From the NCBI RefSeq assembly GCF_004365815.1, contig NZ_SODD01000027.1:1-32000 (forward strand): a DNA stretch of 32,000 nucleotides, in the 5' to 3' direction. The notes under the pieces are model-generated. The model made no database searches. It saw only the letters and a list, made by a program, of their open reading frames with translations, and was not told where the DNA came from. This document shows positions 1 to 32,000 of the stretch, piece by piece. Numbering within the stretch: the stretch's first letter is position 1; each line of letters starts with the position of its first letter. This stretch comes from Breznakia blatticola. GTDB lineage: Bacteria; Bacillota_I; Bacilli_A; Erysipelotrichales; Erysipelotrichaceae. Made by a program: the position numbers and the translations under genes.

Positions 1-299
1 CCATCACAAGAAATGCTTTAAAGACACATAAATTATTCAGTACTTATCAGTGATTTATCGAGACTTGGTATGCACTGGTTGAATTAAGCCTAAAAAAATA
101 CGTCGTAATGACGCATCTCTTGAATTTCATTTTGTTTGGTCTACATCCGTATCCTGCTAGAGATTTATCAAGATGTGTGCCTTACCATTTGCAATACTGG
201 TCTTGTATATAGTAAGAAAGCCAACACATGCAATTCATGTATATTATAGTGTAAACACTGTAAATAGCAATGCATATACCATAATTGCTTACTTGCGAT

Positions 300-743
300 C
301 TATGCTTCTTTTTCCTCGTCTCTTAGTGAGATGATATGTTTTTCAATCGCTTCAAAGCGTCCTGACATTTTCGCTTTGGCTGTAAATTCACGGAAACGAC
401 GAATGATCGCTTGAAATGAATTCTTTGAATTTACAACTTCTGTGTAATGTACTTTAATCTTGAATGGGCCTTTTTCTTCAATCTCGTGTTTGAAGTATTG
501 TTTTCCATCAGGTACATCCATTTCTAAAGCATAAGTTTTTCCATATTCAAATTCTGTGATGACCTTACGAGATATAAAGTTACCAGTTTTCAGTTGGTAC
601 GTTTGCTTGTAAGAAAATCCTTCTTTGATATCATTTGTACTCACACGCTTTTTTGTTGCTTTTGGCAATTCTTGAACAAAGCTGTTCACGATGAAATCAA
701 AGTATTCTTCTTTTGATATTTTTAACGTCTTACTTAACTTCAT
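300..743 (-). CDS. DUF3284-like small protein, function unknown (a family I recall from beta-glucoside/cellobiose loci of Firmicutes)
   Basis: 147-aa ORF. ATGA stop/start overlap with the upstream ROK gene at 740-743 suggests co-translation. Length and sequence pattern recalled as DUF3284; not verified by search. Confidence 0.55.
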   Translation of the reverse strand: MKLSKTLKISKEEYFDFIVNSFVQELPKATKKRVSTNDIKEGFSYKQTYQLKTGNFISRKVITEFEYGKTYALEMDVPDGKQYFKHEIEEKGPFKIKVHYTEVVNSKNSFQAIIRRFREFTAKAKMSGRFEAIEKHIISLRDEEKEA

Positions 744-1636
744 GCAACTACCTTTGTGAATGCAAGAGCAGCTGCTCCAATAAGACCACTATCTTCATCA
801 AGATTTGACTTTTGAATATTTACATATTGACGTAAATTATCAAATGTTTTTGTTTCTACACGACGTTGAATATCTTCAACAAAGCCGTCGATTTTTAACG
901 CTACACTTCCCCCAAGAATCACGATTTCTGGATCAAGTAAGCTCATTAAACTTGCAATACCATTTGCTAAATATTCTTTTGCGTCTTCCATAATTTCTTT
1001 AGCAATTGCATTTCCTTCAACTGCTAAATCATTCACTTCACCTGCATGTTTTACATCTAAACCTTTTTCCTTTGCACGATTGGTAATTGCTGTTCCACTA
1101 CTAATCGCTTCAATTCCACCTGGCTTGATAATTCCATGACTTGGTCCATTACGCCATAGTGGCATGTTTGCAATTTCATGTGCAAATCCATGTGCACCTT
1201 GATAGATTTCGCGGTTAATAACCAATCCTGCACCAACTCCTGTGGAAATCGTTAAGAAAGAAACATAACGGTAATCTTTACCTTTACCGATCGTTGCTTC
1301 TGCTAGTGTTGCTAAGTTTGCATCATTTTCTAGGAATACAGGTACACCCAATAATTTTTTCATTTCATCTGTCAGTTTAAAGAAATGCCAACCTGGAATA
1401 TTTGGCGAATCAAGAACTGCACCGTTAATTAAATCAAGTGGTCCTGGACAAGAAACTCCTGCACCGACGATATCCTTATTGAATGAATCGATACTTTCTT
1501 TAATTTTATGTAATGTGTTTTGTGGATCATGAATATCAGTTGCAAATTGCACGCGCTCTAACACTTCATATGCATCATTAATTAAAGCGACACGTGTATT
1601 TGTTCCCCCAATATCAATTCCTACTGCGTATTTCAT
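740..1636 (-). CDS. ROK-family sugar kinase, paralog A (no zinc-cysteine motif; possibly beta-glucoside-kinase-like)
   Basis: 298 aa. N-terminal ATP motif MKYAVGIDIGGTNTRVAL, plus ENDANLA and LTISTGVGAG. Strong RBS AGGAGGAG upstream of the ATG. Lacks the CxCGxxGCxE motif present in the glcK-like gene at 8111-9097. Confidence 0.85.
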   Translation of the reverse strand: MKYAVGIDIGGTNTRVALINDAYEVLERVQFATDIHDPQNTLHKIKESIDSFNKDIVGAGVSCPGPLDLINGAVLDSPNIPGWHFFKLTDEMKKLLGVPVFLENDANLATLAEATIGKGKDYRYVSFLTISTGVGAGLVINREIYQGAHGFAHEIANMPLWRNGPSHGIIKPGGIEAISSGTAITNRAKEKGLDVKHAGEVNDLAVEGNAIAKEIMEDAKEYLANGIASLMSLLDPEIVILGGSVALKIDGFVEDIQRRVETKTFDNLRQYVNIQKSNLDEDSGLIGAAALAFTKVVA

Positions 1637-1730
1637 ATTTCTCCTCCTATGATTAAGATGTCTGCCTCTATCATTATACGATAAATATGTGGAATACTCT
1701 ATACTTCATAAATGAAATATTAAGCAACAA

Positions 1731-1753
1731 AATAAAAAAGACCCGCAGGTCTT
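1731..1753 (-). terminator. Rho-independent terminator after ROK paralog B
   Basis: On the minus strand: AAGACC-tgcg-GGTCTT followed by TTTTATTTT. It lies directly downstream of the stop at 1772. Confidence 0.6.
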
Positions 1754-1771
1754 CCTTATCTAGTAGTTGTA

Positions 1772-2665
1772 TTATGCCTTTAGGAATGCAAGTGCTGCCG
1801 CTCCTAATAAACCACTATCTTCATTTAGGTTTGATGTTTCAATTTTAATGTATTTATCAAAACCTGGTAGTACTTTTGCTTTTACTAAAGCTTCAACTTC
1901 TTTTGTGAATCCTTCAATCTTTAAAGAAACACTTCCTCCAAGAATGAAGATATCTGGATCTTCAACTGCAAAAATCATCGCGATTGCATTTGCTAAATAT
2001 TCTTTTGCATCATCCATGATTTCTTTTGCAATTGCATTTCCAGCAACTGCTAAGTCATTTACTTCTCCAGCATGTGCAACCTCTAAACCAAGTGCGCGTG
2101 CACGATTGGTAATTGCGGTTCCACTACTGATTGCCTCTAATGCTCCACTTGCTAAAATAGAATGTTTTGGTCCATCTTTCCACATGATCATGTTACAAAC
2201 TTCATTTGCCTGTCCGTGTGCACCTTGAATGATTTGTTTATCTACAACATAACCAGAACCAATCCCTGTTGAGATCGTTAAAAAATGAACGAAGCGATAT
2301 GACTTTCCTTTTCCAACGGTTGCTTCTGCTAAACATGCTAAGTTTGCATCGTTTTCTAAATAAACGGATACACCATAGCGTTTTTCCATTTCTGCAACAA
2401 TTGGATAATGAAACCAGTTTTCCCCTAAATTCACTGCCATACCAATTTTTCCATTGATCAAGTCCATTGGACCTGCACAAGATAATCCAACACCAACAAT
2501 GTCATGACCAAAATCGGAAATGGCTTTTCCAATGGAATCAAGCATCACACTAGGATCTGCTTTTTCTGTTGGAAACTCAACACGTTTTGTAATTGTATAA
2601 TTTTCATCAACAAGTGCAATTCTCGTGTTGGTTCCCCCAATATCTATTCCTACCGCATATTTCAT
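1772..2665 (-). CDS. ROK-family sugar kinase, paralog B (no zinc-cysteine motif)
   Basis: 297 aa with the same N-terminus (MKYAVGIDIGGTNTRIAL), plus ENDANLA and LTISTGIGSG. Colinear with paralog A along the full length. Confidence 0.85.
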   Translation of the reverse strand: MKYAVGIDIGGTNTRIALVDENYTITKRVEFPTEKADPSVMLDSIGKAISDFGHDIVGVGLSCAGPMDLINGKIGMAVNLGENWFHYPIVAEMEKRYGVSVYLENDANLACLAEATVGKGKSYRFVHFLTISTGIGSGYVVDKQIIQGAHGQANEVCNMIMWKDGPKHSILASGALEAISSGTAITNRARALGLEVAHAGEVNDLAVAGNAIAKEIMDDAKEYLANAIAMIFAVEDPDIFILGGSVSLKIEGFTKEVEALVKAKVLPGFDKYIKIETSNLNEDSGLLGAAALAFLKA

Positions 2666-2760
2666 CTGAGTACCTACCCTTCATCCTTTTTATAACATAG
2701 AAAAAGAGCAAACACAATACTTGGTATATACCAATGTTGTATTTCCTCTTTTTTTCGTGT

Positions 2761-3402
2761 TTATTCGTTAATATATGGCTCAATTAAGGATGCAAACTTA
2801 TCATATCCTTTTTTGCTTAGATGAAGTCCATCTGTTGTATATTCTGGATTCATCTCTCCATCTTTTAAGAATTCTGGATACATATCAATGTATTTAACAA
2901 CTGCTCCATCAAAGTTTAATGCAAGTTCTTTATACTCTTGACCTAGTAACCATAACGAACGATTATTACGGTTACGTGTAATTTTCTCTTTAGAGACAGG
3001 TAGTGGTGAAACAATATAAATTTGATCAATATGATAATTACGTTCAAAAATCGCAAGTAGATTATTTACGTTAAAGGCGATATCTAATACATCACCTTGA
3101 TGTGCATGTCCTGCTACATGTTTTCCATGTTCTTCATTTAAATCATTTGTTCCAATCATCAAGAATAATTTATTTGGTTTGTATAGTTTAATTGCATAGT
3201 CATGTAAATATAGTAACTGATGACTTGTTGCTCCATCCAATCCATTGTTGTAGATATGTGCATTTGGAAAATAATGCGCATTATCAAATCCATATAAAAT
3301 TGAATGCCCAAATAATACAGTTTCGCCTGGAGTTGCTCCATAGCCACGATCTTGAATCTCTTTTACTCTATCTTGTTGATAGTCAAAATACACGTTTTCC
3401 AT
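2761..3402 (-). CDS. SGNH/GDSL-family hydrolase (esterase/lipase-like)
   Basis: 213 aa with SGNH blocks: FGHSI (Ser), NNGLDG (Gly), IGTND (Asn), DGLHLS (Asp-x-x-His). Its start overlaps the tex stop (TAATG at 3402). Confidence 0.8.
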   Translation of the reverse strand: MENVYFDYQQDRVKEIQDRGYGATPGETVLFGHSILYGFDNAHYFPNAHIYNNGLDGATSHQLLYLHDYAIKLYKPNKLFLMIGTNDLNEEHGKHVAGHAHQGDVLDIAFNVNNLLAIFERNYHIDQIYIVSPLPVSKEKITRNRNNRSLWLLGQEYKELALNFDGAVVKYIDMYPEFLKDGEMNPEYTTDGLHLSKKGYDKFASLIEPYINE

Positions 3403-5540
3403 TATTTCCCCCTTATGGTTAATTGCACTTTGTGCTTTTCTTCATCCTTTTTATAAACCCATACCTTAATAATATCACCAACACTTACTACATCGCTAGG
3501 GTGATTGATGCGACGTTCACTCAATTGCGAAATGTGAACAAGTCCATCCTCCTTTAATCCTATATCAACAAAGGCCCCAAAGTCCACTACATTACGCACA
3601 ACTCCTTCAAAAACATCACCCACTTTGATATCTTCAAAGGATAATACGTCTTGACGTAATAATGGTGCATCATATTTATCACGATAATCACGAAGTGGCA
3701 TCGTAATGGCATCCAGTATGTCATCGAGTGTATATGCATCTGTTTCAACAGTAGTTGCTAAAGTTGTACGGTTGCAATTTTGAATGGCTTCTTTTGCTTT
3801 ATCTGTACCCATATCACTAACTTCTAGTCGAAGTTCTTGTAATACCTTTTTTGCTACATCATAACTTTCTGGGTGAATTGCAGTACGGTCTAATGGTTGT
3901 TTTCCATCTTCAATACGCAAGAAACCAGCAGCTTGTTCAAATGCTTTGGGTCCAATTTTTGGAATCTTTTTAATTTGTGTACGTGAAAGAATTGGTCCTT
4001 CTTTTTCACGATAATCAACAATGCTTTTTGCACTTGCTAGAGTTAATCCAGCAACGTTACTCAACAAAGTAGCACTTGCTTGGTTAATATTAACACCAAC
4101 TAAGTTTACTGCTTTTTCAACAACGAAATTCAAACGTTCTTTTAATTTACTTACAGGCAAATCGTGTTGATATTGTCCAACCCCAATACTTTGTGGATCA
4201 ATTTTAATTAACTCACTTAATGGATCAAGTAATCGTCTTGCAATGGAAATTGCACTACGTTCTTCAACATGTAGTTTTGGAAATTCTTCAATTGCTAGTT
4301 TACTCGCACTATACACTGAAGCACCTGCTTCACTGACAAGCGTAAAGGCAACTGGTAAATTGTAATCCTTAATTACTTGTGAGACAAAACGCTCACTTTC
4401 TCTACTTGCAGTACCATTTCCAATCGCAATTAAATCAATGTTGTATTTCTTTACAAGATCTACAAGTGTTTTTGTTGCTTCTTTTACTTTATTTACTGGT
4501 TGATGTGGATAGATGACTGCAATTGTTTCCATCTTTCCTGTATCATTAACAACCGCTAGTTTACAACCGGTACGAAAAGCAGGATCAAAACCAAGAATCG
4601 TTTTGTTTTTCATCGGTGGTTGTAGTAATAGTTTTTCTAAGTTAAGTGAGAAAACATCGATACTTGCATCGTGTGCTTTTTCACTAAGTTCACTTCGTAC
4701 CATACGCTCGATACTTGGAAAAGCCAAACGTTTGCATCCATCCAAAATCGCTTCTTTTACATAGTCTACAGTTGCTGATTGCTCCCATTTGGCAAAGCGT
4801 GTAAATAACCAGTTTTGAATATACTCTTCATTGATTTCAATATTTACACTTATCACTTTTTCTTTTTCGGCACGATCAATTGCCATTACATTATGTGGTT
4901 GTAAACTTGATACACGTCCTTCAAATGCATAATACATTTGATAGACTTTCTTTTCATCTTCTGCATCTTTCTTAATCTTTGTGACAAGTTTTCCATAATT
5001 CGCCATAGAGTCATAAATCTTATTACGTACATTTTGTTTATCTGTGATCTTCTCAGCAATAATGTCTTTTGCCCCTTGAATAATCGCTTCTTTATCTGGG
5101 TATGCTTCACACGCATATGCTAGAATTTCATCATCCTGTAGGGTTCTTGGTAATTTCAAAAATACGTTTGCAAGAGGTTCAAGTCCTGCTGCAATCGCTA
5201 GACCAGCTCTTGTTTTCTTTTTTTGTTTATATGGACGATAAATATCTTCCACCTGACTTAGTTTTGTTGCTTCTTTAATTTCAGCAACAATTGCATCAGT
5301 TAATTTCCCTTTTTCTTCAATTAAACGTAGAACATCTTCTTTACGTTTCTCAAGTTGTACTTGATAGTTGTACATTTCACTCAATTCACGAATTTGCTCT
5401 TCATCTAATCCTTTTGTCATCTCTTTACGATATCTTGCAATAAAAGGAACTGTATTTCCTTCTTCAAGAAGCGTAAGGGTTGTTTGCACTTGTGCTTCTG
5501 ATATTTGTAGTTGCTTTGCAACTGCTTCTATTTGATTCAT
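3402..5540 (-). CDS. tex: Tex-like transcription accessory protein (S1 RNA-binding domain)
   Basis: 712 aa with N-terminal FIARYRKE motif, central YqgF-like and helix-hairpin-helix regions, and a C-terminal S1 domain (GVVRNVVDFGAFVDIG...GLVHISQL). ATGA overlap with the pepT stop at 5537-5540. Confidence 0.95.
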   Translation of the reverse strand: MNQIEAVAKQLQISEAQVQTTLTLLEEGNTVPFIARYRKEMTKGLDEEQIRELSEMYNYQVQLEKRKEDVLRLIEEKGKLTDAIVAEIKEATKLSQVEDIYRPYKQKKKTRAGLAIAAGLEPLANVFLKLPRTLQDDEILAYACEAYPDKEAIIQGAKDIIAEKITDKQNVRNKIYDSMANYGKLVTKIKKDAEDEKKVYQMYYAFEGRVSSLQPHNVMAIDRAEKEKVISVNIEINEEYIQNWLFTRFAKWEQSATVDYVKEAILDGCKRLAFPSIERMVRSELSEKAHDASIDVFSLNLEKLLLQPPMKNKTILGFDPAFRTGCKLAVVNDTGKMETIAVIYPHQPVNKVKEATKTLVDLVKKYNIDLIAIGNGTASRESERFVSQVIKDYNLPVAFTLVSEAGASVYSASKLAIEEFPKLHVEERSAISIARRLLDPLSELIKIDPQSIGVGQYQHDLPVSKLKERLNFVVEKAVNLVGVNINQASATLLSNVAGLTLASAKSIVDYREKEGPILSRTQIKKIPKIGPKAFEQAAGFLRIEDGKQPLDRTAIHPESYDVAKKVLQELRLEVSDMGTDKAKEAIQNCNRTTLATTVETDAYTLDDILDAITMPLRDYRDKYDAPLLRQDVLSFEDIKVGDVFEGVVRNVVDFGAFVDIGLKEDGLVHISQLSERRINHPSDVVSVGDIIKVWVYKKDEEKHKVQLTIRGK

Positions 5541-6763
5541 ATATTCTCCACTTTACTTGTCATTACATTTTTTAAAATTTCTACCATTTGCTTCATTTCA
5601 TCAATACAAAGGTATTCATATTTTCCATGGAAGTTATCTCCACCAGTACCTAAGTTTGGCGTCAATAATCCTTCATTAGATAAACGAGCTCCATCTGTTC
5701 CTCCACGAATTGGTTCATAGTGAACAGGAATCCCCATATCTTGCATCACCATACGGACATCATCCACAATATACATGTGATCTTTAAATAGTTCTGCCAT
5801 ATTGTAGTAACTATCTTCAATATCCACTTTGATGGTGTTTTTACCGTATGTAGCATTCATTGCATCTTGAATTGCGTAAAAATCTTGTTTTTGTGCTTCA
5901 AATTTCTCACGACTGTGATTGCGAATAATATATTCCAATGTTGCATACTCACTTTGTCCATTAAATAAAGTTAAGTGATTGAATCCTTCATAACCTTCGG
6001 TTTTTGCTGGATCTAAATCAAGTGGTAATGCCATATGGAATTCCATCGCTAGTTTACTTGCATTAAGTAGTTTATCTTTTGCACTTCCTGGATGGATGCT
6101 ATTTCCTTGTACATGTACTTTTGCACTTGCCGCATTGAAGTTTTCAAAGCTGATCACATTAATTTCAGCACCATCAATTGTATATGCATAATCTGCATCT
6201 ACTTTTTTTACATCAACATGATCTGCTCCATGTCCAATTTCTTCATCTGGTGTAAAGATAACTTTAATCGTTGGATGCTTAACATCGGGATGTTCTACAT
6301 AATACTGAATCAAATCCATAATAATACTTATCCCAGCTTTATCATCAGCACCAAGTAATGTTGTTCCATCGGTTACTAAAAGATCTTTTCCAATACAACG
6401 TTCCAAACTTGGAAACATTTTTGGATCCATTGTAATTTGTTCTTTCTCGTTTAAAACGATTGTCGAACCATCATAGTTTGTAATCAATCGTGGATGTACA
6501 TGTTTTCCACTCATATCACTACTTGTATCCATATGTGCAATTAAACCAATACAATCCACATCGTGTTCAACATTTTTTTCTAGTGTTGCATACACAACCC
6601 CATATTCACTTGTATACACATCAAGTAATCCAAACGCATTAAGTTGTTCTTCCAAGACCTTGGCTAACTCCAATTGACTTGCAGTTGAAGGAATACTTGT
6701 ACTCATTGGATCAGATGTTGTTTCCATTTTTGCATATGCAATAAAACGATCTACTATATTCAT
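5537..6763 (-). CDS. pepT: Peptidase T (M20B tripeptide aminopeptidase)
   Basis: Motifs HMDT, GADDKAG, FTPDEEIGHG and PIRGGTDG. I moved the start to the ATG at 6763 (MNIVDRF) because GGAAGG lies 7 nt upstream. The ORF-track start at 6778 is a TTG with no spacing to that RBS. Confidence 0.92.
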   Translation of the reverse strand: MNIVDRFIAYAKMETTSDPMSTSIPSTASQLELAKVLEEQLNAFGLLDVYTSEYGVVYATLEKNVEHDVDCIGLIAHMDTSSDMSGKHVHPRLITNYDGSTIVLNEKEQITMDPKMFPSLERCIGKDLLVTDGTTLLGADDKAGISIIMDLIQYYVEHPDVKHPTIKVIFTPDEEIGHGADHVDVKKVDADYAYTIDGAEINVISFENFNAASAKVHVQGNSIHPGSAKDKLLNASKLAMEFHMALPLDLDPAKTEGYEGFNHLTLFNGQSEYATLEYIIRNHSREKFEAQKQDFYAIQDAMNATYGKNTIKVDIEDSYYNMAELFKDHMYIVDDVRMVMQDMGIPVHYEPIRGGTDGARLSNEGLLTPNLGTGGDNFHGKYEYLCIDEMKQMVEILKNVMTSKVENI

Positions 6764-6889
6764 TTTCATACCTTCCAATTCATTTTTAACTACTGTTAAT
6801 TTCCTTATGTAATTCCTTTGTTTTTATACATAAGGACTACGTTTTTATTATACGATAATTTCGATAAAAGTGGTAAAAATGCTTGTAAA

Positions 6890-6898
6890 TGTTATACT
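6890..6898 (+). promoter_or_regulatory. Candidate extended -10 element (TGTTATACT), 6 nt upstream of the ATG at 6905
   Basis: TGnTATACT is seen directly. No Shine-Dalgarno lies between it and the ATG, so a leaderless transcript is possible. No good -35 element. Confidence 0.25.
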
Positions 6899-6904
6899 AA
6901 ATAT

Positions 6905-7612
6905 ATGAAAACATTATTACTAGCTGGAGAAATCACAGATTTCTTAAATGAGTTGTTTAACATCATCGATATTGAAGACATATTTAGCTTGATCTTTTTT
7001 ATCGTTGTAATGGTTGGAATTGTATCGAGTTCAAGCAAGAAAAAGAAACAACAGCAAATGAAATATCAAACGACTTATGTACCAAAGGAAATGAAACGCC
7101 AAAATGTACAAGTGGATTTAACAAGCAAAAGAAAAAGTGCACCTAGAGAAAAAAGTAAAGGTGCTGAAAAGAAAGGGATTTTCGCTCAAATTGCACAGTC
7201 GATTCAAGCTGGAATTGAAGAAGCAAATGCTGAAGCAAACAAGAAAAAAGCGAGCTTATATAAACCAAATCAAAGAGTGCAAGTAGATGTGACAAATCAT
7301 CAAATTTCAGATGAGCAACAAGACTTATATGAAGAAAGAAATCAAGCATATGAAGTACGCAAGAGATTTGAAAAAAACCATGCAAAAGCAGATAAGCAAA
7401 GTATTTTAGATACAACTATGGATGCACACGAACAAAACGTTCTTGATGCAGAAACTGCATACACCGCTGCATATGATTCACGAATAAGTAATGAATATCA
7501 AATGTTTGCTTGGGAACCTATTGTTCCTAAAGAAGCAATGGCTGCTGAGCCCGCAATAGAAGCAGAACCAGCACTATCCGTAGATGAAGAAAAAGGTTGG
7601 ATTATTATTTAA
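6905..7612 (+). CDS. Hypothetical membrane-anchored protein with a long Lys/Glu/Gln/Ala-rich low-complexity tail
   Basis: The only plus-strand ORF that does not shadow another gene. One hydrophobic helix (IFSLIFFIVVMVGIV) is followed by SSSSKKKKQQQ and a charged region. No family recognised. Start chosen at ATG 6905 because the TTG at 6818 has no RBS. Confidence 0.5.
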   Translation: MKTLLLAGEITDFLNELFNIIDIEDIFSLIFFIVVMVGIVSSSSKKKKQQQMKYQTTYVPKEMKRQNVQVDLTSKRKSAPREKSKGAEKKGIFAQIAQSIQAGIEEANAEANKKKASLYKPNQRVQVDVTNHQISDEQQDLYEERNQAYEVRKRFEKNHAKADKQSILDTTMDAHEQNVLDAETAYTAAYDSRISNEYQMFAWEPIVPKEAMAAEPAIEAEPALSVDEEKGWIII

Positions 7613-7626
7613 TAATCCAGCCTTTT
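7591..7626. terminator. Bidirectional hairpin terminator between convergent genes
   Basis: AAAAGGTTGGATTA (7591-7604) pairs with TAATCCAGCCTTTT (7613-7626), giving a 14-bp stem with one G-U. T-rich runs follow on both strands. It sits between the plus-strand gene end (7612) and the EIIA-Glc end (7639). Confidence 0.6.
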
Positions 7627-7638
7627 ATTTTGATGATT

Positions 7639-8127
7639 CTACTTTGTGATTAAACCAACAGTTTCTTGATTTGTGACATCTGTTGTTTCATGAAGTTGAA
7701 TCATAGCATCATCATCCATATTTGTCACAACTACAATGACAGTGGGGTCAATTTGTAATTGTTCCAACATCGCTAAGTCCATTTCGACTAGTGTTGTTGA
7801 TGCCTTAACTTTTTGGTTTTCTTTAATGAATATTTCAAATGGTTTACCGTTTAAATCAACCGTATTGATACCAATGTGTAAAATGACTTCATCGCCATTA
7901 TCTGATAGGATTCCGATTGCGTGTTTCGTTGGAAAAATACTGATAATTTTTCCTGAAACCGGTGAGGTAATGGTTCCATTTTTAGGATACACCGCATATC
8001 CATCTCCCATCATTTTCTGAGAAAACATTGGATCATTGACATCTTCAATATGCATTAACTTTCCAGATGCAGGAGAATACAAAGTCGTCGTATCGCTTAC
8101 ATCTCTTTTTTTAAAAATTCTCATCAT
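7639..8127 (-). CDS. PTS glucose-family EIIA component (EIIA-Glc type)
   Basis: 162 aa with GDGYAV, HAIGI and ILHIGINTV histidine motifs typical of PTS_EIIA_1. RBS GGAGAA lies 8 nt upstream. It overlaps the glcK end by 17 nt. Confidence 0.9.
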   Translation of the reverse strand: MMRIFKKRDVSDTTTLYSPASGKLMHIEDVNDPMFSQKMMGDGYAVYPKNGTITSPVSGKIISIFPTKHAIGILSDNGDEVILHIGINTVDLNGKPFEIFIKENQKVKASTTLVEMDLAMLEQLQIDPTVIVVVTNMDDDAMIQLHETTDVTNQETVGLITK

Positions 8128-9097
8128 ACTTTGCTTCTCCTTGAATTACCATTTGTGCTGCACCTGTTATCCCAGCATCATTACCAAGTGTGGCAAGTTT
8201 TATATCTGTTGATTGTCGAACAAGTGGAAATGCTACTTTTTCAAACACGCTTACAATTTTATGAAGTAGTATATTTCCTGCCTGTGATACGCCACCACCG
8301 ATAATCACGCTTTCTGGGTTTACTATATTGGCAATATTTGCACAAGCGACTCCAAGATCGTACGTAATTACATCTACGCCCTTGCATGCGAGCTTGTCAT
8401 TTTCTTTTACCAGATCAAACACGAGTTTCGCTGTTATTTCTTCATCATTTTCGATTGCTTTTTGAAGCTTTGAATCTTCCATAAATGTTTTACTTTCTAC
8501 ATATGCAACATTCACAATTCCAGTTGCACTTGCCACTGTTTCTAAACAGTTTTCATTACCACATGTACAAGTGAAACCATAATTTAAACTACTGTGTAAG
8601 TGCCCGATTTCTCCTGCACTATTTGCTGTTCCTGTAAGTATAGAATTGTTTATAACAACACCGCCACCGACTCCAGTACCTAGTGTAATAAATACGATAT
8701 TTGATGCATGACTTACACTTGCTTCCCCATACGCTGCACAGTTTGCATCATTGGTAAGATAAAGTGGCACATCTAAATCATATTGTTGGAATGTTTTACG
8801 GATATCCTGTGTTTTTGCCCATCCAAGGTTAAATGCATTTTTTACAGTTCCCTCTTCTTGGCTAACCACTCCAGGTGCACCTATTCCAATCCCTAATAGT
8901 TGTTTACTTGTATAGTTTTTGTCGACTAATGTTGAAAGGATTGACTTACACATATTTGGAACAATTTGTTTTCCTGCTTCGTTAGTGTCTGTTGGAATTG
9001 TCCAAGTTTCTAAACAAGTTCCTTCACTTGTATACATTCCAAACTTCGTAGTTGTTCCACCTAAGTCAATTCCAATTACGATATCTTTTTCATTCAT
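8111..9097 (-). CDS. glcK: ROK-family glucokinase
   Basis: Colinear with recalled Bacillus GlcK: GIDLGGTT, GIGAPG, NLGW, NDANCAAYGE, LGTGVGGG, GEIGH, zinc motif CTCGNENCLE, LGNDAG. Start set at ATG 9097 (MNEKDIVIGIDLGGT), an 8-nt overlap with the upstream gene's stop. Confidence 0.9.
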   Translation of the reverse strand: MNEKDIVIGIDLGGTTTKFGMYTSEGTCLETWTIPTDTNEAGKQIVPNMCKSILSTLVDKNYTSKQLLGIGIGAPGVVSQEEGTVKNAFNLGWAKTQDIRKTFQQYDLDVPLYLTNDANCAAYGEASVSHASNIVFITLGTGVGGGVVINNSILTGTANSAGEIGHLHSSLNYGFTCTCGNENCLETVASATGIVNVAYVESKTFMEDSKLQKAIENDEEITAKLVFDLVKENDKLACKGVDVITYDLGVACANIANIVNPESVIIGGGVSQAGNILLHKIVSVFEKVAFPLVRQSTDIKLATLGNDAGITGAAQMVIQGEAKYDENF

Positions 9098-9737
9098 TGA
9101 ATGCCACAACCTTTCCCACACCATTTTCGTAGGTAATCGTTGTCACACCAGAGTTTTTCAACTCTTGCTTTACAGGTATCGTTTCATCTACCATATGTAC
9201 AATTGTACGAATAACATTACCGTGTGTTACAACCATCAATTTGCTATCATCTTGATGCTTGTTTAAGATCATTTCAAGTCCTTTATTTAGTCGTGATTCT
9301 ACTTCCTTTTGGGTTTCCGCTTCGTTTGCTTGATCCACATCTTTAATTGCTAAAGCTATTTCATCTAAACTCAACGTTGTAAAGATATCACGCACTTCTA
9401 TATTTTTATTTTTTGCGACTTTGCCATACACATAGTCGCAAAAGCTACCATCCAGTGAGCCATAAAAGGTTTCACGGAATTCATACGTAGGGATGATTTT
9501 TGTTTCATCCCTATATGTATTTTCTGCCAAAATAAGATTTGCAGTTCGTATGGTTCTGCCCAGATCGCTTGTATAAATTACATCAAATTTTTCATTTTCG
9601 AGACGTTTGCCTGTCGCAATTGCATCTTCTTCCCCTTTTTGTGTTAAAGGTGCATCAGACCAACCTTGCATTTTTTTGTATTTATTTAAATACGTTTCCC
9701 CGTGCCGAATAAAATAAATCGTTACTTTATTACCCAT
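9090..9737 (-). CDS. Histidine phosphatase family protein (phosphoglycerate-mutase-like; likely a sugar-phosphate phosphatase)
   Basis: 215 aa with N-terminal IYFIRHGETYLN (catalytic RHG), SDLGRT, and a late THGNVIR histidine. Confidence 0.85.
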   Translation of the reverse strand: MGNKVTIYFIRHGETYLNKYKKMQGWSDAPLTQKGEEDAIATGKRLENEKFDVIYTSDLGRTIRTANLILAENTYRDETKIIPTYEFRETFYGSLDGSFCDYVYGKVAKNKNIEVRDIFTTLSLDEIALAIKDVDQANEAETQKEVESRLNKGLEMILNKHQDDSKLMVVTHGNVIRTIVHMVDETIPVKQELKNSGVTTITYENGVGKVVAFNE

Positions 9738-9768
9738 TGTCTACACCATTTCCTTACTATTTGAAACC

Positions 9769-10755
9769 TTATTCACTTAATAATGTTTCCAATTGCTTAA
9801 TTTGACGTTTTGTAAATTCTGTACCACCACAATATAATTCATCTTCATACTCACAAATTAAATATCCATCAAATGACGTTTCTTTAATTGCAGCAATAAT
9901 TTCTGGATATGGGATACTTGCTTCTACACAGTTTTCATCTAGGTAGTGGAATTTACAGTGCATCTCAAAGCAATATGGCATGATACGTTTCATACCTTCT
10001 AATAATGCAGGCAGTTGCTCTTTACTTTTGAATTGTACGAATCCATACATTCCTTGCAACACACCATTGATTGCAGGGTGTGCATTTGCTTCTGTAAGTT
10101 TTGCTCTTGCTTCTTCAATATCCACACCAGCATAGCGCATATCTGCAGCCATTTGTAAGTGTTCTTCTTTTACTCCAGCTTGAAGTGCTTTCATCCATTG
10201 TGGTTTATTTGGTGCAATTGAGAAACATCCAAAGTCAGGAATAAATCCTAAATACTTTGATCCAGTCTTTTCAATCACTGCTAAGTATTCCATCATTTTT
10301 GGTGAAGTTGGTGTTTCTGGATTATGAATTTCGATACCAACATGCACATCATAAAGTTCAGCATATGGCGCCAAACGTTCAAATGCACTTGGTGATAACA
10401 TATATTGTGCACGCATCACCTTACACCCTAATGCATTTGCTGTTTTTAAATCAATGATTGTATCTGCAAGCATTTCATCATCACTTAAATCGCGATCATG
10501 ACGCATTCCACGATCGTTATTTGCTCCATAACTTACTGGACCAATTCCATACGTTTCTTTTAATCTAGTAACCAATCCAAGAAATTCATCACTTACATTT
10601 GGATACGATGGTAACATTTGTGTCCCAACAATTTCATAACCAGTAGCTCCGGCAAGCGCTGCTTGTTTTACACATTCTTCAAAATCATATTCATATCGTG
10701 CATATTCTGTTCCATAACAGAATAAAGTAGCACCTATTTTCATATTTGTATTCAT
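9769..10755 (-). CDS. Xylose-isomerase-like TIM-barrel protein; candidate C-glycoside deglycosidase alpha subunit (DgpC/CarB-like)
   Basis: 328 aa. The metal-site pattern of the AP_endonuc_2/xylose isomerase-like fold is visible: GIEIHNPE, IPDFG, HCKFH, CEYE. It lies immediately downstream of a DUF6379-like small gene and a Gfo/Idh/MocA gene, matching the dgpA-dgpB-dgpC order I recall. The fold call is solid; the specific function is inference. Confidence 0.6.
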   Translation of the reverse strand: MNTNMKIGATLFCYGTEYARYEYDFEECVKQAALAGATGYEIVGTQMLPSYPNVSDEFLGLVTRLKETYGIGPVSYGANNDRGMRHDRDLSDDEMLADTIIDLKTANALGCKVMRAQYMLSPSAFERLAPYAELYDVHVGIEIHNPETPTSPKMMEYLAVIEKTGSKYLGFIPDFGCFSIAPNKPQWMKALQAGVKEEHLQMAADMRYAGVDIEEARAKLTEANAHPAINGVLQGMYGFVQFKSKEQLPALLEGMKRIMPYCFEMHCKFHYLDENCVEASIPYPEIIAAIKETSFDGYLICEYEDELYCGGTEFTKRQIKQLETLLSE

Positions 10756-10763
10756 CTTAGTTT

Positions 10764-11198
10764 CTACTCCTCTACACGTACATCAAGTACATCTCCACTA
10801 TCAAGAGGCATGTACATATGTCCCGGTCCTATATTCATATATGGAACACGTAACATTAATTTCAACTCAATTTTGTGGTTACCTTTTGCCAACCCACCTT
10901 TTTTAATTACATGAATGGTTGCAGGTTCTACTTGACTCCAAAATTCAGTAATTGCATATTTTAATTTGTATACAGGAAGTTCCTTATTACGATATGCAAA
11001 CGTAACTGCTTCTTGATCAACTTTTTCTCCATCGATATACACTTCAAGTAGATCGATATCAGAAAGATAATGACCTCTATAATATCCTAGTTGTACATCA
11101 AAGCTAAATCCATTGCGTTTATTATTGATATACATGTCTTTGAAGGAATCTTTTTTTATAATCTCTTCATTTAATTGCATTCTCATTGCAAAAGCCAT
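10764..11198 (-). CDS. Small DUF6379-like protein; candidate C-glycoside deglycosidase beta subunit (DgpB/CarC-like)
   Basis: 144 aa with good RBS (GGGGGAAAG). The size, the LGYYRGHYLS-type segment and its position between an oxidoreductase and a TIM-barrel gene match my recollection of the CGD beta subunit family. No HMM was run. Confidence 0.55.
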   Translation of the reverse strand: MAFAMRMQLNEEIIKKDSFKDMYINNKRNGFSFDVQLGYYRGHYLSDIDLLEVYIDGEKVDQEAVTFAYRNKELPVYKLKYAITEFWSQVEPATIHVIKKGGLAKGNHKIELKLMLRVPYMNIGPGHMYMPLDSGDVLDVRVEE

Positions 11199-11209
11199 GT
11201 TCTTTCCCC

Positions 11210-12313
11210 CTAAAATTTAATCTCTTTATTTTCAGCTGCTGATTTATAAATTGCATCTAATACTTTTGTAACTGCTAAAGCTTCTTCTGGTTTTACTAGT
11301 GGTTCTGTTCCATTTACAACAGCTTCTAACCATTGTTTTGCATCGATGGTACCTTCTTCACCACCACCGCCACCGAAGTATGCGACACCACCAACAGGTG
11401 ATAATGTTTCTTCCATTAATTGGTTGTTTTTTCCACGGTTATAGATCAATTCATTTTTTCCATAACTCATTCCTGAGTGAATTTCTGCACCAGCTTTTGT
11501 ACCACAAAGTGTAGTTGATGCTTCTCTTGATTCAAGAATATTTAAAGCCCAGCTTGCTTCAAGGTTAATTGTTGCTCCATTTTTCATCTTAATGAATCCC
11601 ATGGCTGAATCTTCAACTTCATATGTTTTTGGATCCCATGGTCCAAATAGGTTTCCTTCTGTTGCTTGTTCTAATCCACCAAGCTTATAAAACACAGATC
11701 CATTTACACTATCTACATCATAGTTATTCATACACCATAAAGTTATATCCAATGCATGTGTTCCAATATCAATTAATGGTCCCCCACCTTGTGCTTCTTT
11801 GTCCATGAATACTCCCCATGTAGGTACTCCTCTACGACGTACTGCATGTGCTTTTCCATAATAGATATCTCCAAGTTCACCATCTGCACATGATGCATGT
11901 AAGTTTTGAACTTCTGGACGGAAACGGTTTTGGTATCCAACCGTAAACTGCATTCCTGATTTCTTCCAAGCTTCTACCATTTTCTCTGCTTCTGTACTGC
12001 TGTGTGACATTGGTTTTTCACAGTACACGTGTTTTTTTGCATCAAATGATGCAATTGCAATCTCACTATGCGACACATTTGGTGTACAAATGTGCACTAC
12101 ATCTACATCAGGGTTTTGCAACACTTCATGATAATCTGTTGTCACTTGTGCGCCTTTGATTCCAAATTCATTTGCGGCTTTTATTGCACGCTCTTCAATT
12201 AGGTCACAAAATGCAACCATTTCACATAAATCTGCATTTTTTTTCAGTGCCGGGAATTGTTTTTGATTAGCAATTCCTCCACATCCAATAATCGCTACTC
12301 TTAACTTTTTCAT
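11210..12313 (-). CDS. Gfo/Idh/MocA-family NAD(P)-dependent oxidoreductase (DgpA-like position; candidate glycoside 3-oxidase)
   Basis: 367 aa. N-terminal Rossmann motif VAIIGCGGIANQ, then the CEKPM motif typical of the family. RBS AAGAGG 7 nt upstream. Confidence 0.85.
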   Translation of the reverse strand: MKKLRVAIIGCGGIANQKQFPALKKNADLCEMVAFCDLIEERAIKAANEFGIKGAQVTTDYHEVLQNPDVDVVHICTPNVSHSEIAIASFDAKKHVYCEKPMSHSSTEAEKMVEAWKKSGMQFTVGYQNRFRPEVQNLHASCADGELGDIYYGKAHAVRRRGVPTWGVFMDKEAQGGGPLIDIGTHALDITLWCMNNYDVDSVNGSVFYKLGGLEQATEGNLFGPWDPKTYEVEDSAMGFIKMKNGATINLEASWALNILESREASTTLCGTKAGAEIHSGMSYGKNELIYNRGKNNQLMEETLSPVGGVAYFGGGGGEEGTIDAKQWLEAVVNGTEPLVKPEEALAVTKVLDAIYKSAAENKEIKF

Positions 12314-12331
12314 ATATTTGACCTCTTCTTT

Positions 12332-13246
12332 CTATATCACAAAGTTTCTTAAATATTTCGTACTAATTGCGACTGCCTTCTTGGCATCATCATATGTTTT
12401 TTCAAACGCCTTATCTTCTACCTCAATACATGTATATCCATTAAATCCAATATCCGTTAATGCAGATACATATTCTGCCCAATCTACATCTCCAAGTCCT
12501 GGTACTTTTGGTGCCATGTATTCAAGTGGCGTTGCCATAACTCCGACATCTTTTAGTTTTTCTTGATACACTTTAATATCTTTATAGTGCACATGATAGA
12601 TGCGATCCTTAAATTCGTATAACGGTGCAATGTAATCAATTTGTTGCCAAATAAAGTGTGATGGATCATAGTTGATTCCTAAACGTTTACTAGGCAATAA
12701 TTCAAATACTTTTCGCCAGTTAGCTGGTGAAGTCATTAAATTTTGACCTCCTGGCCATTCATCATTTGTAAATAACATCGGACAATTTTCAATTGCAATA
12801 TTTACATCATTTGCTTCAGCTACATCTAATATTGGCTGCCAAATACCAACTACATCTTTTAGATTTTCGTCAACGGATTTTTTTGAATCCCGACCGATAA
12901 ATGTTGTTACTGTTTTTACACCATAAGCATTAGCTGCTTTAATTACTTGTTTTAAGTGTTTAGTATAATACTCACGTTTACTTACATCTGGATCCATCGT
13001 ATTTGGATAATATGCAAGTGCTGAGATTTCAACACCCTTTTGCATACAATAATCCAAATTTTCTTGAATCGTTTTCTCACTTAAGTCATATACATCAATG
13101 TGCGAAACTCCTGCATATCGTCTTTCCGCTTTTCCCTTTGGCCAACATGCAACTTCTACACACTCCAATCCGTTCATTGCGACAATATCGATCATTTCTT
13201 TGAAATCACTTTGATCTAAAATCGCACTTACTAATCCTAATTTCAT
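12332..13246 (-). CDS. Sugar phosphate isomerase/epimerase-type TIM-barrel protein (second copy)
   Basis: 304 aa with the metal-site pattern AIENCP, NYDPSHF, HVHYKD, CIEVED. Confidence 0.85.
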   Translation of the reverse strand: MKLGLVSAILDQSDFKEMIDIVAMNGLECVEVACWPKGKAERRYAGVSHIDVYDLSEKTIQENLDYCMQKGVEISALAYYPNTMDPDVSKREYYTKHLKQVIKAANAYGVKTVTTFIGRDSKKSVDENLKDVVGIWQPILDVAEANDVNIAIENCPMLFTNDEWPGGQNLMTSPANWRKVFELLPSKRLGINYDPSHFIWQQIDYIAPLYEFKDRIYHVHYKDIKVYQEKLKDVGVMATPLEYMAPKVPGLGDVDWAEYVSALTDIGFNGYTCIEVEDKAFEKTYDDAKKAVAISTKYLRNFVI

Positions 13247-13255
13247 ACTATCTCC

Positions 13256-14308
13256 TTACTTCTCAAATAAAATTGCTTGATTTGTTTCACTTGATTTCCA
13301 AGCCGCTTCCATAATCGCTAGTACACGACGTACCTCTTCATGTTTTACAAGTTGTTCTTCTTTACCATTTACTACATTTACAAAGTTTTGATAGAAATCT
13401 GTCCAGTCCGTTTCTACAGTTGGTAATTCTTCTGAATATAGTGCCCCTGCAGGTTGTGGTGCAAATTGACGTGTAGGACCAGCTACTGTTTCTGCAATTT
13501 GTGCAGGCAGTTTGTCTAACAATTCACTTGTTCGCCATATTTCTCCATCACAAGCAAATGTATTAATTTTTAAAGTCCCTCGATTTCCTGCCACCAACCA
13601 ACGCGGTTGATAATTCAAGACATAGGTTCCTAGTTCAATATGATATGTAATCCCATTATCGAATTTTAAAAGTATTTTAAAGTAATCATCTACTTCATAA
13701 TTAATGATGCTTTTTAAATCAGCAAATACACTTAGAACTTTTGCGCCTTTCATCATTTGGCATGCTTGGTCGATTAAATGAACTCCCCAATCGTATAGCA
13801 TTCCACCACCGTATTTTTTATATAGGTGCCATTCATGAATTCTTCCATTTGCTGTATGAAGTTTTGATTCAATCGTGAAAATATCACCAATCATATGTTC
13901 TTCATAAACTTTTTTTGCAATTCGAAAATCACGATCCCAACGTCTGTTTTGATGTACCATCATCGTTACGTTGTTGTTTTCTACCGCTTTTACCATTTCG
14001 TCGTATTCTGCAGTATTTAATGCTGCTGGTTTTTCATCAATAATATGTTTTCCAGCATTTGCAGCTTTTATCACCATTTCTTTATGTAAGTGATTTGGAA
14101 CTGTAATCAATACTGTATTTACTTCTGGATTCGCTAATAAATCCTCGACATCTTTGTATGCTGGATATCCCAAATCAATTGCTTCTTGACGCTTTGTATC
14201 ATCAATCTCACATACTGCGACAATTTCTACTCCCTTCACTCGAGTAGCATTTTGTTCGTGCCATTTACCCATGCCACCAAAACCAATGATTCCTAATTTA
14301 ACGTTCAT
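13256..14308 (-). CDS. Gfo/Idh/MocA-family oxidoreductase (second copy)
   Basis: 350 aa with LGIIGFGGMGKWH Rossmann motif and DEKP motif. First gene of the operon, with RBS GAGG upstream. Confidence 0.88.
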   Translation of the reverse strand: MNVKLGIIGFGGMGKWHEQNATRVKGVEIVAVCEIDDTKRQEAIDLGYPAYKDVEDLLANPEVNTVLITVPNHLHKEMVIKAANAGKHIIDEKPAALNTAEYDEMVKAVENNNVTMMVHQNRRWDRDFRIAKKVYEEHMIGDIFTIESKLHTANGRIHEWHLYKKYGGGMLYDWGVHLIDQACQMMKGAKVLSVFADLKSIINYEVDDYFKILLKFDNGITYHIELGTYVLNYQPRWLVAGNRGTLKINTFACDGEIWRTSELLDKLPAQIAETVAGPTRQFAPQPAGALYSEELPTVETDWTDFYQNFVNVVNGKEEQLVKHEEVRRVLAIMEAAWKSSETNQAILFEK

Positions 14309-14335
14309 ATGTTTAACCTCATCTTTTCTATCTTT

Positions 14336-14341
14336 ATTTTA
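14336..14341 (-). promoter_or_regulatory. Candidate -10 box (TAAAAT) of the oxidoreductase/TIM-barrel operon
   Basis: TAAAAT lies about 30 nt upstream of the ATG at 14308. The hexamer at 16-18 nt spacing is a poor -35, consistent with an activator-dependent promoter. Weak evidence. Confidence 0.3.
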
Positions 14342-14412
14342 CGAAGATTGGGACATTTCATCTTCCCGTTTTTTATCGCGAAGTTGATGATTTACATCCT
14401 TGTTTTCCATTG

Positions 14413-14455
14413 AAAATAAAAAAAAGACAAAATTTGTGATACATTTTTTGTCTTT
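14413..14455 (-). terminator. Rho-independent terminator of the AraC-family gene
   Basis: On the minus strand: AAAGACAAAA-(13 nt loop)-TTTTGTCTTT, then TTTTTATTTT. It starts directly at the stop codon (14456). Confidence 0.6.
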
Positions 14456-16774
14456 CTAATTCTTTATTAATCCACAATACATTGTAGATATTTGGTTTGG
14501 TGCTAAATCAATATCAACTGTCAAAATTTCATTGGTAACATGAACCTTTTTAATCATAAGATCTGGACTCGATTTTCTTGCTAGATGATCAATATCCATA
14601 CCAGTTACAAAGTTCACATAATCCCATTTCTTCCACTCATCAATTAGACTTCCGCTCGTTGTACTGATGGTAAACATTCGTACTTCATATTCTCCATTTG
14701 TTACACCTTCTAAGTGAAACCGGAACGATTTTGATTCATTATGGAAGAGCTGATTAATATCATTCACATGGATTTTATCTTTTTTAATATACATGGAAGG
14801 TTCGATATGACAGTAGTTGTTACACAGAATTCCAATATCATATCCTTCATCAATTGTCGCAATATAATTTGCATTTTTACCAATCACTTCACTACGCAAA
14901 TGATGATAAAACTTATATCCGTAAAATGCAGGTTTGTAGATACCTTGTCGATTCAATAGCCCATATGAACCATTGAGTAATTCGTTGGTATTTTTTGCAT
15001 CTATAACCACATCACACATAACATCATAAGCAATCTCATCCACTTCATCAGAAATACTTTGTAGACTTCGCACAACGTATGCTCCTTTAAAGCACGTATC
15101 ATTAACATAGTCTGGATATATTTTCGAGTAATTCCATGAAGTTACATATAGTGGTAAATCTTGGTATTTTGTTTGCTTAAGTTGCTTTTTTACTTCTGCT
15201 ACATCATTTGCTAATTTATCGTTATTTCCAATGTCCTTTAATTTCGTTTGTGAATCAATCGTATAACTATGCATGGTGATGAAATCAAATACTACATTTT
15301 GTTTCTCTAGTTTTTCAAATACATCATTATTCGCATAACCCACTTCAAATCCCACACCACCAATTTTAAAGTTATTACTATAACTTTTTAGCAACATGAA
15401 TATTGCTTTATATAGTTTTGCATAACGCGAGCTATTTAAGTTACTTTGATTACTTAATTCAAAACGATACTTCCCGACATTCACAATCATAAATTGATTG
15501 ATCAAAAACGACATGAATTTACGTAGTACTTCTTTGTATATATCAAGGTATTGTTCAAACATATCTGCATCTTGATCATTTACTTGATACTTTGCAAATG
15601 CAGGTGTTTCAAGTTCAATCATGACAGGAATATTATTTCGAATAAGAAAATTGAAAACGTTTTGGATTTTGTCATAATCTAAAAATACTTCATCATTTTC
15701 GATGGATACAATATTTTCACTAAAGATATCAATGATTCGAAACGATTCAATTCGCAATGATTTCCGCGTTTTCAACAACTGTTCTTGCACTTGAAATTCA
15801 AGCAACTTATGCGCTGGTCCAACATTCATCATTTTGGTAACTTGAAGACGTTGCGGTTTATGTTTTCTTACATCTAGTGTAATCTCCTCATGCATCGTTT
15901 TATTTTTATATTCATAGTTGAACTCTTTTAACTGTTCAACAACTTTCTCATTTTGGTCTATTGCTAGTTCTGCTTTATGTTCTTCTTGATATTGTTGACG
16001 ATATAAAGAAGGTGTTGTTTTGTATGCTTCCTTGAATGATTTATTAAATGCAGTGGTACTAGCAAATCCATGATCCACTGCTATTTGTGTAATATTTTTA
16101 TCCGTTAGTTCTACATCTTCAATCGCTTTCATTAACCTCACTTGATTAATAAAATCAATGAAATTCTTTCCTGTCTCTTGCTTAAAGTATCTAGAGAAAT
16201 AAGAAGAAGACATATAGAAGTGAGAAGCGATATCATCTAAGGATAAGCGTATATTATAGTTTGTATAAATATATTTTAAAATACTTTCCAATCGTGTATC
16301 ATAATCATCACTTTCAAGTTCCATATGATAATTTGTGACTAGCACATCAAGAAATTGAAATCCTAATTCAAAATACTTATAAGGAAACTTCTTATCATTA
16401 CTTGCGAATGTTGATATTAAGTGATGCATTGTATCGCGCAACATGGAATGATTTAGTGCGGTATTTTTTACAGAGTTACAATCAAAGCGAATGGTATTGT
16501 TTTGTAAGGAATCGCGCAATACGTATAATGGAATGACAATTTCACAAACCATTAATTCTTTACTTTGACTATGAATCTCAAAATTTTCTCCATAGTTAAC
16601 AAGTAAGAAATCATCCTTCATCAATGTGAATGATTCTTCTTGCTTATCAATAACTAGTGATCCAAAGACGACATAGAAAAACACAACACTTAATTCATGT
16701 CGTTTGTAGTCATTTACATCTGTTAGAATTTGAAATCCACTTTTTGAATCGAAGCTATTGAATATATTGTACAT
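14456..16774 (-). CDS. AraC-family transcriptional regulator fused to a C-terminal GH39-like (beta-xylosidase-like) domain lacking both catalytic glutamates
   Basis: 772 aa. An N-terminal cupin-like region is followed by an AraC HTH at about aa 160-260 (LSLDDIASHFYMSSSYFSRYFK...GFASTTAFNKSFK). The C-terminal ~470 aa are colinear with recalled Thermoanaerobacterium XynB (GH39): FELSNQSNL vs FEIWNEPNL, KLYK...KIGG vs KLYK...KVGG, DFITMHSYT vs DFVSRHAYT, LYVTSWNYS vs FHITEYNTS, GSYGLLNRQGIYKPAFYGYKF vs [21 protein letters not shown]. Confidence 0.85.
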   Translation of the reverse strand: MYNIFNSFDSKSGFQILTDVNDYKRHELSVVFFYVVFGSLVIDKQEESFTLMKDDFLLVNYGENFEIHSQSKELMVCEIVIPLYVLRDSLQNNTIRFDCNSVKNTALNHSMLRDTMHHLISTFASNDKKFPYKYFELGFQFLDVLVTNYHMELESDDYDTRLESILKYIYTNYNIRLSLDDIASHFYMSSSYFSRYFKQETGKNFIDFINQVRLMKAIEDVELTDKNITQIAVDHGFASTTAFNKSFKEAYKTTPSLYRQQYQEEHKAELAIDQNEKVVEQLKEFNYEYKNKTMHEEITLDVRKHKPQRLQVTKMMNVGPAHKLLEFQVQEQLLKTRKSLRIESFRIIDIFSENIVSIENDEVFLDYDKIQNVFNFLIRNNIPVMIELETPAFAKYQVNDQDADMFEQYLDIYKEVLRKFMSFLINQFMIVNVGKYRFELSNQSNLNSSRYAKLYKAIFMLLKSYSNNFKIGGVGFEVGYANNDVFEKLEKQNVVFDFITMHSYTIDSQTKLKDIGNNDKLANDVAEVKKQLKQTKYQDLPLYVTSWNYSKIYPDYVNDTCFKGAYVVRSLQSISDEVDEIAYDVMCDVVIDAKNTNELLNGSYGLLNRQGIYKPAFYGYKFYHHLRSEVIGKNANYIATIDEGYDIGILCNNYCHIEPSMYIKKDKIHVNDINQLFHNESKSFRFHLEGVTNGEYEVRMFTISTTSGSLIDEWKKWDYVNFVTGMDIDHLARKSSPDLMIKKVHVTNEILTVDIDLAPNQISTMYCGLIKN

Positions 16775-16789
16775 ACTGACCTCTCTTTC

Positions 16790-16798
16790 ATCATACCA
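16790..16798 (-). promoter_or_regulatory. Candidate extended -10 (TGGTATGAT) for the AraC-family gene
   Basis: TGnTATGAT on the minus strand, about 16 nt upstream of the ATG at 16774 and just downstream of the EIIBC terminator. No convincing -35. Confidence 0.3.
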
Positions 16799-16810
16799 AA
16801 TCTAAAATGG

Positions 16811-16835
16811 AAAAGGTGAAAGTTTTTCTTTCACC
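16811..16835 (-). terminator. Rho-independent terminator of the PTS EIIBC gene
   Basis: On the minus strand: GGTGAAAG-aaaaa-CTTTCACC (perfect 8 bp), then TTTTCCATTTT. It lies 14 nt after the stop at 16849. Confidence 0.6.
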
Positions 16836-16848
16836 TGATCGATTTGTA

Positions 16849-18231
16849 TTATACTTTTAATTTCTTTTCGACACTTTCGCTCCAACCAAACATGTACGTT
16901 AAACCAAAAGCTAAGACTAATGAAGCAACTGCTCCTAATAATGCTCCATAGAATCCCATGTCAATTCCTGCTGGATTAATAAGTGCTGGAATACCTAAGA
17001 TTCCTGTACCAAATGTATATCCTTTTCCACCAAGTAGTGAAGCAATTAATCCTCCAAGTGCTCCTCCTGCTAAACCAAAGATAAATGGTTTTCTTGCTGG
17101 AACATTAATACCAAATAATGCTGGTTCTGTAATTCCAAATAATCCAGATACTGCTGAACCTACACAAACTTGTGTAACGGCTTTGTTTTTTGAACGCAAT
17201 CCGAATCCAAGTACTGCTCCAGTTTGTCCCATTGCAGAAGCAAAGAACACGATCGCAATTAATGGACAATATCCCATTGCTGCAAGATTTGCAATAAAGA
17301 TTGATGAGAATGCTTTACTTACTCCAAATAAAACAAGTAGTTGCCAAATTCCACCTACAAGTACTCCAGTGATTAATGGACTAAATGCATACAATGCTTG
17401 AATTGCATCAGTAATGAATGACATTACTGCAGTTAATACAGGCCCAATAATTAAGAATGCAAGTGGTGTTACTACACACAATACAATCATTGGCACAAAA
17501 ATCATCTTTAAAATATCTGGAACGATTTTTCTAGCAAACTTCTCAACGATTGCTGCCAAATATGTTGATAAAATAATTGGGAATACCGTTTTTGAATAAT
17601 TAACTAATGTTAATGGAAGAGCAAACAATGTTAACTGTTGTCCTTCATTTACCGCATTAATGATTTCAGGTGTGATCATTGCACATGCGATAATCATTGC
17701 ATAGAATGGTTTTCCACCGAATTTCTTAGCTGATGTATATGCTAAGAAGATCGGGAAGTAATAGAAGATTGCATTACTAATTGCATATAGCACTAGATAT
17801 GATCCACTCGTTGGATCTAACCATTTCAACATTACAAATAATGATAAGAACCCTTGTAGTGTACCACTTGCTGCTAACACACCAACGATAGGTACAAAGA
17901 TTGCCGAAGCAATATCCGTAATTTTATCAAGCAATGAAGCATTTTTATCTGTCTCTGAAGATACTTCTACTTCACCTCCAGCTTTTGCTGGATATATTTT
18001 AGCTGCTTCTTCATAGTAACTAGATACTGCATTACCAATCACTACTTGCAATTGTCCACCAGCATCGATGATTCCCATTACACCATCAGCTTTTGCAAGT
18101 TCTTCATCATTCACTTTCTTACGATCAACTAAAATAAATCGTAGTCGCGTAAAGCAATGACTAAATGATTGCACATTATCAATACCACCAACTAAATCGA
18201 TTATTGTTTTTACATTTTCTTTTACACTCAT
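16849..18231 (-). CDS. PTS EIIBC component, glucose superfamily, beta-glucoside/sucrose/trehalose branch
   Basis: N-terminal EIIB with phospho-cysteine motif SHCFTRLRF, followed by a multi-helix EIIC. No EIIA domain. Start set at ATG 18231 (MSVKENVKTII) with RBS AGAGGAGAG; the ORF-track start at 18282 is a GTG without an RBS. Confidence 0.9.
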   Translation of the reverse strand: MSVKENVKTIIDLVGGIDNVQSFSHCFTRLRFILVDRKKVNDEELAKADGVMGIIDAGGQLQVVIGNAVSSYYEEAAKIYPAKAGGEVEVSSETDKNASLLDKITDIASAIFVPIVGVLAASGTLQGFLSLFVMLKWLDPTSGSYLVLYAISNAIFYYFPIFLAYTSAKKFGGKPFYAMIIACAMITPEIINAVNEGQQLTLFALPLTLVNYSKTVFPIILSTYLAAIVEKFARKIVPDILKMIFVPMIVLCVVTPLAFLIIGPVLTAVMSFITDAIQALYAFSPLITGVLVGGIWQLLVLFGVSKAFSSIFIANLAAMGYCPLIAIVFFASAMGQTGAVLGFGLRSKNKAVTQVCVGSAVSGLFGITEPALFGINVPARKPFIFGLAGGALGGLIASLLGGKGYTFGTGILGIPALINPAGIDMGFYGALLGAVASLVLAFGLTYMFGWSESVEKKLKV

Positions 18232-18316
18232 ATTATCTCTCCTCTTTGTGAAATCAAGTTTGTCTAATTTGTTTTCTAACACACTGATACTTATGTTGAA
18301 TCAAGACCTCCTTTTG

Positions 18317-18330
18317 TGTAAGCGCATACA
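18317..18330. promoter_or_regulatory. cre-like CcpA operator candidate in the EIIBC leader
   Basis: TGTAAGCGCATACA compared with the recalled cre consensus TGWAANCGNTNWCA: one mismatch in either orientation. It lies about 85 nt upstream of the EIIBC start. Confidence 0.4.
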
Positions 18331-18543
18331 TATCATAACGCAAGAATAGAGTCTTATCTTTCGCTTTTTTTACATGTAATCTACGAAAAAAGAACTTTTG
18401 ATTTTACAAACATAAGAAAATGTAAAAATATATCACACGTTTTTTTACTTAAGTTTAACTGGTATTGAGTTTTCTGGCTAAAAGACTACTAAATTATGAT
18501 GTTTAACCGTAAAACTATTTCTTACGGATGATCTCTTATCTTT

Positions 18544-18572
18544 ACTATACCGATTATTTTATCTCCTCACAA
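18544..18572 (-). promoter_or_regulatory. Candidate sigma-A promoter for the EIIBC gene
   Basis: On the minus strand: TTGTGA-17 nt-TATAGT, immediately downstream of the preceding operon's terminator. If used, the leader is about 300 nt. Confidence 0.3.
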
Positions 18573-18589
18573 TATAATCCTTAATATAA

Positions 18590-18620
18590 AAAATCTACAC
18601 CATCTCTTGGCATAGATTTT
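18590..18620 (-). terminator. Hairpin terminator after the membrane-anchored HAD gene
   Basis: AAAATCTA (18590-18597) pairs with TAGATTTT (18613-18620), with an inner CCA/TGG pairing. A T-run follows on the minus strand. It starts 4 nt after the stop at 18624. Confidence 0.45.
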
Positions 18621-18623
18621 CTT

Positions 18624-19625
18624 TTATATACATTGAATGACAATCAATACAATCCACAACAAACCTAGTGTAATATTTTGAATTACCTTGTTTTTATATA
18701 GTGGATCTTTGTATCGATCACGATACCGATTATAACTTTGTTTAAAAAAGAATAGAGAAATATAAAAATAGCTTACATAAAGTGGAAAACAGTATAATGA
18801 AATACCTAGTCCAATAAGATATAACAAGATCTTCCAATGCATATTCAAAATAGGTTTTTGTCGTTTATCCAAATGTTCATTAATAATGTCTGAGACATCA
18901 TCAACTATTGCACTAGCTATTGACTTCACTTCTTCGTTTCCAATATTCATCGCATATCCGTGAAAGATTTCAATCATTTGTTTATCGTTTCCGCCATCTC
19001 CAACAACAAGAACTTTATCACTCTTAGGTAAATGATGATCCAACAACCATTGTAATGATGTTGCCTTGTTATCGTGTAATCCATTTACATCGATTGTTTC
19101 AATATTTGGATGAAAAGATACTTCACTACCATACGCCTCTCGTAATAATTTCGTGGCTGTTTTCACTTTATCATATGTATCAAAGCGCATATCTATTCCA
19201 TAATAATCATATTTTTCAATTTCATCGAGTTCAATTTCTTTCGTGTAATAATTATAAGTGCTTGCAGCTTCATTATCACTTTCAACTACCATACGCTCAA
19301 ATCCAGCAGATAAAATATAATATACACTACTTCGCACGATTGGATCACATATGATTTTCTTTGCCAAACTTCCTGGAAACTTTGCTTCATAGATAGGCTT
19401 ATACGCACTGTTATACACAACTGAACCATTATTACATACTGCAAAATGAAATGGGATTTTGTATTTGTCTATATCTTTTTTCAACGTCAAAATATCTCGT
19501 CCAGTCACAAAGATGAAGATATTTCCTGCATCTATCCAATTTGTAATTGCATCTACTGTTTTTTTCTTTATTTCACCTTTCGAATTTGTTAGTGTTCCAT
19601 CCACATCACTTGCTAATACTTTCAT
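18624..19625 (-). CDS. Cof-type HAD-IIB phosphatase with a C-terminal membrane anchor (2-3 predicted TM helices)
   Basis: 333 aa with HAD motif I (ASDVDGTLT) and motif IV (VGDGGNDKQM). About aa 264-333 (18627-18836) are strongly hydrophobic: WKILLYLIGLGISLYCFPLYVSYFYISLFFF and ITLGLLWIVLIVIQCI. RBS AAAGGAGG. Confidence 0.8.
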   Translation of the reverse strand: MKVLASDVDGTLTNSKGEIKKKTVDAITNWIDAGNIFIFVTGRDILTLKKDIDKYKIPFHFAVCNNGSVVYNSAYKPIYEAKFPGSLAKKIICDPIVRSSVYYILSAGFERMVVESDNEAASTYNYYTKEIELDEIEKYDYYGIDMRFDTYDKVKTATKLLREAYGSEVSFHPNIETIDVNGLHDNKATSLQWLLDHHLPKSDKVLVVGDGGNDKQMIEIFHGYAMNIGNEEVKSIASAIVDDVSDIINEHLDKRQKPILNMHWKILLYLIGLGISLYCFPLYVSYFYISLFFFKQSYNRYRDRYKDPLYKNKVIQNITLGLLWIVLIVIQCI

Positions 19626-19638
19626 AATCCTCCTTTAG

Positions 19639-19665
19639 AAAAAAGGTAGGTTGACCTACCCTTTT
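19639..19665 (-). terminator. Intra-operon hairpin terminator/attenuator between dhaL and the HAD gene
   Basis: On the minus strand: GGTAGG-tcaa-CCTACC with an A/U extension, followed by TTTTTT. The 5' arm overlaps the dhaL stop codon. The HAD gene's RBS follows immediately. Confidence 0.55.
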
Positions 19666-20273
19666 ACACTGATTTCAAATGCTTCAAATAATAATACAGC
19701 TACATATGCTCCTGGATCTAGTAAATCTCTAGAAGCTTCTCCTCTTGTTGCTGCACGTCCATGTTTGGCAATCATTGTCGCAGTTTGTTCATATCCTTGT
19801 CTAGCTGCTTTACTTGCTTTACTTGCTAATTGCGCTAATGGAAGTTCTATGTTTTCTTTTAATACTTGAACTGCTGGATCAATTCCATCAATAAATGTTT
19901 TTTCACCAACGTTTGCCTTACCTCGATTGATAACACCTGCTTCAAAACTGTCAAAGAACTGCACCCAGTTTTCATTTGTAAGTTCATTTTGATTTCGTAA
20001 ATCTTTTCCTGCTTGCATCAAACCAGAAGCCATAAGCGTTCCCATCGTTGATGGCACTGCACTTGCCATGGCTTTTCCACCAGCATATACAAGTTTTCCT
20101 AGATCTTGTTCATCAGTATCTTTGACTGCAAGATATGCAGCACGAAATCCATCTGACATAGTAAGTCCTAAATCTCCATCACCAACAATTTGATCCATTT
20201 CGATAAGTGTATCTTTATTTTCTTGCATGATGTTAGCAACAACTTCAAGATATCGTTTCATGTCTTGTAACAT
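19656..20273 (-). CDS. dhaL: Dihydroxyacetone kinase L (nucleotide-binding) subunit, copy 1
   Basis: 205 aa with the DhaL signature VGDGDLGLTMSDGF (Mg-binding Asp cluster), in an all-helical Dak2-sized protein. Confidence 0.85.
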   Translation of the reverse strand: MLQDMKRYLEVVANIMQENKDTLIEMDQIVGDGDLGLTMSDGFRAAYLAVKDTDEQDLGKLVYAGGKAMASAVPSTMGTLMASGLMQAGKDLRNQNELTNENWVQFFDSFEAGVINRGKANVGEKTFIDGIDPAVQVLKENIELPLAQLASKASKAARQGYEQTATMIAKHGRAATRGEASRDLLDPGAYVAVLLFEAFEISVKG

Positions 20274-20281
20274 ATTGCCTC

Positions 20282-21292
20282 CTACATTTGTTTGAAGAAT
20301 GGCGTGTTGACTGGATAGTCAATCAATGGTTTAAGTTCTTCATCAACTTTGAGTAGTGAAATCGAAACACCTGACATTTCAAGTGCTGTTGCATATTCAC
20401 CTACATAATAACGATACGCTTTAATGCCTTTTTCTTTTAAAATCGCATCAATTTTTCTTGTAACGATGTATTGTTCATCTAGTGGAGTTGCACCTAATCC
20501 ATTAACAAGAACAGCAACTTCATCACCTTCAACATATGGTAAATCCGCAAGAATTTGTTGCATCATTTCTTCTGTGATTTGATCTGCACTTTCTAACTGA
20601 CCACGGCGAATTCCTGTTTCACCATGTATTCCCATACCGATTTCCATTTCATTTTCTTCAATGGAGAATCCCGCTTTTCCAACTCTTGGAACTACACATG
20701 CACTTAAGGCAACACCCATCGTGCGTACATTATCTGCTGCTTTTTGGGCAATTCGGGTAACGGTTTCTAAATCGTACATTTTTGCTGCCGCTGCTCCTGC
20801 ACATTTATAGACAAAGAAAATTCCAGCCACACCTCTACGTGTGCTTTTTTCTCCTGGTGCACTTGGTCCAGCACTAGCTACATCATCGGCTCCAAGCACA
20901 GTTGTCACTTGAATATTTTCTTCAAAGTCGGCCATTTCTGTAGCCATATCAAAGTTAAAGATATCCCCATTATAGTTTCCATAAATGTAAAGAACTCCTG
21001 CACCTTGATCAATGTCTTTGGTAATTTCAAACATCTGTTCTGCTGAAGGAGATTGAAATACATCACCTACTGCACAACCATCAAGCATCCCATCACCAAC
21101 ATAACCTAGAAATAATGGTAAGTGTCCAGATCCACCACCAGTAGAAATCCCTACTTTTCCTGGTGTTTTATTTTTTGTGACATAACACTGAAGATCATCA
21201 TTTACACAAGTTACTTGATCTTGATGTGCAATATAAATCCCTTCTAACATTTCTTTTAGATAGTTTTCTGGATTGTTTATAATCTTTTTCAT
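20282..21292 (-). CDS. dhaK: Dihydroxyacetone kinase K (substrate-binding) subunit, copy 1 (divergent GSGHLP motif)
   Basis: 336 aa, colinear with recalled E. coli DhaK: GGGSGHLP (canonical is GGGSGHEP), NYNGDIFNF, RRGVAG, EMEIGMGIHGETG, NGLGATP. Confidence 0.85.
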   Translation of the reverse strand: MKKIINNPENYLKEMLEGIYIAHQDQVTCVNDDLQCYVTKNKTPGKVGISTGGGSGHLPLFLGYVGDGMLDGCAVGDVFQSPSAEQMFEITKDIDQGAGVLYIYGNYNGDIFNFDMATEMADFEENIQVTTVLGADDVASAGPSAPGEKSTRRGVAGIFFVYKCAGAAAAKMYDLETVTRIAQKAADNVRTMGVALSACVVPRVGKAGFSIEENEMEIGMGIHGETGIRRGQLESADQITEEMMQQILADLPYVEGDEVAVLVNGLGATPLDEQYIVTRKIDAILKEKGIKAYRYYVGEYATALEMSGVSISLLKVDEELKPLIDYPVNTPFFKQM

Positions 21293-21299
21293 ATAGAAC

Positions 21300-21962
21300 C
21301 TACTTTAGTGTAATTTCTTTTGGATACGCCCAACTTTGTAATTCTTCTGCTGGGAAGAATTCAGGTTCTTTACCATTTAATGCAGTTAATGTATTGTAGT
21401 AAAGTTGTGCAAGTTCTTCAATATACGCTGCTTTTAAATACGCTTCATAAATATCATTTGCATCACATGCAACTGCTCCATGACCTTTCATTAAGAAACA
21501 ATCCGCTTCTTTTACTGGCTCGACGGCTGTTTCTGCTAGTTCTGGAGTTCCAGGACGACCATATGCAGCAACTGGTACACGACCTTTTGATAACCCCATA
21601 GTTGCAACTTCATAAACAATTGCTGGTAATGGTTTATTTAATACTGCAAACGTTGTTGCATACATAGAGTGTGTATGCGCAATTGCTACTACATCTTCTC
21701 TTGTTTCATATATTTTTAAATGCATAAGTGATTCACTTGTTGGACGTAATCCAGATAAGTTTTCAATTACCACTGCATTCATATCCATTACAATCATATC
21801 TCTAGGTGTCAACAATTCACGGTCAACACTTGTCGGTGTAATTACAACATAACCAGTTTCTTTATCACGAGCGGAAAAGTTTCCTGATTTATGTTTACAT
21901 AAGCCATCTTTTTGTGCGCGTTTTGCGATTTCACACACATCTTTCTTTAAAGCTTCTAACAT
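21300..21962 (-). CDS. Class II aldolase/adducin-family protein, FucA-like (ketose-1-phosphate aldolase type)
   Basis: 220 aa, colinear with recalled E. coli FucA. PTSESLMH carries Glu77 (FucA Glu73; the epimerase AraD has Asp here). Zinc histidines AHTHS and KGHGAV are present, and AIVYEV carries a Tyr matching FucA Tyr113. Confidence 0.75.
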   Translation of the reverse strand: MLEALKKDVCEIAKRAQKDGLCKHKSGNFSARDKETGYVVITPTSVDRELLTPRDMIVMDMNAVVIENLSGLRPTSESLMHLKIYETREDVVAIAHTHSMYATTFAVLNKPLPAIVYEVATMGLSKGRVPVAAYGRPGTPELAETAVEPVKEADCFLMKGHGAVACDANDIYEAYLKAAYIEELAQLYYNTLTALNGKEPEFFPAEELQSWAYPKEITLK

Positions 21963-21970
21963 AGTTCCTC

Positions 21971-24034
21971 CTATTTTATTAATATGTTAAGCATTTGGTC
22001 AACATCACTTGCTCGACGCAATGCTTTCATTTTCGTTTCATTCTCTGTTATTTCAATAAACTGAAATAATGGGTTTAAGTGTTTGGTACGATCTGGTGTT
22101 GCTAGTACTACAATCATATCCGCTTCTAAATAATCAAAGATCGGAATACGTTTTGGTAATCGTAAAAGTCCCATTGCAACTTCATTTACCCCATCATCAA
22201 TTCCTGCATGTGCCACGATGACACCATCAGCAATCGCAATATATGGTTTATCTTGTTCTATCGAATCAATCATTTTCTTTACATAACGAGATTCAATATC
22301 TCCTTGATCGAGTAAGGGTTTAGCTGCCTTTTCAATGGCTTGTTGCCATGAAAGTTCCTCATGTTCTACTTGAACGGTTTTCGTTGTTAGAATATCTGCA
22401 AGCGACAACTCTATTCCTTCTTGATGTACAACTTTTTGTGTAGGTAAAGAAGGATCTTGAAATAAGTACTGTTGTAAGTCTTTCATCATCTGTTCATTAT
22501 CATCGACTTGAGCATGTTTTCTAACAATATCCATAATCTCAGATAAGTTGATGCGATGTGGTTTAATTCCACTTAAGCTTCCCATCACCTTTTCTCTAAA
22601 ACGTTGTTTTGCATAATCATTTAGAAATGGCTTTACTAAATATTGTGGTTTTTCACTATCCAAACGTACCGTTGTAAAAATCAAATCGTATGGTTTGTCA
22701 TATTCTTCAAATGCACGAATCGATAAACAATCCTTGAATTCGATCTCTGGTAATAATTCAGATAGTGTGACATATAAATAGTTGGATACTGTCACACCGT
22801 TTGAACAAATTACAATCGCTTTTTTCTTTTCCTCAATGATCTCAAGATTTCCTTCTTTTTTTAGCCACGCTCCAAAAAGCACAGTTAAATACACAAGTTC
22901 ATCATCAACGATTTCACTTCCTACAAATGCTGCAAACGGTTGACTTGCTCGTCGTACCATTTCATGCAGTTGGGCATGTTGTGGTAAGACCATATCAATT
23001 GCACTATTTTCGATATGAAATTGATACTTCATTCGATAATATGCAGGCTTACAGTGTTGCACTAATGCTTCTAGTAGTGCGGATTTTCCTTGAATTTGGA
23101 CCAAGGAAATCTCTTCAAAGCGTTCAATCATATCAAATGCTGCATCAGTAATTTGCTTTTCAACTTCCACATCATCCGTACGCATTGAACTCACATTTGA
23201 ACTTTGAATTTGTGCTGCAATAAACATCCGTTCTAACTGATTTTCTACGGCATATTTTTGCACAAGAATATTGGTTGCTGTATATTCACTAGTTCCAACA
23301 ATATGTTGAAATGATTCAGCAATTGCATCCAATAATTTACCTTGTTTGATGCGACGTAAAATCAAGTATAGAATAAATGGTAATTCTTCCAAGCGCTCAT
23401 CTGTGAATTTGATATTTAGCTTATCCTCGATCAACATAATCGATTCATACACAGATGCAAATTCTGCTTCTTCAATATTACAGATTTTCTTTATGACACA
23501 AGCTCCATTTGGCATTAGTAATACTTTGCGAATCGCCGTGATTAAACTTTCACGTTTCGCAAACTCGCTTCCTGTCATTCGATATCCATCTTTTCTTGAA
23601 TAATGCACATCTACTTTGTAATTTCGACATAAGGTTTGTTGCAGCTTTTTTAGATCCAGTAAGAATGTATTCTTACTAATATTGAGTTCGTATGTAAAAT
23701 CAGCAGTGGATAATTCTTCTTGGCGGCATAGTAAAAGAAGCACAATTAAATACTGTCTTTCTTTATCTGAATATGTATAATCAGCTTCTTCTAGGTTGAA
23801 GTTTTCGGTCTTATATTCATCAATAACTGGTGCTGGAATTTGAAACTTTCCTGTTTTTAAACGTTCAATACATTCAAATCCATTATCCATAAGATAATCA
23901 TTTACTTTCTCAAGCGAATAACTCAGTTGCTTTCTTGATAAATCAAGCATGTCTTGTAATTGCTTTCCAGTAATTGTTGGATTATCTACGATTTGTAATA
24001 AGACATTACGACTTCTTTCATCCAAATATGCCAT
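21971..24034 (-). CDS. PRD-domain PTS-controlled transcriptional regulator (MtlR/LicR/ManR-like activator)
   Basis: 687 aa with N-terminal winged-helix/HTH regions and central PRD-sized helical repeats. An EIIB(Gat)-like segment carries a Cys (AIVICSNGVTVSNYL). The C-terminus is an EIIA(Mtl/Fru)-like domain (VIVAHAGIDDG...VVLATPD). No sigma-54 AAA+ module. Confidence 0.8.
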   Translation of the reverse strand: MAYLDERSRNVLLQIVDNPTITGKQLQDMLDLSRKQLSYSLEKVNDYLMDNGFECIERLKTGKFQIPAPVIDEYKTENFNLEEADYTYSDKERQYLIVLLLLCRQEELSTADFTYELNISKNTFLLDLKKLQQTLCRNYKVDVHYSRKDGYRMTGSEFAKRESLITAIRKVLLMPNGACVIKKICNIEEAEFASVYESIMLIEDKLNIKFTDERLEELPFILYLILRRIKQGKLLDAIAESFQHIVGTSEYTATNILVQKYAVENQLERMFIAAQIQSSNVSSMRTDDVEVEKQITDAAFDMIERFEEISLVQIQGKSALLEALVQHCKPAYYRMKYQFHIENSAIDMVLPQHAQLHEMVRRASQPFAAFVGSEIVDDELVYLTVLFGAWLKKEGNLEIIEEKKKAIVICSNGVTVSNYLYVTLSELLPEIEFKDCLSIRAFEEYDKPYDLIFTTVRLDSEKPQYLVKPFLNDYAKQRFREKVMGSLSGIKPHRINLSEIMDIVRKHAQVDDNEQMMKDLQQYLFQDPSLPTQKVVHQEGIELSLADILTTKTVQVEHEELSWQQAIEKAAKPLLDQGDIESRYVKKMIDSIEQDKPYIAIADGVIVAHAGIDDGVNEVAMGLLRLPKRIPIFDYLEADMIVVLATPDRTKHLNPLFQFIEITENETKMKALRRASDVDQMLNILIK

Positions 24035-24053
24035 CCTTACCCCCTGTTTCTAT

Positions 24054-25061
24054 TTATACGCGTAAACCCATACTATCTGCTTCAACTTCAAGTAATTCAT
24101 GGAGTTCATCATCCATACGCATGATGGTTAATGCAGCTCCATTCATATCTAGTGAGGTTACATAATTACCAACCAACACTTTATCAATATTGATATTTCT
24201 TGCTTGAAGTTCACTTTCAATATCATTATACAATACGTAAAGTTCCATAATTGGTGTTGCTCCTAAACCAGAGACAATCACAGAAAGTGTTTCATCTGCT
24301 TTCACTTCCAAATCATCAACTACAGCTTTTACCATATCTTTTGCAATATCTTTTGCACTTTTTAAATCTTCCACATGCATGCCTGGTTCTCCATGGTGTC
24401 CAATTCCAAATTCCATTTTTCCTTCATCAATATGGAAGTTTGGTTTTCCTACTGCAGGAATGGTACATGAAGATAATCCCACACAAATACTGCGTGTTTG
24501 ATTCACTGTTTTTTGTGCGACGCGAATGACTTCATCAAGAGTAGCTCCTTGACTTGCCTTTGCCCCTGCAACTTTCCACATGAATACACCACCAGCTATA
24601 CCGTGACGTTTTTCTTTTGTCTCTTTTGGTGAAGATGATACATCGTCTGTTGCAACAACGTATTTTACTTCTACTCCTTCATCTAGACACATGTCGACTG
24701 CCATTTTTACATTCATGTTATCTCCAGCGTAGTTACCAAATAAACAAGCAACCCCATTTCCACTATCAACACTCATAAATGCATCATAGAACGCTTGTGC
24801 TGGTGGAGAAGAAAATACTTCTCCAACCGCTACTGCATCAAGCATTTGGTGTCCTACATAGCCAAGAAATGCTGGCTCATGTCCACTTCCACCACCACTA
24901 ACAAGTCCGACCTTGCTAGCAATTGGTGCTGCTTTTAACTTCATAACATGATCATTTTCACTTAATATTTCTAACTCTGGACGAGCTTTTTCAATACCTT
25001 TCATCATATCTTCAACGATGAAATCGGCATGATTCACAAATCTTTGCATACTATAACCCAC
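24054..25061 (-). CDS. dhaK: Dihydroxyacetone kinase K subunit, copy 2 (canonical motifs)
   Basis: 335 aa with GGGSGHEPAFLGYVG, NYAGDNMNV, RHGIAG, KMEFGIGHHGEPG and SGLGATP. Confidence 0.88.
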   Translation of the reverse strand: MGYSMQRFVNHADFIVEDMMKGIEKARPELEILSENDHVMKLKAAPIASKVGLVSGGGSGHEPAFLGYVGHQMLDAVAVGEVFSSPPAQAFYDAFMSVDSGNGVACLFGNYAGDNMNVKMAVDMCLDEGVEVKYVVATDDVSSSPKETKEKRHGIAGGVFMWKVAGAKASQGATLDEVIRVAQKTVNQTRSICVGLSSCTIPAVGKPNFHIDEGKMEFGIGHHGEPGMHVEDLKSAKDIAKDMVKAVVDDLEVKADETLSVIVSGLGATPIMELYVLYNDIESELQARNINIDKVLVGNYVTSLDMNGAALTIMRMDDELHELLEVEADSMGLRV

Positions 25062-25697
25062 CTATCTTAATAACTTCTTGCAGCCATCAGCAAACGACTC
25101 AAGAATGAGTTGTGCACTTGTTGCTCCAGCATCTTGATGACCTTTTGAACGTTCTCCAAGTCTTGATGCGCGTCCAAGTTTTGCCACCATATGTTTTGTT
25201 GCTTCAAGCCCTGCTTGTGATGCCCCAACCATTTCAGTTAACGCTTTATTTACATCTTGTGATGCATCAAATTCTTTATGATATGCGTAAATTGCAGGAT
25301 CTAATACATCAACTAATGTTTTATCATTCACTTTTGCTGGTGATATCTTTTTAATATTGTCATATGCTTTATCTAGCATTTCACCAATGATTTGACCATC
25401 GATTTCTTCATGTTGTTTACTAGCAACATATAGGCCACGAAAGAAATTTCCGTATAATGGACCCATACTTCCTCCAATTTTACTCATAAGCATTTTACTA
25501 ATGATTTGAAAACCTGTACTCATATTTTCTTTACCAGTTAATGCTTCTTTTGCTAGTGTAAAGCCTTTATTCATGTTAATTCCATGATCACCATCACCAA
25601 TTGCACCGTCGATTTCGCTTAAGTAATCACGATTTTTTTGAATACATGCAATGATGGTTTCAACTATTTCAATTCCTTCTTGATTCGTAAACTTCAT
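25062..25697 (-). CDS. dhaL: Dihydroxyacetone kinase L subunit, copy 2
   Basis: 211 aa with IGDGDHGINMNKGF. Directly abuts dhaK copy 2, in L-then-K order. Confidence 0.85.
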   Translation of the reverse strand: MKFTNQEGIEIVETIIACIQKNRDYLSEIDGAIGDGDHGINMNKGFTLAKEALTGKENMSTGFQIISKMLMSKIGGSMGPLYGNFFRGLYVASKQHEEIDGQIIGEMLDKAYDNIKKISPAKVNDKTLVDVLDPAIYAYHKEFDASQDVNKALTEMVGASQAGLEATKHMVAKLGRASRLGERSKGHQDAGATSAQLILESFADGCKKLLR

Positions 25698-25698
25698 A

Positions 25699-27069
25699 TT
25701 ACGCTCTTTCTGCTGCTGCTACTTCTTTTGCGTTTTTTGCTTCTCTACGTAATTCACGGTAGTACATTGTGTATCCTGCTAACCAAGCTACAAGTACAAC
25801 CACTGGGATAAAGTTTCCATTTACTACATCAAATACTTGTGAAATTCCGTATGTAAATACTGGACCATCAATTGATGAGTTTGAAATCATTTGTCCTGCT
25901 GCTAAATCAACAGCACCTGTTGCGTTTGCTAAGTCTGTAATAAATGGTGCAAATGCTGTACCAATCCATAAGAAGCATGGAACTCCGATTGTACAAAGAA
26001 TTAACATTCTTGGTAAGTTTCCTTTTGTTACTAAGTATGCAGGTACTGCTAATGCAATATTGATAATTCCAGCAAATGGTAAGATTTCGTTTCCTGGTAA
26101 AATCATAGACATTAATAAGGTTACTGGCACTGACCAAATAACTGCTAACCAAATTTCATTTGATCCACCTAGGAATGGCCAGTCAAGACCAACAATTAAA
26201 CTTCTTCCTTCGAAACGTTTGTTCATAAAGTCACTAACCGCTTCAGAAATTGGTGATAATGCTTGCATAAAGTATTTTGAAATCACTGGGAATAATGTTA
26301 ATGCAGTTGCAGCTTGAACTCCTAACGTTAAGATTTCAGCTGGACTCCATTTTGCCATGATTCCAAATACACATCCTAAGATAAATCCAAGTACGTGGTT
26401 TTCTGCAAAGATACCAACTTTTTCTTTTAATGCTTCCGCATCAAAGTCTTTGTTGAATGCAGGAATTTTACGTAATAATAAATCGAATGGGTATAAAATT
26501 GCTCCAAAGAATACCATTTTGTGTGTACAAGTAACTCCAGGAATTCCTGATAATTCTTCAATACGGTGTGAGTGTACATCTGCTGTTTTAAGTTCAAAGA
26601 TAATTTGAATTGTAGCAACTACAAATGCTAAAGGTACACTATCTGTAATGGCAACAACACAAACTGCAGTAAAGATTTTCCCCCATACATTCCATAAATC
26701 TGCATTGAATGTTTCTGTTTTCTTTAACACGATCATAATAATGTTCACAACGATAAGTAATGGGAACATTAAGAATGCATATGGCCATGACCATGAGATT
26801 GTCGATAATGTTGTCCATCCACCATCAACAATTGGTAATGAAATACCTGTTGATTCTAACATTGCTTCTGCTGCTGGTGAAATTGCCCCAGTCATAAAAC
26901 TAATAAGCATTGACATTCCGGTAAATGCAACCCCTAATGTAATACCTGCAGAGATTGCATCTTTCACTTTCATACGAACAAGCAATCCTGCAAAAATGAT
27001 GATAATTGGTACGAATACTGCTGCCCCTAAACTAAGTAGCCAGTTAACTACATTTTGTAAAATATCCAT
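25699..27069 (-). CDS. PTS EIIC component, galactitol (Gat) family
   Basis: 456-aa polytopic membrane protein. Its size and sequence style match GatC/SgcC-type EIIC, and it is preceded by Gat-type EIIB and Mtl/Fru-type EIIA genes. Confidence 0.8.
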   Translation of the reverse strand: MDILQNVVNWLLSLGAAVFVPIIIIFAGLLVRMKVKDAISAGITLGVAFTGMSMLISFMTGAISPAAEAMLESTGISLPIVDGGWTTLSTISWSWPYAFLMFPLLIVVNIIMIVLKKTETFNADLWNVWGKIFTAVCVVAITDSVPLAFVVATIQIIFELKTADVHSHRIEELSGIPGVTCTHKMVFFGAILYPFDLLLRKIPAFNKDFDAEALKEKVGIFAENHVLGFILGCVFGIMAKWSPAEILTLGVQAATALTLFPVISKYFMQALSPISEAVSDFMNKRFEGRSLIVGLDWPFLGGSNEIWLAVIWSVPVTLLMSMILPGNEILPFAGIINIALAVPAYLVTKGNLPRMLILCTIGVPCFLWIGTAFAPFITDLANATGAVDLAAGQMISNSSIDGPVFTYGISQVFDVVNGNFIPVVVLVAWLAGYTMYYRELRREAKNAKEVAAAERA

Positions 27070-27099
27070 AAATTTAAACTCTCCTCTTTTGTTTTCTTA

Positions 27100-27381
27100 T
27101 TAGCCATTATTCACGGCATCAATTAGTCTTTGTAATTCCTCTTTTTGTTTCATTCCTGTAAGAAATGCAATTCCATTGATTACTGGAATTGGATATTCCT
27201 TATTTGTTTTCGTAATTGCAATGTATGCAACCGCATCCGTCAAATGACGATCCACAGATTTTAAGTCTACCGCTTCTACTTTTGCGTCAACTTTATTTTC
27301 TTTTAGTAAACGATTTACTTTACTTGCTACGGTTTGTGAAGTTGCTACTCCACTACCACAAGCCACGATTATTTTTTTCAT
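27100..27381 (-). CDS. PTS EIIB component, galactitol/lactose-type
   Basis: 93 aa with N-terminal KIIVACGSGVATS (phospho-cysteine loop). Confidence 0.85.
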   Translation of the reverse strand: MKKIIVACGSGVATSQTVASKVNRLLKENKVDAKVEAVDLKSVDRHLTDAVAYIAITKTNKEYPIPVINGIAFLTGMKQKEELQRLIDAVNNG

Positions 27382-27389
27382 AGTCCCTC

Positions 27390-27857
27390 CTAATCGAATC
27401 CTTTTATATTGATTATTTCTTGATAATATTCATCTACTGTTTTTGCATTGAGTAAACGATCCATCAAATCTTGATCCTGCAGATTATCAACTAGGAGTTG
27501 CAACATTTCCACATGTCCATCACCTTTTATGAATCCAAGAACAAAGATTAGTTGAACGTCATGCCATACATCACTGGTTGCCATTTCACACCAAGCAATT
27601 GGTTTTGCTAGTCGAACTGCTGCAACAAATGGGGTGATAATATGTACTGCATCCGCATGCGGTATCGCAATTGGATATGGTTGCGTTGGTAAGCCTGTTG
27701 GGTATGCTTCTTCCCTTGTTACCAATGCTTGATAATATGTTTCCTTCACAAATCCTTTGGCAAAAAGTATTTCACTCATTTTCGCAAAGAAATCATTTTG
27801 ATTTTCTACCTGCATATCTAGTTGAATCAGGTCTTTGATAATCATTGAACTGTCCAT
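27390..27857 (-). CDS. PTS EIIA component, mannitol/fructose (EIIA-2) type
   Basis: 155 aa with phospho-histidine motif IAIPHAD. First gene of the operon, with RBS AAAGGAGAG. Confidence 0.85.
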   Translation of the reverse strand: MDSSMIIKDLIQLDMQVENQNDFFAKMSEILFAKGFVKETYYQALVTREEAYPTGLPTQPYPIAIPHADAVHIITPFVAAVRLAKPIAWCEMATSDVWHDVQLIFVLGFIKGDGHVEMLQLLVDNLQDQDLMDRLLNAKTVDEYYQEIINIKGFD

Positions 27858-27918
27858 TTACTCTCCTTTCGCAATTGCTTGCATCTGCGCGCCGATCCAT
27901 GGCAACTTGCTTAATCAC

Positions 27919-27947
27919 ATTATATGAGTAGAAACATTTTCAGGCAA
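27919..27947 (-). promoter_or_regulatory. Candidate sigma-A promoter of the Gat-PTS/Dha operon
   Basis: On the minus strand: TTGCCT (27942-27947)-17 nt-TATAAT (27919-27924). The predicted leader is about 55 nt. Confidence 0.5.
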
Positions 27948-27966
27948 AGCAATTTCGGGACAATTA

Positions 27967-27986
27967 ATGCACAACACAATGTGCAA
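27967..27986. promoter_or_regulatory. Inverted repeat upstream of the -35; candidate operator for the PRD activator
   Basis: On the minus strand: TTGCACA-ttgtgt-TGTGCAT (core TGCACA-N6-TGTGCA), ending 20 nt upstream of the -35 hexamer. This is a class-I-activator-like position. Confidence 0.35.
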
Positions 27987-28033
27987 TACAGTGATGGGCG
28001 CTAAAGTTGCGCAACCTTGTGACGTAAAATCCA

Positions 28034-28071
28034 TAAAAAAATACCAAACTTTTCCATAAAGAATGGTATTT
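28034..28071 (-). terminator. Rho-independent terminator after the histidine phosphatase gene
   Basis: AAATACCA (28039-28046) pairs with TGGTATTT (28064-28071), with an inner CTTT/AAAG pairing. A T-run follows on the minus strand. Confidence 0.55.
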
Positions 28072-28082
28072 CTAATAAATTA

Positions 28083-28664
28083 TCACAAATTTTGATTCAT
28101 AATTTCGACTAAAGTAAACATGTCATGACCCCATGTTAATTTTAAGATACAGCAATTGCCAACACCAGTTTCCTTAATCGCTTCAAGACTAGGATCCATA
28201 TGACAAGTCTCTAAGAAATAAGCAATACTCACACCTGAACTTACAGCAAGTATGACTTGACTATCCCTATCATGGCAAACTTGTTGCAAATAATAGCTCA
28301 CTCTAGTTTTTACATCCTGTGCGCTTTCTCCACCAACTTTACTCGTTAATGTATCCCCATAAATATCTTGCTGACCTGCTCCTATATAGACTTCACCTTC
28401 TACTTCTCCATACCAACGTTCACGTAAATCTTTACTTCGTTGATATGGTTGATTTGGTGCAATATACTCCATTGTGTCACAACATCTTTCACTCGTGGAA
28501 CAAACAAGTGTATCAAAGTTTACATCTTTAAGTATTTCATGTGCCTGTTTGGCTTGTTTAATCCATTTATCTGTTAGTGGTGAATCACACCACCCTTGAA
28601 TCCGGTGCTGTACATTGAAGTACGTTTGTCCATGTCGAACTACATATAATGTTTTCATATACAA
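28083..28664 (-). CDS. Histidine phosphatase family protein (second copy in the window)
   Basis: 193 aa with N-terminal LYVVRHGQTYFN (RHG motif) and STSERC. Monocistronic, lying between two terminators. Confidence 0.8.
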   Translation of the reverse strand: MYMKTLYVVRHGQTYFNVQHRIQGWCDSPLTDKWIKQAKQAHEILKDVNFDTLVCSTSERCCDTMEYIAPNQPYQRSKDLRERWYGEVEGEVYIGAGQQDIYGDTLTSKVGGESAQDVKTRVSYYLQQVCHDRDSQVILAVSSGVSIAYFLETCHMDPSLEAIKETGVGNCCILKLTWGHDMFTLVEIMNQNL

Positions 28665-28766
28665 TTCCCTCTACATGCATTATAAAACGTTACGTTTTTT
28701 ACAACAAATGCTTTTGGAAACAAAAATTGCACATCTTTATGCACATAATAGGACTCAATGAAATCT

Positions 28767-28793
28767 AAATAAAAAGACTTCATCTCAGAAGTC
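28767..28793 (-). terminator. Rho-independent terminator after cutC
   Basis: On the minus strand: GACTTC-tgagat-GAAGTC followed by TTTTTATTT, 3 nt after the stop at 28796. Confidence 0.55.
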
Positions 28794-28795
28794 CA

Positions 28796-29542
28796 TTATG
28801 TATGTAATGCATCAACAAAGTCGATAACTGCTTGTTTGTCTACACATTCATAATCAAGTTCGTGATTCTTCGCATATCCATACGATACCTGTTTTGCTTT
28901 TGCTGTAAGATCTCTTTTCCATGTTTTACATGATGCATGTACTTGCTGCAACTGCGTCTTTTCAAGTACTTGCTTTACATTATCTGCACGCAAACCTACA
29001 CCACCTAAGATTTCGATTTGCTTGCCATATGTATTTTGTAGGTAGGCTAGTGTCTCAATTCCGGTAATAGCAGTTTCACCTTGTCCACTTGTTAGTACAC
29101 GATCCACCTTACAATTTATAAGTGTACGCATTGCTTCATCAATATCTTGTATGACATCAAATGCACGATGTACAACAGCTTGTCCACCATACTTATGAAT
29201 CAAATCACAAAATTCTTTTGTGCGTGCAGCATCAATTGTAAAATCTTCATTTAGAAATCCAAACACAATTGCTTCTACACCTTCTTGTAATAACAACTGT
29301 GCATCTTGTTTCATCACTTCATATTCTTCATTTGTATAATGAAATCCACCAGCTCTAGGACGCACCATAGCTGCAATTGGCAATGAAATATGTTGTTTTA
29401 CTAATTTCACTGTTCCCATACTTGGCGTTAGTCCACCTAAATATAATGCACTATTTAACTCAATACGGTTTGCCCCACCTGCTTGTGCAGCCAAACAATC
29501 TTCATAACTTCCTGCACATACTTCAAAAATTATATCTTTCAT
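28796..29542 (-). CDS. cutC: CutC-family protein (TIM-barrel; historical 'copper homeostasis' annotation, true function unclear)
   Basis: 248 aa. The N-terminus EVCAGSYEDCLAAQAGGANRIELNSALYLGGLTPS matches the recalled CutC signature. Confidence 0.85.
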   Translation of the reverse strand: MKDIIFEVCAGSYEDCLAAQAGGANRIELNSALYLGGLTPSMGTVKLVKQHISLPIAAMVRPRAGGFHYTNEEYEVMKQDAQLLLQEGVEAIVFGFLNEDFTIDAARTKEFCDLIHKYGGQAVVHRAFDVIQDIDEAMRTLINCKVDRVLTSGQGETAITGIETLAYLQNTYGKQIEILGGVGLRADNVKQVLEKTQLQQVHASCKTWKRDLTAKAKQVSYGYAKNHELDYECVDKQAVIDFVDALHT

Positions 29543-29556
29543 GGTTCCTCACTTTA

Positions 29557-29597
29557 TTTTGCATACAAAATGCAAAAGACAGAATTGCTTCCGTCTT
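29557..29597 (-). terminator. Two overlapping hairpins between the SIS gene and cutC (possible partial terminator)
   Basis: TTTTGCAT (29557-29564) pairs with ATGCAAAA (29570-29577), and AAGAC (29576-29580) pairs with GTCTT (29593-29597) with an inner GAA/TTC. The two share 2 nt. The U-tract on the minus strand is interrupted. Confidence 0.35.
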
Positions 29598-29599
29598 CT

Positions 29600-30334
29600 T
29601 TACTTGGTATATAAACGTGCGTATTTTTTCATGAAGGCATCATTTTTTTCAAATCCTCCATCAACATTTGCACTCACGAACACTTCAACTTCTTGTCCAT
29701 TTTGAGCTAGCGTACTTGCGCAAACTACACTGATTGCACCACAAATAAATGCATTGGCAATCGATGATGTTGGATACATTGGAATATCGATTCCTTCAAA
29801 ATAACTCGCTGCATCCCCTTTTTGTCCGCAGTTATCAATAACAATATCTGCAACTTCTAGTAAACGCTTGTTGTGTTTATTACGTGGCTTTGTTTCCATT
29901 GAATGGTGTACGTTAGTAATTGCAATGACGGTTGCTTTACGTCTTTTTGCTTCAACTGCAACTTCTACTGGATATGGATTTCTTCCAGAGTTACTTGCAA
30001 TTAAAACAACATCACCTTCTTGAATATCAAATAAATCGACAAGTAGATCCCCATATCCATCAAGATTTTCAATTAGGGAACTCTTTGTTGGGTGCTCATT
30101 TAGTGTTAATTCTGTAGGCATCATTGGCACCACAAAAGCAAGCCCTCCTGCACGCCCATAAAACTCTTCAGCTACAGAATGTGAATGTCCACTTCCCGTC
30201 ACTAAAAAGCGATGTCCTGCACTATGCGCATTAGCAATAGCAATTCCAGCTTCTTCGATTGCCTTTGCTTGTGTATCCTTAATCTTATGTACAACGTCTA
30301 AACCAATACTAAATGTCTGCTCAACTAGTTTCAT
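29600..30334 (-). CDS. SIS-domain protein (UPF0309-type sugar isomerase-domain protein)
   Basis: 244 aa with FLVTGSGHSHSVAEE and LIASNSGRNPYPVE, typical SIS phosphosugar-binding segments. Confidence 0.8.
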   Translation of the reverse strand: MKLVEQTFSIGLDVVHKIKDTQAKAIEEAGIAIANAHSAGHRFLVTGSGHSHSVAEEFYGRAGGLAFVVPMMPTELTLNEHPTKSSLIENLDGYGDLLVDLFDIQEGDVVLIASNSGRNPYPVEVAVEAKRRKATVIAITNVHHSMETKPRNKHNKRLLEVADIVIDNCGQKGDAASYFEGIDIPMYPTSSIANAFICGAISVVCASTLAQNGQEVEVFVSANVDGGFEKNDAFMKKYARLYTK

Positions 30335-30343
30335 AAGTTTCTC

Positions 30344-31144
30344 CTATTTTAAGATTTCAAAATGTTTACAGGCTTCATAGATTCCATTTTTACCACATGG
30401 TTTTGTCACAAAGTCTGCTTTTGCTTTTACTTCATCGACAGCATTGCCCATTGCAACACCAATCCCACATGTTTCAATCATACTTAAATCATTATAGTTA
30501 TCACCAAAGGCTATCGCTTGTTCCATCGTGCATCCAATATGCTCACAAATATGTGCGATGGCGTTTGCTTTACTTGTCTTCTTTGGGTGAATATCAAATC
30601 CATTTCCAAAGAACTTATCAAATTGTAAGTGTGGATACTTCGGTTTGATTTGTTTAAAGATGCTCGGTTCAACACGACTCACTGCAGCTAAAGGTAAACT
30701 TTGCTTATGTCGTGTTTTCTTTTTTCGATGATCTTCAAAATTACCCCAACGACCTAGCAAGATCATCAAACGATTTTGCAAAGGAAGTTTTCCTGCATAT
30801 AAATATCCTTTTTCAGGAAATTGAAATTGTAAATATTGTTTGAAGTGCGTGAAATCTTGGACAAGATTTTCTGTATCCTGTTTCGATAATGGTTCACTAT
30901 ACAATTCATGAAATGCATGATCCATGATATAGGTTCCGTTCAAACAAATATAATAATCAAATGTGAAATACTGTGATAGTTTTTCTTTTACGAAATATGG
31001 TGGACGTCCACTTGCAATTGCAAGTTTAATTCCCTGTTCACGTAACTTATTTAGACAGTTCAAATCATCTTCTTCAATTCGATGTGTTATATGGTTAAAC
31101 AAGGTTCCATCAACATCAAATGCAGCTATTTTTATATCTTTCAT
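30344..31144 (-). CDS. Cof-type HAD-IIB phosphatase (soluble)
   Basis: 266 aa with motif I (AAFDVDGTLF) and motif IV (FGDNYNDLSM). Confidence 0.85.
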   Translation of the reverse strand: MKDIKIAAFDVDGTLFNHITHRIEEDDLNCLNKLREQGIKLAIASGRPPYFVKEKLSQYFTFDYYICLNGTYIMDHAFHELYSEPLSKQDTENLVQDFTHFKQYLQFQFPEKGYLYAGKLPLQNRLMILLGRWGNFEDHRKKKTRHKQSLPLAAVSRVEPSIFKQIKPKYPHLQFDKFFGNGFDIHPKKTSKANAIAHICEHIGCTMEQAIAFGDNYNDLSMIETCGIGVAMGNAVDEVKAKADFVTKPCGKNGIYEACKHFEILK

Positions 31145-31159
31145 ACTTTACTATCACAA

Positions 31160-32000
31160 CTATTTCTTGTGATATAACTTTTGCGTTCTAAATTTCGGTG
31201 AACATGTGTAATTCATTTTTAAACGGTTAAAGACATTTTCATCATCTTTTCTTAAGATTACCGTAGAGTGTACTTCACATCCTTGAAGTTTCTTTAATTG
31301 TTGCATGGCAAGCTCTGCAACTGGGTTTGTTGTTGCACTTACTGCAAGCATGACAAGCATTTCACCTGCATGAATACGTGGATTATTATTTCCAAGTATA
31401 TCCGTTTTTAGTTTTTGGACTGGCTCAATAACCGATGGCGAGATCAATGGTAAACGATCATCAATTCCACCAAGTGCTTTTGCGGCATTTAATAAAGCTG
31501 CTGAACTTGCACGTAGTAGAGTCGATGTTTTCCCTGTGATTAAACGACCATCAGGTAGTTCAATTGCGACTGCTGGTTCATCTGTCTCGATTGATTTTGC
31601 TTCACTTGCTCCAACCACCTTACGGTTACTTGGTTTAAGATTTGCTTGGTTCATCAACATTTCAATTTTTTGAATGGCTTCTTTTGAACCTGTTCCCAAA
31701 CGTTCATTTACTAGTGATTGATAGTAACGACGTAAGATTTCTTTATTGGCTGCATCTTGTGCAGCATCATCATTTTCAATTGCATACCCTGCCATATTTA
31801 CACCCATATCCGTTGGGCTTTTATATGGCGATACACCATTGATGTTTTCAAACATACGACGCAACACTGGGAATACTTCTACATCACGGTTATAGGAAAC
31901 AACCGCTTCTCCATATGCTTCTAAATGGAATGGGTCAATCATATTTACATCATCAAGTTCTGCAGTAGCTGCTTCATATGCTAAGTTAACTGGATGCTTT
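31160..32000 (-). CDS. DUF1846/UPF0371-family protein, 5'-truncated by the window edge
   Basis: The reading frame stays open upstream of the listed ATG (31942) to position 32000 (…KHPVNLAYEAATAELDDVNMIDPFHLE…). The C-terminal region resembles recalled UPF0371 proteins, which are about 500 aa in full length. Confidence 0.7.
   Translation of the reverse strand, partial: KHPVNLAYEAATAELDDVNMIDPFHLEAYGEAVVSYNRDVEVFPVLRRMFENINGVSPYKSPTDMGVNMAGYAIENDDAAQDAANKEILRRYYQSLVNERLGTGSKEAIQKIEMLMNQANLKPSNRKVVGASEAKSIETDEPAVAIELPDGRLITGKTSTLLRASSAALLNAAKALGGIDDRLPLISPSVIEPVQKLKTDILGNNNPRIHAGEMLVMLAVSATTNPVAELAMQQLKKLQGCEVHSTVILRKDDENVFNRLKMNYTCSPKFRTQKLYHKK

Follow-up and report, generated by a model that had tools for sequence, protein, structure and literature searches.

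Gut bacteria remove glucose from plant C-glycosides with a known set of enzymes encoded by the dgp operon. In strain PUE, DgpA is the puerarin 3''-oxidase, and the paper on its structure describes specific recognition of all glucose hydroxyls but C1-OH. A precedent for the logic of a PTS followed by a phosphatase is MalT/MapP of Enterococcus faecalis (Mokhtari et al. 2013, cited in PMC11976118). We analyzed a window of 32,000 nucleotides (contig NZ_SODD01000027.1) from the cockroach-gut bacterium Breznakia blatticola, in which the enzyme set for glucose removal from C-glycosides is present. We propose, with a probability of roughly 0.7, that the region at 7639-18231 carries a dgp-type operon for the oxidative removal of glucose from plant aryl (C-)glucosides, with the usual symporter replaced by a PTS permease and a dedicated phosphatase.

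Organization of the locus

Profile searches with Pfam and NCBIfam identified, on the minus strand, a gene for EIIBC, a gene for an AraC/GH39-like regulator and one eight-gene operon. The operon encodes two Gfo/Idh/MocA proteins, two TIM barrels, a DUF6379 (CGD beta) subunit, a histidine phosphatase, a ROK glucokinase and EIIA-Glc, with intergenic gaps of -17 to +31 nt. All of the genes named in a preliminary description of this DNA were recovered with the same strand, coordinates and families. This gene set is also found repeatedly elsewhere, in genomes other than that of Breznakia, suggesting that its assembly is more than chance.

Terminator-like hairpins lie 3' of the EIIBC gene (16814-16836, minus strand) and 3' of the regulator gene (about 14450-14410, minus strand), and a bidirectional one with a 16-bp stem closes the operon 3' of EIIA (7591-7626). 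These three hairpins point to three co-directional transcription units rather than one. The EIIBC and regulator genes lie directly upstream of the operon, as had been described, but form separate transcription units and do not belong to it.

We scanned 31 ORFs against Pfam, comprising the non-overlapping coding ORFs of 80 aa or more on the strand that carries the genes and, in addition, 6818-7612 on the plus strand. Apart from the GH39-like part of the regulator, no domain of GH1, GH4 or any other glycoside hydrolase family was found among them. This bears out the earlier observation that a phospho-glycosidase is absent. The regulator (14456-16774, minus strand; PF12833, PF00165 and PF01229) combines an AraC-HTH with the sole GH-like domain of the window. 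In an alignment with XynB both catalytic glutamates are substituted (E160 by Q and E277 by S), and this C-terminal GH39-like domain is predicted to be catalytically dead. The protein is AryK-like by NCBIfam (171 bits, under the cut-off). Regulators of this type adjoin nearly all related clusters, and the Breznakia protein is presumed to be the glycoside sensor and transcription activator.

Deglycosylation enzymes

One of the two Gfo/Idh/MocA proteins (11210-12313, minus strand) is an orthologue of the puerarin 3''-oxidase DgpA of strain PUE (7xr9; 684 bits, 80.6% identity, 366 aa). The glucose-pocket residues K100, R159, W166, D182, H186, F223 and E264 are conserved, and the protein is probably an NAD-dependent glycoside 3''-oxidoreductase. 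The DUF6379/DgpB-like protein (10764-11198, minus strand; PF19906, 118 bits) is the putative beta subunit of a C-glycoside deglycosidase and matches 9m3a_B (161 bits) and DgpB (7bvr_B, 93.6 bits). Its putative alpha subunit, a DgpC-like TIM barrel and predicted Mn-dependent lyase (9769-10755, minus strand), matches 9m3a_A (403 bits) and DgpC (7bvr_A, 333 bits). E142, H144, D174, H266, K268 and E302 of the alpha subunit correspond to E147, H149, D179, H269, K271 and E305 of AgCGD2; the TIM/DUF6379 pair retains all Mn and catalytic residues of C-glycoside deglycosidases.

The first operon gene encodes the other Gfo/Idh/MocA protein, oxidoreductase 1 (13256-14308, minus strand; PF01408 and PF22725). 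Among solved structures it is closest to 9m37, 'P581a DgpA2 and isoorientin complex' (338 bits), and it may be another glycoside 3-oxidase or else a reductase of 3-keto-glucose. The second TIM barrel is xylose-isomerase-like (12332-13246, minus strand; PF01261, 126 bits). A profile of 10 orthologues matched the 2-hydroxy-3-keto-glucal hydratase 8ro4 (E 2e-8) and gave a better match to 2zds, an uncharacterised protein (E 2e-18); we propose that this TIM barrel may be a hydratase for the 2-hydroxy-3-keto-glucal product.

PTS permease, phosphatase and glucokinase

The monocistronic EIIBC gene (16849-18231, minus strand; TIGR01995, PF02378 and PF00367) encodes a Bgl-type permease without a fused EIIA, which matches TIGR01995 over model positions 3-456 (461.6 bits). 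Both Cys26 of EIIB, within HCFTRLR, and the GITE motif of EIIC are retained in the translation. With its phosphotransfer residues intact, the premise that a Bgl-type PTS would deliver a 6-phospho-glycoside appears to hold, and we propose that EIIBC imports and 6-O-phosphorylates an aryl (C-)glucoside. EIIBC falls in a distinct subfamily without EIIA, whose members are 47-100% identical; for ordinary BglP-type EIIBCA proteins identity drops sharply, to 42% or less. Inspection of the sequence revealed a candidate CcpA site, the cre-like palindrome TGTATGCGCTTACA (18317-18330, minus strand), downstream of the likely promoter and ahead of the start codon of EIIBC. The palindrome departs from the usual cre pattern at one position, and the identical 14-mer is found upstream of the EIIBC gene of Breznakia pachnodae. 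The last gene of the operon encodes a stand-alone EIIA-Glc (7639-8127, minus strand; PF00358, 165 bits; TIGR00830, 140.7 bits, over the cut-off) that retains His69 and His84, spaced as in E. coli IIA-Glc, and would be the phosphoryl donor for EIIBC.

The histidine phosphatase (9090-9737, minus strand; His_Phos_1, PF00300, 120.6 bits) falls under all NCBIfam equivalog cut-offs, and the solved structure closest to it, 3r7a, is of an uncharacterised protein. In translation it retains the catalytic set R11, H12, R61, E89 and H172. The ROK glucokinase (8111-9097, minus strand; TIGR00744, 279.8 bits against a cut-off of 260.35), for which the start codon with the better ribosome-binding site is the ATG at 9097, is predicted to phosphorylate free glucose released by the pathway.

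Together these proteins suggest a route in which EIIA-Glc and EIIBC, judging from their families and intact phosphotransfer residues, would bring in the glucoside and phosphorylate it at the 6-OH. The histidine phosphatase may then convert the glycoside-6-phosphate to free glycoside, a step suggested by co-occurrence. The DgpA orthologue would oxidize C3 of the glucosyl moiety, with 3-keto-glucose the probable hydride acceptor by homology to characterised DgpA. Homology and intact catalytic residues suggest that the DUF6379/TIM heterocomplex would break the C-C (or C-O) bond and so release the aglycone and 2-hydroxy-3-keto-glucal. The second TIM barrel could hydrate the latter to 3-keto-glucose, an oxidoreductase could reduce 3-keto-glucose to glucose, and the ROK glucokinase would yield glucose-6-phosphate. 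The AraC/GH39-like protein may sense the glycoside and activate the genes. Spending one PEP and one ATP on each glucose would be costly for a fermenter, which counts against such a route.

Comparison with related clusters

An orthologous cluster in Mediterraneibacter gnavus encodes all five enzymes (63-85% identical) together with the regulator and a ROK kinase; for transport it has a GPH:cation symporter (TIGR00792, 313 bits), while phosphatase and EIIA are both missing. Orthologous clusters in some other genomes likewise combine these enzymes, regulator and glucokinase with a GPH symporter and lack the phosphatase. The loci L060 and L048 are both arranged as TIM-GFO-ROK-AraC-GFO-CGDB-TIM but end differently, with HisPhos-EIIA-EIIBC in L060 and a symporter in L048. 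Symporter-linked clusters, among them L001, L007, L019 and L048, likewise encode ROK kinases, and retention of the glucokinase with PTS and symporter alike suggests that both versions end in free glucose.

A phosphatase was present in 17/17 PTS-linked clusters examined. Ten pair His_Phos_1 with a Bgl-type EIIBC, a combination found with EIIA-Glc in Breznakia, Lactovum, E. hulanensis, E. durans and five metagenomic contigs. The other seven, from five Enterococcus species, Lactovum and a Carnobacteriaceae MAG, combine Lac/Cel-type EIIC/EIIB with a Cof-type HAD (TIGR00099, 174.5 bits, over the cut-off; sugar-phosphatase NF007806, 119 bits). The pairing of phosphatase and PTS appears to have had two or more origins, from parts that are unrelated. 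Of the loci seeded with CGDB and flanked by 4 kb or more on each side, a phosphatase was found in 10/10 PTS-linked loci and a co-directional phosphatase in 0/19 others (Fisher 5e-8, uncorrected for phylogeny). In loci seeded with EIIBC (n = 4), a selection unbiased by the phosphatase, His_Phos_1 adjoined EIIBC in a dgp-like cluster in all four. The preliminary description had asked whether DUF6379/TIM pairs in Bacillota repeatedly come with a PTS, a phosphatase and a glucokinase, and we find that they do.

Orthologues of the Breznakia phosphatase (44-73% identical) adjoin the EIIBC subfamily in 10/10 other loci examined, and none were found in symporter-linked clusters. From this co-occurrence we propose that the enzyme is a glycoside-6-phosphate phosphatase that reverses PTS phosphorylation. 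In L058 the EIIBC/HisPhos module accompanies a GH106-like protein, a putative rhamnosidase, and may serve another enzyme for non-phosphorylated glycosides.

Alternative explanations

Two fates for the imported 6-phospho-glycoside had been put forward. In one, the Gfo/Idh/MocA and lyase enzymes act on it directly, like a split GH4, yielding aglycone and glucose-6-phosphate with phosphatase and glucokinase as accessories. GH4 enzymes use the same oxidation/elimination chemistry on 6-phospho-glucosides, and here a seemingly phosphorylation-competent PTS occurs in a window without GH1 or GH4. The active site of Gfo-type 3-dehydrogenases from Bacteroides and Alistipes tolerates glucose-6-phosphate, which makes action on phospho-glycosides chemically feasible. 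NtdC of B. subtilis is likewise a Gfo-family enzyme, a glucose-6-phosphate 3-dehydrogenase. In oxidoreductase 1, 11/350 columns are PTS-specific, including the few basic substitutions R40 and H/K138, a pattern that comes from only three PTS sequences and may be phylogeny. However, no column (0/367) separates PTS-linked from symporter-linked DgpA orthologues, and the 2/328 columns that do so in the alpha subunit and 2/144 in the beta subunit add no basic residue; these three proteins thus show no sign of adaptation to phosphate. Enzymes 63-85% identical pair elsewhere with a non-phosphorylating GPH symporter, and the DgpA sugar pocket, with its specific recognition of glucose hydroxyls, is unchanged. 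The phosphatase that accompanies the PTS in every locus and the retained glucokinase would be left unexplained, both being superfluous. We therefore consider direct action on phospho-glycosides quite unlikely and favor the other fate, phosphatase first and glucokinase last, which fits all of the comparative data.

Alternatively, EIIBC may merely be adjacent, importing ordinary beta-glucosides for a phospho-beta-glucosidase encoded elsewhere, while the operon's substrate enters by another route and the phosphatase is unrelated or detoxifying. In favor of this, its gene forms a unit apart from the operon, with a terminator and a cre-like site. A shared operator was sought in the EIIBC and operon promoters and not found, so we infer their co-regulation in Breznakia from synteny alone. 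A second EIIBC(A) and a GH1 lie next door in L058 and in Lactovum L009, where they directly follow a cluster without its own glucokinase, and a GH1 fragment lies about 7 kb downstream in B. pachnodae. However, the neighboring GH1-linked permeases are different paralogues (32-36% identical), and EIIBC orthologues lie inside dgp-like operons at no fewer than eight other loci (L009, L055-L057 and L059-L062) in four gene orders, either between lyase and phosphatase or after EIIA. The Breznakia operon also ends in the very EIIA that an EIIA-less EIIBC needs, and the cluster is without another transporter. Mere adjacency is accordingly improbable.

The His_Phos_1 protein could instead be a SixA-like phosphohistidine phosphatase that tunes EIIA, EIIB or HPr, with the PTS mainly a regulator or a non-phosphorylating facilitator. 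SixA belongs to the same superfamily and the phosphatase always adjoins PTS genes, but the match to TIGR00249 (22.9 bits) is far under the cut-off of 74.5, and those to cobC, gpm and PhoE-type models are stronger. The Lac/Cel-type version uses a Cof-type HAD, from a class of sugar-phosphate phosphatases, which points to a small-molecule substrate, and the HisPhos-EIIA-EIIBC cassette replaces a complete symporter; we regard a SixA-like role as very unlikely. Inositol-type or levoglucosan-type catabolism by the Gfo/TIM genes is close to refuted by homology, as the matches to IolG, IolE and levoglucosan dehydrogenase are weak and all far under NCBIfam cut-offs, other iol genes were not found in the window, and the DgpA orthologue (80.6% identical to a biochemically characterised enzyme) and the DgpB/C-like pair with intact catalytic residues argue for glycoside cleavage.

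Relation to known systems

A PTS and dedicated phosphatase combined with dgp-type enzymes was not found in the literature searched, which leaves the earlier statement that no such arrangement had been described uncontradicted. The Breznakia locus would share its bridging logic with MalT/MapP of E. faecalis. The dgp operon and MapP-type bridging were each already known; the pairing of a PTS and phosphatase with dgp enzymes appears to be new, and it recurs in related bacteria.

Organization of the locus

Breznakia blatticola is an isolate of the Erysipelotrichaceae whose habitat is the cockroach gut. The locus, which lies entirely on the minus strand, encodes a Bgl-type PTS EIIBC protein without an EIIA domain (16849–18231), a regulator joining an AraC-type HTH to a GH39-like domain (14456–16774), and an operon of eight genes. 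These encode a Gfo/Idh/MocA oxidoreductase (oxidoreductase 1, 13256–14308), a TIM barrel protein (the second TIM barrel, 12332–13246), a Gfo/Idh/MocA oxidoreductase orthologous to DgpA (11210–12313), a DUF6379/CGDB protein (the beta subunit, 10764–11198), a TIM barrel protein (the alpha subunit, 9769–10755), a His_Phos_1 phosphatase (9090–9737), a ROK glucokinase (8111–9097) and an EIIA-Glc protein (7639–8127). Spacing across these last eight genes ranges from −17 to +31 nt. Because terminator-like hairpins lie 3' of the EIIBC, regulator and EIIA genes, we divide the locus into three co-directional transcription units.

The phosphotransfer features of EIIBC were retained, namely EIIB Cys26 (HCFTRLR) and the EIIC motif GITEPALFG, as were both histidines of EIIA-Glc (His69 and His84) and the R-H-R-E-H catalytic set of the phosphatase. 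EIIBC matched TIGR01995 at 461.6 bits and belongs to an EIIA-less subfamily of 47–100% identity, with ordinary BglP-type EIIBCA proteins sharply lower (≤42%). Aryl beta-glucoside-like substrates are expected for such a permease. A Pfam scan of 31 ORFs of the window turned up neither GH1 nor GH4 nor any further hydrolase domain, as the preliminary description had claimed for phospho-glycosidases, and Pfam and NCBIfam bore out each of its gene calls; with the phosphotransfer and phosphatase residues also intact, the observation of this locus is confirmed.

Directly upstream of the EIIBC gene is a gene for a Cof-type HAD protein (18624–19625, minus strand), unusual in that its C-terminus is extended by about 90 residues that appear hydrophobic and membrane-spanning. 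We considered whether this protein might supply the system with a second phosphatase and dropped the idea, because the gene is not conserved at this position in Breznakia pachnodae and a promoter region separates it from the EIIBC gene.

Deglycosylation enzymes of the Dgp family

In the PUE system, DgpA oxidizes the glucosyl C3 with 3-oxo-glucose as hydride acceptor, and DgpB/C then splits the resulting 3''-oxo-glycoside, releasing the aglycone together with a hexose enediolone (PUE system papers); for the hydration that regenerates 3-oxo-glucose, no enzyme has been assigned there. DgpA/B/C also accepts O-glucosides such as daidzin in vitro. The protein encoded at 11210–12313 matched PUE DgpA (7xr9) at 684 bits with 80.6% identity over 366 residues, and all of the DgpA glucose-pocket residues (K100, R159, W166, D182, H186, F223 and E264) were kept. 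The alpha subunit scored 333 bits against DgpC and 403 bits against 9m3a_A, an unpublished structure entry. Its residues E142, H144, D174, H266, K268 and E302 align with E147, H149, D179, H269, K271 and E305 of the C-glycoside deglycosidase AgCGD2, so that equivalents of the 1His/2Glu/1Asp/1Lys Mn site and of the catalytic His are all present. The beta subunit, encoded 8 nt upstream of the alpha subunit, is 100% identical to a B. blatticola protein and matched PF19906 (118 bits), DgpB (93.6 bits) and 9m3a_B (161 bits).

Oxidoreductase 1 matched the entry 'P581a DgpA2 and isoorientin complex' at 338 bits. The second TIM barrel may be the hydratase of the pathway; we keep this role tentative because its profile match to 8ro4, a 2-hydroxy-3-keto-glucal hydratase, reached only E 2e-8 and an uncharacterised protein matched better. 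Every sequence-level defining feature tested was found, which at this level places the enzyme core in the Dgp family and makes the locus a dgp-type oxidative deglycosylation cluster. Cleavage of C-glycosides by these enzymes is predicted by homology. Inositol or levoglucosan catabolism was rejected: the NCBIfam matches to IolG, IolE and levoglucosan models all fell far under their cut-offs, which for IolG and IolE argues against an inositol pathway.

A phosphatase accompanies PTS-linked clusters

With the DUF6379 protein we collected 51 loci from species-representative genomes and classified their gene content by tblastn, clustering and Pfam/NCBIfam scans of cluster representatives. One enzyme core occurred in three transporter arrangements. 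The first has a GPH:cation symporter (Mediterraneibacter gnavus, Butyricicoccus, Faecalicatena, Streptococcus caprae and others) with an AraC/GH39-like regulator, often a ROK kinase, and no phosphatase; in M. gnavus the enzymes share 63–85% identity with those of the window. The second, with a Bgl-type EIIBC, EIIA-Glc and His_Phos_1, was found in the window, in B. pachnodae and in a Lactovum MAG, where the EIIBC gene sits inside the operon, flanked by lyase and phosphatase genes. The third has Lac/Cel-type EIIC and EIIB; a Cof-type HAD-IIB phosphatase gene precedes them in every case, and a DHA2 efflux-type MFS protein and a ROK kinase are encoded alongside. Five species of Enterococcus, E. 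avium among them, have this version, as do Lactovum (where an EIIA was also found) and a Carnobacteriaceae MAG.

When the count was limited to loci flanked by 4 kb or more on each side, a phosphatase was present in 10/10 PTS-linked loci and a co-directional phosphatase in 0/19 others (Fisher 5e-8, uncorrected for phylogeny); one symporter-linked locus, L048, has a HAD gene that is distant and divergently transcribed. Overall, all 17 PTS-linked dgp-like loci carried a phosphatase, ten in the Bgl-type/His_Phos_1 version with at least four gene orders and seven in the Lac-type/HAD version. DUF6379/TIM sets therefore do recur with PTS, phosphatase and ROK kinase genes in other genomes, the outcome of a survey that the preliminary description had proposed.

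The association was also recovered from the partner genes. Contig look-ups of four phosphatase homologues (48–57% identity) placed three, including that of E. hulanensis, in dgp-like clusters that also encode an EIIBC, an EIIA-Glc and a ROK protein, and the fourth, from Candidatus Galacturonibacter soehngenii, with an AraC/GH39-like regulator, EIIBC and an 889-residue GH106-like protein. Members of the EIIBC subfamily picked blind to the phosphatase adjoined His_Phos_1 inside a dgp-like cluster in 4/4 cases, one of them in E. durans. A PTS-linked locus (L060) and the symporter-linked L048 share the order TIM-GFO-ROK-AraC-GFO-CGDB-TIM and differ solely in the terminal cassette, which is HisPhos-EIIA-EIIBC in the former and a symporter in the latter. 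One could suppose that the phosphatase is a SixA-like phosphoprotein phosphatase, but this is unlikely because the Lac-type version employs a sugar-phosphatase-type HAD in its place.

Several related loci had further features. DgpA orthologues are 81–86% identical across Erysipelotrichaceae, Lachnospiraceae, Butyricicoccaceae and Streptococcaceae (the window compared with L001, L007, L012 and others), and the flanking transporter, the regulator (~26%) and the gene order differ among these loci, suggesting that a conserved enzyme core spread horizontally and that the transport cassettes are lineage-specific. Clusters of the Enterococcus type (L036, L042, L047 from E. avium ATCC 14025, L050 and L053, at ~6500–20400; also L044 and L039) combine the Lac/Cel-type EIIC and EIIB, the Cof-type HAD and a ROK kinase with two DUF6379/TIM pairs that differ from each other; they also encode a SnoaL-like protein and a DHA2-family efflux MFS protein that is possibly an aglycone exporter.

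In the Galacturonibacter locus (L058, 2260–9666) the EIIBC/His_Phos_1 pair and the AraC/GH39-like regulator flank the GH106-like protein, a putative alpha-L-rhamnosidase, and Dgp enzymes are absent; beside this unit lie a classical EIIBCA and a GH1 gene with their own AraC/GH39-like regulator and no phosphatase. In the Lactovum MAG (L009, 14391–19903) a paralogous EIIBC (33% identical), a GH1 gene and a second AraC/GH39-like regulator lie directly 3' of the dgp/EIIBC/HisPhos/EIIA operon, placing the oxidative and the classical phospho-glucosidase routes side by side. GH106-like, GH3 and GH43 genes beside related clusters suggest that the transported substrates are plant flavonoid glycosides.

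Free or phosphorylated substrate

Group translocation would give a phosphorylated glycoside, and the phosphatase would then restore the free glycoside for the Dgp enzymes. This is the simplest reading because a symporter is exchangeable for 'PTS plus phosphatase'. A search for substitutions that would point to a phosphate pocket found that none of the 367 alignment columns of DgpA orthologues distinguished those linked to a PTS from those linked to a symporter. Two transporter-specific columns occurred in each of the alpha and beta subunits, none adding a basic residue, and 11 in oxidoreductase 1; with three PTS sequences in the comparison, two of them from one genus, we place no interpretation on these columns. 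The DgpA structure paper reports that all glucose hydroxyls but C1-OH are specifically recognised. Glucokinase is kept in PTS- and symporter-linked clusters, so free glucose would be the product in both versions. Together, the transporter swap, the lack of transporter-specific columns in DgpA, the hydroxyl recognition and the retention of glucokinase support one of the two options put forward in the preliminary description, that the phosphatase acts first and the glucokinase last.

The other option was that the Gfo/lyase enzymes act on 6-phospho-glycosides directly, as a split analogue of GH4. GH4 enzymes perform such chemistry on phosphate esters, and the 3-dehydrogenases of Bacteroides and Alistipes tolerate glucose-6-phosphate (bioRxiv 10.1101/2024.03.25.586180), but direct action would leave the phosphatase and the kinase without explanation, and we consider it very improbable.

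The support for uptake by the PTS followed by dephosphorylation is comparative genomics, by which it appears to be a real, recurrent and coherent system. We put at roughly 55% the broader proposal that Bacilli and some Clostridia generally import bulky plant aryl glycosides, C-glycosides included, by PTS uptake with obligatory dephosphorylation, a strategy that would have evolved repeatedly. 6''-Phospho-C-glycosides would then be real, transient metabolites inside the cell, and the EIIA-less EIIBC with His_Phos_1 and the Lac/Cel-type EIIC/EIIB with a Cof-type HAD would be portable 'PTS-to-free-sugar adaptors' that could be plugged in before any free-glycoside enzymes, for instance those of the Dgp set or rhamnosidases of the GH106-like kind. 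A more radical form of this proposal would have some enzymes, for example oxidoreductase 1 with its PTS-specific basic residues, act on the 6-phosphate.

The bioactive aglycones of puerarin, vitexin, isoorientin and mangiferin arise only via bacterial deglycosylation, and to our knowledge the entry of C-glycosides into the cell has not been worked out. The locus and its relatives nominate a PTS permease subfamily with a dedicated phosphatase as a testable import route for C-glycosides in some Bacillota, a route that predicts an unreported intermediate, C-glycoside 6''-phosphate. Flavonoid C-deglycosylation has been reported for Enterococcus and Lactococcus strains, and the PTS-linked dgp-like clusters of Enterococcus and Lactovum may explain the enterococcal activity. 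A phosphatase beside a PTS gene could serve as a marker for a downstream free-sugar pathway, could correct the label 'phosphoglycerate mutase' under which the His_Phos_1 protein of the window is annotated, and could guide efforts to engineer lactic acid bacteria that convert C-glycosides.

Regulator and regulatory signals

In the C-terminal domain of the regulator, alignment showed that both members of the GH39 catalytic pair, an acid/base Glu (NEP motif) and a nucleophile Glu, are lost (XynB E160 is replaced by Q and E277 by S), and so the GH39-like domain looks like a glycosidase-derived ligand sensor without enzyme function. The nearest NCBIfam model, Staphylococcus AryK, has a cut-off of 850 bits, and the regulator reached 171. 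Fusion regulators of the AraC/GH39-like type accompany nearly all related clusters and also GH1-linked PTS units.

We infer that the EIIBC gene is co-regulated with the operon and make no such claim from the sequence, since a search for a common AraC-type operator in the EIIBC and operon promoters of both Breznakia species (11-mers, ≤1 mismatch) returned only AT-rich chance matches. Rfam gave no match to a riboswitch, RAT or T-box in 6500–19800 at E up to 0.1, and neither a BglG/LicT-type PRD antiterminator adjacent to the locus nor, by Rfam, a RAT/terminator leader was found. Upstream of the EIIBC gene lies a near-perfect cre-like palindrome (18317–18330, minus strand, TGTATGCGCTTACA), and an identical 14-mer lies upstream of the B. 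pachnodae orthologue (L004, 2366–2951 upstream region). This predicted site suggests that the permease may be under catabolite repression.

Other loci in the window

A second unusual PTS locus occupies 19656–28664 on the minus strand. It comprises GAT-family EIIC/EIIB/EIIA genes (25699–27857), two DhaK/DhaL pairs (19656–21292 and 24054–25697), a class II aldolase (21300–21962), a PRD/EIIA2 regulator (21971–24034) and a second His_Phos_1 phosphatase (28083–28664). The genome may thus pair PTS and histidine phosphatase more than once. As a second complete permease, the GAT-family system also suggests that EI and HPr exist in the genome. At 300–2665, again on the minus strand, tandem ROK-family kinases (740–1636 and 1772–2665) are followed by a DUF3284 protein (300–743); DUF3284 is a domain of CelI from the E. 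faecalis cellodextrin PTS locus.

Comparison with known systems

The closest precedent for the enzymes is the PUE dgp operon (dgpA-H) of a Dorea-related human gut bacterium. The two share a DgpA orthologue (80.6%), a DgpB/C-homologous DUF6379/TIM heterocomplex, one further Gfo oxidoreductase and one further TIM barrel in the cluster, and, as predicted for the window, the chemistry of 3''-oxidation, Mn-dependent beta-elimination and glucose at the end. Unlike the PUE operon, the window has PTS uptake (EIIBC and EIIA-Glc) and an in-operon histidine phosphatase, whereas in the closest of the non-PTS relatives examined (M. gnavus, Butyricicoccus) a GPH symporter serves for uptake and there is no phosphatase. 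Aglycone specificity may differ from that of PUE because the alpha and beta subunits match the uncharacterised 9m3a better than DgpC and DgpB.

The broad-specificity 3-keto-glycoside pathway of Bacteroides and Alistipes, with an oxidoreductase, a 1,2-lyase, a hydratase and a reductase (bioRxiv 10.1101/2024.03.25.586180), is alike in its four-step scheme, its two Gfo oxidoreductases and its TIM-barrel lyases annotated as 'sugar phosphate isomerase'. Its enzymes, however, are periplasmic, with secretion, lipoprotein or twin-arginine signal peptides, include a DUF1080 lyase/hydratase and have no PTS, phosphatase or kinase attached. The window proteins scored 33–64 bits against the NCBIfam BT_2158/BT_2159 models (cut-offs 650–750) and are distant kin only. 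GH4 6-phospho-glycosidases likewise couple NAD-dependent C3 oxidation to elimination, but do so in one polypeptide on a 6-phosphate ester and hydrolyse O-/S-glycosides; the window splits the steps over several proteins, the evidence favours non-phosphorylated substrates, and C-C cleavage is possible.

Classical Bgl-type loci (BglF/BglP EIIBCA with GH1 or GH4) share the transporter family TIGR01995. The window differs in its split-off EIIA, its AraC/GH39-like regulator and an EIIBC of its own subfamily (≤42% to BglP-type), and it is not a classical bgl operon because phospho-glucosidase and antiterminator are both absent.

For the transport step, the precedent is E. faecalis, where MalT (PTS), the maltose-6'-phosphate phosphatase MapP and maltose phosphorylase are described, in a title cited by PMC11976118, as 'connecting two incompatible routes'. 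Both systems would combine a PTS-made 6-phospho-glycoside, a dedicated phosphatase and enzymes that take the free glycoside only, with a kinase needed for the released glucose; as with MapP, the phosphatase of the window is genetically coupled to the PTS permease, upstream of predicted free-glycoside enzymes. MapP is presumably of the endonuclease/exonuclease/phosphatase type, whereas its counterpart is His_Phos_1 in the window and a Cof-type HAD (HAD-IIB by Pfam) in the Enterococcus dgp-like clusters. The substrate would be an aryl C-/O-glucoside instead of maltose, processed by oxidative elimination instead of phosphorolysis. The MapP principle may accordingly be broader, since phosphatases of two or more unrelated folds have come to link a PTS to a free-sugar pathway.

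A literature search turned up no counter-example to the statement that this arrangement was not described for C-glycoside pathways, and no paper linking a PTS or phosphatase to C-deglycosylation clusters was found, although the source of 9m37–9m3d (strains P581a and W974-1), which was not located, may touch on it. The dgp enzymes and the PTS-phosphatase principle each have precedents, and what appears to be new is their pairing, with other phosphatase folds.

Follow-up and report, generated by a model that had tools for sequence, protein, structure and literature searches.

A Dgp-like operon in Breznakia blatticola with a putative phosphorylating route for glycoside uptake

On the chromosome of Breznakia blatticola, within the window of 32,000 nucleotides analysed here, lies an operon orthologous to the dgp genes of gut strain PUE; it probably allows the cell to import and degrade aryl C-beta-glucosides, and related O-glucosides as well. 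It is a clear relative of the known Dgp system with which gut bacteria break the C–C bond in plant C-glucosides, and has a phosphorylating importer and a phosphatase in place of the usual simple permease. Five consecutive, tightly spaced minus-strand genes had been described in an earlier note on this DNA, and the same open reading frames (328, 144, 367, 304 and 350 aa) fill exactly positions 9769–14308, separated by 8, 11, 18 and 9 bp. The transcription unit comprises eight genes and runs from 14308 to 7639, given that the gaps are 8–31 bp or the genes overlap and that hairpins flank the set; the core five are followed by genes for a histidine phosphatase, a ROK glucokinase and a PTS EIIA, while a regulator and a beta-glucoside-type PTS EIIBC are encoded upstream (Table 1). 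The locus in the public assembly is identical and its gene calls match, and in B. pachnodae the ten-gene order is kept at 64–91% identity. The wider operon of PTS, phosphatase and kinase genes is absent from the earlier note.

Table 1. Genes and non-coding elements of the operon and its upstream region, with the principal match or observation for each.
Feature	Coordinates	Strand	Match or observation
Strong bidirectional terminator hairpin, 16 pairs	7591..7626	.	hairpin scan; 13 bp past EIIA stop codon
PTS EIIA (Glc type), final operon gene	7639..8127	-	Pfam PTS_EIIA_1 6.3e-49
ROK-family glucokinase	8111..9124	-	NCBIfam ROK_glcA_fam 279.8 bits (cut-off 260.35)
Histidine phosphatase (branch 1), proposed phospho-glycoside phosphatase	9090..9737	-	Pfam His_Phos_1 8.7e-35
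DgpC-like CGD alpha subunit (putative Mn-dependent C-C lyase), 328 aa	9769..10755	-	9m3a_A 1.3e-119; 7bvr_A 1.6e-98
DgpB-like CGD beta subunit, 144 aa	10764..11198	-	PF19906 CGDB 2.3e-34; 9m3a_B 2.5e-46; 7bvr_B 1.5e-25
DgpA orthologue, predicted NAD-dependent glycoside 3''-oxidoreductase, 367 aa	11210..12313	-	7xr9 5.2e-205, 81% identity
TIM304 (DgpG-like), xylose-isomerase-like TIM barrel, 304 aa	12332..13246	-	Pfam AP_endonuc_2 2e-36
GFO350 (DgpF-like), Gfo/Idh/MocA oxidoreductase, 350 aa	13256..14308	-	9m37 'DgpA2' 7.6e-100, 45% identity
Low-GC hairpin and T-run, directly after regulator stop codon	14413..14455	-	read in sequence: AAAGACAAAA...TTTTGTCTTTTTTTTATTTT
One-component regulator, AraC-type HTH and GH39-like domain	14456..16774	-	Pfam HTH_18, HTH_AraC, Glyco_hydro_39
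Terminator-like hairpin and T-run, EIIBC/regulator interval	16814..16836	-	9 pairs (4 G-C), then TTTCCATTTT
PTS EIIBC, beta-glucoside (Bgl) type, 460 aa	16849..18231	-	Pfam PTS_EIIB, PTS_EIIC; NCBIfam beta-glucoside subfamily 3.9e-138
cre-like palindrome TGTATGCGCTTACA, EIIBC leader	18317..18330	-	sequence reading

The Pfam scores of the core five proteins are far beyond chance. All four neighbours of the 144-aa protein match the families named beforehand in the note, namely AP_endonuc_2 for the two TIM barrels (1.4e-13 for the 328-aa protein) and GFO_IDH_MocA for the two oxidoreductases (367 and 350 aa), each of which has the N-terminal as well as the C-terminal domain. The succession of oxidoreductase, small gene and TIM barrel, which the note had read as a DgpA/B/C equivalent, is indeed the dgpA-dgpB-dgpC order of PUE, with homologues to match. 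The 367-aa protein aligns with PUE DgpA (7xr9) at 684 bits and has an identical sugar pocket, keeping K100, R159, W166, D182, H186, F223 and E264; the roles of the Dgp Mn-ligand, catalytic and pocket residues are published (PMC8563793, PMC9939296). The 144-aa protein scores 118 bits against the Pfam CGDB family (C-glycoside deglycosidase beta; cut-off 27.6) and also matches the solved CGD beta subunits 9m3a_B and DgpB (7bvr_B), which bears out the suspected DUF6379 membership; the adverse outcome that the note had foreseen, in which this protein would resemble neither, did not materialise. Homology and conserved residues establish the predicted roles of DgpA as oxidase and of DgpB/DgpC as lyase.

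Public annotations, among them 'scyllo-inositol 2-dehydrogenase' and 'inosose dehydratase', would point elsewhere, to the catabolism of inositol or inosose or to a generic 'sugar phosphate isomerase' cluster, and there is weak similarity to IolG and IolE. However, the Iol equivalog scores (146.8 and 104.2 bits against a cut-off of 355, and 44.7 against 290) fall well short, no further iol genes are present, and the CGDB subunit and the DgpA orthologue are specific markers, such that this assignment is effectively refuted. The 367-aa protein, at 104.2 bits for IolG and 81% identity to DgpA, is no inositol-type oxidoreductase, the case that the note had named as a danger to its scheme.

In the favoured pathway, DgpA would oxidise the glucosyl 3''-OH, and the Mn-dependent DgpB/DgpC pair would then take H-2'' and break the C1''–aglycone bond to yield the aglycone and 2-hydroxy-3-keto-glucal. 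The Glu/Asp/His/Glu pattern reported earlier is found in both TIM barrels, and in the 328-aa barrel it (E142/D174/H266/E302) maps onto the Mn ligands of DgpC. All published Mn-ligand and catalytic residues of DgpC are kept (E142, H144, D174, H266, K268, E302 and E304, equivalent to E141, H143, D173, H263, K265, E299 and E301), and the active site is invariant between PTS-linked and MFS-linked loci; in the aglycone patch, DgpC Y11 is replaced by F12. The best solved matches of the pair are the two chains of the 9m3a CGD (a DUF6379 protein and a 'xylose isomerase'; 403 bits for the barrel and 161 for the small subunit), at only 55% identity each, and identity to PUE DgpC and DgpB is only 47% and 38%. 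The latter values mark a distinct lyase subtype, and at these distances from PUE and from the nearest solved CGD no particular substrate can be named.

It might be argued that the operon really serves aryl or flavonoid O-beta-glucosides, which would arrive through the Bgl-type PTS and be split by 3-keto/beta-elimination, with C–C cleavage a side activity. PUE DgpA/B/C cleaves and isomerises O-glucosides too (PMC9939296), the puerarin-induced DfgC/DfgD pair cleaved only O-glucosides, and aryl O-glucosides are the classical cargo of Bgl-type PTS, as NCBIfam names reflect; GFO350 and TIM304 could form an O-glycoside oxidase/eliminase pair, and elimination and hydration by one enzyme is documented. 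The O-glycoside caveat entered in the earlier note was a fair one. Nevertheless, strict conservation is seen both in the beta subunit and in the Glu at the position of DgpC E301, and E301 is important for C-cleavage with little effect on O-cleavage (PMC9939296). An imported O-glucoside-6-phosphate, moreover, normally needs just one phospho-beta-glucosidase, so a seven-enzyme route is hard to justify for O-glucosides alone; GH1 phospho-beta-glucosidase genes occur as separate modules nearby in two related loci (L010 and L079). That O-glucosides are the real substrates, with C–C cleavage on the side, is considered unlikely.

There is reason to think that the importer and the phosphatase belong to the same route. 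Among 76 related loci the phosphatase is present in all 11 that are PTS-linked and in none of the other 65, an association that perhaps reflects two to four independent evolutionary events and not eleven. Glc/Bgl-type PTS genes are always accompanied by His_Phos_1 and Lac-type PTS genes always by a Cof-type HAD, so that two unrelated phosphatase folds are each tied to their own PTS family. With the Breznakia phosphatase as the starting point, four more Bgl-type PTS clusters are found to hold a relative of it (48–73% identity); three of the four also contain a dgp set, and gene orders differ among these three. The characteristic residues of the four accessory proteins are in place: the EIIB Cys motif HCFTRLRF in EIIBC, His69 and His84 in EIIA, RHG at 11–13 and His172 in the phosphatase, and DLGGT in the ROK kinase. 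EIIA overlaps ROK by 17 nt; ROK in turn overlaps the phosphatase gene, although an ATG at 9097 may be its true start, and the longest EIIBC frame begins with GTG at 18282, where the public gene call takes the ATG that gives 460 aa.

The confinement of the phosphatase to PTS-linked loci suggests, from gene context, that a 6''-phospho-glycoside is imported and dephosphorylated before oxidation and cleavage. The substrate would enter via EIIBC and EIIA with phosphorylation on O-6'', and the histidine phosphatase would strip this phosphate, whereupon the Dgp enzymes would meet a glucosyl group free of phosphate, just as they do in relatives that are linked to a permease. Retention of the glucokinase implies that free glucose is produced, which the ROK enzyme would convert to glucose-6-phosphate. 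One phosphoryl group for import and then ATP for glucose would make a wasteful route. A precedent is found in maltose use by Enterococcus faecalis (PMC3633101), where the PTS MalT brings in a phospho-glycoside unusable by the next enzyme and MapP, a dedicated maltose-6'-phosphate phosphatase, links the two steps; MapP has an unrelated fold and another substrate, and a phosphorylase follows, so the likeness is one of analogy, not homology.

Alternatively, the Dgp enzymes may use the 6''-phosphorylated glycoside itself in the manner of GH4, with the phosphatase acting later or elsewhere, or the PTS genes may be mere neighbours. PTS products do carry phosphate, GH4 oxidation of 6-phospho-glycosides at C3 is established chemistry, and EIIBC lies transcriptionally apart from the enzyme genes. 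Yet the DgpA sugar-pocket residues are the same in PTS-linked loci as in MFS-linked ones, whose substrate cannot carry a phosphate; direct output of glucose-6-phosphate would make the glucokinase unnecessary; EIIA sits inside the enzyme operon, overlapping ROK; and several lineages show the combination of dgp genes with a PTS and a phosphatase, in shuffled gene order. We regard both variants as distinctly improbable.

After dephosphorylation and cleavage as favoured here, the glucal would be hydrated to 3-keto-glucose, and TIM304 is a candidate for this 2-hydroxy-3-keto-glucal hydratase, an enzyme that the literature on the Dgp pathway reports as still unidentified. Its profile matches are 2zds (5.6e-19), the Agrobacterium tumefaciens hydratase AtHYD (8ro4, 1e-7) and IolE (1.3e-6), with CGD alpha and OGE not among them, and its predicted model (pLDDT 82) matches the AtHYD fold (E=3e-16, TM 0.77). 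The uncharacterised SCO6571 outranks AtHYD as a relative; AtHYD is nonetheless the nearest characterised one by both profile and fold, which lends support to the note's proposal that hydration of the keto-glucal is the task of the extra TIM barrel, but at ~19% identity this is not proof. By family analogy, E153 (IENCP), D194 (YDPSHF), H220 (HVHYKD) and E275 (IEVED) may be metal ligands. TIM304 identity across orders is ~70% while DgpB and DgpC diverge, a pattern that fits a substrate on the sugar side and not the aglycone side.

Reduction of 3-keto-glucose to glucose could fall to DgpA, which is published to accept 3-oxo-glucose as hydride acceptor, and GFO350 may act as well or instead. GFO350 is a candidate 3-keto-glucose reductase, a second glycoside 3-oxidoreductase, or both. 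Its best solved match, the P581a protein DgpA2 (9m37, among the P581a/W974-1 Dgp structures 9m37, 9m3b and 9m3d), is a distant relative at 338 bits and only 45% identity, and that crystal contains the C-glycoside isoorientin and not 3-keto-glucose. It is quite possible, if somewhat short of even, that GFO350 is a 3''-oxidoreductase of other aglycone or regio-specificity (6-C-glucosides, for example) and not a reductase, widening the range of the single lyase. The isoorientin complex speaks for this, as does the retention of the catalytic Lys/Asp/His (K93, W160, D173 and H177 are kept) with two sugar-pocket positions unlike DgpA (N154 and Q234 for R159 and E264), and DgpA by itself can regenerate glucose from 3-oxo-glucose. 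True DgpA2 types, though, form a separate Enterococcus-type group (~70%), GFO350 accompanies TIM304 and not the lyase genes in most loci (it is syntenic in 29 of the 76), and in the A. tumefaciens and levoglucosan pathways, which are analogous, the last reduction is carried out by a Gfo enzyme.

The accessory set of second Gfo protein, second TIM barrel, AraC/GH39 regulator and ROK kinase matches the eight-gene order of loci L059 and L061, and it fits with the published identity of PUE DgpF as a Gfo protein; these genes are downstream in PUE, on its presumed D–H composition, but upstream in B. blatticola. PUE is a human gut strain, whereas B. blatticola, of the Erysipelotrichaceae, lives in the insect gut, and Clostridia-type clusters carry an MFS_2 permease where EIIBC, EIIA and the histidine phosphatase are found here. 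The dfgABCDE set of Eubacterium cellulosolvens (DfgA/B lyase, DfgE oxidase, DfgC/D O-glucosidase) likewise combines two oxidoreductase-type and two TIM-type proteins with a small beta subunit, but its proteins are far more distant than those of Dgp (DfgB, 7bvs_B, 2.6e-13; DfgA, 7bvs_A, 4.1e-24). The same logic of oxidation, elimination, hydration and reduction, ending with a Gfo-type reductase, is seen in A. tumefaciens GlycDH/AtOGE/AtHYD/Gfo, Bacillus smithii levoglucosan Lgd and the Bacteroides/Alistipes BT/AL enzymes; these differ in a first oxidase that is FAD-dependent or periplasmic, in lyases with no C-glycoside cleavage and in having neither PTS nor phosphatase.

The regulator (HTH at residues ~176–261, GH39-like domain at 316–738) resembles AryK over its full length, below cut-off, and its GH39-like domain is without both catalytic glutamates (XynB E160 becomes Q443 and E277 becomes S546). 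Judging by gene context, the regulator with this catalytically dead domain probably senses the glycoside. Since the regulator gene and a hairpin intervene, co-regulation of EIIBC with the enzyme operon is an assumption. The palindrome in the EIIBC leader is one mismatch from the cre consensus, and the same 14-mer occurs at the equivalent position in B. pachnodae. The hairpin behind the regulator stop codon, whose G-C pairs are too few for the hairpin scan to flag it, would leave the enzyme operon its own promoter region at 14309–14412, and a similar hairpin lies at the equivalent position in B. pachnodae.

A database-backed comparison upholds the reading of the 367-aa oxidoreductase, 144-aa small protein and 328-aa TIM barrel as an equivalent of DgpA, DgpB and DgpC of the human gut strain PUE, because solved structures are matched and the functional residues are conserved. 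The 144-aa protein, which the earlier note had proposed to search against DUF6379, is recognised by Pfam as PF19906 (CGDB) in a match covering positions 2-112 of the 112 in the profile (118 bits, cut-off 27.6, E=2.3e-34), and the neighbouring families are also those named there, with xylose-isomerase-like TIM barrels of 328 and 304 aa and Gfo/Idh/MocA proteins of 367 and 350 aa. Among solved structures, the small protein matches the beta subunit of a C-glycoside deglycosidase (CGD; 9m3a_B, 2.5e-46, 55% identity) and DgpB (7bvr_B, 1.5e-25, 38% identity), while the 328-aa protein matches the corresponding alpha subunit (9m3a_A, 1.3e-119, 55% identity), DgpC (7bvr_A, 1.6e-98, 47% identity) and AgCGD2 (7dnm_A, 2.8e-36). 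The 367-aa protein aligns with PUE DgpA (7xr9) over residues 1-366 at 81% identity (684 bits).

Functional residues reported for the PUE enzymes (PMC8563793; PMC9939296) were placed on the window proteins by alignment. The Mn site of CGD consists of one His, two Glu, one Asp and one Lys (PMC8563793), and the DgpC ligands E141/D173/H263/K265/E299 correspond to E142/D174/H266/K268/E302 of the 328-aa protein, positions that are invariant in 89 homologues. The catalytic base H143 is represented by H144, and E301, which is important for C-cleavage and of little weight for O-cleavage (PMC8563793; PMC9939296), by E304. In DgpA the pocket residues K100/R159/W166/D182/H186/F223/E264 are identical in all seven cases; the F189 named in the paper is without counterpart, as both DgpA and the 367-aa protein carry D189 there. 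The sole change among the mapped residues is in the aglycone patch, where Y11 is replaced by F12 in the 328-aa protein.

Every feature of the CGD and DgpA families that can be tested in sequence is thus found at the locus. Myo-inositol catabolism (IolG/IolE) was considered and rejected, the scores being 146.8 and 104.2 for IolG and 44.7 for IolE against NCBIfam equivalog cut-offs of 355 and 290. Judged by these alignments, the locus adds a member to the known Dgp kind and carries that system into a new host lineage, in an Erysipelotrichaceae bacterium of the insect gut, and its lyase is a divergent subtype without a close solved representative; to our knowledge there is no close characterised representative either. 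Because the lyase is at most 55% identical to any solved enzyme, it may differ in aglycone specificity. Puerarin, vitexin, orientin, mangiferin and similar C-glycosides are resistant to ordinary glycosidases; for their bioactivity they rely on cleavage of the C-C bond by microbes.

The ORF listing reproduces exactly the positions and lengths of the five minus-strand genes that had been described as a module, with spacings of 8-18 bp (8 bp between the genes for CGD alpha and beta), but the module proves to be larger. After a gap of 31 bp, three further, overlapping genes follow downstream, for a histidine phosphatase, a ROK glucokinase and a PTS EIIA-Glc protein. G+C content is even over the region, at 0.31-0.39. 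The proteins of 304, 215 and 350 aa agree with NCBI records of Breznakia blatticola at 100% identity.

Features of the dgp region and its surroundings in the window
Feature	Positions	Strand	Remarks
DUF3284 gene	300-743		at the window start
Paralogous ROK-family genes	740-1636; 1772-2665		at the window start
Convergent ORF	6818-7612	+	264 aa from TTG, 235 aa as called in an identical public-assembly locus (L076); Lys/Glu-rich; one hydrophobic N-terminal stretch; no Pfam match; terminator common with the dgp operon
Bidirectional hairpin	7591-7626		16 pairs; 13 bp past the end of the EIIA-Glc gene
PTS EIIA-Glc	7639-8127	-	
ROK glucokinase	8111-9124	-	start uncertain; ATG at 9097 would agree with the 327-aa B. 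pachnodae protein
Histidine phosphatase	9090-9737	-	
CGD alpha (DgpC-like)	9769-10755	-	328 aa
CGD beta (DgpB-like)	10764-11198	-	144 aa
DgpA	11210-12313	-	367 aa
TIM304 (TIM barrel)	12332-13246	-	304 aa
GFO350 (Gfo/Idh/MocA)	13256-14308	-	350 aa
Hairpin after regulator gene	14455-14413		
AraC-HTH/GH39-like regulator	14456-16774	-	772 aa; upstream of the enzyme genes
Hairpin after EIIBC gene	16836-16814		
Bgl-type PTS EIIBC	16849-18282	-	upstream of the regulator; start uncertain, called from ATG 18231 (460 aa), not GTG 18282
Palindrome TGTATGCGCTTACA	18317-18330	-	EIIBC leader
HAD (Cof-like) hydrolase	18624-19625		between the sugar cluster and EIIBC
Separate sugar cluster	19656-27857	-	

The PTS proteins carry the marks of the glucose/beta-glucoside family, with the EIIB cysteine in HCFTRLRF, an EIIC domain and a separate EIIA-Glc with H69/H84. 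The phosphatase belongs to branch 1 of the histidine phosphatase superfamily (8.7e-35; RHG at 11-13, second catalytic His at H172) and scores under every NCBIfam equivalog cut-off, and is therefore not a known phosphoglycerate mutase or CobC; the ROK glucokinase scores above its NCBIfam subfamily cut-off.

Searching one genome per species with the DgpC-like protein yielded 75 loci, and 76 loci were classified by same-strand genes within 9 kb. In B. pachnodae all ten genes recur in unchanged order, at 64-91% identity. Two other loci (L059 and L061) have the eight-gene order DgpA-DgpB-DgpC-MFS_2-AraC/GH39-GFO350-TIM304-ROK, with the Gfo protein sixth, which fits the published PUE cluster dgpA-H, where DgpF belongs to the Gfo proteins and transporters are included. 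By this correspondence dgpA, B, C, E, F, G and H would each have a counterpart in the window, which differs from the PUE type in having EIIBC, EIIA and a phosphatase in place of the permease.

This substitution follows a rule among the loci classified, in that a dgp cluster with a PTS always has a phosphatase. No phosphatase is found in the 27 loci with an MFS_2 symporter or in the 38 in which no transporter was detected. All eight loci with a Lac/cellobiose-type PTS (Enterococcus, Vagococcus, Carnobacteriaceae, Lactovum) have one, in each case a Cof-type HAD protein, as do all three with a Glc/Bgl-type PTS (the window, B. pachnodae, Lactovum), where it is always a histidine phosphatase. A search starting from the phosphatase found relatives, 52-57% identical, in Enterococcus hulanensis and on two metagenomic contigs, all within dgp/PTS clusters comprising AraC/GH39, GFO, TIM, DgpA, CGDB, DgpC, His-phosphatase, (ROK), EIIA and EIIBC, with the PTS genes in three arrangements. 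A further relative, at 48%, occurs in Ca. Galacturonibacter soehngenii (L079:2260-9666), where it, the same AraC/GH39 regulator and a Bgl-type EIIBC surround an 889-aa protein that has no Pfam or PDB match and whose C-terminal part weakly resembles the alpha-L-rhamnosidase BT4145 family (2e-11). The use of the PTS-plus-phosphatase module may thus extend to other enzymes that degrade glycosides.

The associations are partly non-independent, with perhaps two to four origins. Since two unrelated phosphatase folds accompany two PTS families, however, the pattern is hard to explain other than by a need to remove the phosphate that the PTS has added. MFS-linked and PTS-linked loci do not differ in the DgpA pocket or the DgpC active site, and the retention of glucokinase in PTS-linked clusters implies that free glucose is produced. 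The MalT/MapP pair of E. faecalis is a precedent for PTS import followed by dephosphorylation (PMC3633101), and the logic is the same as that proposed for the window. No publication tying a PTS to C-glycoside metabolism was found, in a search that did not reach the source paper of 9m3x, which might address it.

Loci from Enterococcus, Vagococcus, Carnobacteriaceae and Lactovum (L008, L009, L014, L018, L028, L037, L070 and L071) have a different architecture. The order (e.g. L009:8551-20722) is TIM304, DgpB, DgpC, a SnoaL-like protein of 114 aa, a DgpA2-type Gfo protein (~70% to 9m37), DgpA (66%), a second divergent CGD pair (~30%), Cof-type HAD, Lac-type EIIC and EIIB, with ROK and EIIA farther on. 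The SnoaL-like protein is also found in locus L080 and in some Clostridia loci.

The two remaining enzymes bear only generic labels in public records. GFO350 keeps the catalytic Lys/Asp/His (K93, D173, H177), with two pocket positions unlike DgpA, and its best solved relative, at 45% identity, is P581a DgpA2, crystallised with isoorientin; true DgpA2-type proteins (~70%) are found in the Enterococcus-type loci. By analogy with the Gfo enzymes in the levoglucosan pathway and in that of A. tumefaciens, GFO350 may reduce 3-keto-glucose; alternatively, it may oxidise a second class of glycoside.

Neither the CGD alpha subunits nor the O-glycoside eliminase of A. tumefaciens showed any relationship to TIM304. 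A 23-sequence profile matches SCO6571 (2zds, 5.6e-19), MJ1311, the 2-hydroxy-3-keto-glucal hydratase AtHYD (8ro4, 1e-7) and IolE (1.3e-6), and an AlphaFold model (pLDDT 82) places 2zds first and then AtHYD (E=3e-16, TM 0.77), ahead of sugar epimerases. AtHYD is thus the best characterised match, at ~19% identity and behind the uncharacterised 2zds, and shares with TIM304 the motifs YDPSHF...H.KD...E.E. Orthologues of TIM304 are ~70% identical from Breznakia to Enterococcus, Listeria and Clostridium, while the lyase subunits drop to 40-55%, as would be expected if TIM304 acts on the shared sugar product and not on the aglycone-bearing substrate. TIM304 (DgpG-like) is a reasonable candidate for a 2-hydroxy-3-keto-glucal hydratase, though only remotely similar to AtHYD; the comparative data nominate its family for the hydration of 'hexose enediolone' to 3-oxo-glucose, a step whose enzyme is still given in the literature as unidentified. 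DfgC (AKC35075/EIM58371) and DfgD (AKC35076/EIM58370), which are presumably a Gfo-type and a TIM-type protein, may be homologous to the GFO350/TIM304 pair; they are induced by puerarin, yet active on O-glucosides only. An O-glucoside eliminase reading of TIM304 is compatible with its being a hydratase, because elimination and hydration have near-identical transition states and single enzymes catalyse both.

Taken together, the glycoside would be imported and 6''-phosphorylated by EIIBC/EIIA, as their family and context suggest, and then, on gene context, dephosphorylated by the histidine phosphatase. Strong homology and conserved residues predict that DgpA oxidises the 3'' position and that DgpB/C, probably as an alpha/beta complex, cleaves the C-C bond with Mn2+. 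TIM304 would hydrate the resulting 2-hydroxy-3-keto-glucal, an assignment of moderate strength drawn from remote homology and the conservation pattern, after which reduction to glucose could proceed by DgpA transhydrogenation, as published for PUE, and/or by GFO350 as a candidate. The ROK kinase, by family, would phosphorylate the glucose, and the AraC/GH39-like sensor probably mediates induction.

There is reason to think, with the balance standing about even, that C-glycoside catabolism in the Bacilli/Erysipelotrichia was re-plumbed onto the PTS at least twice, each time with a recruited phospho-glycoside phosphatase that undoes PTS phosphorylation before 3''-oxidation and C-C lysis, and that TIM304 is the missing hydratase of the gut Dgp system. 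In this proposal the Bgl-type EIIBC was joined by a histidine phosphatase, and the Lac-type EIIC by a Cof-type HAD protein. The core is as expected from the known Dgp system, and the transporter-phosphatase rule is put forward as a testable hypothesis. Two parts go beyond the descriptions found, namely the front end of PTS plus phosphatase and the assignment of the hydratase, both suggested by genomics. If true, the rule would show by what means a phosphorylated, 'incompatible' import product enters a free-glucoside pathway in Bacilli, and would provide a function for two protein groups now annotated 'phosphoglycerate mutase' or 'Cof-type hydrolase'. Re-plumbing would likewise establish aryl-glucoside-6''-phosphate phosphatases as a new functional class, formed by the histidine phosphatase clade, and would be the first indication of a PTS transporting C-glycosides.

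The C-terminal domain of the regulator was considered as an active GH39 enzyme and rejected: it has the fold of the family, and both catalytic glutamates, including the acid/base of the NEP motif, are absent (XynB E160 corresponds to Q443 and the nucleophile E277 to S546). Because Gln and Ser replace both glutamates, the domain is best read as a ligand-sensing pseudo-glycosidase. Homologues occur in 41 of 76 dgp loci (e.g. L003:528-2933, L027:238-2649, L078:1698-4073). Inactivity cannot be extended to all of these, as the Glu at the nucleophile position is kept in 42 of 49 regulators and the acid/base column aligns poorly, and the 'dead' domain is demonstrated, in sequence, for two Breznakia proteins only. 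Catenibacillus genomes are reported to hold unusually many 'GH39 CAZymes' (21 and 28 genes), although the strain was without beta-glucosidase and xylosidase activity (PMC11170127), and such regulators may explain these high counts.

An operator shared by 14309-14455 and 18232-18623 was rejected: the best 16-mer agreed at 13/16 positions, and 61 of 100 shuffles attained this level. No cre site matching the strict consensus was found in 7000-19700, and an Rfam scan of 6500-19800 at E<=0.1 found no riboswitch or RAT-like element. The palindrome TGTATGCGCTTACA, which recurs unchanged in B. pachnodae, stands between a -10-like TATGAT and the ribosome-binding site and lies one mismatch from the cre consensus; it may mark CcpA-mediated catabolite control.

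In B. pachnodae, EIIA is followed by a 157-aa AP_endonuc_2 TIM-barrel fragment (L001:13137-13610), 29% identical to TIM304, absent from the window and probably a gene remnant. The HAD hydrolase beside EIIBC is not conserved there in B. pachnodae. In the adjoining sugar cluster, dihydroxyacetone-kinase-like proteins are represented by two Dak1/Dak2 pairs; its other members are a galactitol-type PTS EIIC, an EIIA-2, a class II aldolase and a PRD/Mga-type regulator that carries an EIIA-2 domain. DUF3284, encoded at the window start, is a domain of CelI from the cellobiose PTS locus of E. faecalis (PMC11976118).

Follow-up and report, generated by a model that had tools for sequence, protein, structure and literature searches.

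The proteins AryK, Rsp and Rbf are referred to as "atypical" AraC regulators, which have an N-terminal helix-turn-helix (HTH) domain and a divergent C-terminal region that is presumed to sense a signal (PMC7241556). AryK of S. aureus (SAA6159_00084 / SA0097) is a regulator of virulence and central metabolism, with no known ligand (PMC3922988). A second point of reference is provided by the GH39 beta-xylosidases, represented by T. saccharolyticum XynB (1px8) and G. stearothermophilus XynB1 (2bs9), which are built from a barrel and a beta-sandwich. Enzyme-derived sensors are also found in AraC regulators, as in the GATase-1/DJ-1-like GbdR and FtrA types, and the ROK repressors are a further example of pseudo-enzyme sensors. 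The literature searched holds only passing remarks on fusions between an AraC module and a GH39 domain (PMC8543862, PMC4730625), with no functional description, and no description was found there of the regulation of bacterial C-glycoside metabolism. The metabolism of C-glycosides such as puerarin and isoorientin sets the bioavailability of dietary and medicinal polyphenols.

The window analysed here is a stretch of 32,000 nucleotides that harbors a regulator gene (14456..16774, minus strand) encoding a protein of 772 amino acids from an ATG start, characterized through its ORF, Pfam, AlphaFold2 and Foldseek. The protein begins with a cupin-like beta-barrel, assigned by DSSP of the AlphaFold2 model to residues 14-82 (16529..16735, minus strand), and continues through a helical region into an AraC/XylS double HTH at residues 160-262 (15989..16297, minus strand). 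This is followed by a GH39-like (beta/alpha)8 barrel, residues 293-630 (14885..15898, minus strand), and a GH39-fold C-terminal beta-sandwich, residues 631-769 (14468..14884, minus strand). Pfam detects HTH_18 at residues 182-261 (2e-21) and HTH_AraC in two stretches (1.2e-15), and residues 160-262 match MarA, Rob, SoxS and RamA in the PDB; the initial annotation had correctly placed the HTH at 15995-16297, which corresponds to residues 160-260. Glyco_hydro_39 (PF01229) covers residues 316-738 and profile positions 22-458 of 472 (1e-28). In the AlphaFold2 model, made from a 147-sequence alignment (pLDDT 91.2, pTM 0.76), the C-terminal half matches 2bs9, 1px8 and 4ekj by Foldseek with E ~1e-31 and target-normalised TM scores of 0.78-0.81. 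The GH39 matches are far beyond chance, and Pfam, phmmer and Foldseek agree on the fusion of an AraC-type regulator to a GH39 fold that had been proposed at the outset. The reading as a pseudogene or an artefact was rejected, given an unbroken ORF, an orthologue of equal length and a confidently predicted fold.

The AryK HMM (NCBIfam NF047455) aligns to residues 26-762 of the regulator (model positions 19-750 of 759, E=3.7e-50), and to the GH39-like part alone with E=3.7e-15. The two proteins are collinear: a cupin-like domain opens each of them, the AraC HTH sits near the N-terminal third, and a long C-terminal domain follows. However, the regulator scores 171 bits against this equivalog model, where the curated cut-off is 850, and is therefore a distant homologue rather than an orthologue of AryK, which also lacks a dgp context (PMC3922988). 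Rsp and Rbf are more distant than AryK, with Rsp matching the N-terminal 300 amino acids only.

With the GH39 beta-xylosidases the regulator shares the barrel and beta-sandwich (TM ~0.8, 19% identity), the equivalents of R52, Y230 and D319, and part of the WxFExWNEP signature. It differs from these enzymes in an extra 290-amino-acid N-terminal AraC module and in four residues, such that E160 is replaced by Q, E277 by S, H54 by I and W315 by D. In the phmmer alignment to XynB (1px8, E=1.6e-23), where E160 and E277 are numbered along the chain as printed in the alignment, the sequence F-E-L-S-N-Q443-S-N-L lies under F-E-I-W-N-E160-P-N-L at the acid/base position and Y-V-T-S546-W-N lies under H-I-T-E277-Y-N at the nucleophile. 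The acid/base motif W-x-F-E-x-W-N-E-P reads Y-R-F-E-L-S-N-Q-S in the regulator. The codons, read directly, are CAA for Gln443 (15446..15448, minus strand) and TCA for Ser546 (15137..15139, minus strand), in agreement with the earlier claim that both glutamates have been replaced. The regulator thus cannot be a normal retaining glycosidase, and hydrolase activity is predicted to be absent.

Word-indexed protein searches, with the query or with a 32-sequence profile, returned almost only HTH-only matches, and it was an exhaustive HMMER search that revealed the family to which the regulator belongs. This search gave 1,521 representatives at E<1e-30 across Bacillota, with at least 150 full-length relatives among the top matches, all of about 780-850 amino acids. 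The mainstream members are full-length homologues with the same domain order and E-values down to 1e-157 and lower, and in the databases they carry labels such as "GH39 family glycosyl hydrolase" or "beta-xylosidase/AraC-like DNA-binding protein". The initial annotation was aware of no characterised example of the architecture, but a claim that it lacks precedent is not supported, given this very large and already named Bacillota family and AryK, which has the full architecture at the HMM level. The regulator is a divergent member of an already catalogued, mostly mislabelled family, and neither it nor its Breznakia orthologue shares more than 31% identity with any other member compared. AryK, Rsp and Rbf do not appear among the best 120 matches to P0013, the family member closest to AryK and one in which the nucleophile alone is retained.

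The survey of these fusions also revealed a series of active sites. In some members all catalytic and -1 subsite residues are intact; the majority lack the acid/base but retain the nucleophile (Glu in the S546 column of 134 of 152 members, 88%); and in the regulator and its orthologue the acid/base, the nucleophile and the cupin metal motif have all gone. Most mainstream fusions keep the nucleophile Glu within T-E-W-N, the cupin HxHxxxE...H motif and W436/W441/W584, whereas the Breznakia pair has lost all of these. The graded series, from an intact site through loss of the acid/base to loss of both residues, makes the family a natural system for the study of enzyme-to-sensor evolution. It also renders the suggested label of "substrate trap" inapt, as in most relatives the nucleophile is still present and the acid/base alone is missing, while the regulator lacks both and its pocket is broadly remodelled.

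Directly beyond the regulator lies a dgp cluster, in which the gene order is GFO, small ORF, TIM. The first gene of the operon encodes a DgpA2-like GFO/IDH/MocA oxidoreductase (13256..14308, minus strand; PDB 9m37, 7.6e-100). It is followed by a xylose-isomerase-like TIM-barrel protein, possibly a keto-glucal hydratase or isomerase (12332..13246, minus strand; Pfam, with weak PDB matches to 2zds and 8ro4), and by DgpA, a C-glycoside 3''-oxidase (11210..12313, minus strand; 7xr9, E=5e-205). The two subunits of the C-glycoside deglycosidase come next, the beta subunit being DgpB (DUF6379, 144 amino acids; 10764..11198, minus strand; 9m3a_B 2.5e-46, 7bvr_B 1.5e-25) and the alpha subunit DgpC (9769..10755, minus strand; 9m3a_A 1.3e-119, 7bvr_A 1.6e-98). 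The distal genes (7639..9737, minus strand) encode a histidine-phosphatase-family protein (9090-9737), a ROK kinase (8111-9124) and a PTS EIIA-Glc type protein (7639-8127), and a palindromic terminator follows at 7591-7626. That the operon is genuinely Dgp-like is borne out by the 80.6% identity of its DgpA to that of strain PUE and by the structure matches of DgpB, DgpC and DgpA2. On the other side of the regulator is a gene for a PTS EIIBC of the beta-glucoside family (16849..18231, minus strand), whose likely start is the ATG at 18231, although the mechanical ORF extends to a GTG at 18282.

The association with dgp-type genes is also found elsewhere. Among 79 family loci, found from a 6-sequence alignment search, around 37 have DgpA/B/C-type genes within 8 kb, often immediately downstream and on the same strand. 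The enzymes that these genes encode are 60-88% identical to the dgp enzymes of the window, whereas the regulators are only 25-30% identical.

We consider it somewhat probable, at a little better than even confidence, that the regulator is a one-component AraC/XylS-type activator of the C-glycoside dgp cluster, with the dead GH39-fold domain as its most likely effector-binding module. The C-terminal 480 amino acids have a GH39 beta-xylosidase fold without either catalytic glutamate, and their pocket, though remodelled in this lineage, appears to be maintained. The domain would most likely bind an aryl glycoside or a pathway intermediate, without hydrolysing it, and so control the central HTH domain. 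The targets would be the 8-gene dgp operon (14308 to 7639) and the PTS EIIBC gene. Such an arrangement would resemble the GbdR, FtrA and ROK types, in which a catalytic fold is recruited as the effector-binding module of a DNA-binding domain, but would differ from them in its GH39 (clan GH-A) fold, in a candidate sensor placed C-terminal of the HTH and in the additional presence of what looks like a classical cupin.

A wider proposition is more tentative, and we regard it as possible rather than probable: that the AraC-GH39-like proteins are dedicated, fast-diversifying intracellular sensors of aryl C-/O-glycosides at the dgp/dfg-type loci of gut and soil Bacillota, in which the former active site reads the glycoside. 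If so, the 21-28 "GH39" genes reported in Catenibacillus, from a strain without xylosidase activity (PMC11170127), would be a sensor repertoire comparable to the hybrid two-component systems of Bacteroides. S. aureus AryK would, by homology, be a glycoside-sensing virulence regulator; the homology suggests a ligand class for this orphan. The regulator described here, with both glutamates gone, would then mark the end of a passage from enzyme to sensor, with catalysis fully lost, of which the intermediate stages survive. A complete AraC module is present in hundreds to thousands of proteins that bear the label "GH39 glycosyl hydrolase" or "beta-xylosidase", and most of these proteins lack the acid/base, so CAZyme censuses over-count xylosidases. 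The family also offers a concrete candidate for the regulation of C-glycoside metabolism, for which a candidate operator is proposed below.

The assignment of the sensor is open to a rival that we judge unlikely, but still the strongest of those considered, in which the N-terminal AraC-type cupin, a module overlooked in the initial annotation, senses the effector, as in AraC/RhaS, and the GH39-like domain acts as a scaffold for oligomerisation or stability, or as an accessory second input. Since classical AraC regulators bind their effector through the cupin, sensing here need not fall to the GH39-like part. The first 270 amino acids of the regulator align, in HMM comparison, with whole classical AraC regulators, mainstream relatives carry recognisable Cupin_2/AraC_binding domains, and column statistics find the full HxHxxxE...H motif in 52-62% of them. 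GH39 xylosidases are themselves oligomeric. In the regulator, however, it is the cupin that is the more degenerate module, with R25, E27, V31 and F65 at the positions of the metal motif and a sub-threshold Cupin_2 match (E=0.006, 16.7 bits against a cut-off of 27.2), even though the AlphaFold2 model forms a beta-barrel at residues 14-81. Conservation across the family within the GH39-like domain peaks at the strand ends of the catalytic face (R346, W436-x-F-E439, D497-F498, T-E-W-N and D588), which argues that the pocket is functional; such conservation, including the nucleophile in 88% of members, would be unexpected of a pure scaffold. For these reasons the GH39-like domain, and not the degenerate cupin, is our preferred candidate for the ligand sensor.

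The dgp and PTS promoters both lack a -35 hexamer, and in its place may lie a shared site. We infer that the regulator would bind this site, RTAAAAAANGNGAR, which overlaps the missing -35 of each promoter. At the dgp promoter the candidate operator is ATAAAAAACGGGAA (14363..14376, minus strand), the TAAAAAA core of which starts 34 nt upstream of the -10 TAAAAT (14336-14341); at the PTS promoter it is GTAAAAAAAGCGAA (18360..18373, minus strand), with the core starting 35 nt upstream of the -10 TATGAT (18332-18337). An initial 16-nt pattern matched the PTS site only, and the 14-nt core matches both. Footprinting of the candidate covered two genomes: both sites have orthologues at the fully syntenic locus L001 of Breznakia pachnodae DSM 16784. 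The motif pattern was derived post hoc from the same four sites that it then served to locate. Within the 32 kb it occurs only at the two promoters (0.06 expected), and within the 18 kb of L001 it is confined to the two orthologous sites; the distance to the -10 is 34-35 nt in each case. The proposal of the initial annotation, in which the regulator controls the PTS gene as well as the dgp operon, has gained comparative support, both from the adjacency at around 37 of 79 loci and from a shared motif at a fixed distance from the -10 in two species, and the operator stands as a candidate.

It is improbable, in our estimation, that the regulator is instead a repressor, or that it acts on targets other than the flanking genes with the A-rich motif being a UP-like element or a coincidence. 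An A-rich motif defined post hoc in an AT-rich genome is in keeping with this, and S. aureus AryK acts globally on many metabolic genes (PMC3922988). Against this, in both species each of the two promoters is devoid of a -35 and has the motif 34-35 nt from the -10, no further match is found in either the 32 kb or the 18 kb, and the dgp adjacency is conserved. AraC-family proteins are, moreover, predominantly activators. Activation, as opposed to repression, is the mode of action that we would expect.

It is very unlikely that the GH39-like domain has no function and is an evolutionary relic, left over from an ancestor that was both enzyme and regulator. That reading would account for the loss of both catalytic glutamates, for changes at 28 of the 64 family-conserved TIM-barrel positions (36 are retained) and for the fall in Pfam GH39 score from 287 bits in an intact-site member to 153 in a mainstream member and 101 in the regulator. 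Yet the reading frame has stayed open over some 480 amino acids, and their predicted fold is confident. The Breznakia orthologue matches the regulator in length and shares 71% identity with it overall, with 68-72% in the GH39-like domain and 70% in the cupin, and 25 of the 28 departures are common to both orthologues, so that the lineage-specific residues are themselves kept. The same length, even identity and shared departures indicate a gene that is intact and under constraint. Many pocket residues that are otherwise conserved are replaced in this lineage, among them W436Y, W441S, E546S and W584D, and the acid/base position differs between the orthologues (Q in one, H in the other), which weighs against the sensor reading in that constraint on ligand binding could have been relaxed. 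The loop at residues 442-449 is hypervariable. Adaptation of the pocket to a PTS-made 6-phospho-glycoside was also considered and is unsupported, as no more than 5 of the 21 lineage substitutions recur in any other PTS-linked member. Least credible of all is a trigger enzyme that couples turnover to regulation by a non-canonical mechanism, since the regulator has substitutions at the nucleophile, at the acid/base and at the positions equivalent to H54 and W315, although such coupling may exist elsewhere in the family, where some members keep all catalytic and -1 subsite residues.

The PTS gene appears to be under cre/CcpA catabolite control as well. A cre-like palindrome, TGTATGCGCTTACA (18317..18330, minus strand), lies just downstream of its -10 and is identical in Breznakia; the cre consensus is not enriched across the window (3 matches against 3.1 expected), and position and conservation are the only grounds for this putative site. 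Finally, the regulator would be transcribed as its own unit between two terminators. One terminator-like hairpin (16814..16836, minus strand) occupies the gap between the PTS and regulator genes and is kept in Breznakia with compensatory changes, and the other, AGACAAAA...TTTTGTCT followed by a T-run (14418..14453, minus strand), comes directly after the regulator stop codon and is also kept in Breznakia.

The regulator is encoded on the reverse strand by a single long open reading frame (14456-16774; 772 amino acids) with an ATG start and a good ribosome-binding site. Pfam finds in this one frame both an AraC double helix-turn-helix (HTH_18, residues 182-261, 2e-21; HTH_AraC, 1.2e-15) and a Glyco_hydro_39 domain (residues 316-738, 1e-28, profile positions 22-458 of 472), which bears out the fusion described in the initial annotation. 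When the protein is aligned by phmmer with the Thermoanaerobacterium beta-xylosidase XynB (1px8; E=1.6e-23), Glu160 and Glu277, the acid/base and the nucleophile of GH39 enzymes, fall opposite Gln443 (codon CAA, 15446-15448) and Ser546 (codon TCA, 15137-15139). Both catalytic glutamates are thus replaced, at exactly the positions that had been read from the sequence.

An AlphaFold2 model built from 3 sequences was useless (pLDDT 43.6), whereas an alignment of 147 sequences gave a confident model, with a pLDDT of 91.2 and a pTM of 0.76. It consists of a beta-barrel (residues 14-81), a helical region (83-149), two helix-turn-helix motifs (160-251) with linker helices on to about residue 284, a (beta/alpha)8 barrel (about 293-630) and a beta-sandwich (631-769). 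In a Foldseek search of the PDB the best matches are the GH39 beta-xylosidases 2bs9, 6uqj, 1px8 and 4ekj (E about 1e-31; target-normalised TM 0.76-0.81), followed by iduronidases, and the combination of a GH39 fold with an AraC module is absent from these solved structures. The N-terminal domain had been missed in the initial annotation. Since the NCBIfam whole-regulator models for AraC, RhaS, ChbR and ToxT-like proteins align with about residues 30-267, and since relatives carry Pfam Cupin_2 and AraC_binding domains, the protein appears to be a complete AraC-type regulator to which a GH39 fold has been added C-terminally.

This architecture is not rare. When 1.84 billion cluster representatives were searched exhaustively with HMMER, 1,521 matched at E<1e-30, of which the top 150 are all collinear and nearly all full-length (about 780-850 amino acids). 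Among 185,579 species genomes scanned, 279 loci were confirmed, and 79 of them were kept. These are from Clostridia, Lachnospiraceae, Paenibacillus, Bacillaceae, Companilactobacillus, Streptococcus, Erysipelotrichales and Mollicutes-like MAGs, and a single genome often has several paralogues. One contig, L015, is labelled Parabacteroides distasonis and carries a Bacillota-type regulator that has the length (813 amino acids) and the key residues of the regulator on the Acutalibacteraceae contig L008, together with a DgpA 88% identical to that of the window; the probable cause is that the source assembly was wrongly binned or labelled. The proteins are variously named 'helix-turn-helix domain-containing protein', 'GH39 family glycosyl hydrolase', 'Beta-xylosidase' and 'beta-xylosidase/AraC-like DNA-binding protein'. 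Because the fusion is catalogued and common, the earlier remark that no characterised example was known overstates the case.

The NCBIfam equivalog model for AryK of Staphylococcus aureus matches residues 26-762 (E=3.7e-50), and when the GH39-like part is taken by itself (residues 297-762) it is the sole family match (E=3.7e-15). The whole architecture is thus common to AryK and the window protein, but a score of 171 bits against a cut-off of 850 means that the two are not orthologues. AryK, Rsp and Rbf have been termed 'atypical' members of the AraC family, in which the C-terminal region is divergent and is thought to sense signals, and the staphylococcal literature searched does not mention a glycosidase fold in them (PMC7241556, PMC3922988). 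Nor did the literature searched yield ligand, DNA-site or structural work on any member of the fusion family, or a report linking such fusions to dgp clusters. We rate the window protein, with both glutamates gone, as the end member of a family that is known but whose mechanism is unstudied.

Three states of the active site are found among the 79 loci. The site is intact in Bacillaceae (Robertmurraya, Neobacillus, Bacillus) and Anaerocolumna, where the Pfam GH39 score is 287 bits. In the mainstream state, to which most dgp-linked members belong, the equivalents of the acid/base, N159 and H54 are gone and the nucleophile is kept; one example, P0013, the family member closest to AryK, scores 153 bits. 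In the third state the nucleophile is also lost, being replaced by Ser in the window protein and its Breznakia pachnodae orthologue, by Val in L034, L036, L040 and L056, and by Gln, Asp or Gly in a few others. The window protein, at 101 bits, stands at the far end of the series, and the nearest other protein to the Breznakia pair in the collections searched is at most about 31% identical. Across 152 family sequences the nucleophile column holds Glu in 134 (88%; consensus T-E-W-N), and residues at the acid/base position vary (D 55, E 18, N 17, P 16, and others); the Asn before the acid/base is not conserved, but W-x-F-E-x-W is kept family-wide. The sub-clade with an intact site (L039, L042, L044, L045, L050, L052, L053, L063 and L069; for example L044, 7896-10409) retains all the catalytic and -1 subsite residues of GH39 (R-H, W-E-W-N-E, H-Y, E-W-N, W-D-E), and its members could be genuine enzyme-regulator fusions, or trigger enzymes.

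The Dgp-like operon noted beside the regulator proved to be a true C-glycoside cluster. It comprises, downstream of the regulator and like it on the reverse strand, a DgpA2-like oxidoreductase (13256-14308; 9m37, an isoorientin complex, 7.6e-100), a xylose-isomerase-like TIM protein with a weak match to 2-hydroxy-3-keto-glucal hydratase (12332-13246), DgpA (11210-12313; 7xr9, E=5e-205, 80.6% identity), DgpB (10764-11198; 144 amino acids), DgpC (9769-10755) and distal genes for a histidine-phosphatase-family protein, a ROK kinase and a PTS EIIA (7639-9737), and it ends at a palindromic terminator (7591-7626). Upstream of the regulator lies a beta-glucoside-family PTS EIIBC gene (16849-18282). 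Terminator-like hairpins flank the regulator gene on both sides and are both kept in B. pachnodae, one with compensatory changes; the locus there is fully syntenic (EIIBC 81%, regulator 71% and enzymes 85-91% identical). GFO- and TIM-type dgp genes, including the rare DgpB/DUF6379, lie within 8 kb at about 37 of the 79 loci, often directly downstream on the same strand, and the intact-site locus L044 has as neighbours two GH3 genes, an MFS sugar transporter, an esterase and a sugar (PfkB) kinase. Overall, then, members of the family accompany loci for the utilisation of glycosides. The dgp enzymes at these loci are 60-88% identical to those of the window, whereas the regulators are merely 25-30% identical, a gap that suggests either that the enzyme genes have spread horizontally or that evolutionary rates differ greatly. 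The 80.6% DgpA match is from strain PUE, a Dorea-like Lachnospiraceae, while the closest genome to the window is Breznakia, of the Erysipelotrichales.

When the intergenic regions of the window and B. pachnodae were aligned and the two promoters compared, a single element, RTAAAAAANGNGAR, was found to be common to the dgp promoter (14363-14376) and the PTS promoter (18360-18373), in each case on the gene strand. This candidate operator occurs exactly twice in the 32-kb window and exactly twice, at orthologous places, in the 18-kb B. pachnodae locus, against a chance expectation of 0.06 for a pattern derived from the same four sites that it then matched; what is independent of that derivation is that no other match occurs and that the spacing is equal in promoters which are not homologous to each other. 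Its TAAAAAA core begins 34-35 nt upstream of the -10 hexamer in all four promoters, which is where the site of a class-II activator of the AraC type classically lies. The -10 hexamers of the window are TAAAAT (14336-14341, dgp) and TATGAT (18332-18337, PTS), and none of the four promoters has a -35 hexamer, in keeping with the earlier description of the dgp promoter as having a -10 box only. Just downstream of the PTS -10, a cre-like palindrome, TGTATGCGCTTACA (18317-18330; 14/14 identical in B. pachnodae), suggests that glycoside uptake may be subject to catabolite repression by CcpA. A conserved inverted repeat, TTTTTACAT ... ATGTAAAAA, with arms about 45 bp apart (18350-18427), is also found upstream of the PTS promoter, its downstream arm overlapping the candidate operator, and the dgp promoter has a weak direct repeat, GATGTAAATC / GATAAAAAAC, at a spacing of about 22 bp.

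The best-supported reading is that the regulator, encoded by a monocistronic gene, would respond to an effector and, as an AraC-type protein, activate the dgp operon and its PTS transporter. That it regulates the dgp cluster is probable; that the dead GH39 fold is the effector-binding module is a more tentative proposal, not quite evenly balanced. In favour of a GH39-fold sensor, the positions conserved across the family cluster on the barrel's catalytic face, the nucleophile is kept in most members, and the rim loop 442-449 is hypervariable, as expected of a specificity determinant; against it, the classical AraC cupin is also present and the pocket is heavily altered in the window and Breznakia lineage. 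The cupin could instead be the sensor and the GH39 domain a scaffold, which we consider unlikely. A cupin metal-binding motif, HxHxxxE...H, is present in 52-62% of the family and hints at a metal-dependent function or ligand contact; at the corresponding columns the window protein has lost it (R25, E27, V31, F65) and the B. pachnodae orthologue mostly so (H, D, V, F). A repressor, or a regulator with other targets, is improbable. The GH39-like domain as a functionless relic is more doubtful still: the window protein keeps only 36 of 64 family-conserved positions in the TIM barrel, compared with 30 of 35 in the helix-turn-helix, but 25 of its 28 barrel departures are shared with the Breznakia orthologue and the two are 68-72% identical in this domain (70% in the cupin), which indicates a pocket that was remodelled in their common ancestor and then maintained, rather than one that is decaying. 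Residual catalysis, in a fold that still resembles the beta-xylosidases and has lost both glutamates, is scarcely credible.

Judged from context only, the effector of the proposed activator is likely to be an aryl C- or O-glucoside, or a 3-keto or 6-phospho derivative. A test of whether the altered pocket is an adaptation to a phosphorylated product of the PTS gave no support to that idea. In the window a dgp cluster is joined to a PTS (EIIBC and distal EIIA), a ROK kinase and a histidine-phosphatase-family protein, a variant of the pathway that still calls for an explanation. PTS uptake would give a 6-phospho-glycoside, unlike the known DgpA substrate; the histidine-phosphatase-family protein might remove this phosphate. 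Other PTS-linked family loci are L038, L066, L067, L070 and L076.

The family also bears on Catenibacillus, which is reported to hold 21-28 'GH39' genes yet, paradoxically, to lack xylosidase and beta-glucosidase activity (PMC11170127). At least one of these genes, HNP82_000212 (2,496 nt, about 831 amino acids; called 'response regulator yesN' by RAST and 'GH39(328-779)' by dbCAN, PMC11170127 supplement), encodes a protein with the architecture of the regulators, and the family loci L041 and L075 come from C. scindens. At least some of the Catenibacillus 'GH39 enzymes' are therefore AraC-GH39 regulators, and the CAZyme count probably reflects them.

Elsewhere in the window, a Cof-type HAD phosphatase gene (18624-19625) lies directly upstream of the PTS promoter; its HAD part covers residues 1-245 and is followed by a hydrophobic C-terminal extension of about 85 amino acids, membrane-spanning in appearance. 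A second sugar-utilisation block (19656-27857) contains two Dak1/Dak2 dihydroxyacetone-kinase pairs, a class II aldolase, a PRD/Mga-type regulator with an EIIA-2 domain (21971-24034), an ascorbate/GAT-family EIIC and a separate EIIA-2. On the opposite strand to the dgp operon, an open reading frame of 264 amino acids without a Pfam match at E<=0.001 (6818-7612, forward strand) ends at the palindromic terminator, which is common to both.

Follow-up and report, generated by a model that had tools for sequence, protein, structure and literature searches.

In E. coli, the zinc-dependent class II aldolase FucA (fucA; PF00596) cleaves a ketose-1-phosphate to DHAP and an aldehyde, its substrate being supplied in the L-fucose pathway by an isomerase and a kinase. 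Hepatic fructolysis (ketohexokinase, aldolase B and the triokinase TKFC) uses a 1-phosphate made by ketohexokinase, a class I aldolase and a DAK-family triokinase that phosphorylates D-glyceraldehyde (PMC6429413). The DhaKLM kinases of E. coli and Lactococcus lactis belong to a glycerol/DHA regulon and, in their PTS-dependent form, include DhaM. Gat-family EIIABC transporters are accompanied by a regulator of PRD/BglG type and by a triose-phosphate-yielding aldolase both in gatABC-gatD-gatYZ and in Listeria lmo2093-2099, an operon itself uncharacterised that encodes a BglG-type regulator, a PfkB tagatose-6-phosphate/1-phosphofructokinase and the FucA-family aldolase Lmo2094 (PMC3721983). We found no publication in the literature characterising the cluster described below.

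The 32,000-nucleotide stretch of Breznakia blatticola DNA that we analysed (the window) carries a minus-strand operon of ten genes, namely a Gat-type EIIA-EIIB-EIIC, DhaL2-DhaK2, a PRD/Mga regulator, a FucA-like aldolase (ALD), DhaK1-DhaL1 and a HAD/Cof phosphatase, separated by gaps of 0-30 nt and bracketed by terminators (Table 1). This operon is a real unit, kept across several bacterial phyla. A preliminary description of the same DNA had reported nine of these genes, all of which were recovered on the minus strand with their families confirmed by profile matches, but it stopped one gene short, overlooking the phosphatase gene that starts 30 nt past dhaL1, encodes C-terminal transmembrane segments and precedes the terminator. 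Gene content bears out its statement that dehydrogenase, isomerase, conventional sugar kinase and glycerol genes are lacking: unlike the L-fucose pathway, the cluster has no fucI, fucK, fucP or fucO, and ALD would be fed by a PTS; unlike the galactitol/tagatose pathway, it has neither the GatD dehydrogenase nor GatY/Z (class II FBA family); and DAK pairs occupy the position of the Listeria PfkB kinase. Our best available model, advanced tentatively and with slightly less than even confidence, is a catabolic operon that takes up a ketose by a PTS and breaks it down with an aldolase, in a fructolysis-like way.

Table 1. Coordinates of the operon and neighbouring features in the window.
Feature	Position	Strand	Evidence or remark
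Intrinsic terminator ending the operon	18578-18626	-	hairpin -15.6 kcal/mol, z = -5.5, then T-run
HAD-IIB/Cof-type sugar phosphatase (tenth gene)	18624-19625	-	PF08282; TIGR01484 above cut-off
DhaL1, cluster-specific DhaL subfamily	19656-20273	-	PF02734; GDGDLG
DhaK1, cluster-specific DhaK subfamily	20282-21292	-	PF02733; GHLP[LV]FLGYVG, GNYNGD
ALD, FucA-like class II (zinc) aldolase, distinct orthologous group	21300-21962	-	PF00596, E = 3.6e-45
PRD regulator (HTH_11/Mga - PRD - EIIA2 domain), MtlR/LicR-like	21971-24034	-	domain matches
DhaK2, substrate-binding subunit of second DAK	24054-25061	-	PF02733; GHEPAF motif
DhaL2, nucleotide-binding subunit of second DAK	25062-25697	-	PF02734; canonical GDGDHG, GGSMG
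PTS EIIC, galactitol (Gat) family	25699-27069	-	PF03611, E = 5e-67
PTS EIIB (Gat/Lac/Cel type)	27100-27381	-	PF02302
PTS EIIA (Mtl/Fru/Gat type)	27390-27857	-	PF00359, E = 1.4e-30
Sigma-70-like promoter TTGCCT-17-TATAAT	27919-27947	-	10/12 matches
Inverted repeat TTGCACA-N6-TGTGCA	27968-27985	-	upstream of -35 hexamer
His_Phos_1 (phosphoglycerate-mutase-family) phosphatase	28083-28664	-	PF00300; just upstream

The single promoter that had been proposed for the operon does exist as a site, but such matches are no commoner than in shuffled sequence (47 found vs 44 expected). Since the consensus match alone is not significant, only position argues for it: the site falls within the one intergenic stretch of notable length and follows the terminator hairpin of the preceding gene. 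The inverted repeat is a putative operator through which the PRD/Mga-type activator of the operon may act. An identical repeat occupies the equivalent relative position in another Breznakia locus (L004), where a HAD/Cof phosphatase homologue also lies downstream of the cluster, and other Erysipelotrichaceae loci carry kindred palindromes (TTGCACATCATnGTGATGnGCAA) upstream of EIIA.

Orthologues of ALD form a sharply bounded set, with identities of at least 61% before a fall to 37%, distributed over Bacillota (Clostridia, Bacilli, Negativicutes) and Actinomycetota. At or above 60% identity there were 68 ALD loci (the window plus 67 fetched loci), and co-occurrence was counted on the 49 with enough flanking DNA: a Gat-type EIIC was present in 44, a DhaK with the cluster-specific signature in 39 and both in 38. 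Judged by these counts, the gene combination is not a chance neighbourhood, and the co-occurrence check suggested earlier returned a coherent conserved unit. The EIIC orthologues share 65-84% identity across phyla. In Clostridium and Propionispora (Negativicutes), members of a sister ALD clade (55-65% identity) again lie in an EIIABC-ALD-DhaK-DhaL cluster, while the Gilliamella member of that clade combines EIIABC, a regulator and ALD without a DAK. PTS and ALD genes without any DAK occur likewise in Sporolactobacillus and at locus L008, which suggests that no enzyme is needed between the two and that the PTS product is probably the direct substrate of ALD, implying a ketose-1-phosphate. Against our overall model, some Lachnospiraceae carry ALD orthologues alone beside housekeeping genes.

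ALD reaches no NCBIfam equivalog cut-off (best 138 bits vs 264), and its closest PDB entries are the FucA/aldolase structures 6btd, a 5-deoxyribulose-1-phosphate aldolase-type FucA homologue, and 4c24. With E. coli FucA it has just 32% identity, but it shares the fold, zinc ligands, phosphate pocket and C-terminal Tyr. In alignment, equivalents of FucA Asn29, Ser71/Ser72, Glu73, His92/94/155, Tyr113 and Tyr209 are all kept, that is, every catalytic and phosphate-binding residue; Glu77 and Tyr117 of ALD match FucA Glu73 and Tyr113, positions occupied by Asp and Thr in AraD, and AraD's Asp120 is missing. This agrees with the earlier assignment of Glu (PTSE) and Tyr (AIVYE) to those positions in place of the AraD Asp. 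By this alignment ALD is FucA-like, not AraD-like, at all catalytic positions, and the reaction type is probably that of FucA. FucA Thr130-Phe131, which line the hydrophobic pocket for the aldehyde, are replaced in the ALD family by a nearly invariant Arg136-Pro137, a change that fits a polar aldehyde; Cys22, Lys23, His24 and Trp211 are also family-specific. A free aldehyde product would fit the adjoining broad-range aldehyde reductases, a YqhD-like Fe-ADH right behind ALD or the cluster in five loci and a DkgA-like aldo-keto reductase behind EIIC in two Sporolactobacillus loci.

The transporter is of the Gat family. EIIA, with an AIPH histidine motif, and EIIB, with an N-terminal Cys within ACGSGVATS, match the NCBIfam galactitol IIA (the top match of EIIA) and IIB models under their cut-offs; EIIC scores 276 bits against TIGR00827 (cut-off 542) and matches GatC (PDB 9u82) over its full length (E = 7e-67). 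In the majority of Bacillota loci a regulator orthologue separates EIIC from ALD, and DeoR-type or LevR/sigma-54-type regulators stand in elsewhere. In the Gat-family systems known so far, the phosphate goes onto a terminal hydroxyl far from any carbonyl (galactitol-1-phosphate, galactose-6-phosphate), so that a ketose-1-phosphate as the PTS product is an assumption, which counts against our preferred model.

DhaK1 and DhaL1 fall below the equivalog cut-offs (379 vs 406 bits for TIGR02363 and 131 vs 138.3 bits for TIGR02365). The DhaK1 signature is present in 43 of 43 orthologues and in the sister clade; the pair's unique signature tracks ALD in both clades. Compared with DhaKLM, the pair shares the folds, the hemiaminal His, the catalytic His and Asp (both kept in DhaK1) and the Asp triad for Mg-ADP, but GHEP has become GHLP, GDGDHG has become GDGDLG, and the glycine-rich loop GGxSG of DhaL has given way to xPSxxG (xPSxxGT in DhaL1); its genes lie within a sugar-PTS operon instead of a glycerol/DHA regulon. 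DhaL2 is above the TIGR02365 cut-off (169.7 vs 138.3 bits), and DhaK2, 37% identical to DhaK1, retains the His56, Asp109 and His218 equivalents. The distribution of DhaK2 is confined to Erysipelotrichaceae, Anaerostipes and a single Eubacteriaceae locus. A second DAK has been acquired on at least two occasions, in the form of a split pair (Erysipelotrichaceae, Anaerostipes) and of a 565-aa fusion protein (Coriobacteriia, Solobacterium); its presence has no explanation in our model and counts against it. So does the absence of DhaM, which split DhaK/DhaL kinases ordinarily require and which none of the loci searched encodes; candidate phosphoryl donors are ATP, the EIIA/EIIB of the cluster itself or a DhaM whose gene lies elsewhere.

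Phosphatases, absent from the preliminary description, recur at the cluster. The His_Phos_1 gene in the window is a separate unit with its own terminator (28030-28082), about 24 related loci have a His_Phos_1-family gene inside the cluster, right behind ALD, and Clostridium locus L085 has GlpX, above its equivalog cut-off, within the operon. Our model gives these enzymes no defined role, another point against it. An FSA-like gene adjoins the cluster in two loci (L005 and L029).

Several of these observations could be read otherwise. On the pattern of the tagatose-6-phosphate and galactitol pathways, the PTS might yield a distally phosphorylated ketose, in keeping with the known Gat systems, DhaK1/DhaL1 might act as an unconventional ketose-phosphate 1-kinase, and ALD might split a ketose-1,n-bisphosphate into DHAP and an aldehyde phosphate, for instance GAP. 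The extra conserved basic residues Lys23, His24 and Arg136, near active-site segments, could hold a second phosphate, DhaK1 has lost the Glu that is conserved in GHEP, and bisphosphatase-type GlpX and His_Phos_1 are recurrent neighbours. The Listeria gene set, pairing a Gat PTS, a PfkB sugar-phosphate kinase and a FucA-like aldolase, likewise hints at a kinase acting before the aldolase, which weighs against our model (PMC3721983). We nevertheless regard this route as unlikely: the DhaK1 substrate motifs gained no basic residues, kinase-free PTS and ALD modules would be non-functional, co-transcription of a bisphosphatase and the kinase would set up a futile cycle, and free-aldehyde reductases are not expected where both products are phosphorylated. 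Moreover, we know of no DAK-family enzyme acting on a sugar phosphate. Somewhat less likely still, ALD could take up a distal phosphate in the orientation of AraD, splitting a ketose-5- or 6-phosphate into an aldehyde phosphate and free DHA for DhaKL to convert to DHAP. This would be FSA-like chemistry on a FucA scaffold, with the phosphatases and YqhD/DkgA-like reductases clearing a small aldehyde phosphate such as glycolaldehyde phosphate; it would employ the textbook DAK substrate, suit the canonical-looking DhaK2/DhaL2 with DhaL2 above its cut-off, agree with known Gat regiochemistry and accord with the FSA-like neighbours. It conflicts with the FucA Glu73, Tyr113 and Tyr209 equivalents and the missing Asp120; to our knowledge no PF00596 member forms DHA, splitting a pentulose-5-phosphate usable by the pentose phosphate pathway would be wasteful, and it is the atypical DhaK1/DhaL1, not the canonical pair, that is conserved universally.

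An equally improbable suggestion, compatible with any catalytic model, is that DhaL2-DhaK2 monitor the triose product and adjust the PRD regulator accordingly, leaving only DhaK1/DhaL1 metabolic. DhaK and DhaL do co-regulate transcription with DhaR in E. coli, and DhaQ does so with DhaS in Lactococcus (DhaQ/DhaS are mentioned in PMC10746215). DhaL2-DhaK2 invariably lie between EIIC and the regulator gene, immediately upstream of the latter, and most lineages do without a second DAK. Yet we know of no PRD-type regulator under DAK-subunit control, Coriobacteriia recruit a fused, ATP-type DAK without an adjacent regulator, and DhaK2 keeps all catalytic residues and scores 356 bits with the DhaK model vs 238 with that of DhaQ. 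Least plausible is an ordinary glycerol/DHA locus, or a pentose- or ascorbate-type route with ALD serving as a 4-epimerase akin to UlaF/AraD that supplies the pentose phosphate pathway, even though the second-best NCBIfam match of ALD is an "L-ribulose-5-P 4-epimerase" subfamily. DAK genes are mostly tied to glycerol/DHA metabolism, and in the ula and sgb systems epimerases with the class II aldolase fold go together with PTS operons. Against both versions, glycerol dehydrogenase, GlpF, DhaM, UlaD/E/G and other pentose phosphate pathway genes are neither in the operon nor recurrent in 60+ loci; ALD also has Glu, not Asp, at the zinc-ligand position and no Asp120, and the EIIC is GatC-like, not UlaA-like.

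Under our preferred model, the Gat-family EIIABC would import the sugar and phosphorylate the primary hydroxyl beside the keto group, ALD would cleave the resulting ketose-1-phosphate to DHAP and a hydrophilic hydroxy-aldehyde, most simply glyceraldehyde, and the co-evolving DhaK1/DhaL1 would act as a triokinase converting the aldehyde to a glycolytic triose phosphate. This logic would parallel hepatic fructolysis, with the 1-phosphate made by a PTS, a class II aldolase of FucA type and, as kinase, separate DhaK and DhaL proteins from a divergent subfamily. Of the three-step ketose route in the preliminary description, the conserved unit, the FucA-like ALD and the hand-over of the PTS product to ALD find support; the recurrent phosphatases and the tenth gene were not part of it. 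That the substrate is D-allulose or a similar sugar is speculation from FucA stereochemistry. Only one external finding hints at it: D-allulose supports growth of C. innocuum, one of the cluster's carriers, and the authors of that study credit this growth to an AlsE homologue (PMC12216980). The PRD/Mga-type regulator would tie expression to PTS phosphorylation, probably via the palindrome upstream of the promoter. All carbon would enter metabolism at the triose-phosphate level, which may explain the repeated recruitment of FBPase-type and other sugar phosphatases (GlpX, His_Phos_1, HAD/Cof) to these loci.

The locus is best classed as a PTS operon for sugar catabolism with a set of enzymes that has no precedent. 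It is formed by ten closely packed genes on the minus strand (window 18624-27857) with gaps of 0-30 nt (see table). All nine genes of the preliminary description were recovered, but its boundary left out one gene, encoding the HAD phosphatase at the 3' end. A strong terminator hairpin follows this gene (-15.6 kcal/mol, z = -5.5) and another ends a His_Phos_1 gene just upstream of the operon (28664-28083), which leaves a promoter-like site at 27947-27919 by itself in the one sizeable intergenic region. The promoter initially placed there is thus well positioned, but its consensus match is not significant, given the 47 promoter-like sites found vs 44 expected across the scan.

Genes of the operon, listed in the order of transcription
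Feature	Position in window	Strand	Pfam domain
EIIA	27857-27390	-	PF00359
EIIB	27381-27100	-	PF02302
EIIC	27069-25699	-	PF03611
DhaL2	25697-25062	-	
DhaK2	25061-24054	-	
HTH/Mga-PRD-EIIA2 regulator	24034-21971	-	
ALD, class II aldolase	21962-21300	-	PF00596
DhaK1	21292-20282	-	
DhaL1	20273-19656	-	
Cof-type HAD phosphatase with C-terminal membrane segments	19625-18624	-	

Directly upstream of the -35 hexamer lies an inverted repeat, TTGCACA-N6-TGTGCA (27985-27968), a possible operator at which the PRD/Mga-type activator would bind. The scan had flagged this repeat as terminator-like, a reading we rejected because there is no T-run and relatives conserve the repeat upstream of EIIA. An identical repeat is found at the equivalent position in another Breznakia locus (L004, 3954-3971), and palindromes of the TTGCACA...TGTGCAA family precede EIIA in comparison loci L001, L005, L018, L024, L029, L006, L009, and L019, Erysipelotrichaceae among them. 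In the window and its relatives, this conserved palindrome precedes the EIIA start codon by ~105-130 nt, and the 5' UTR contains another palindrome, short and GC-rich (GCGCGC or AGCGCT), ~30-45 nt before the start codon. The two likely serve as a site for an activator and, possibly, as one resembling cre. A cre candidate overlapping the promoter matched the consensus too poorly to be claimed.

Upstream of the operon on the same strand, positions 28796-31942 encode CutC, a protein with an SIS domain, a Cof-type HAD phosphatase, and a DUF1846 protein. Near the aldolase gene, a homologue of the SIS protein (57% identity) and Cof homologues recur in some further loci (L039, L008), though inconsistently. 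On the minus strand, a C-glycoside deglycosidase-like cluster (9769-14308, with neighbours at 7639-9737 and 14456-18282) encodes a CGDB beta subunit (PF19906, 10764-11198), two TIM-barrel proteins similar to xylose isomerase, and two oxidoreductases of the GFO/IDH/MocA type. Its flanks hold a PTS EIIBC, a protein of EIIA-Glc type, a ROK protein, and a further His_Phos_1 gene. The cluster resembles loci for C-glycoside (puerarin-type) cleavage in gut bacteria and is possibly fed by a PTS in this case. A 772-aa protein (14456-16774, minus strand) joins an AraC-type HTH (residues 176-261) with a GH39-like domain (residues 316-738) in one chain and may be a regulator that senses through its glycosidase-like domain.

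Homologues of the FucA-like aldolase (ALD) with 72-86% identity were detected in Erysipelotrichaceae, Lachnospiraceae, and other Clostridia, and a scan of one genome per species yielded 64 loci with an ALD at 61% identity or higher, followed by an abrupt fall to 37%. Carriers include Erysipelotrichaceae, Lachnospiraceae, Oscillospiraceae, Sporolactobacillus, Selenomonadales, and Coriobacteriia, as well as the Actinomycetes Brachybacterium, Dermabacter, Propioniciclava, and Actinomyces. Carriers that can be cultured include C. innocuum, Anaerostipes, Lacrimispora sphenoides, and Breznakia pachnodae. Mapping the window proteins onto all loci bore out the association of these genes: among the 49 loci whose flanks reached at least 5 kb upstream and 3 kb downstream, a Gat-type EIIC was present in 44, one particular DhaK type in 39, and both in 38, most commonly in the order EIIA-EIIB-EIIC-(regulator)-ALD-(phosphatase)-DhaK-DhaL. 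ALD-only loci had unrelated, uninformative housekeeping neighbours (HtpG, copper ATPase, pyrophosphatase). The same type of cluster surrounds the ALD of a sister clade (55-65% identity; Clostridium, Propionispora, Gilliamella). Here, the Clostridium and Propionispora loci encode EIIA-EIIB-EIIC-ALD-DhaK-DhaL under a LevR-type sigma-54 activator, with the architecture Sigma54_activat-PRD-EIIA-Man-PRD in L085 (Clostridium sp., GCA_001705235.1, 2313-11378) and L087 (Propionispora), and the Gilliamella locus combines EIIABC, a PRD/Mga-type regulator, and ALD without a DAK. The Gat PTS, ALD, and DAK trio is thus maintained across differing host phyla and regulator types, which provides strong comparative evidence for a single pathway.

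When neighbouring ORFs of 68 loci were clustered in search of further conserved enzymes, no other recurrent dehydrogenase, isomerase, or hydrolase emerged besides phosphatases and occasional reductases. A variant cluster with an ALD orthologue (73-75% identity) was observed in Absicoccus intestinalis (L014) and, as a second copy, in Clostridiaceae bacterium OM02-2AC (L027). It includes a divergent Gat PTS, DhaK/DhaL with the canonical GHEPAH motif, a Zn-dependent polyol-type dehydrogenase, a RhaD-like second class II aldolase, and an rpoN-like sigma-54 gene, and appears to be a form of the pathway that is fed by polyols.

ALD is 32% identical to E. coli FucA in alignment and carries the full set of residues of a FucA-type class II aldolase. 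These comprise the zinc ligands His96, His98, and His161 (FucA His92, His94, His155), Glu77, Tyr117, and the C-terminal Tyr213 (FucA Glu73, Tyr113, Tyr209), and a DHAP phosphate pocket formed by Asn28, Thr44/Ser45, and Thr75/Ser76 (FucA Asn29, Thr43/Gly44, Ser71/Ser72), all invariant across 23 family members from both clades. The preliminary description had argued from Glu77 and Tyr117 against an epimerase, and this argument holds: ALD has Glu in place of the zinc ligand Asp76 of AraD and Thr/Asn at its catalytic Asp120, and scores only 73 bits against TIGR00760 (cut-off 389), outside the AraD/SgbE/UlaF group. ALD reaches no equivalog threshold either (best curated equivalog 138 bits vs a cut-off of 264; TIGR01086 101 vs 400), and is therefore not a FucA orthologue. 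L-fuculose-phosphate aldolase proper is further disfavoured by context, with no fucI, fucK, fucP, or fucO present, and by the aldehyde pocket. In FucA, the methyl group of lactaldehyde is accommodated in a hydrophobic pocket lined by Phe131. The corresponding FucA Tyr-Ala-Thr-Phe131 is replaced in ALD by a specific Tyr134-Gly-Arg136-Pro137, alongside Trp211 and a Cys22-Lys23-His24 signature preceding the phosphate-binding Asn. Arg-Pro in place of Thr-Phe131 suggests a hydrophilic or anionic aldehyde moiety.

The transporter belongs to the galactitol-family PTS (TC 4.A.5), with a GatC-type EIIC, a Gat-type EIIB, and a Mtl/Fru-type EIIA; a full-length match to the GatC structure 9u82 in PDB (E = 7e-67) identifies EIIC as a genuine GatC relative. 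Galactitol itself is not indicated as substrate, since all three components scored below galactitol equivalog or subfamily cut-offs; gatD and gatY/Z were likewise absent from every locus examined.

In both DhaK proteins, His56, Asp109, and the hemiaminal His218 have conserved counterparts, and both DhaL proteins retain the aspartate triad (D-x4-GDGD motif). DhaK1 and DhaK2 are old paralogues, 37% identical, and it is the DhaK1/DhaL1 pair, encoded 3' of ALD, that is found in nearly all clusters. This pair is distinctive: GHLP[LV]FLGYVG replaces GHEPxH in 43/43 DhaK1 orthologues, while in 41/41 DhaL1 orthologues GDGDLG replaces GD[GA]DHG and xPSxxGT replaces the GGxSG loop, and the sister-clade Clostridium locus displays the same signature. 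DhaK2/DhaL2 appear more canonical and are restricted to Erysipelotrichaceae, Anaerostipes, and one Eubacteriaceae locus. Curated equivalog scores give a mixed picture for the two pairs: DhaK1 scores 379 and DhaK2 356 against the TIGR02363 cut-off of 406, and DhaL1 131 and DhaL2 170 against the TIGR02365 cut-off of 138, which DhaL2 passes. Coriobacteriia and Solobacterium loci (L035, L036, L043, L045, L051, L066) instead encode a fused ~565-aa DAK with a GHYPAFCG motif 3' of DhaL1, and a ~200-aa multi-pass membrane protein without Pfam match replaces His_Phos_1 between ALD and DhaK1. Since the additional DAK is a split pair in some lineages and a fused protein in others, it was gained on at least two occasions.

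No DhaM was detected by BLASTP with the E. coli protein in the window and 81 loci (L001-L081), and PF03610 occurred in Pfam-annotated loci only as a domain of LevR-type regulators, never free-standing. A DhaM may be distant in sequence or remotely encoded, and the DAKs may draw their phosphoryl group from ATP, from a DhaM at another site in the genome, or from EIIA/EIIB of the operon itself. An ADP 'cap' insertion has been described in DhaL (PMC9136124), but our DhaL alignment revealed no diagnostic indel separating ATP- from PTS-dependent enzymes. Separately, several Erysipelotrichaceae loci (L001, L002, L005, L018, L029) encode a tandem EIIB pair before EIIC, ~80% and ~50% identical to the window EIIB; that the extra EIIB donates phosphoryl groups to DAK, given the absent DhaM, is pure speculation.

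The preliminary description overlooked the accessory phosphatases (His_Phos_1, GlpX, HAD/Cof). A His_Phos_1 gene directly follows ALD in ~24 loci, as one of two unrelated subtypes (213-aa in Lachnospiraceae and Actinomycetes, 210-aa in Erysipelotrichaceae), and is missing from the close relatives L013, L023, and L025. Its nearest PDB and NCBIfam matches (phosphoserine phosphatase PspA, CobC, PhoE, FBPase-2) are too distant for substrate assignment. The Clostridium operon of L085 ends with a bona fide GlpX class II fructose-bisphosphatase (336 bits vs a cut-off of 259). Phosphatases were thus recruited repeatedly and independently, which indicates a functional link to the cluster. By analogy with glpFKX, a plausible reason would be a need for gluconeogenic FBPase activity if all carbon enters at the triose-phosphate level; alternatively, the phosphatases may relieve sugar-phosphate stress. 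Reductases are rarer neighbours, with a YqhD-like Fe-ADH following ALD or the cluster in 5 loci and a DkgA-like aldo-keto reductase following EIIC in 2 Sporolactobacillus loci, and point to a free, reactive aldehyde.

A minimal module of regulator, ALD, and EIIABC, with no DAK within the locus, is found in Sporolactobacillus (4 loci with full flanks), Gilliamella, and L008. If this module works, no enzyme is needed between PTS and ALD, and the PTS product should be a ketose-1-phosphate. This product would be handed straight to ALD and cleaved to DHAP and an aldehyde, which the DAK, usually encoded downstream of ALD, would then salvage; D-glyceraldehyde phosphorylation is known for DAK-family enzymes (PMC6429413). 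Based on gene context and conserved residues, such a fructolysis-like scheme (PTS-derived ketose-1-phosphate, aldolase, triokinase) is our best, if tentative, model, and is essentially the route first proposed. An alternative in which a kinase acts ahead of the aldolase, yielding a bisphosphate, has an analogue in the Listeria operon lmo2093-2099, with its Gat PTS, PfkB kinase, and FucA-like Lmo2094 (PMC3721983), and agrees with the additional basic residues of ALD. It is difficult to reconcile with the kinase-less modules, with a DhaK1 that gained no phosphate-binding residues, and with the reductase neighbours.

Cleavage of a distally phosphorylated ketose in the AraD orientation, releasing DHA for a canonical DHA kinase step, would explain the DAKs and the phosphatases but clashes with the FucA-type residues of ALD. 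A simple glycerol/DHA locus, or a pentose phosphate route relying on an epimerase, is supported neither by gene context nor by residues. A regulatory role of DhaK2/DhaL2 would be compatible with any catalytic model. The erythrulose/tetritol route of the M. smegmatis LerK/DerK type involves a TIM-like or RpiB-like isomerase and a polyol dehydrogenase, and was rejected as the operon encodes neither.

As for the substrate of the fructolysis-like scheme, D-psicose/allulose-1-phosphate would fit FucA-type (3R,4R) stereochemistry, although 32% identity is too low to infer stereochemistry. Clostridium innocuum, which carries the full cluster, was the sole D-allulose grower among seven gut species tested (PMC12216980). 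This growth was ascribed by the authors to an AlsE homologue that works in E. coli, with no C. innocuum knockouts made (PMC12216980); the AlsE locus does not lie within 10 kb of the cluster. An undescribed pathway in which a Gat-family PTS gives a rare ketohexose-1-phosphate, cleaved by a new FucA-family aldolase, with the DhaM-independent, split GHLP/GDGDLG DAK subfamily as a dedicated bacterial triokinase, possibly charged directly by the operon EIIA/EIIB, is conceivable but less likely than not.

We found no paper characterizing this cluster in the full-text literature, and studies of tagatose evolution in E. coli (PMC10101011) and of dhaKLM in group B Streptococcus (PMC10746215) had no bearing on it. 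All proteins come from known families. The literature found describes neither their combination nor the ALD orthologous group nor a DhaM-less DhaK1/DhaL1 subfamily. As the components are described as soluble, easily assayed enzymes, the hypothesis is directly testable. If true, it would establish a new bacterial ketose catabolism by PTS, ketose-1-phosphate aldolase, and triokinase, without second sugar kinase or dehydrogenase, and define a DAK subfamily operating without DhaM. It would also supply a function for an unannotated cluster that is widespread in gut, oral, rumen, insect-gut, and skin bacteria, and could explain the consumption of low-calorie 'rare sugar' sweeteners by some gut Bacillota.
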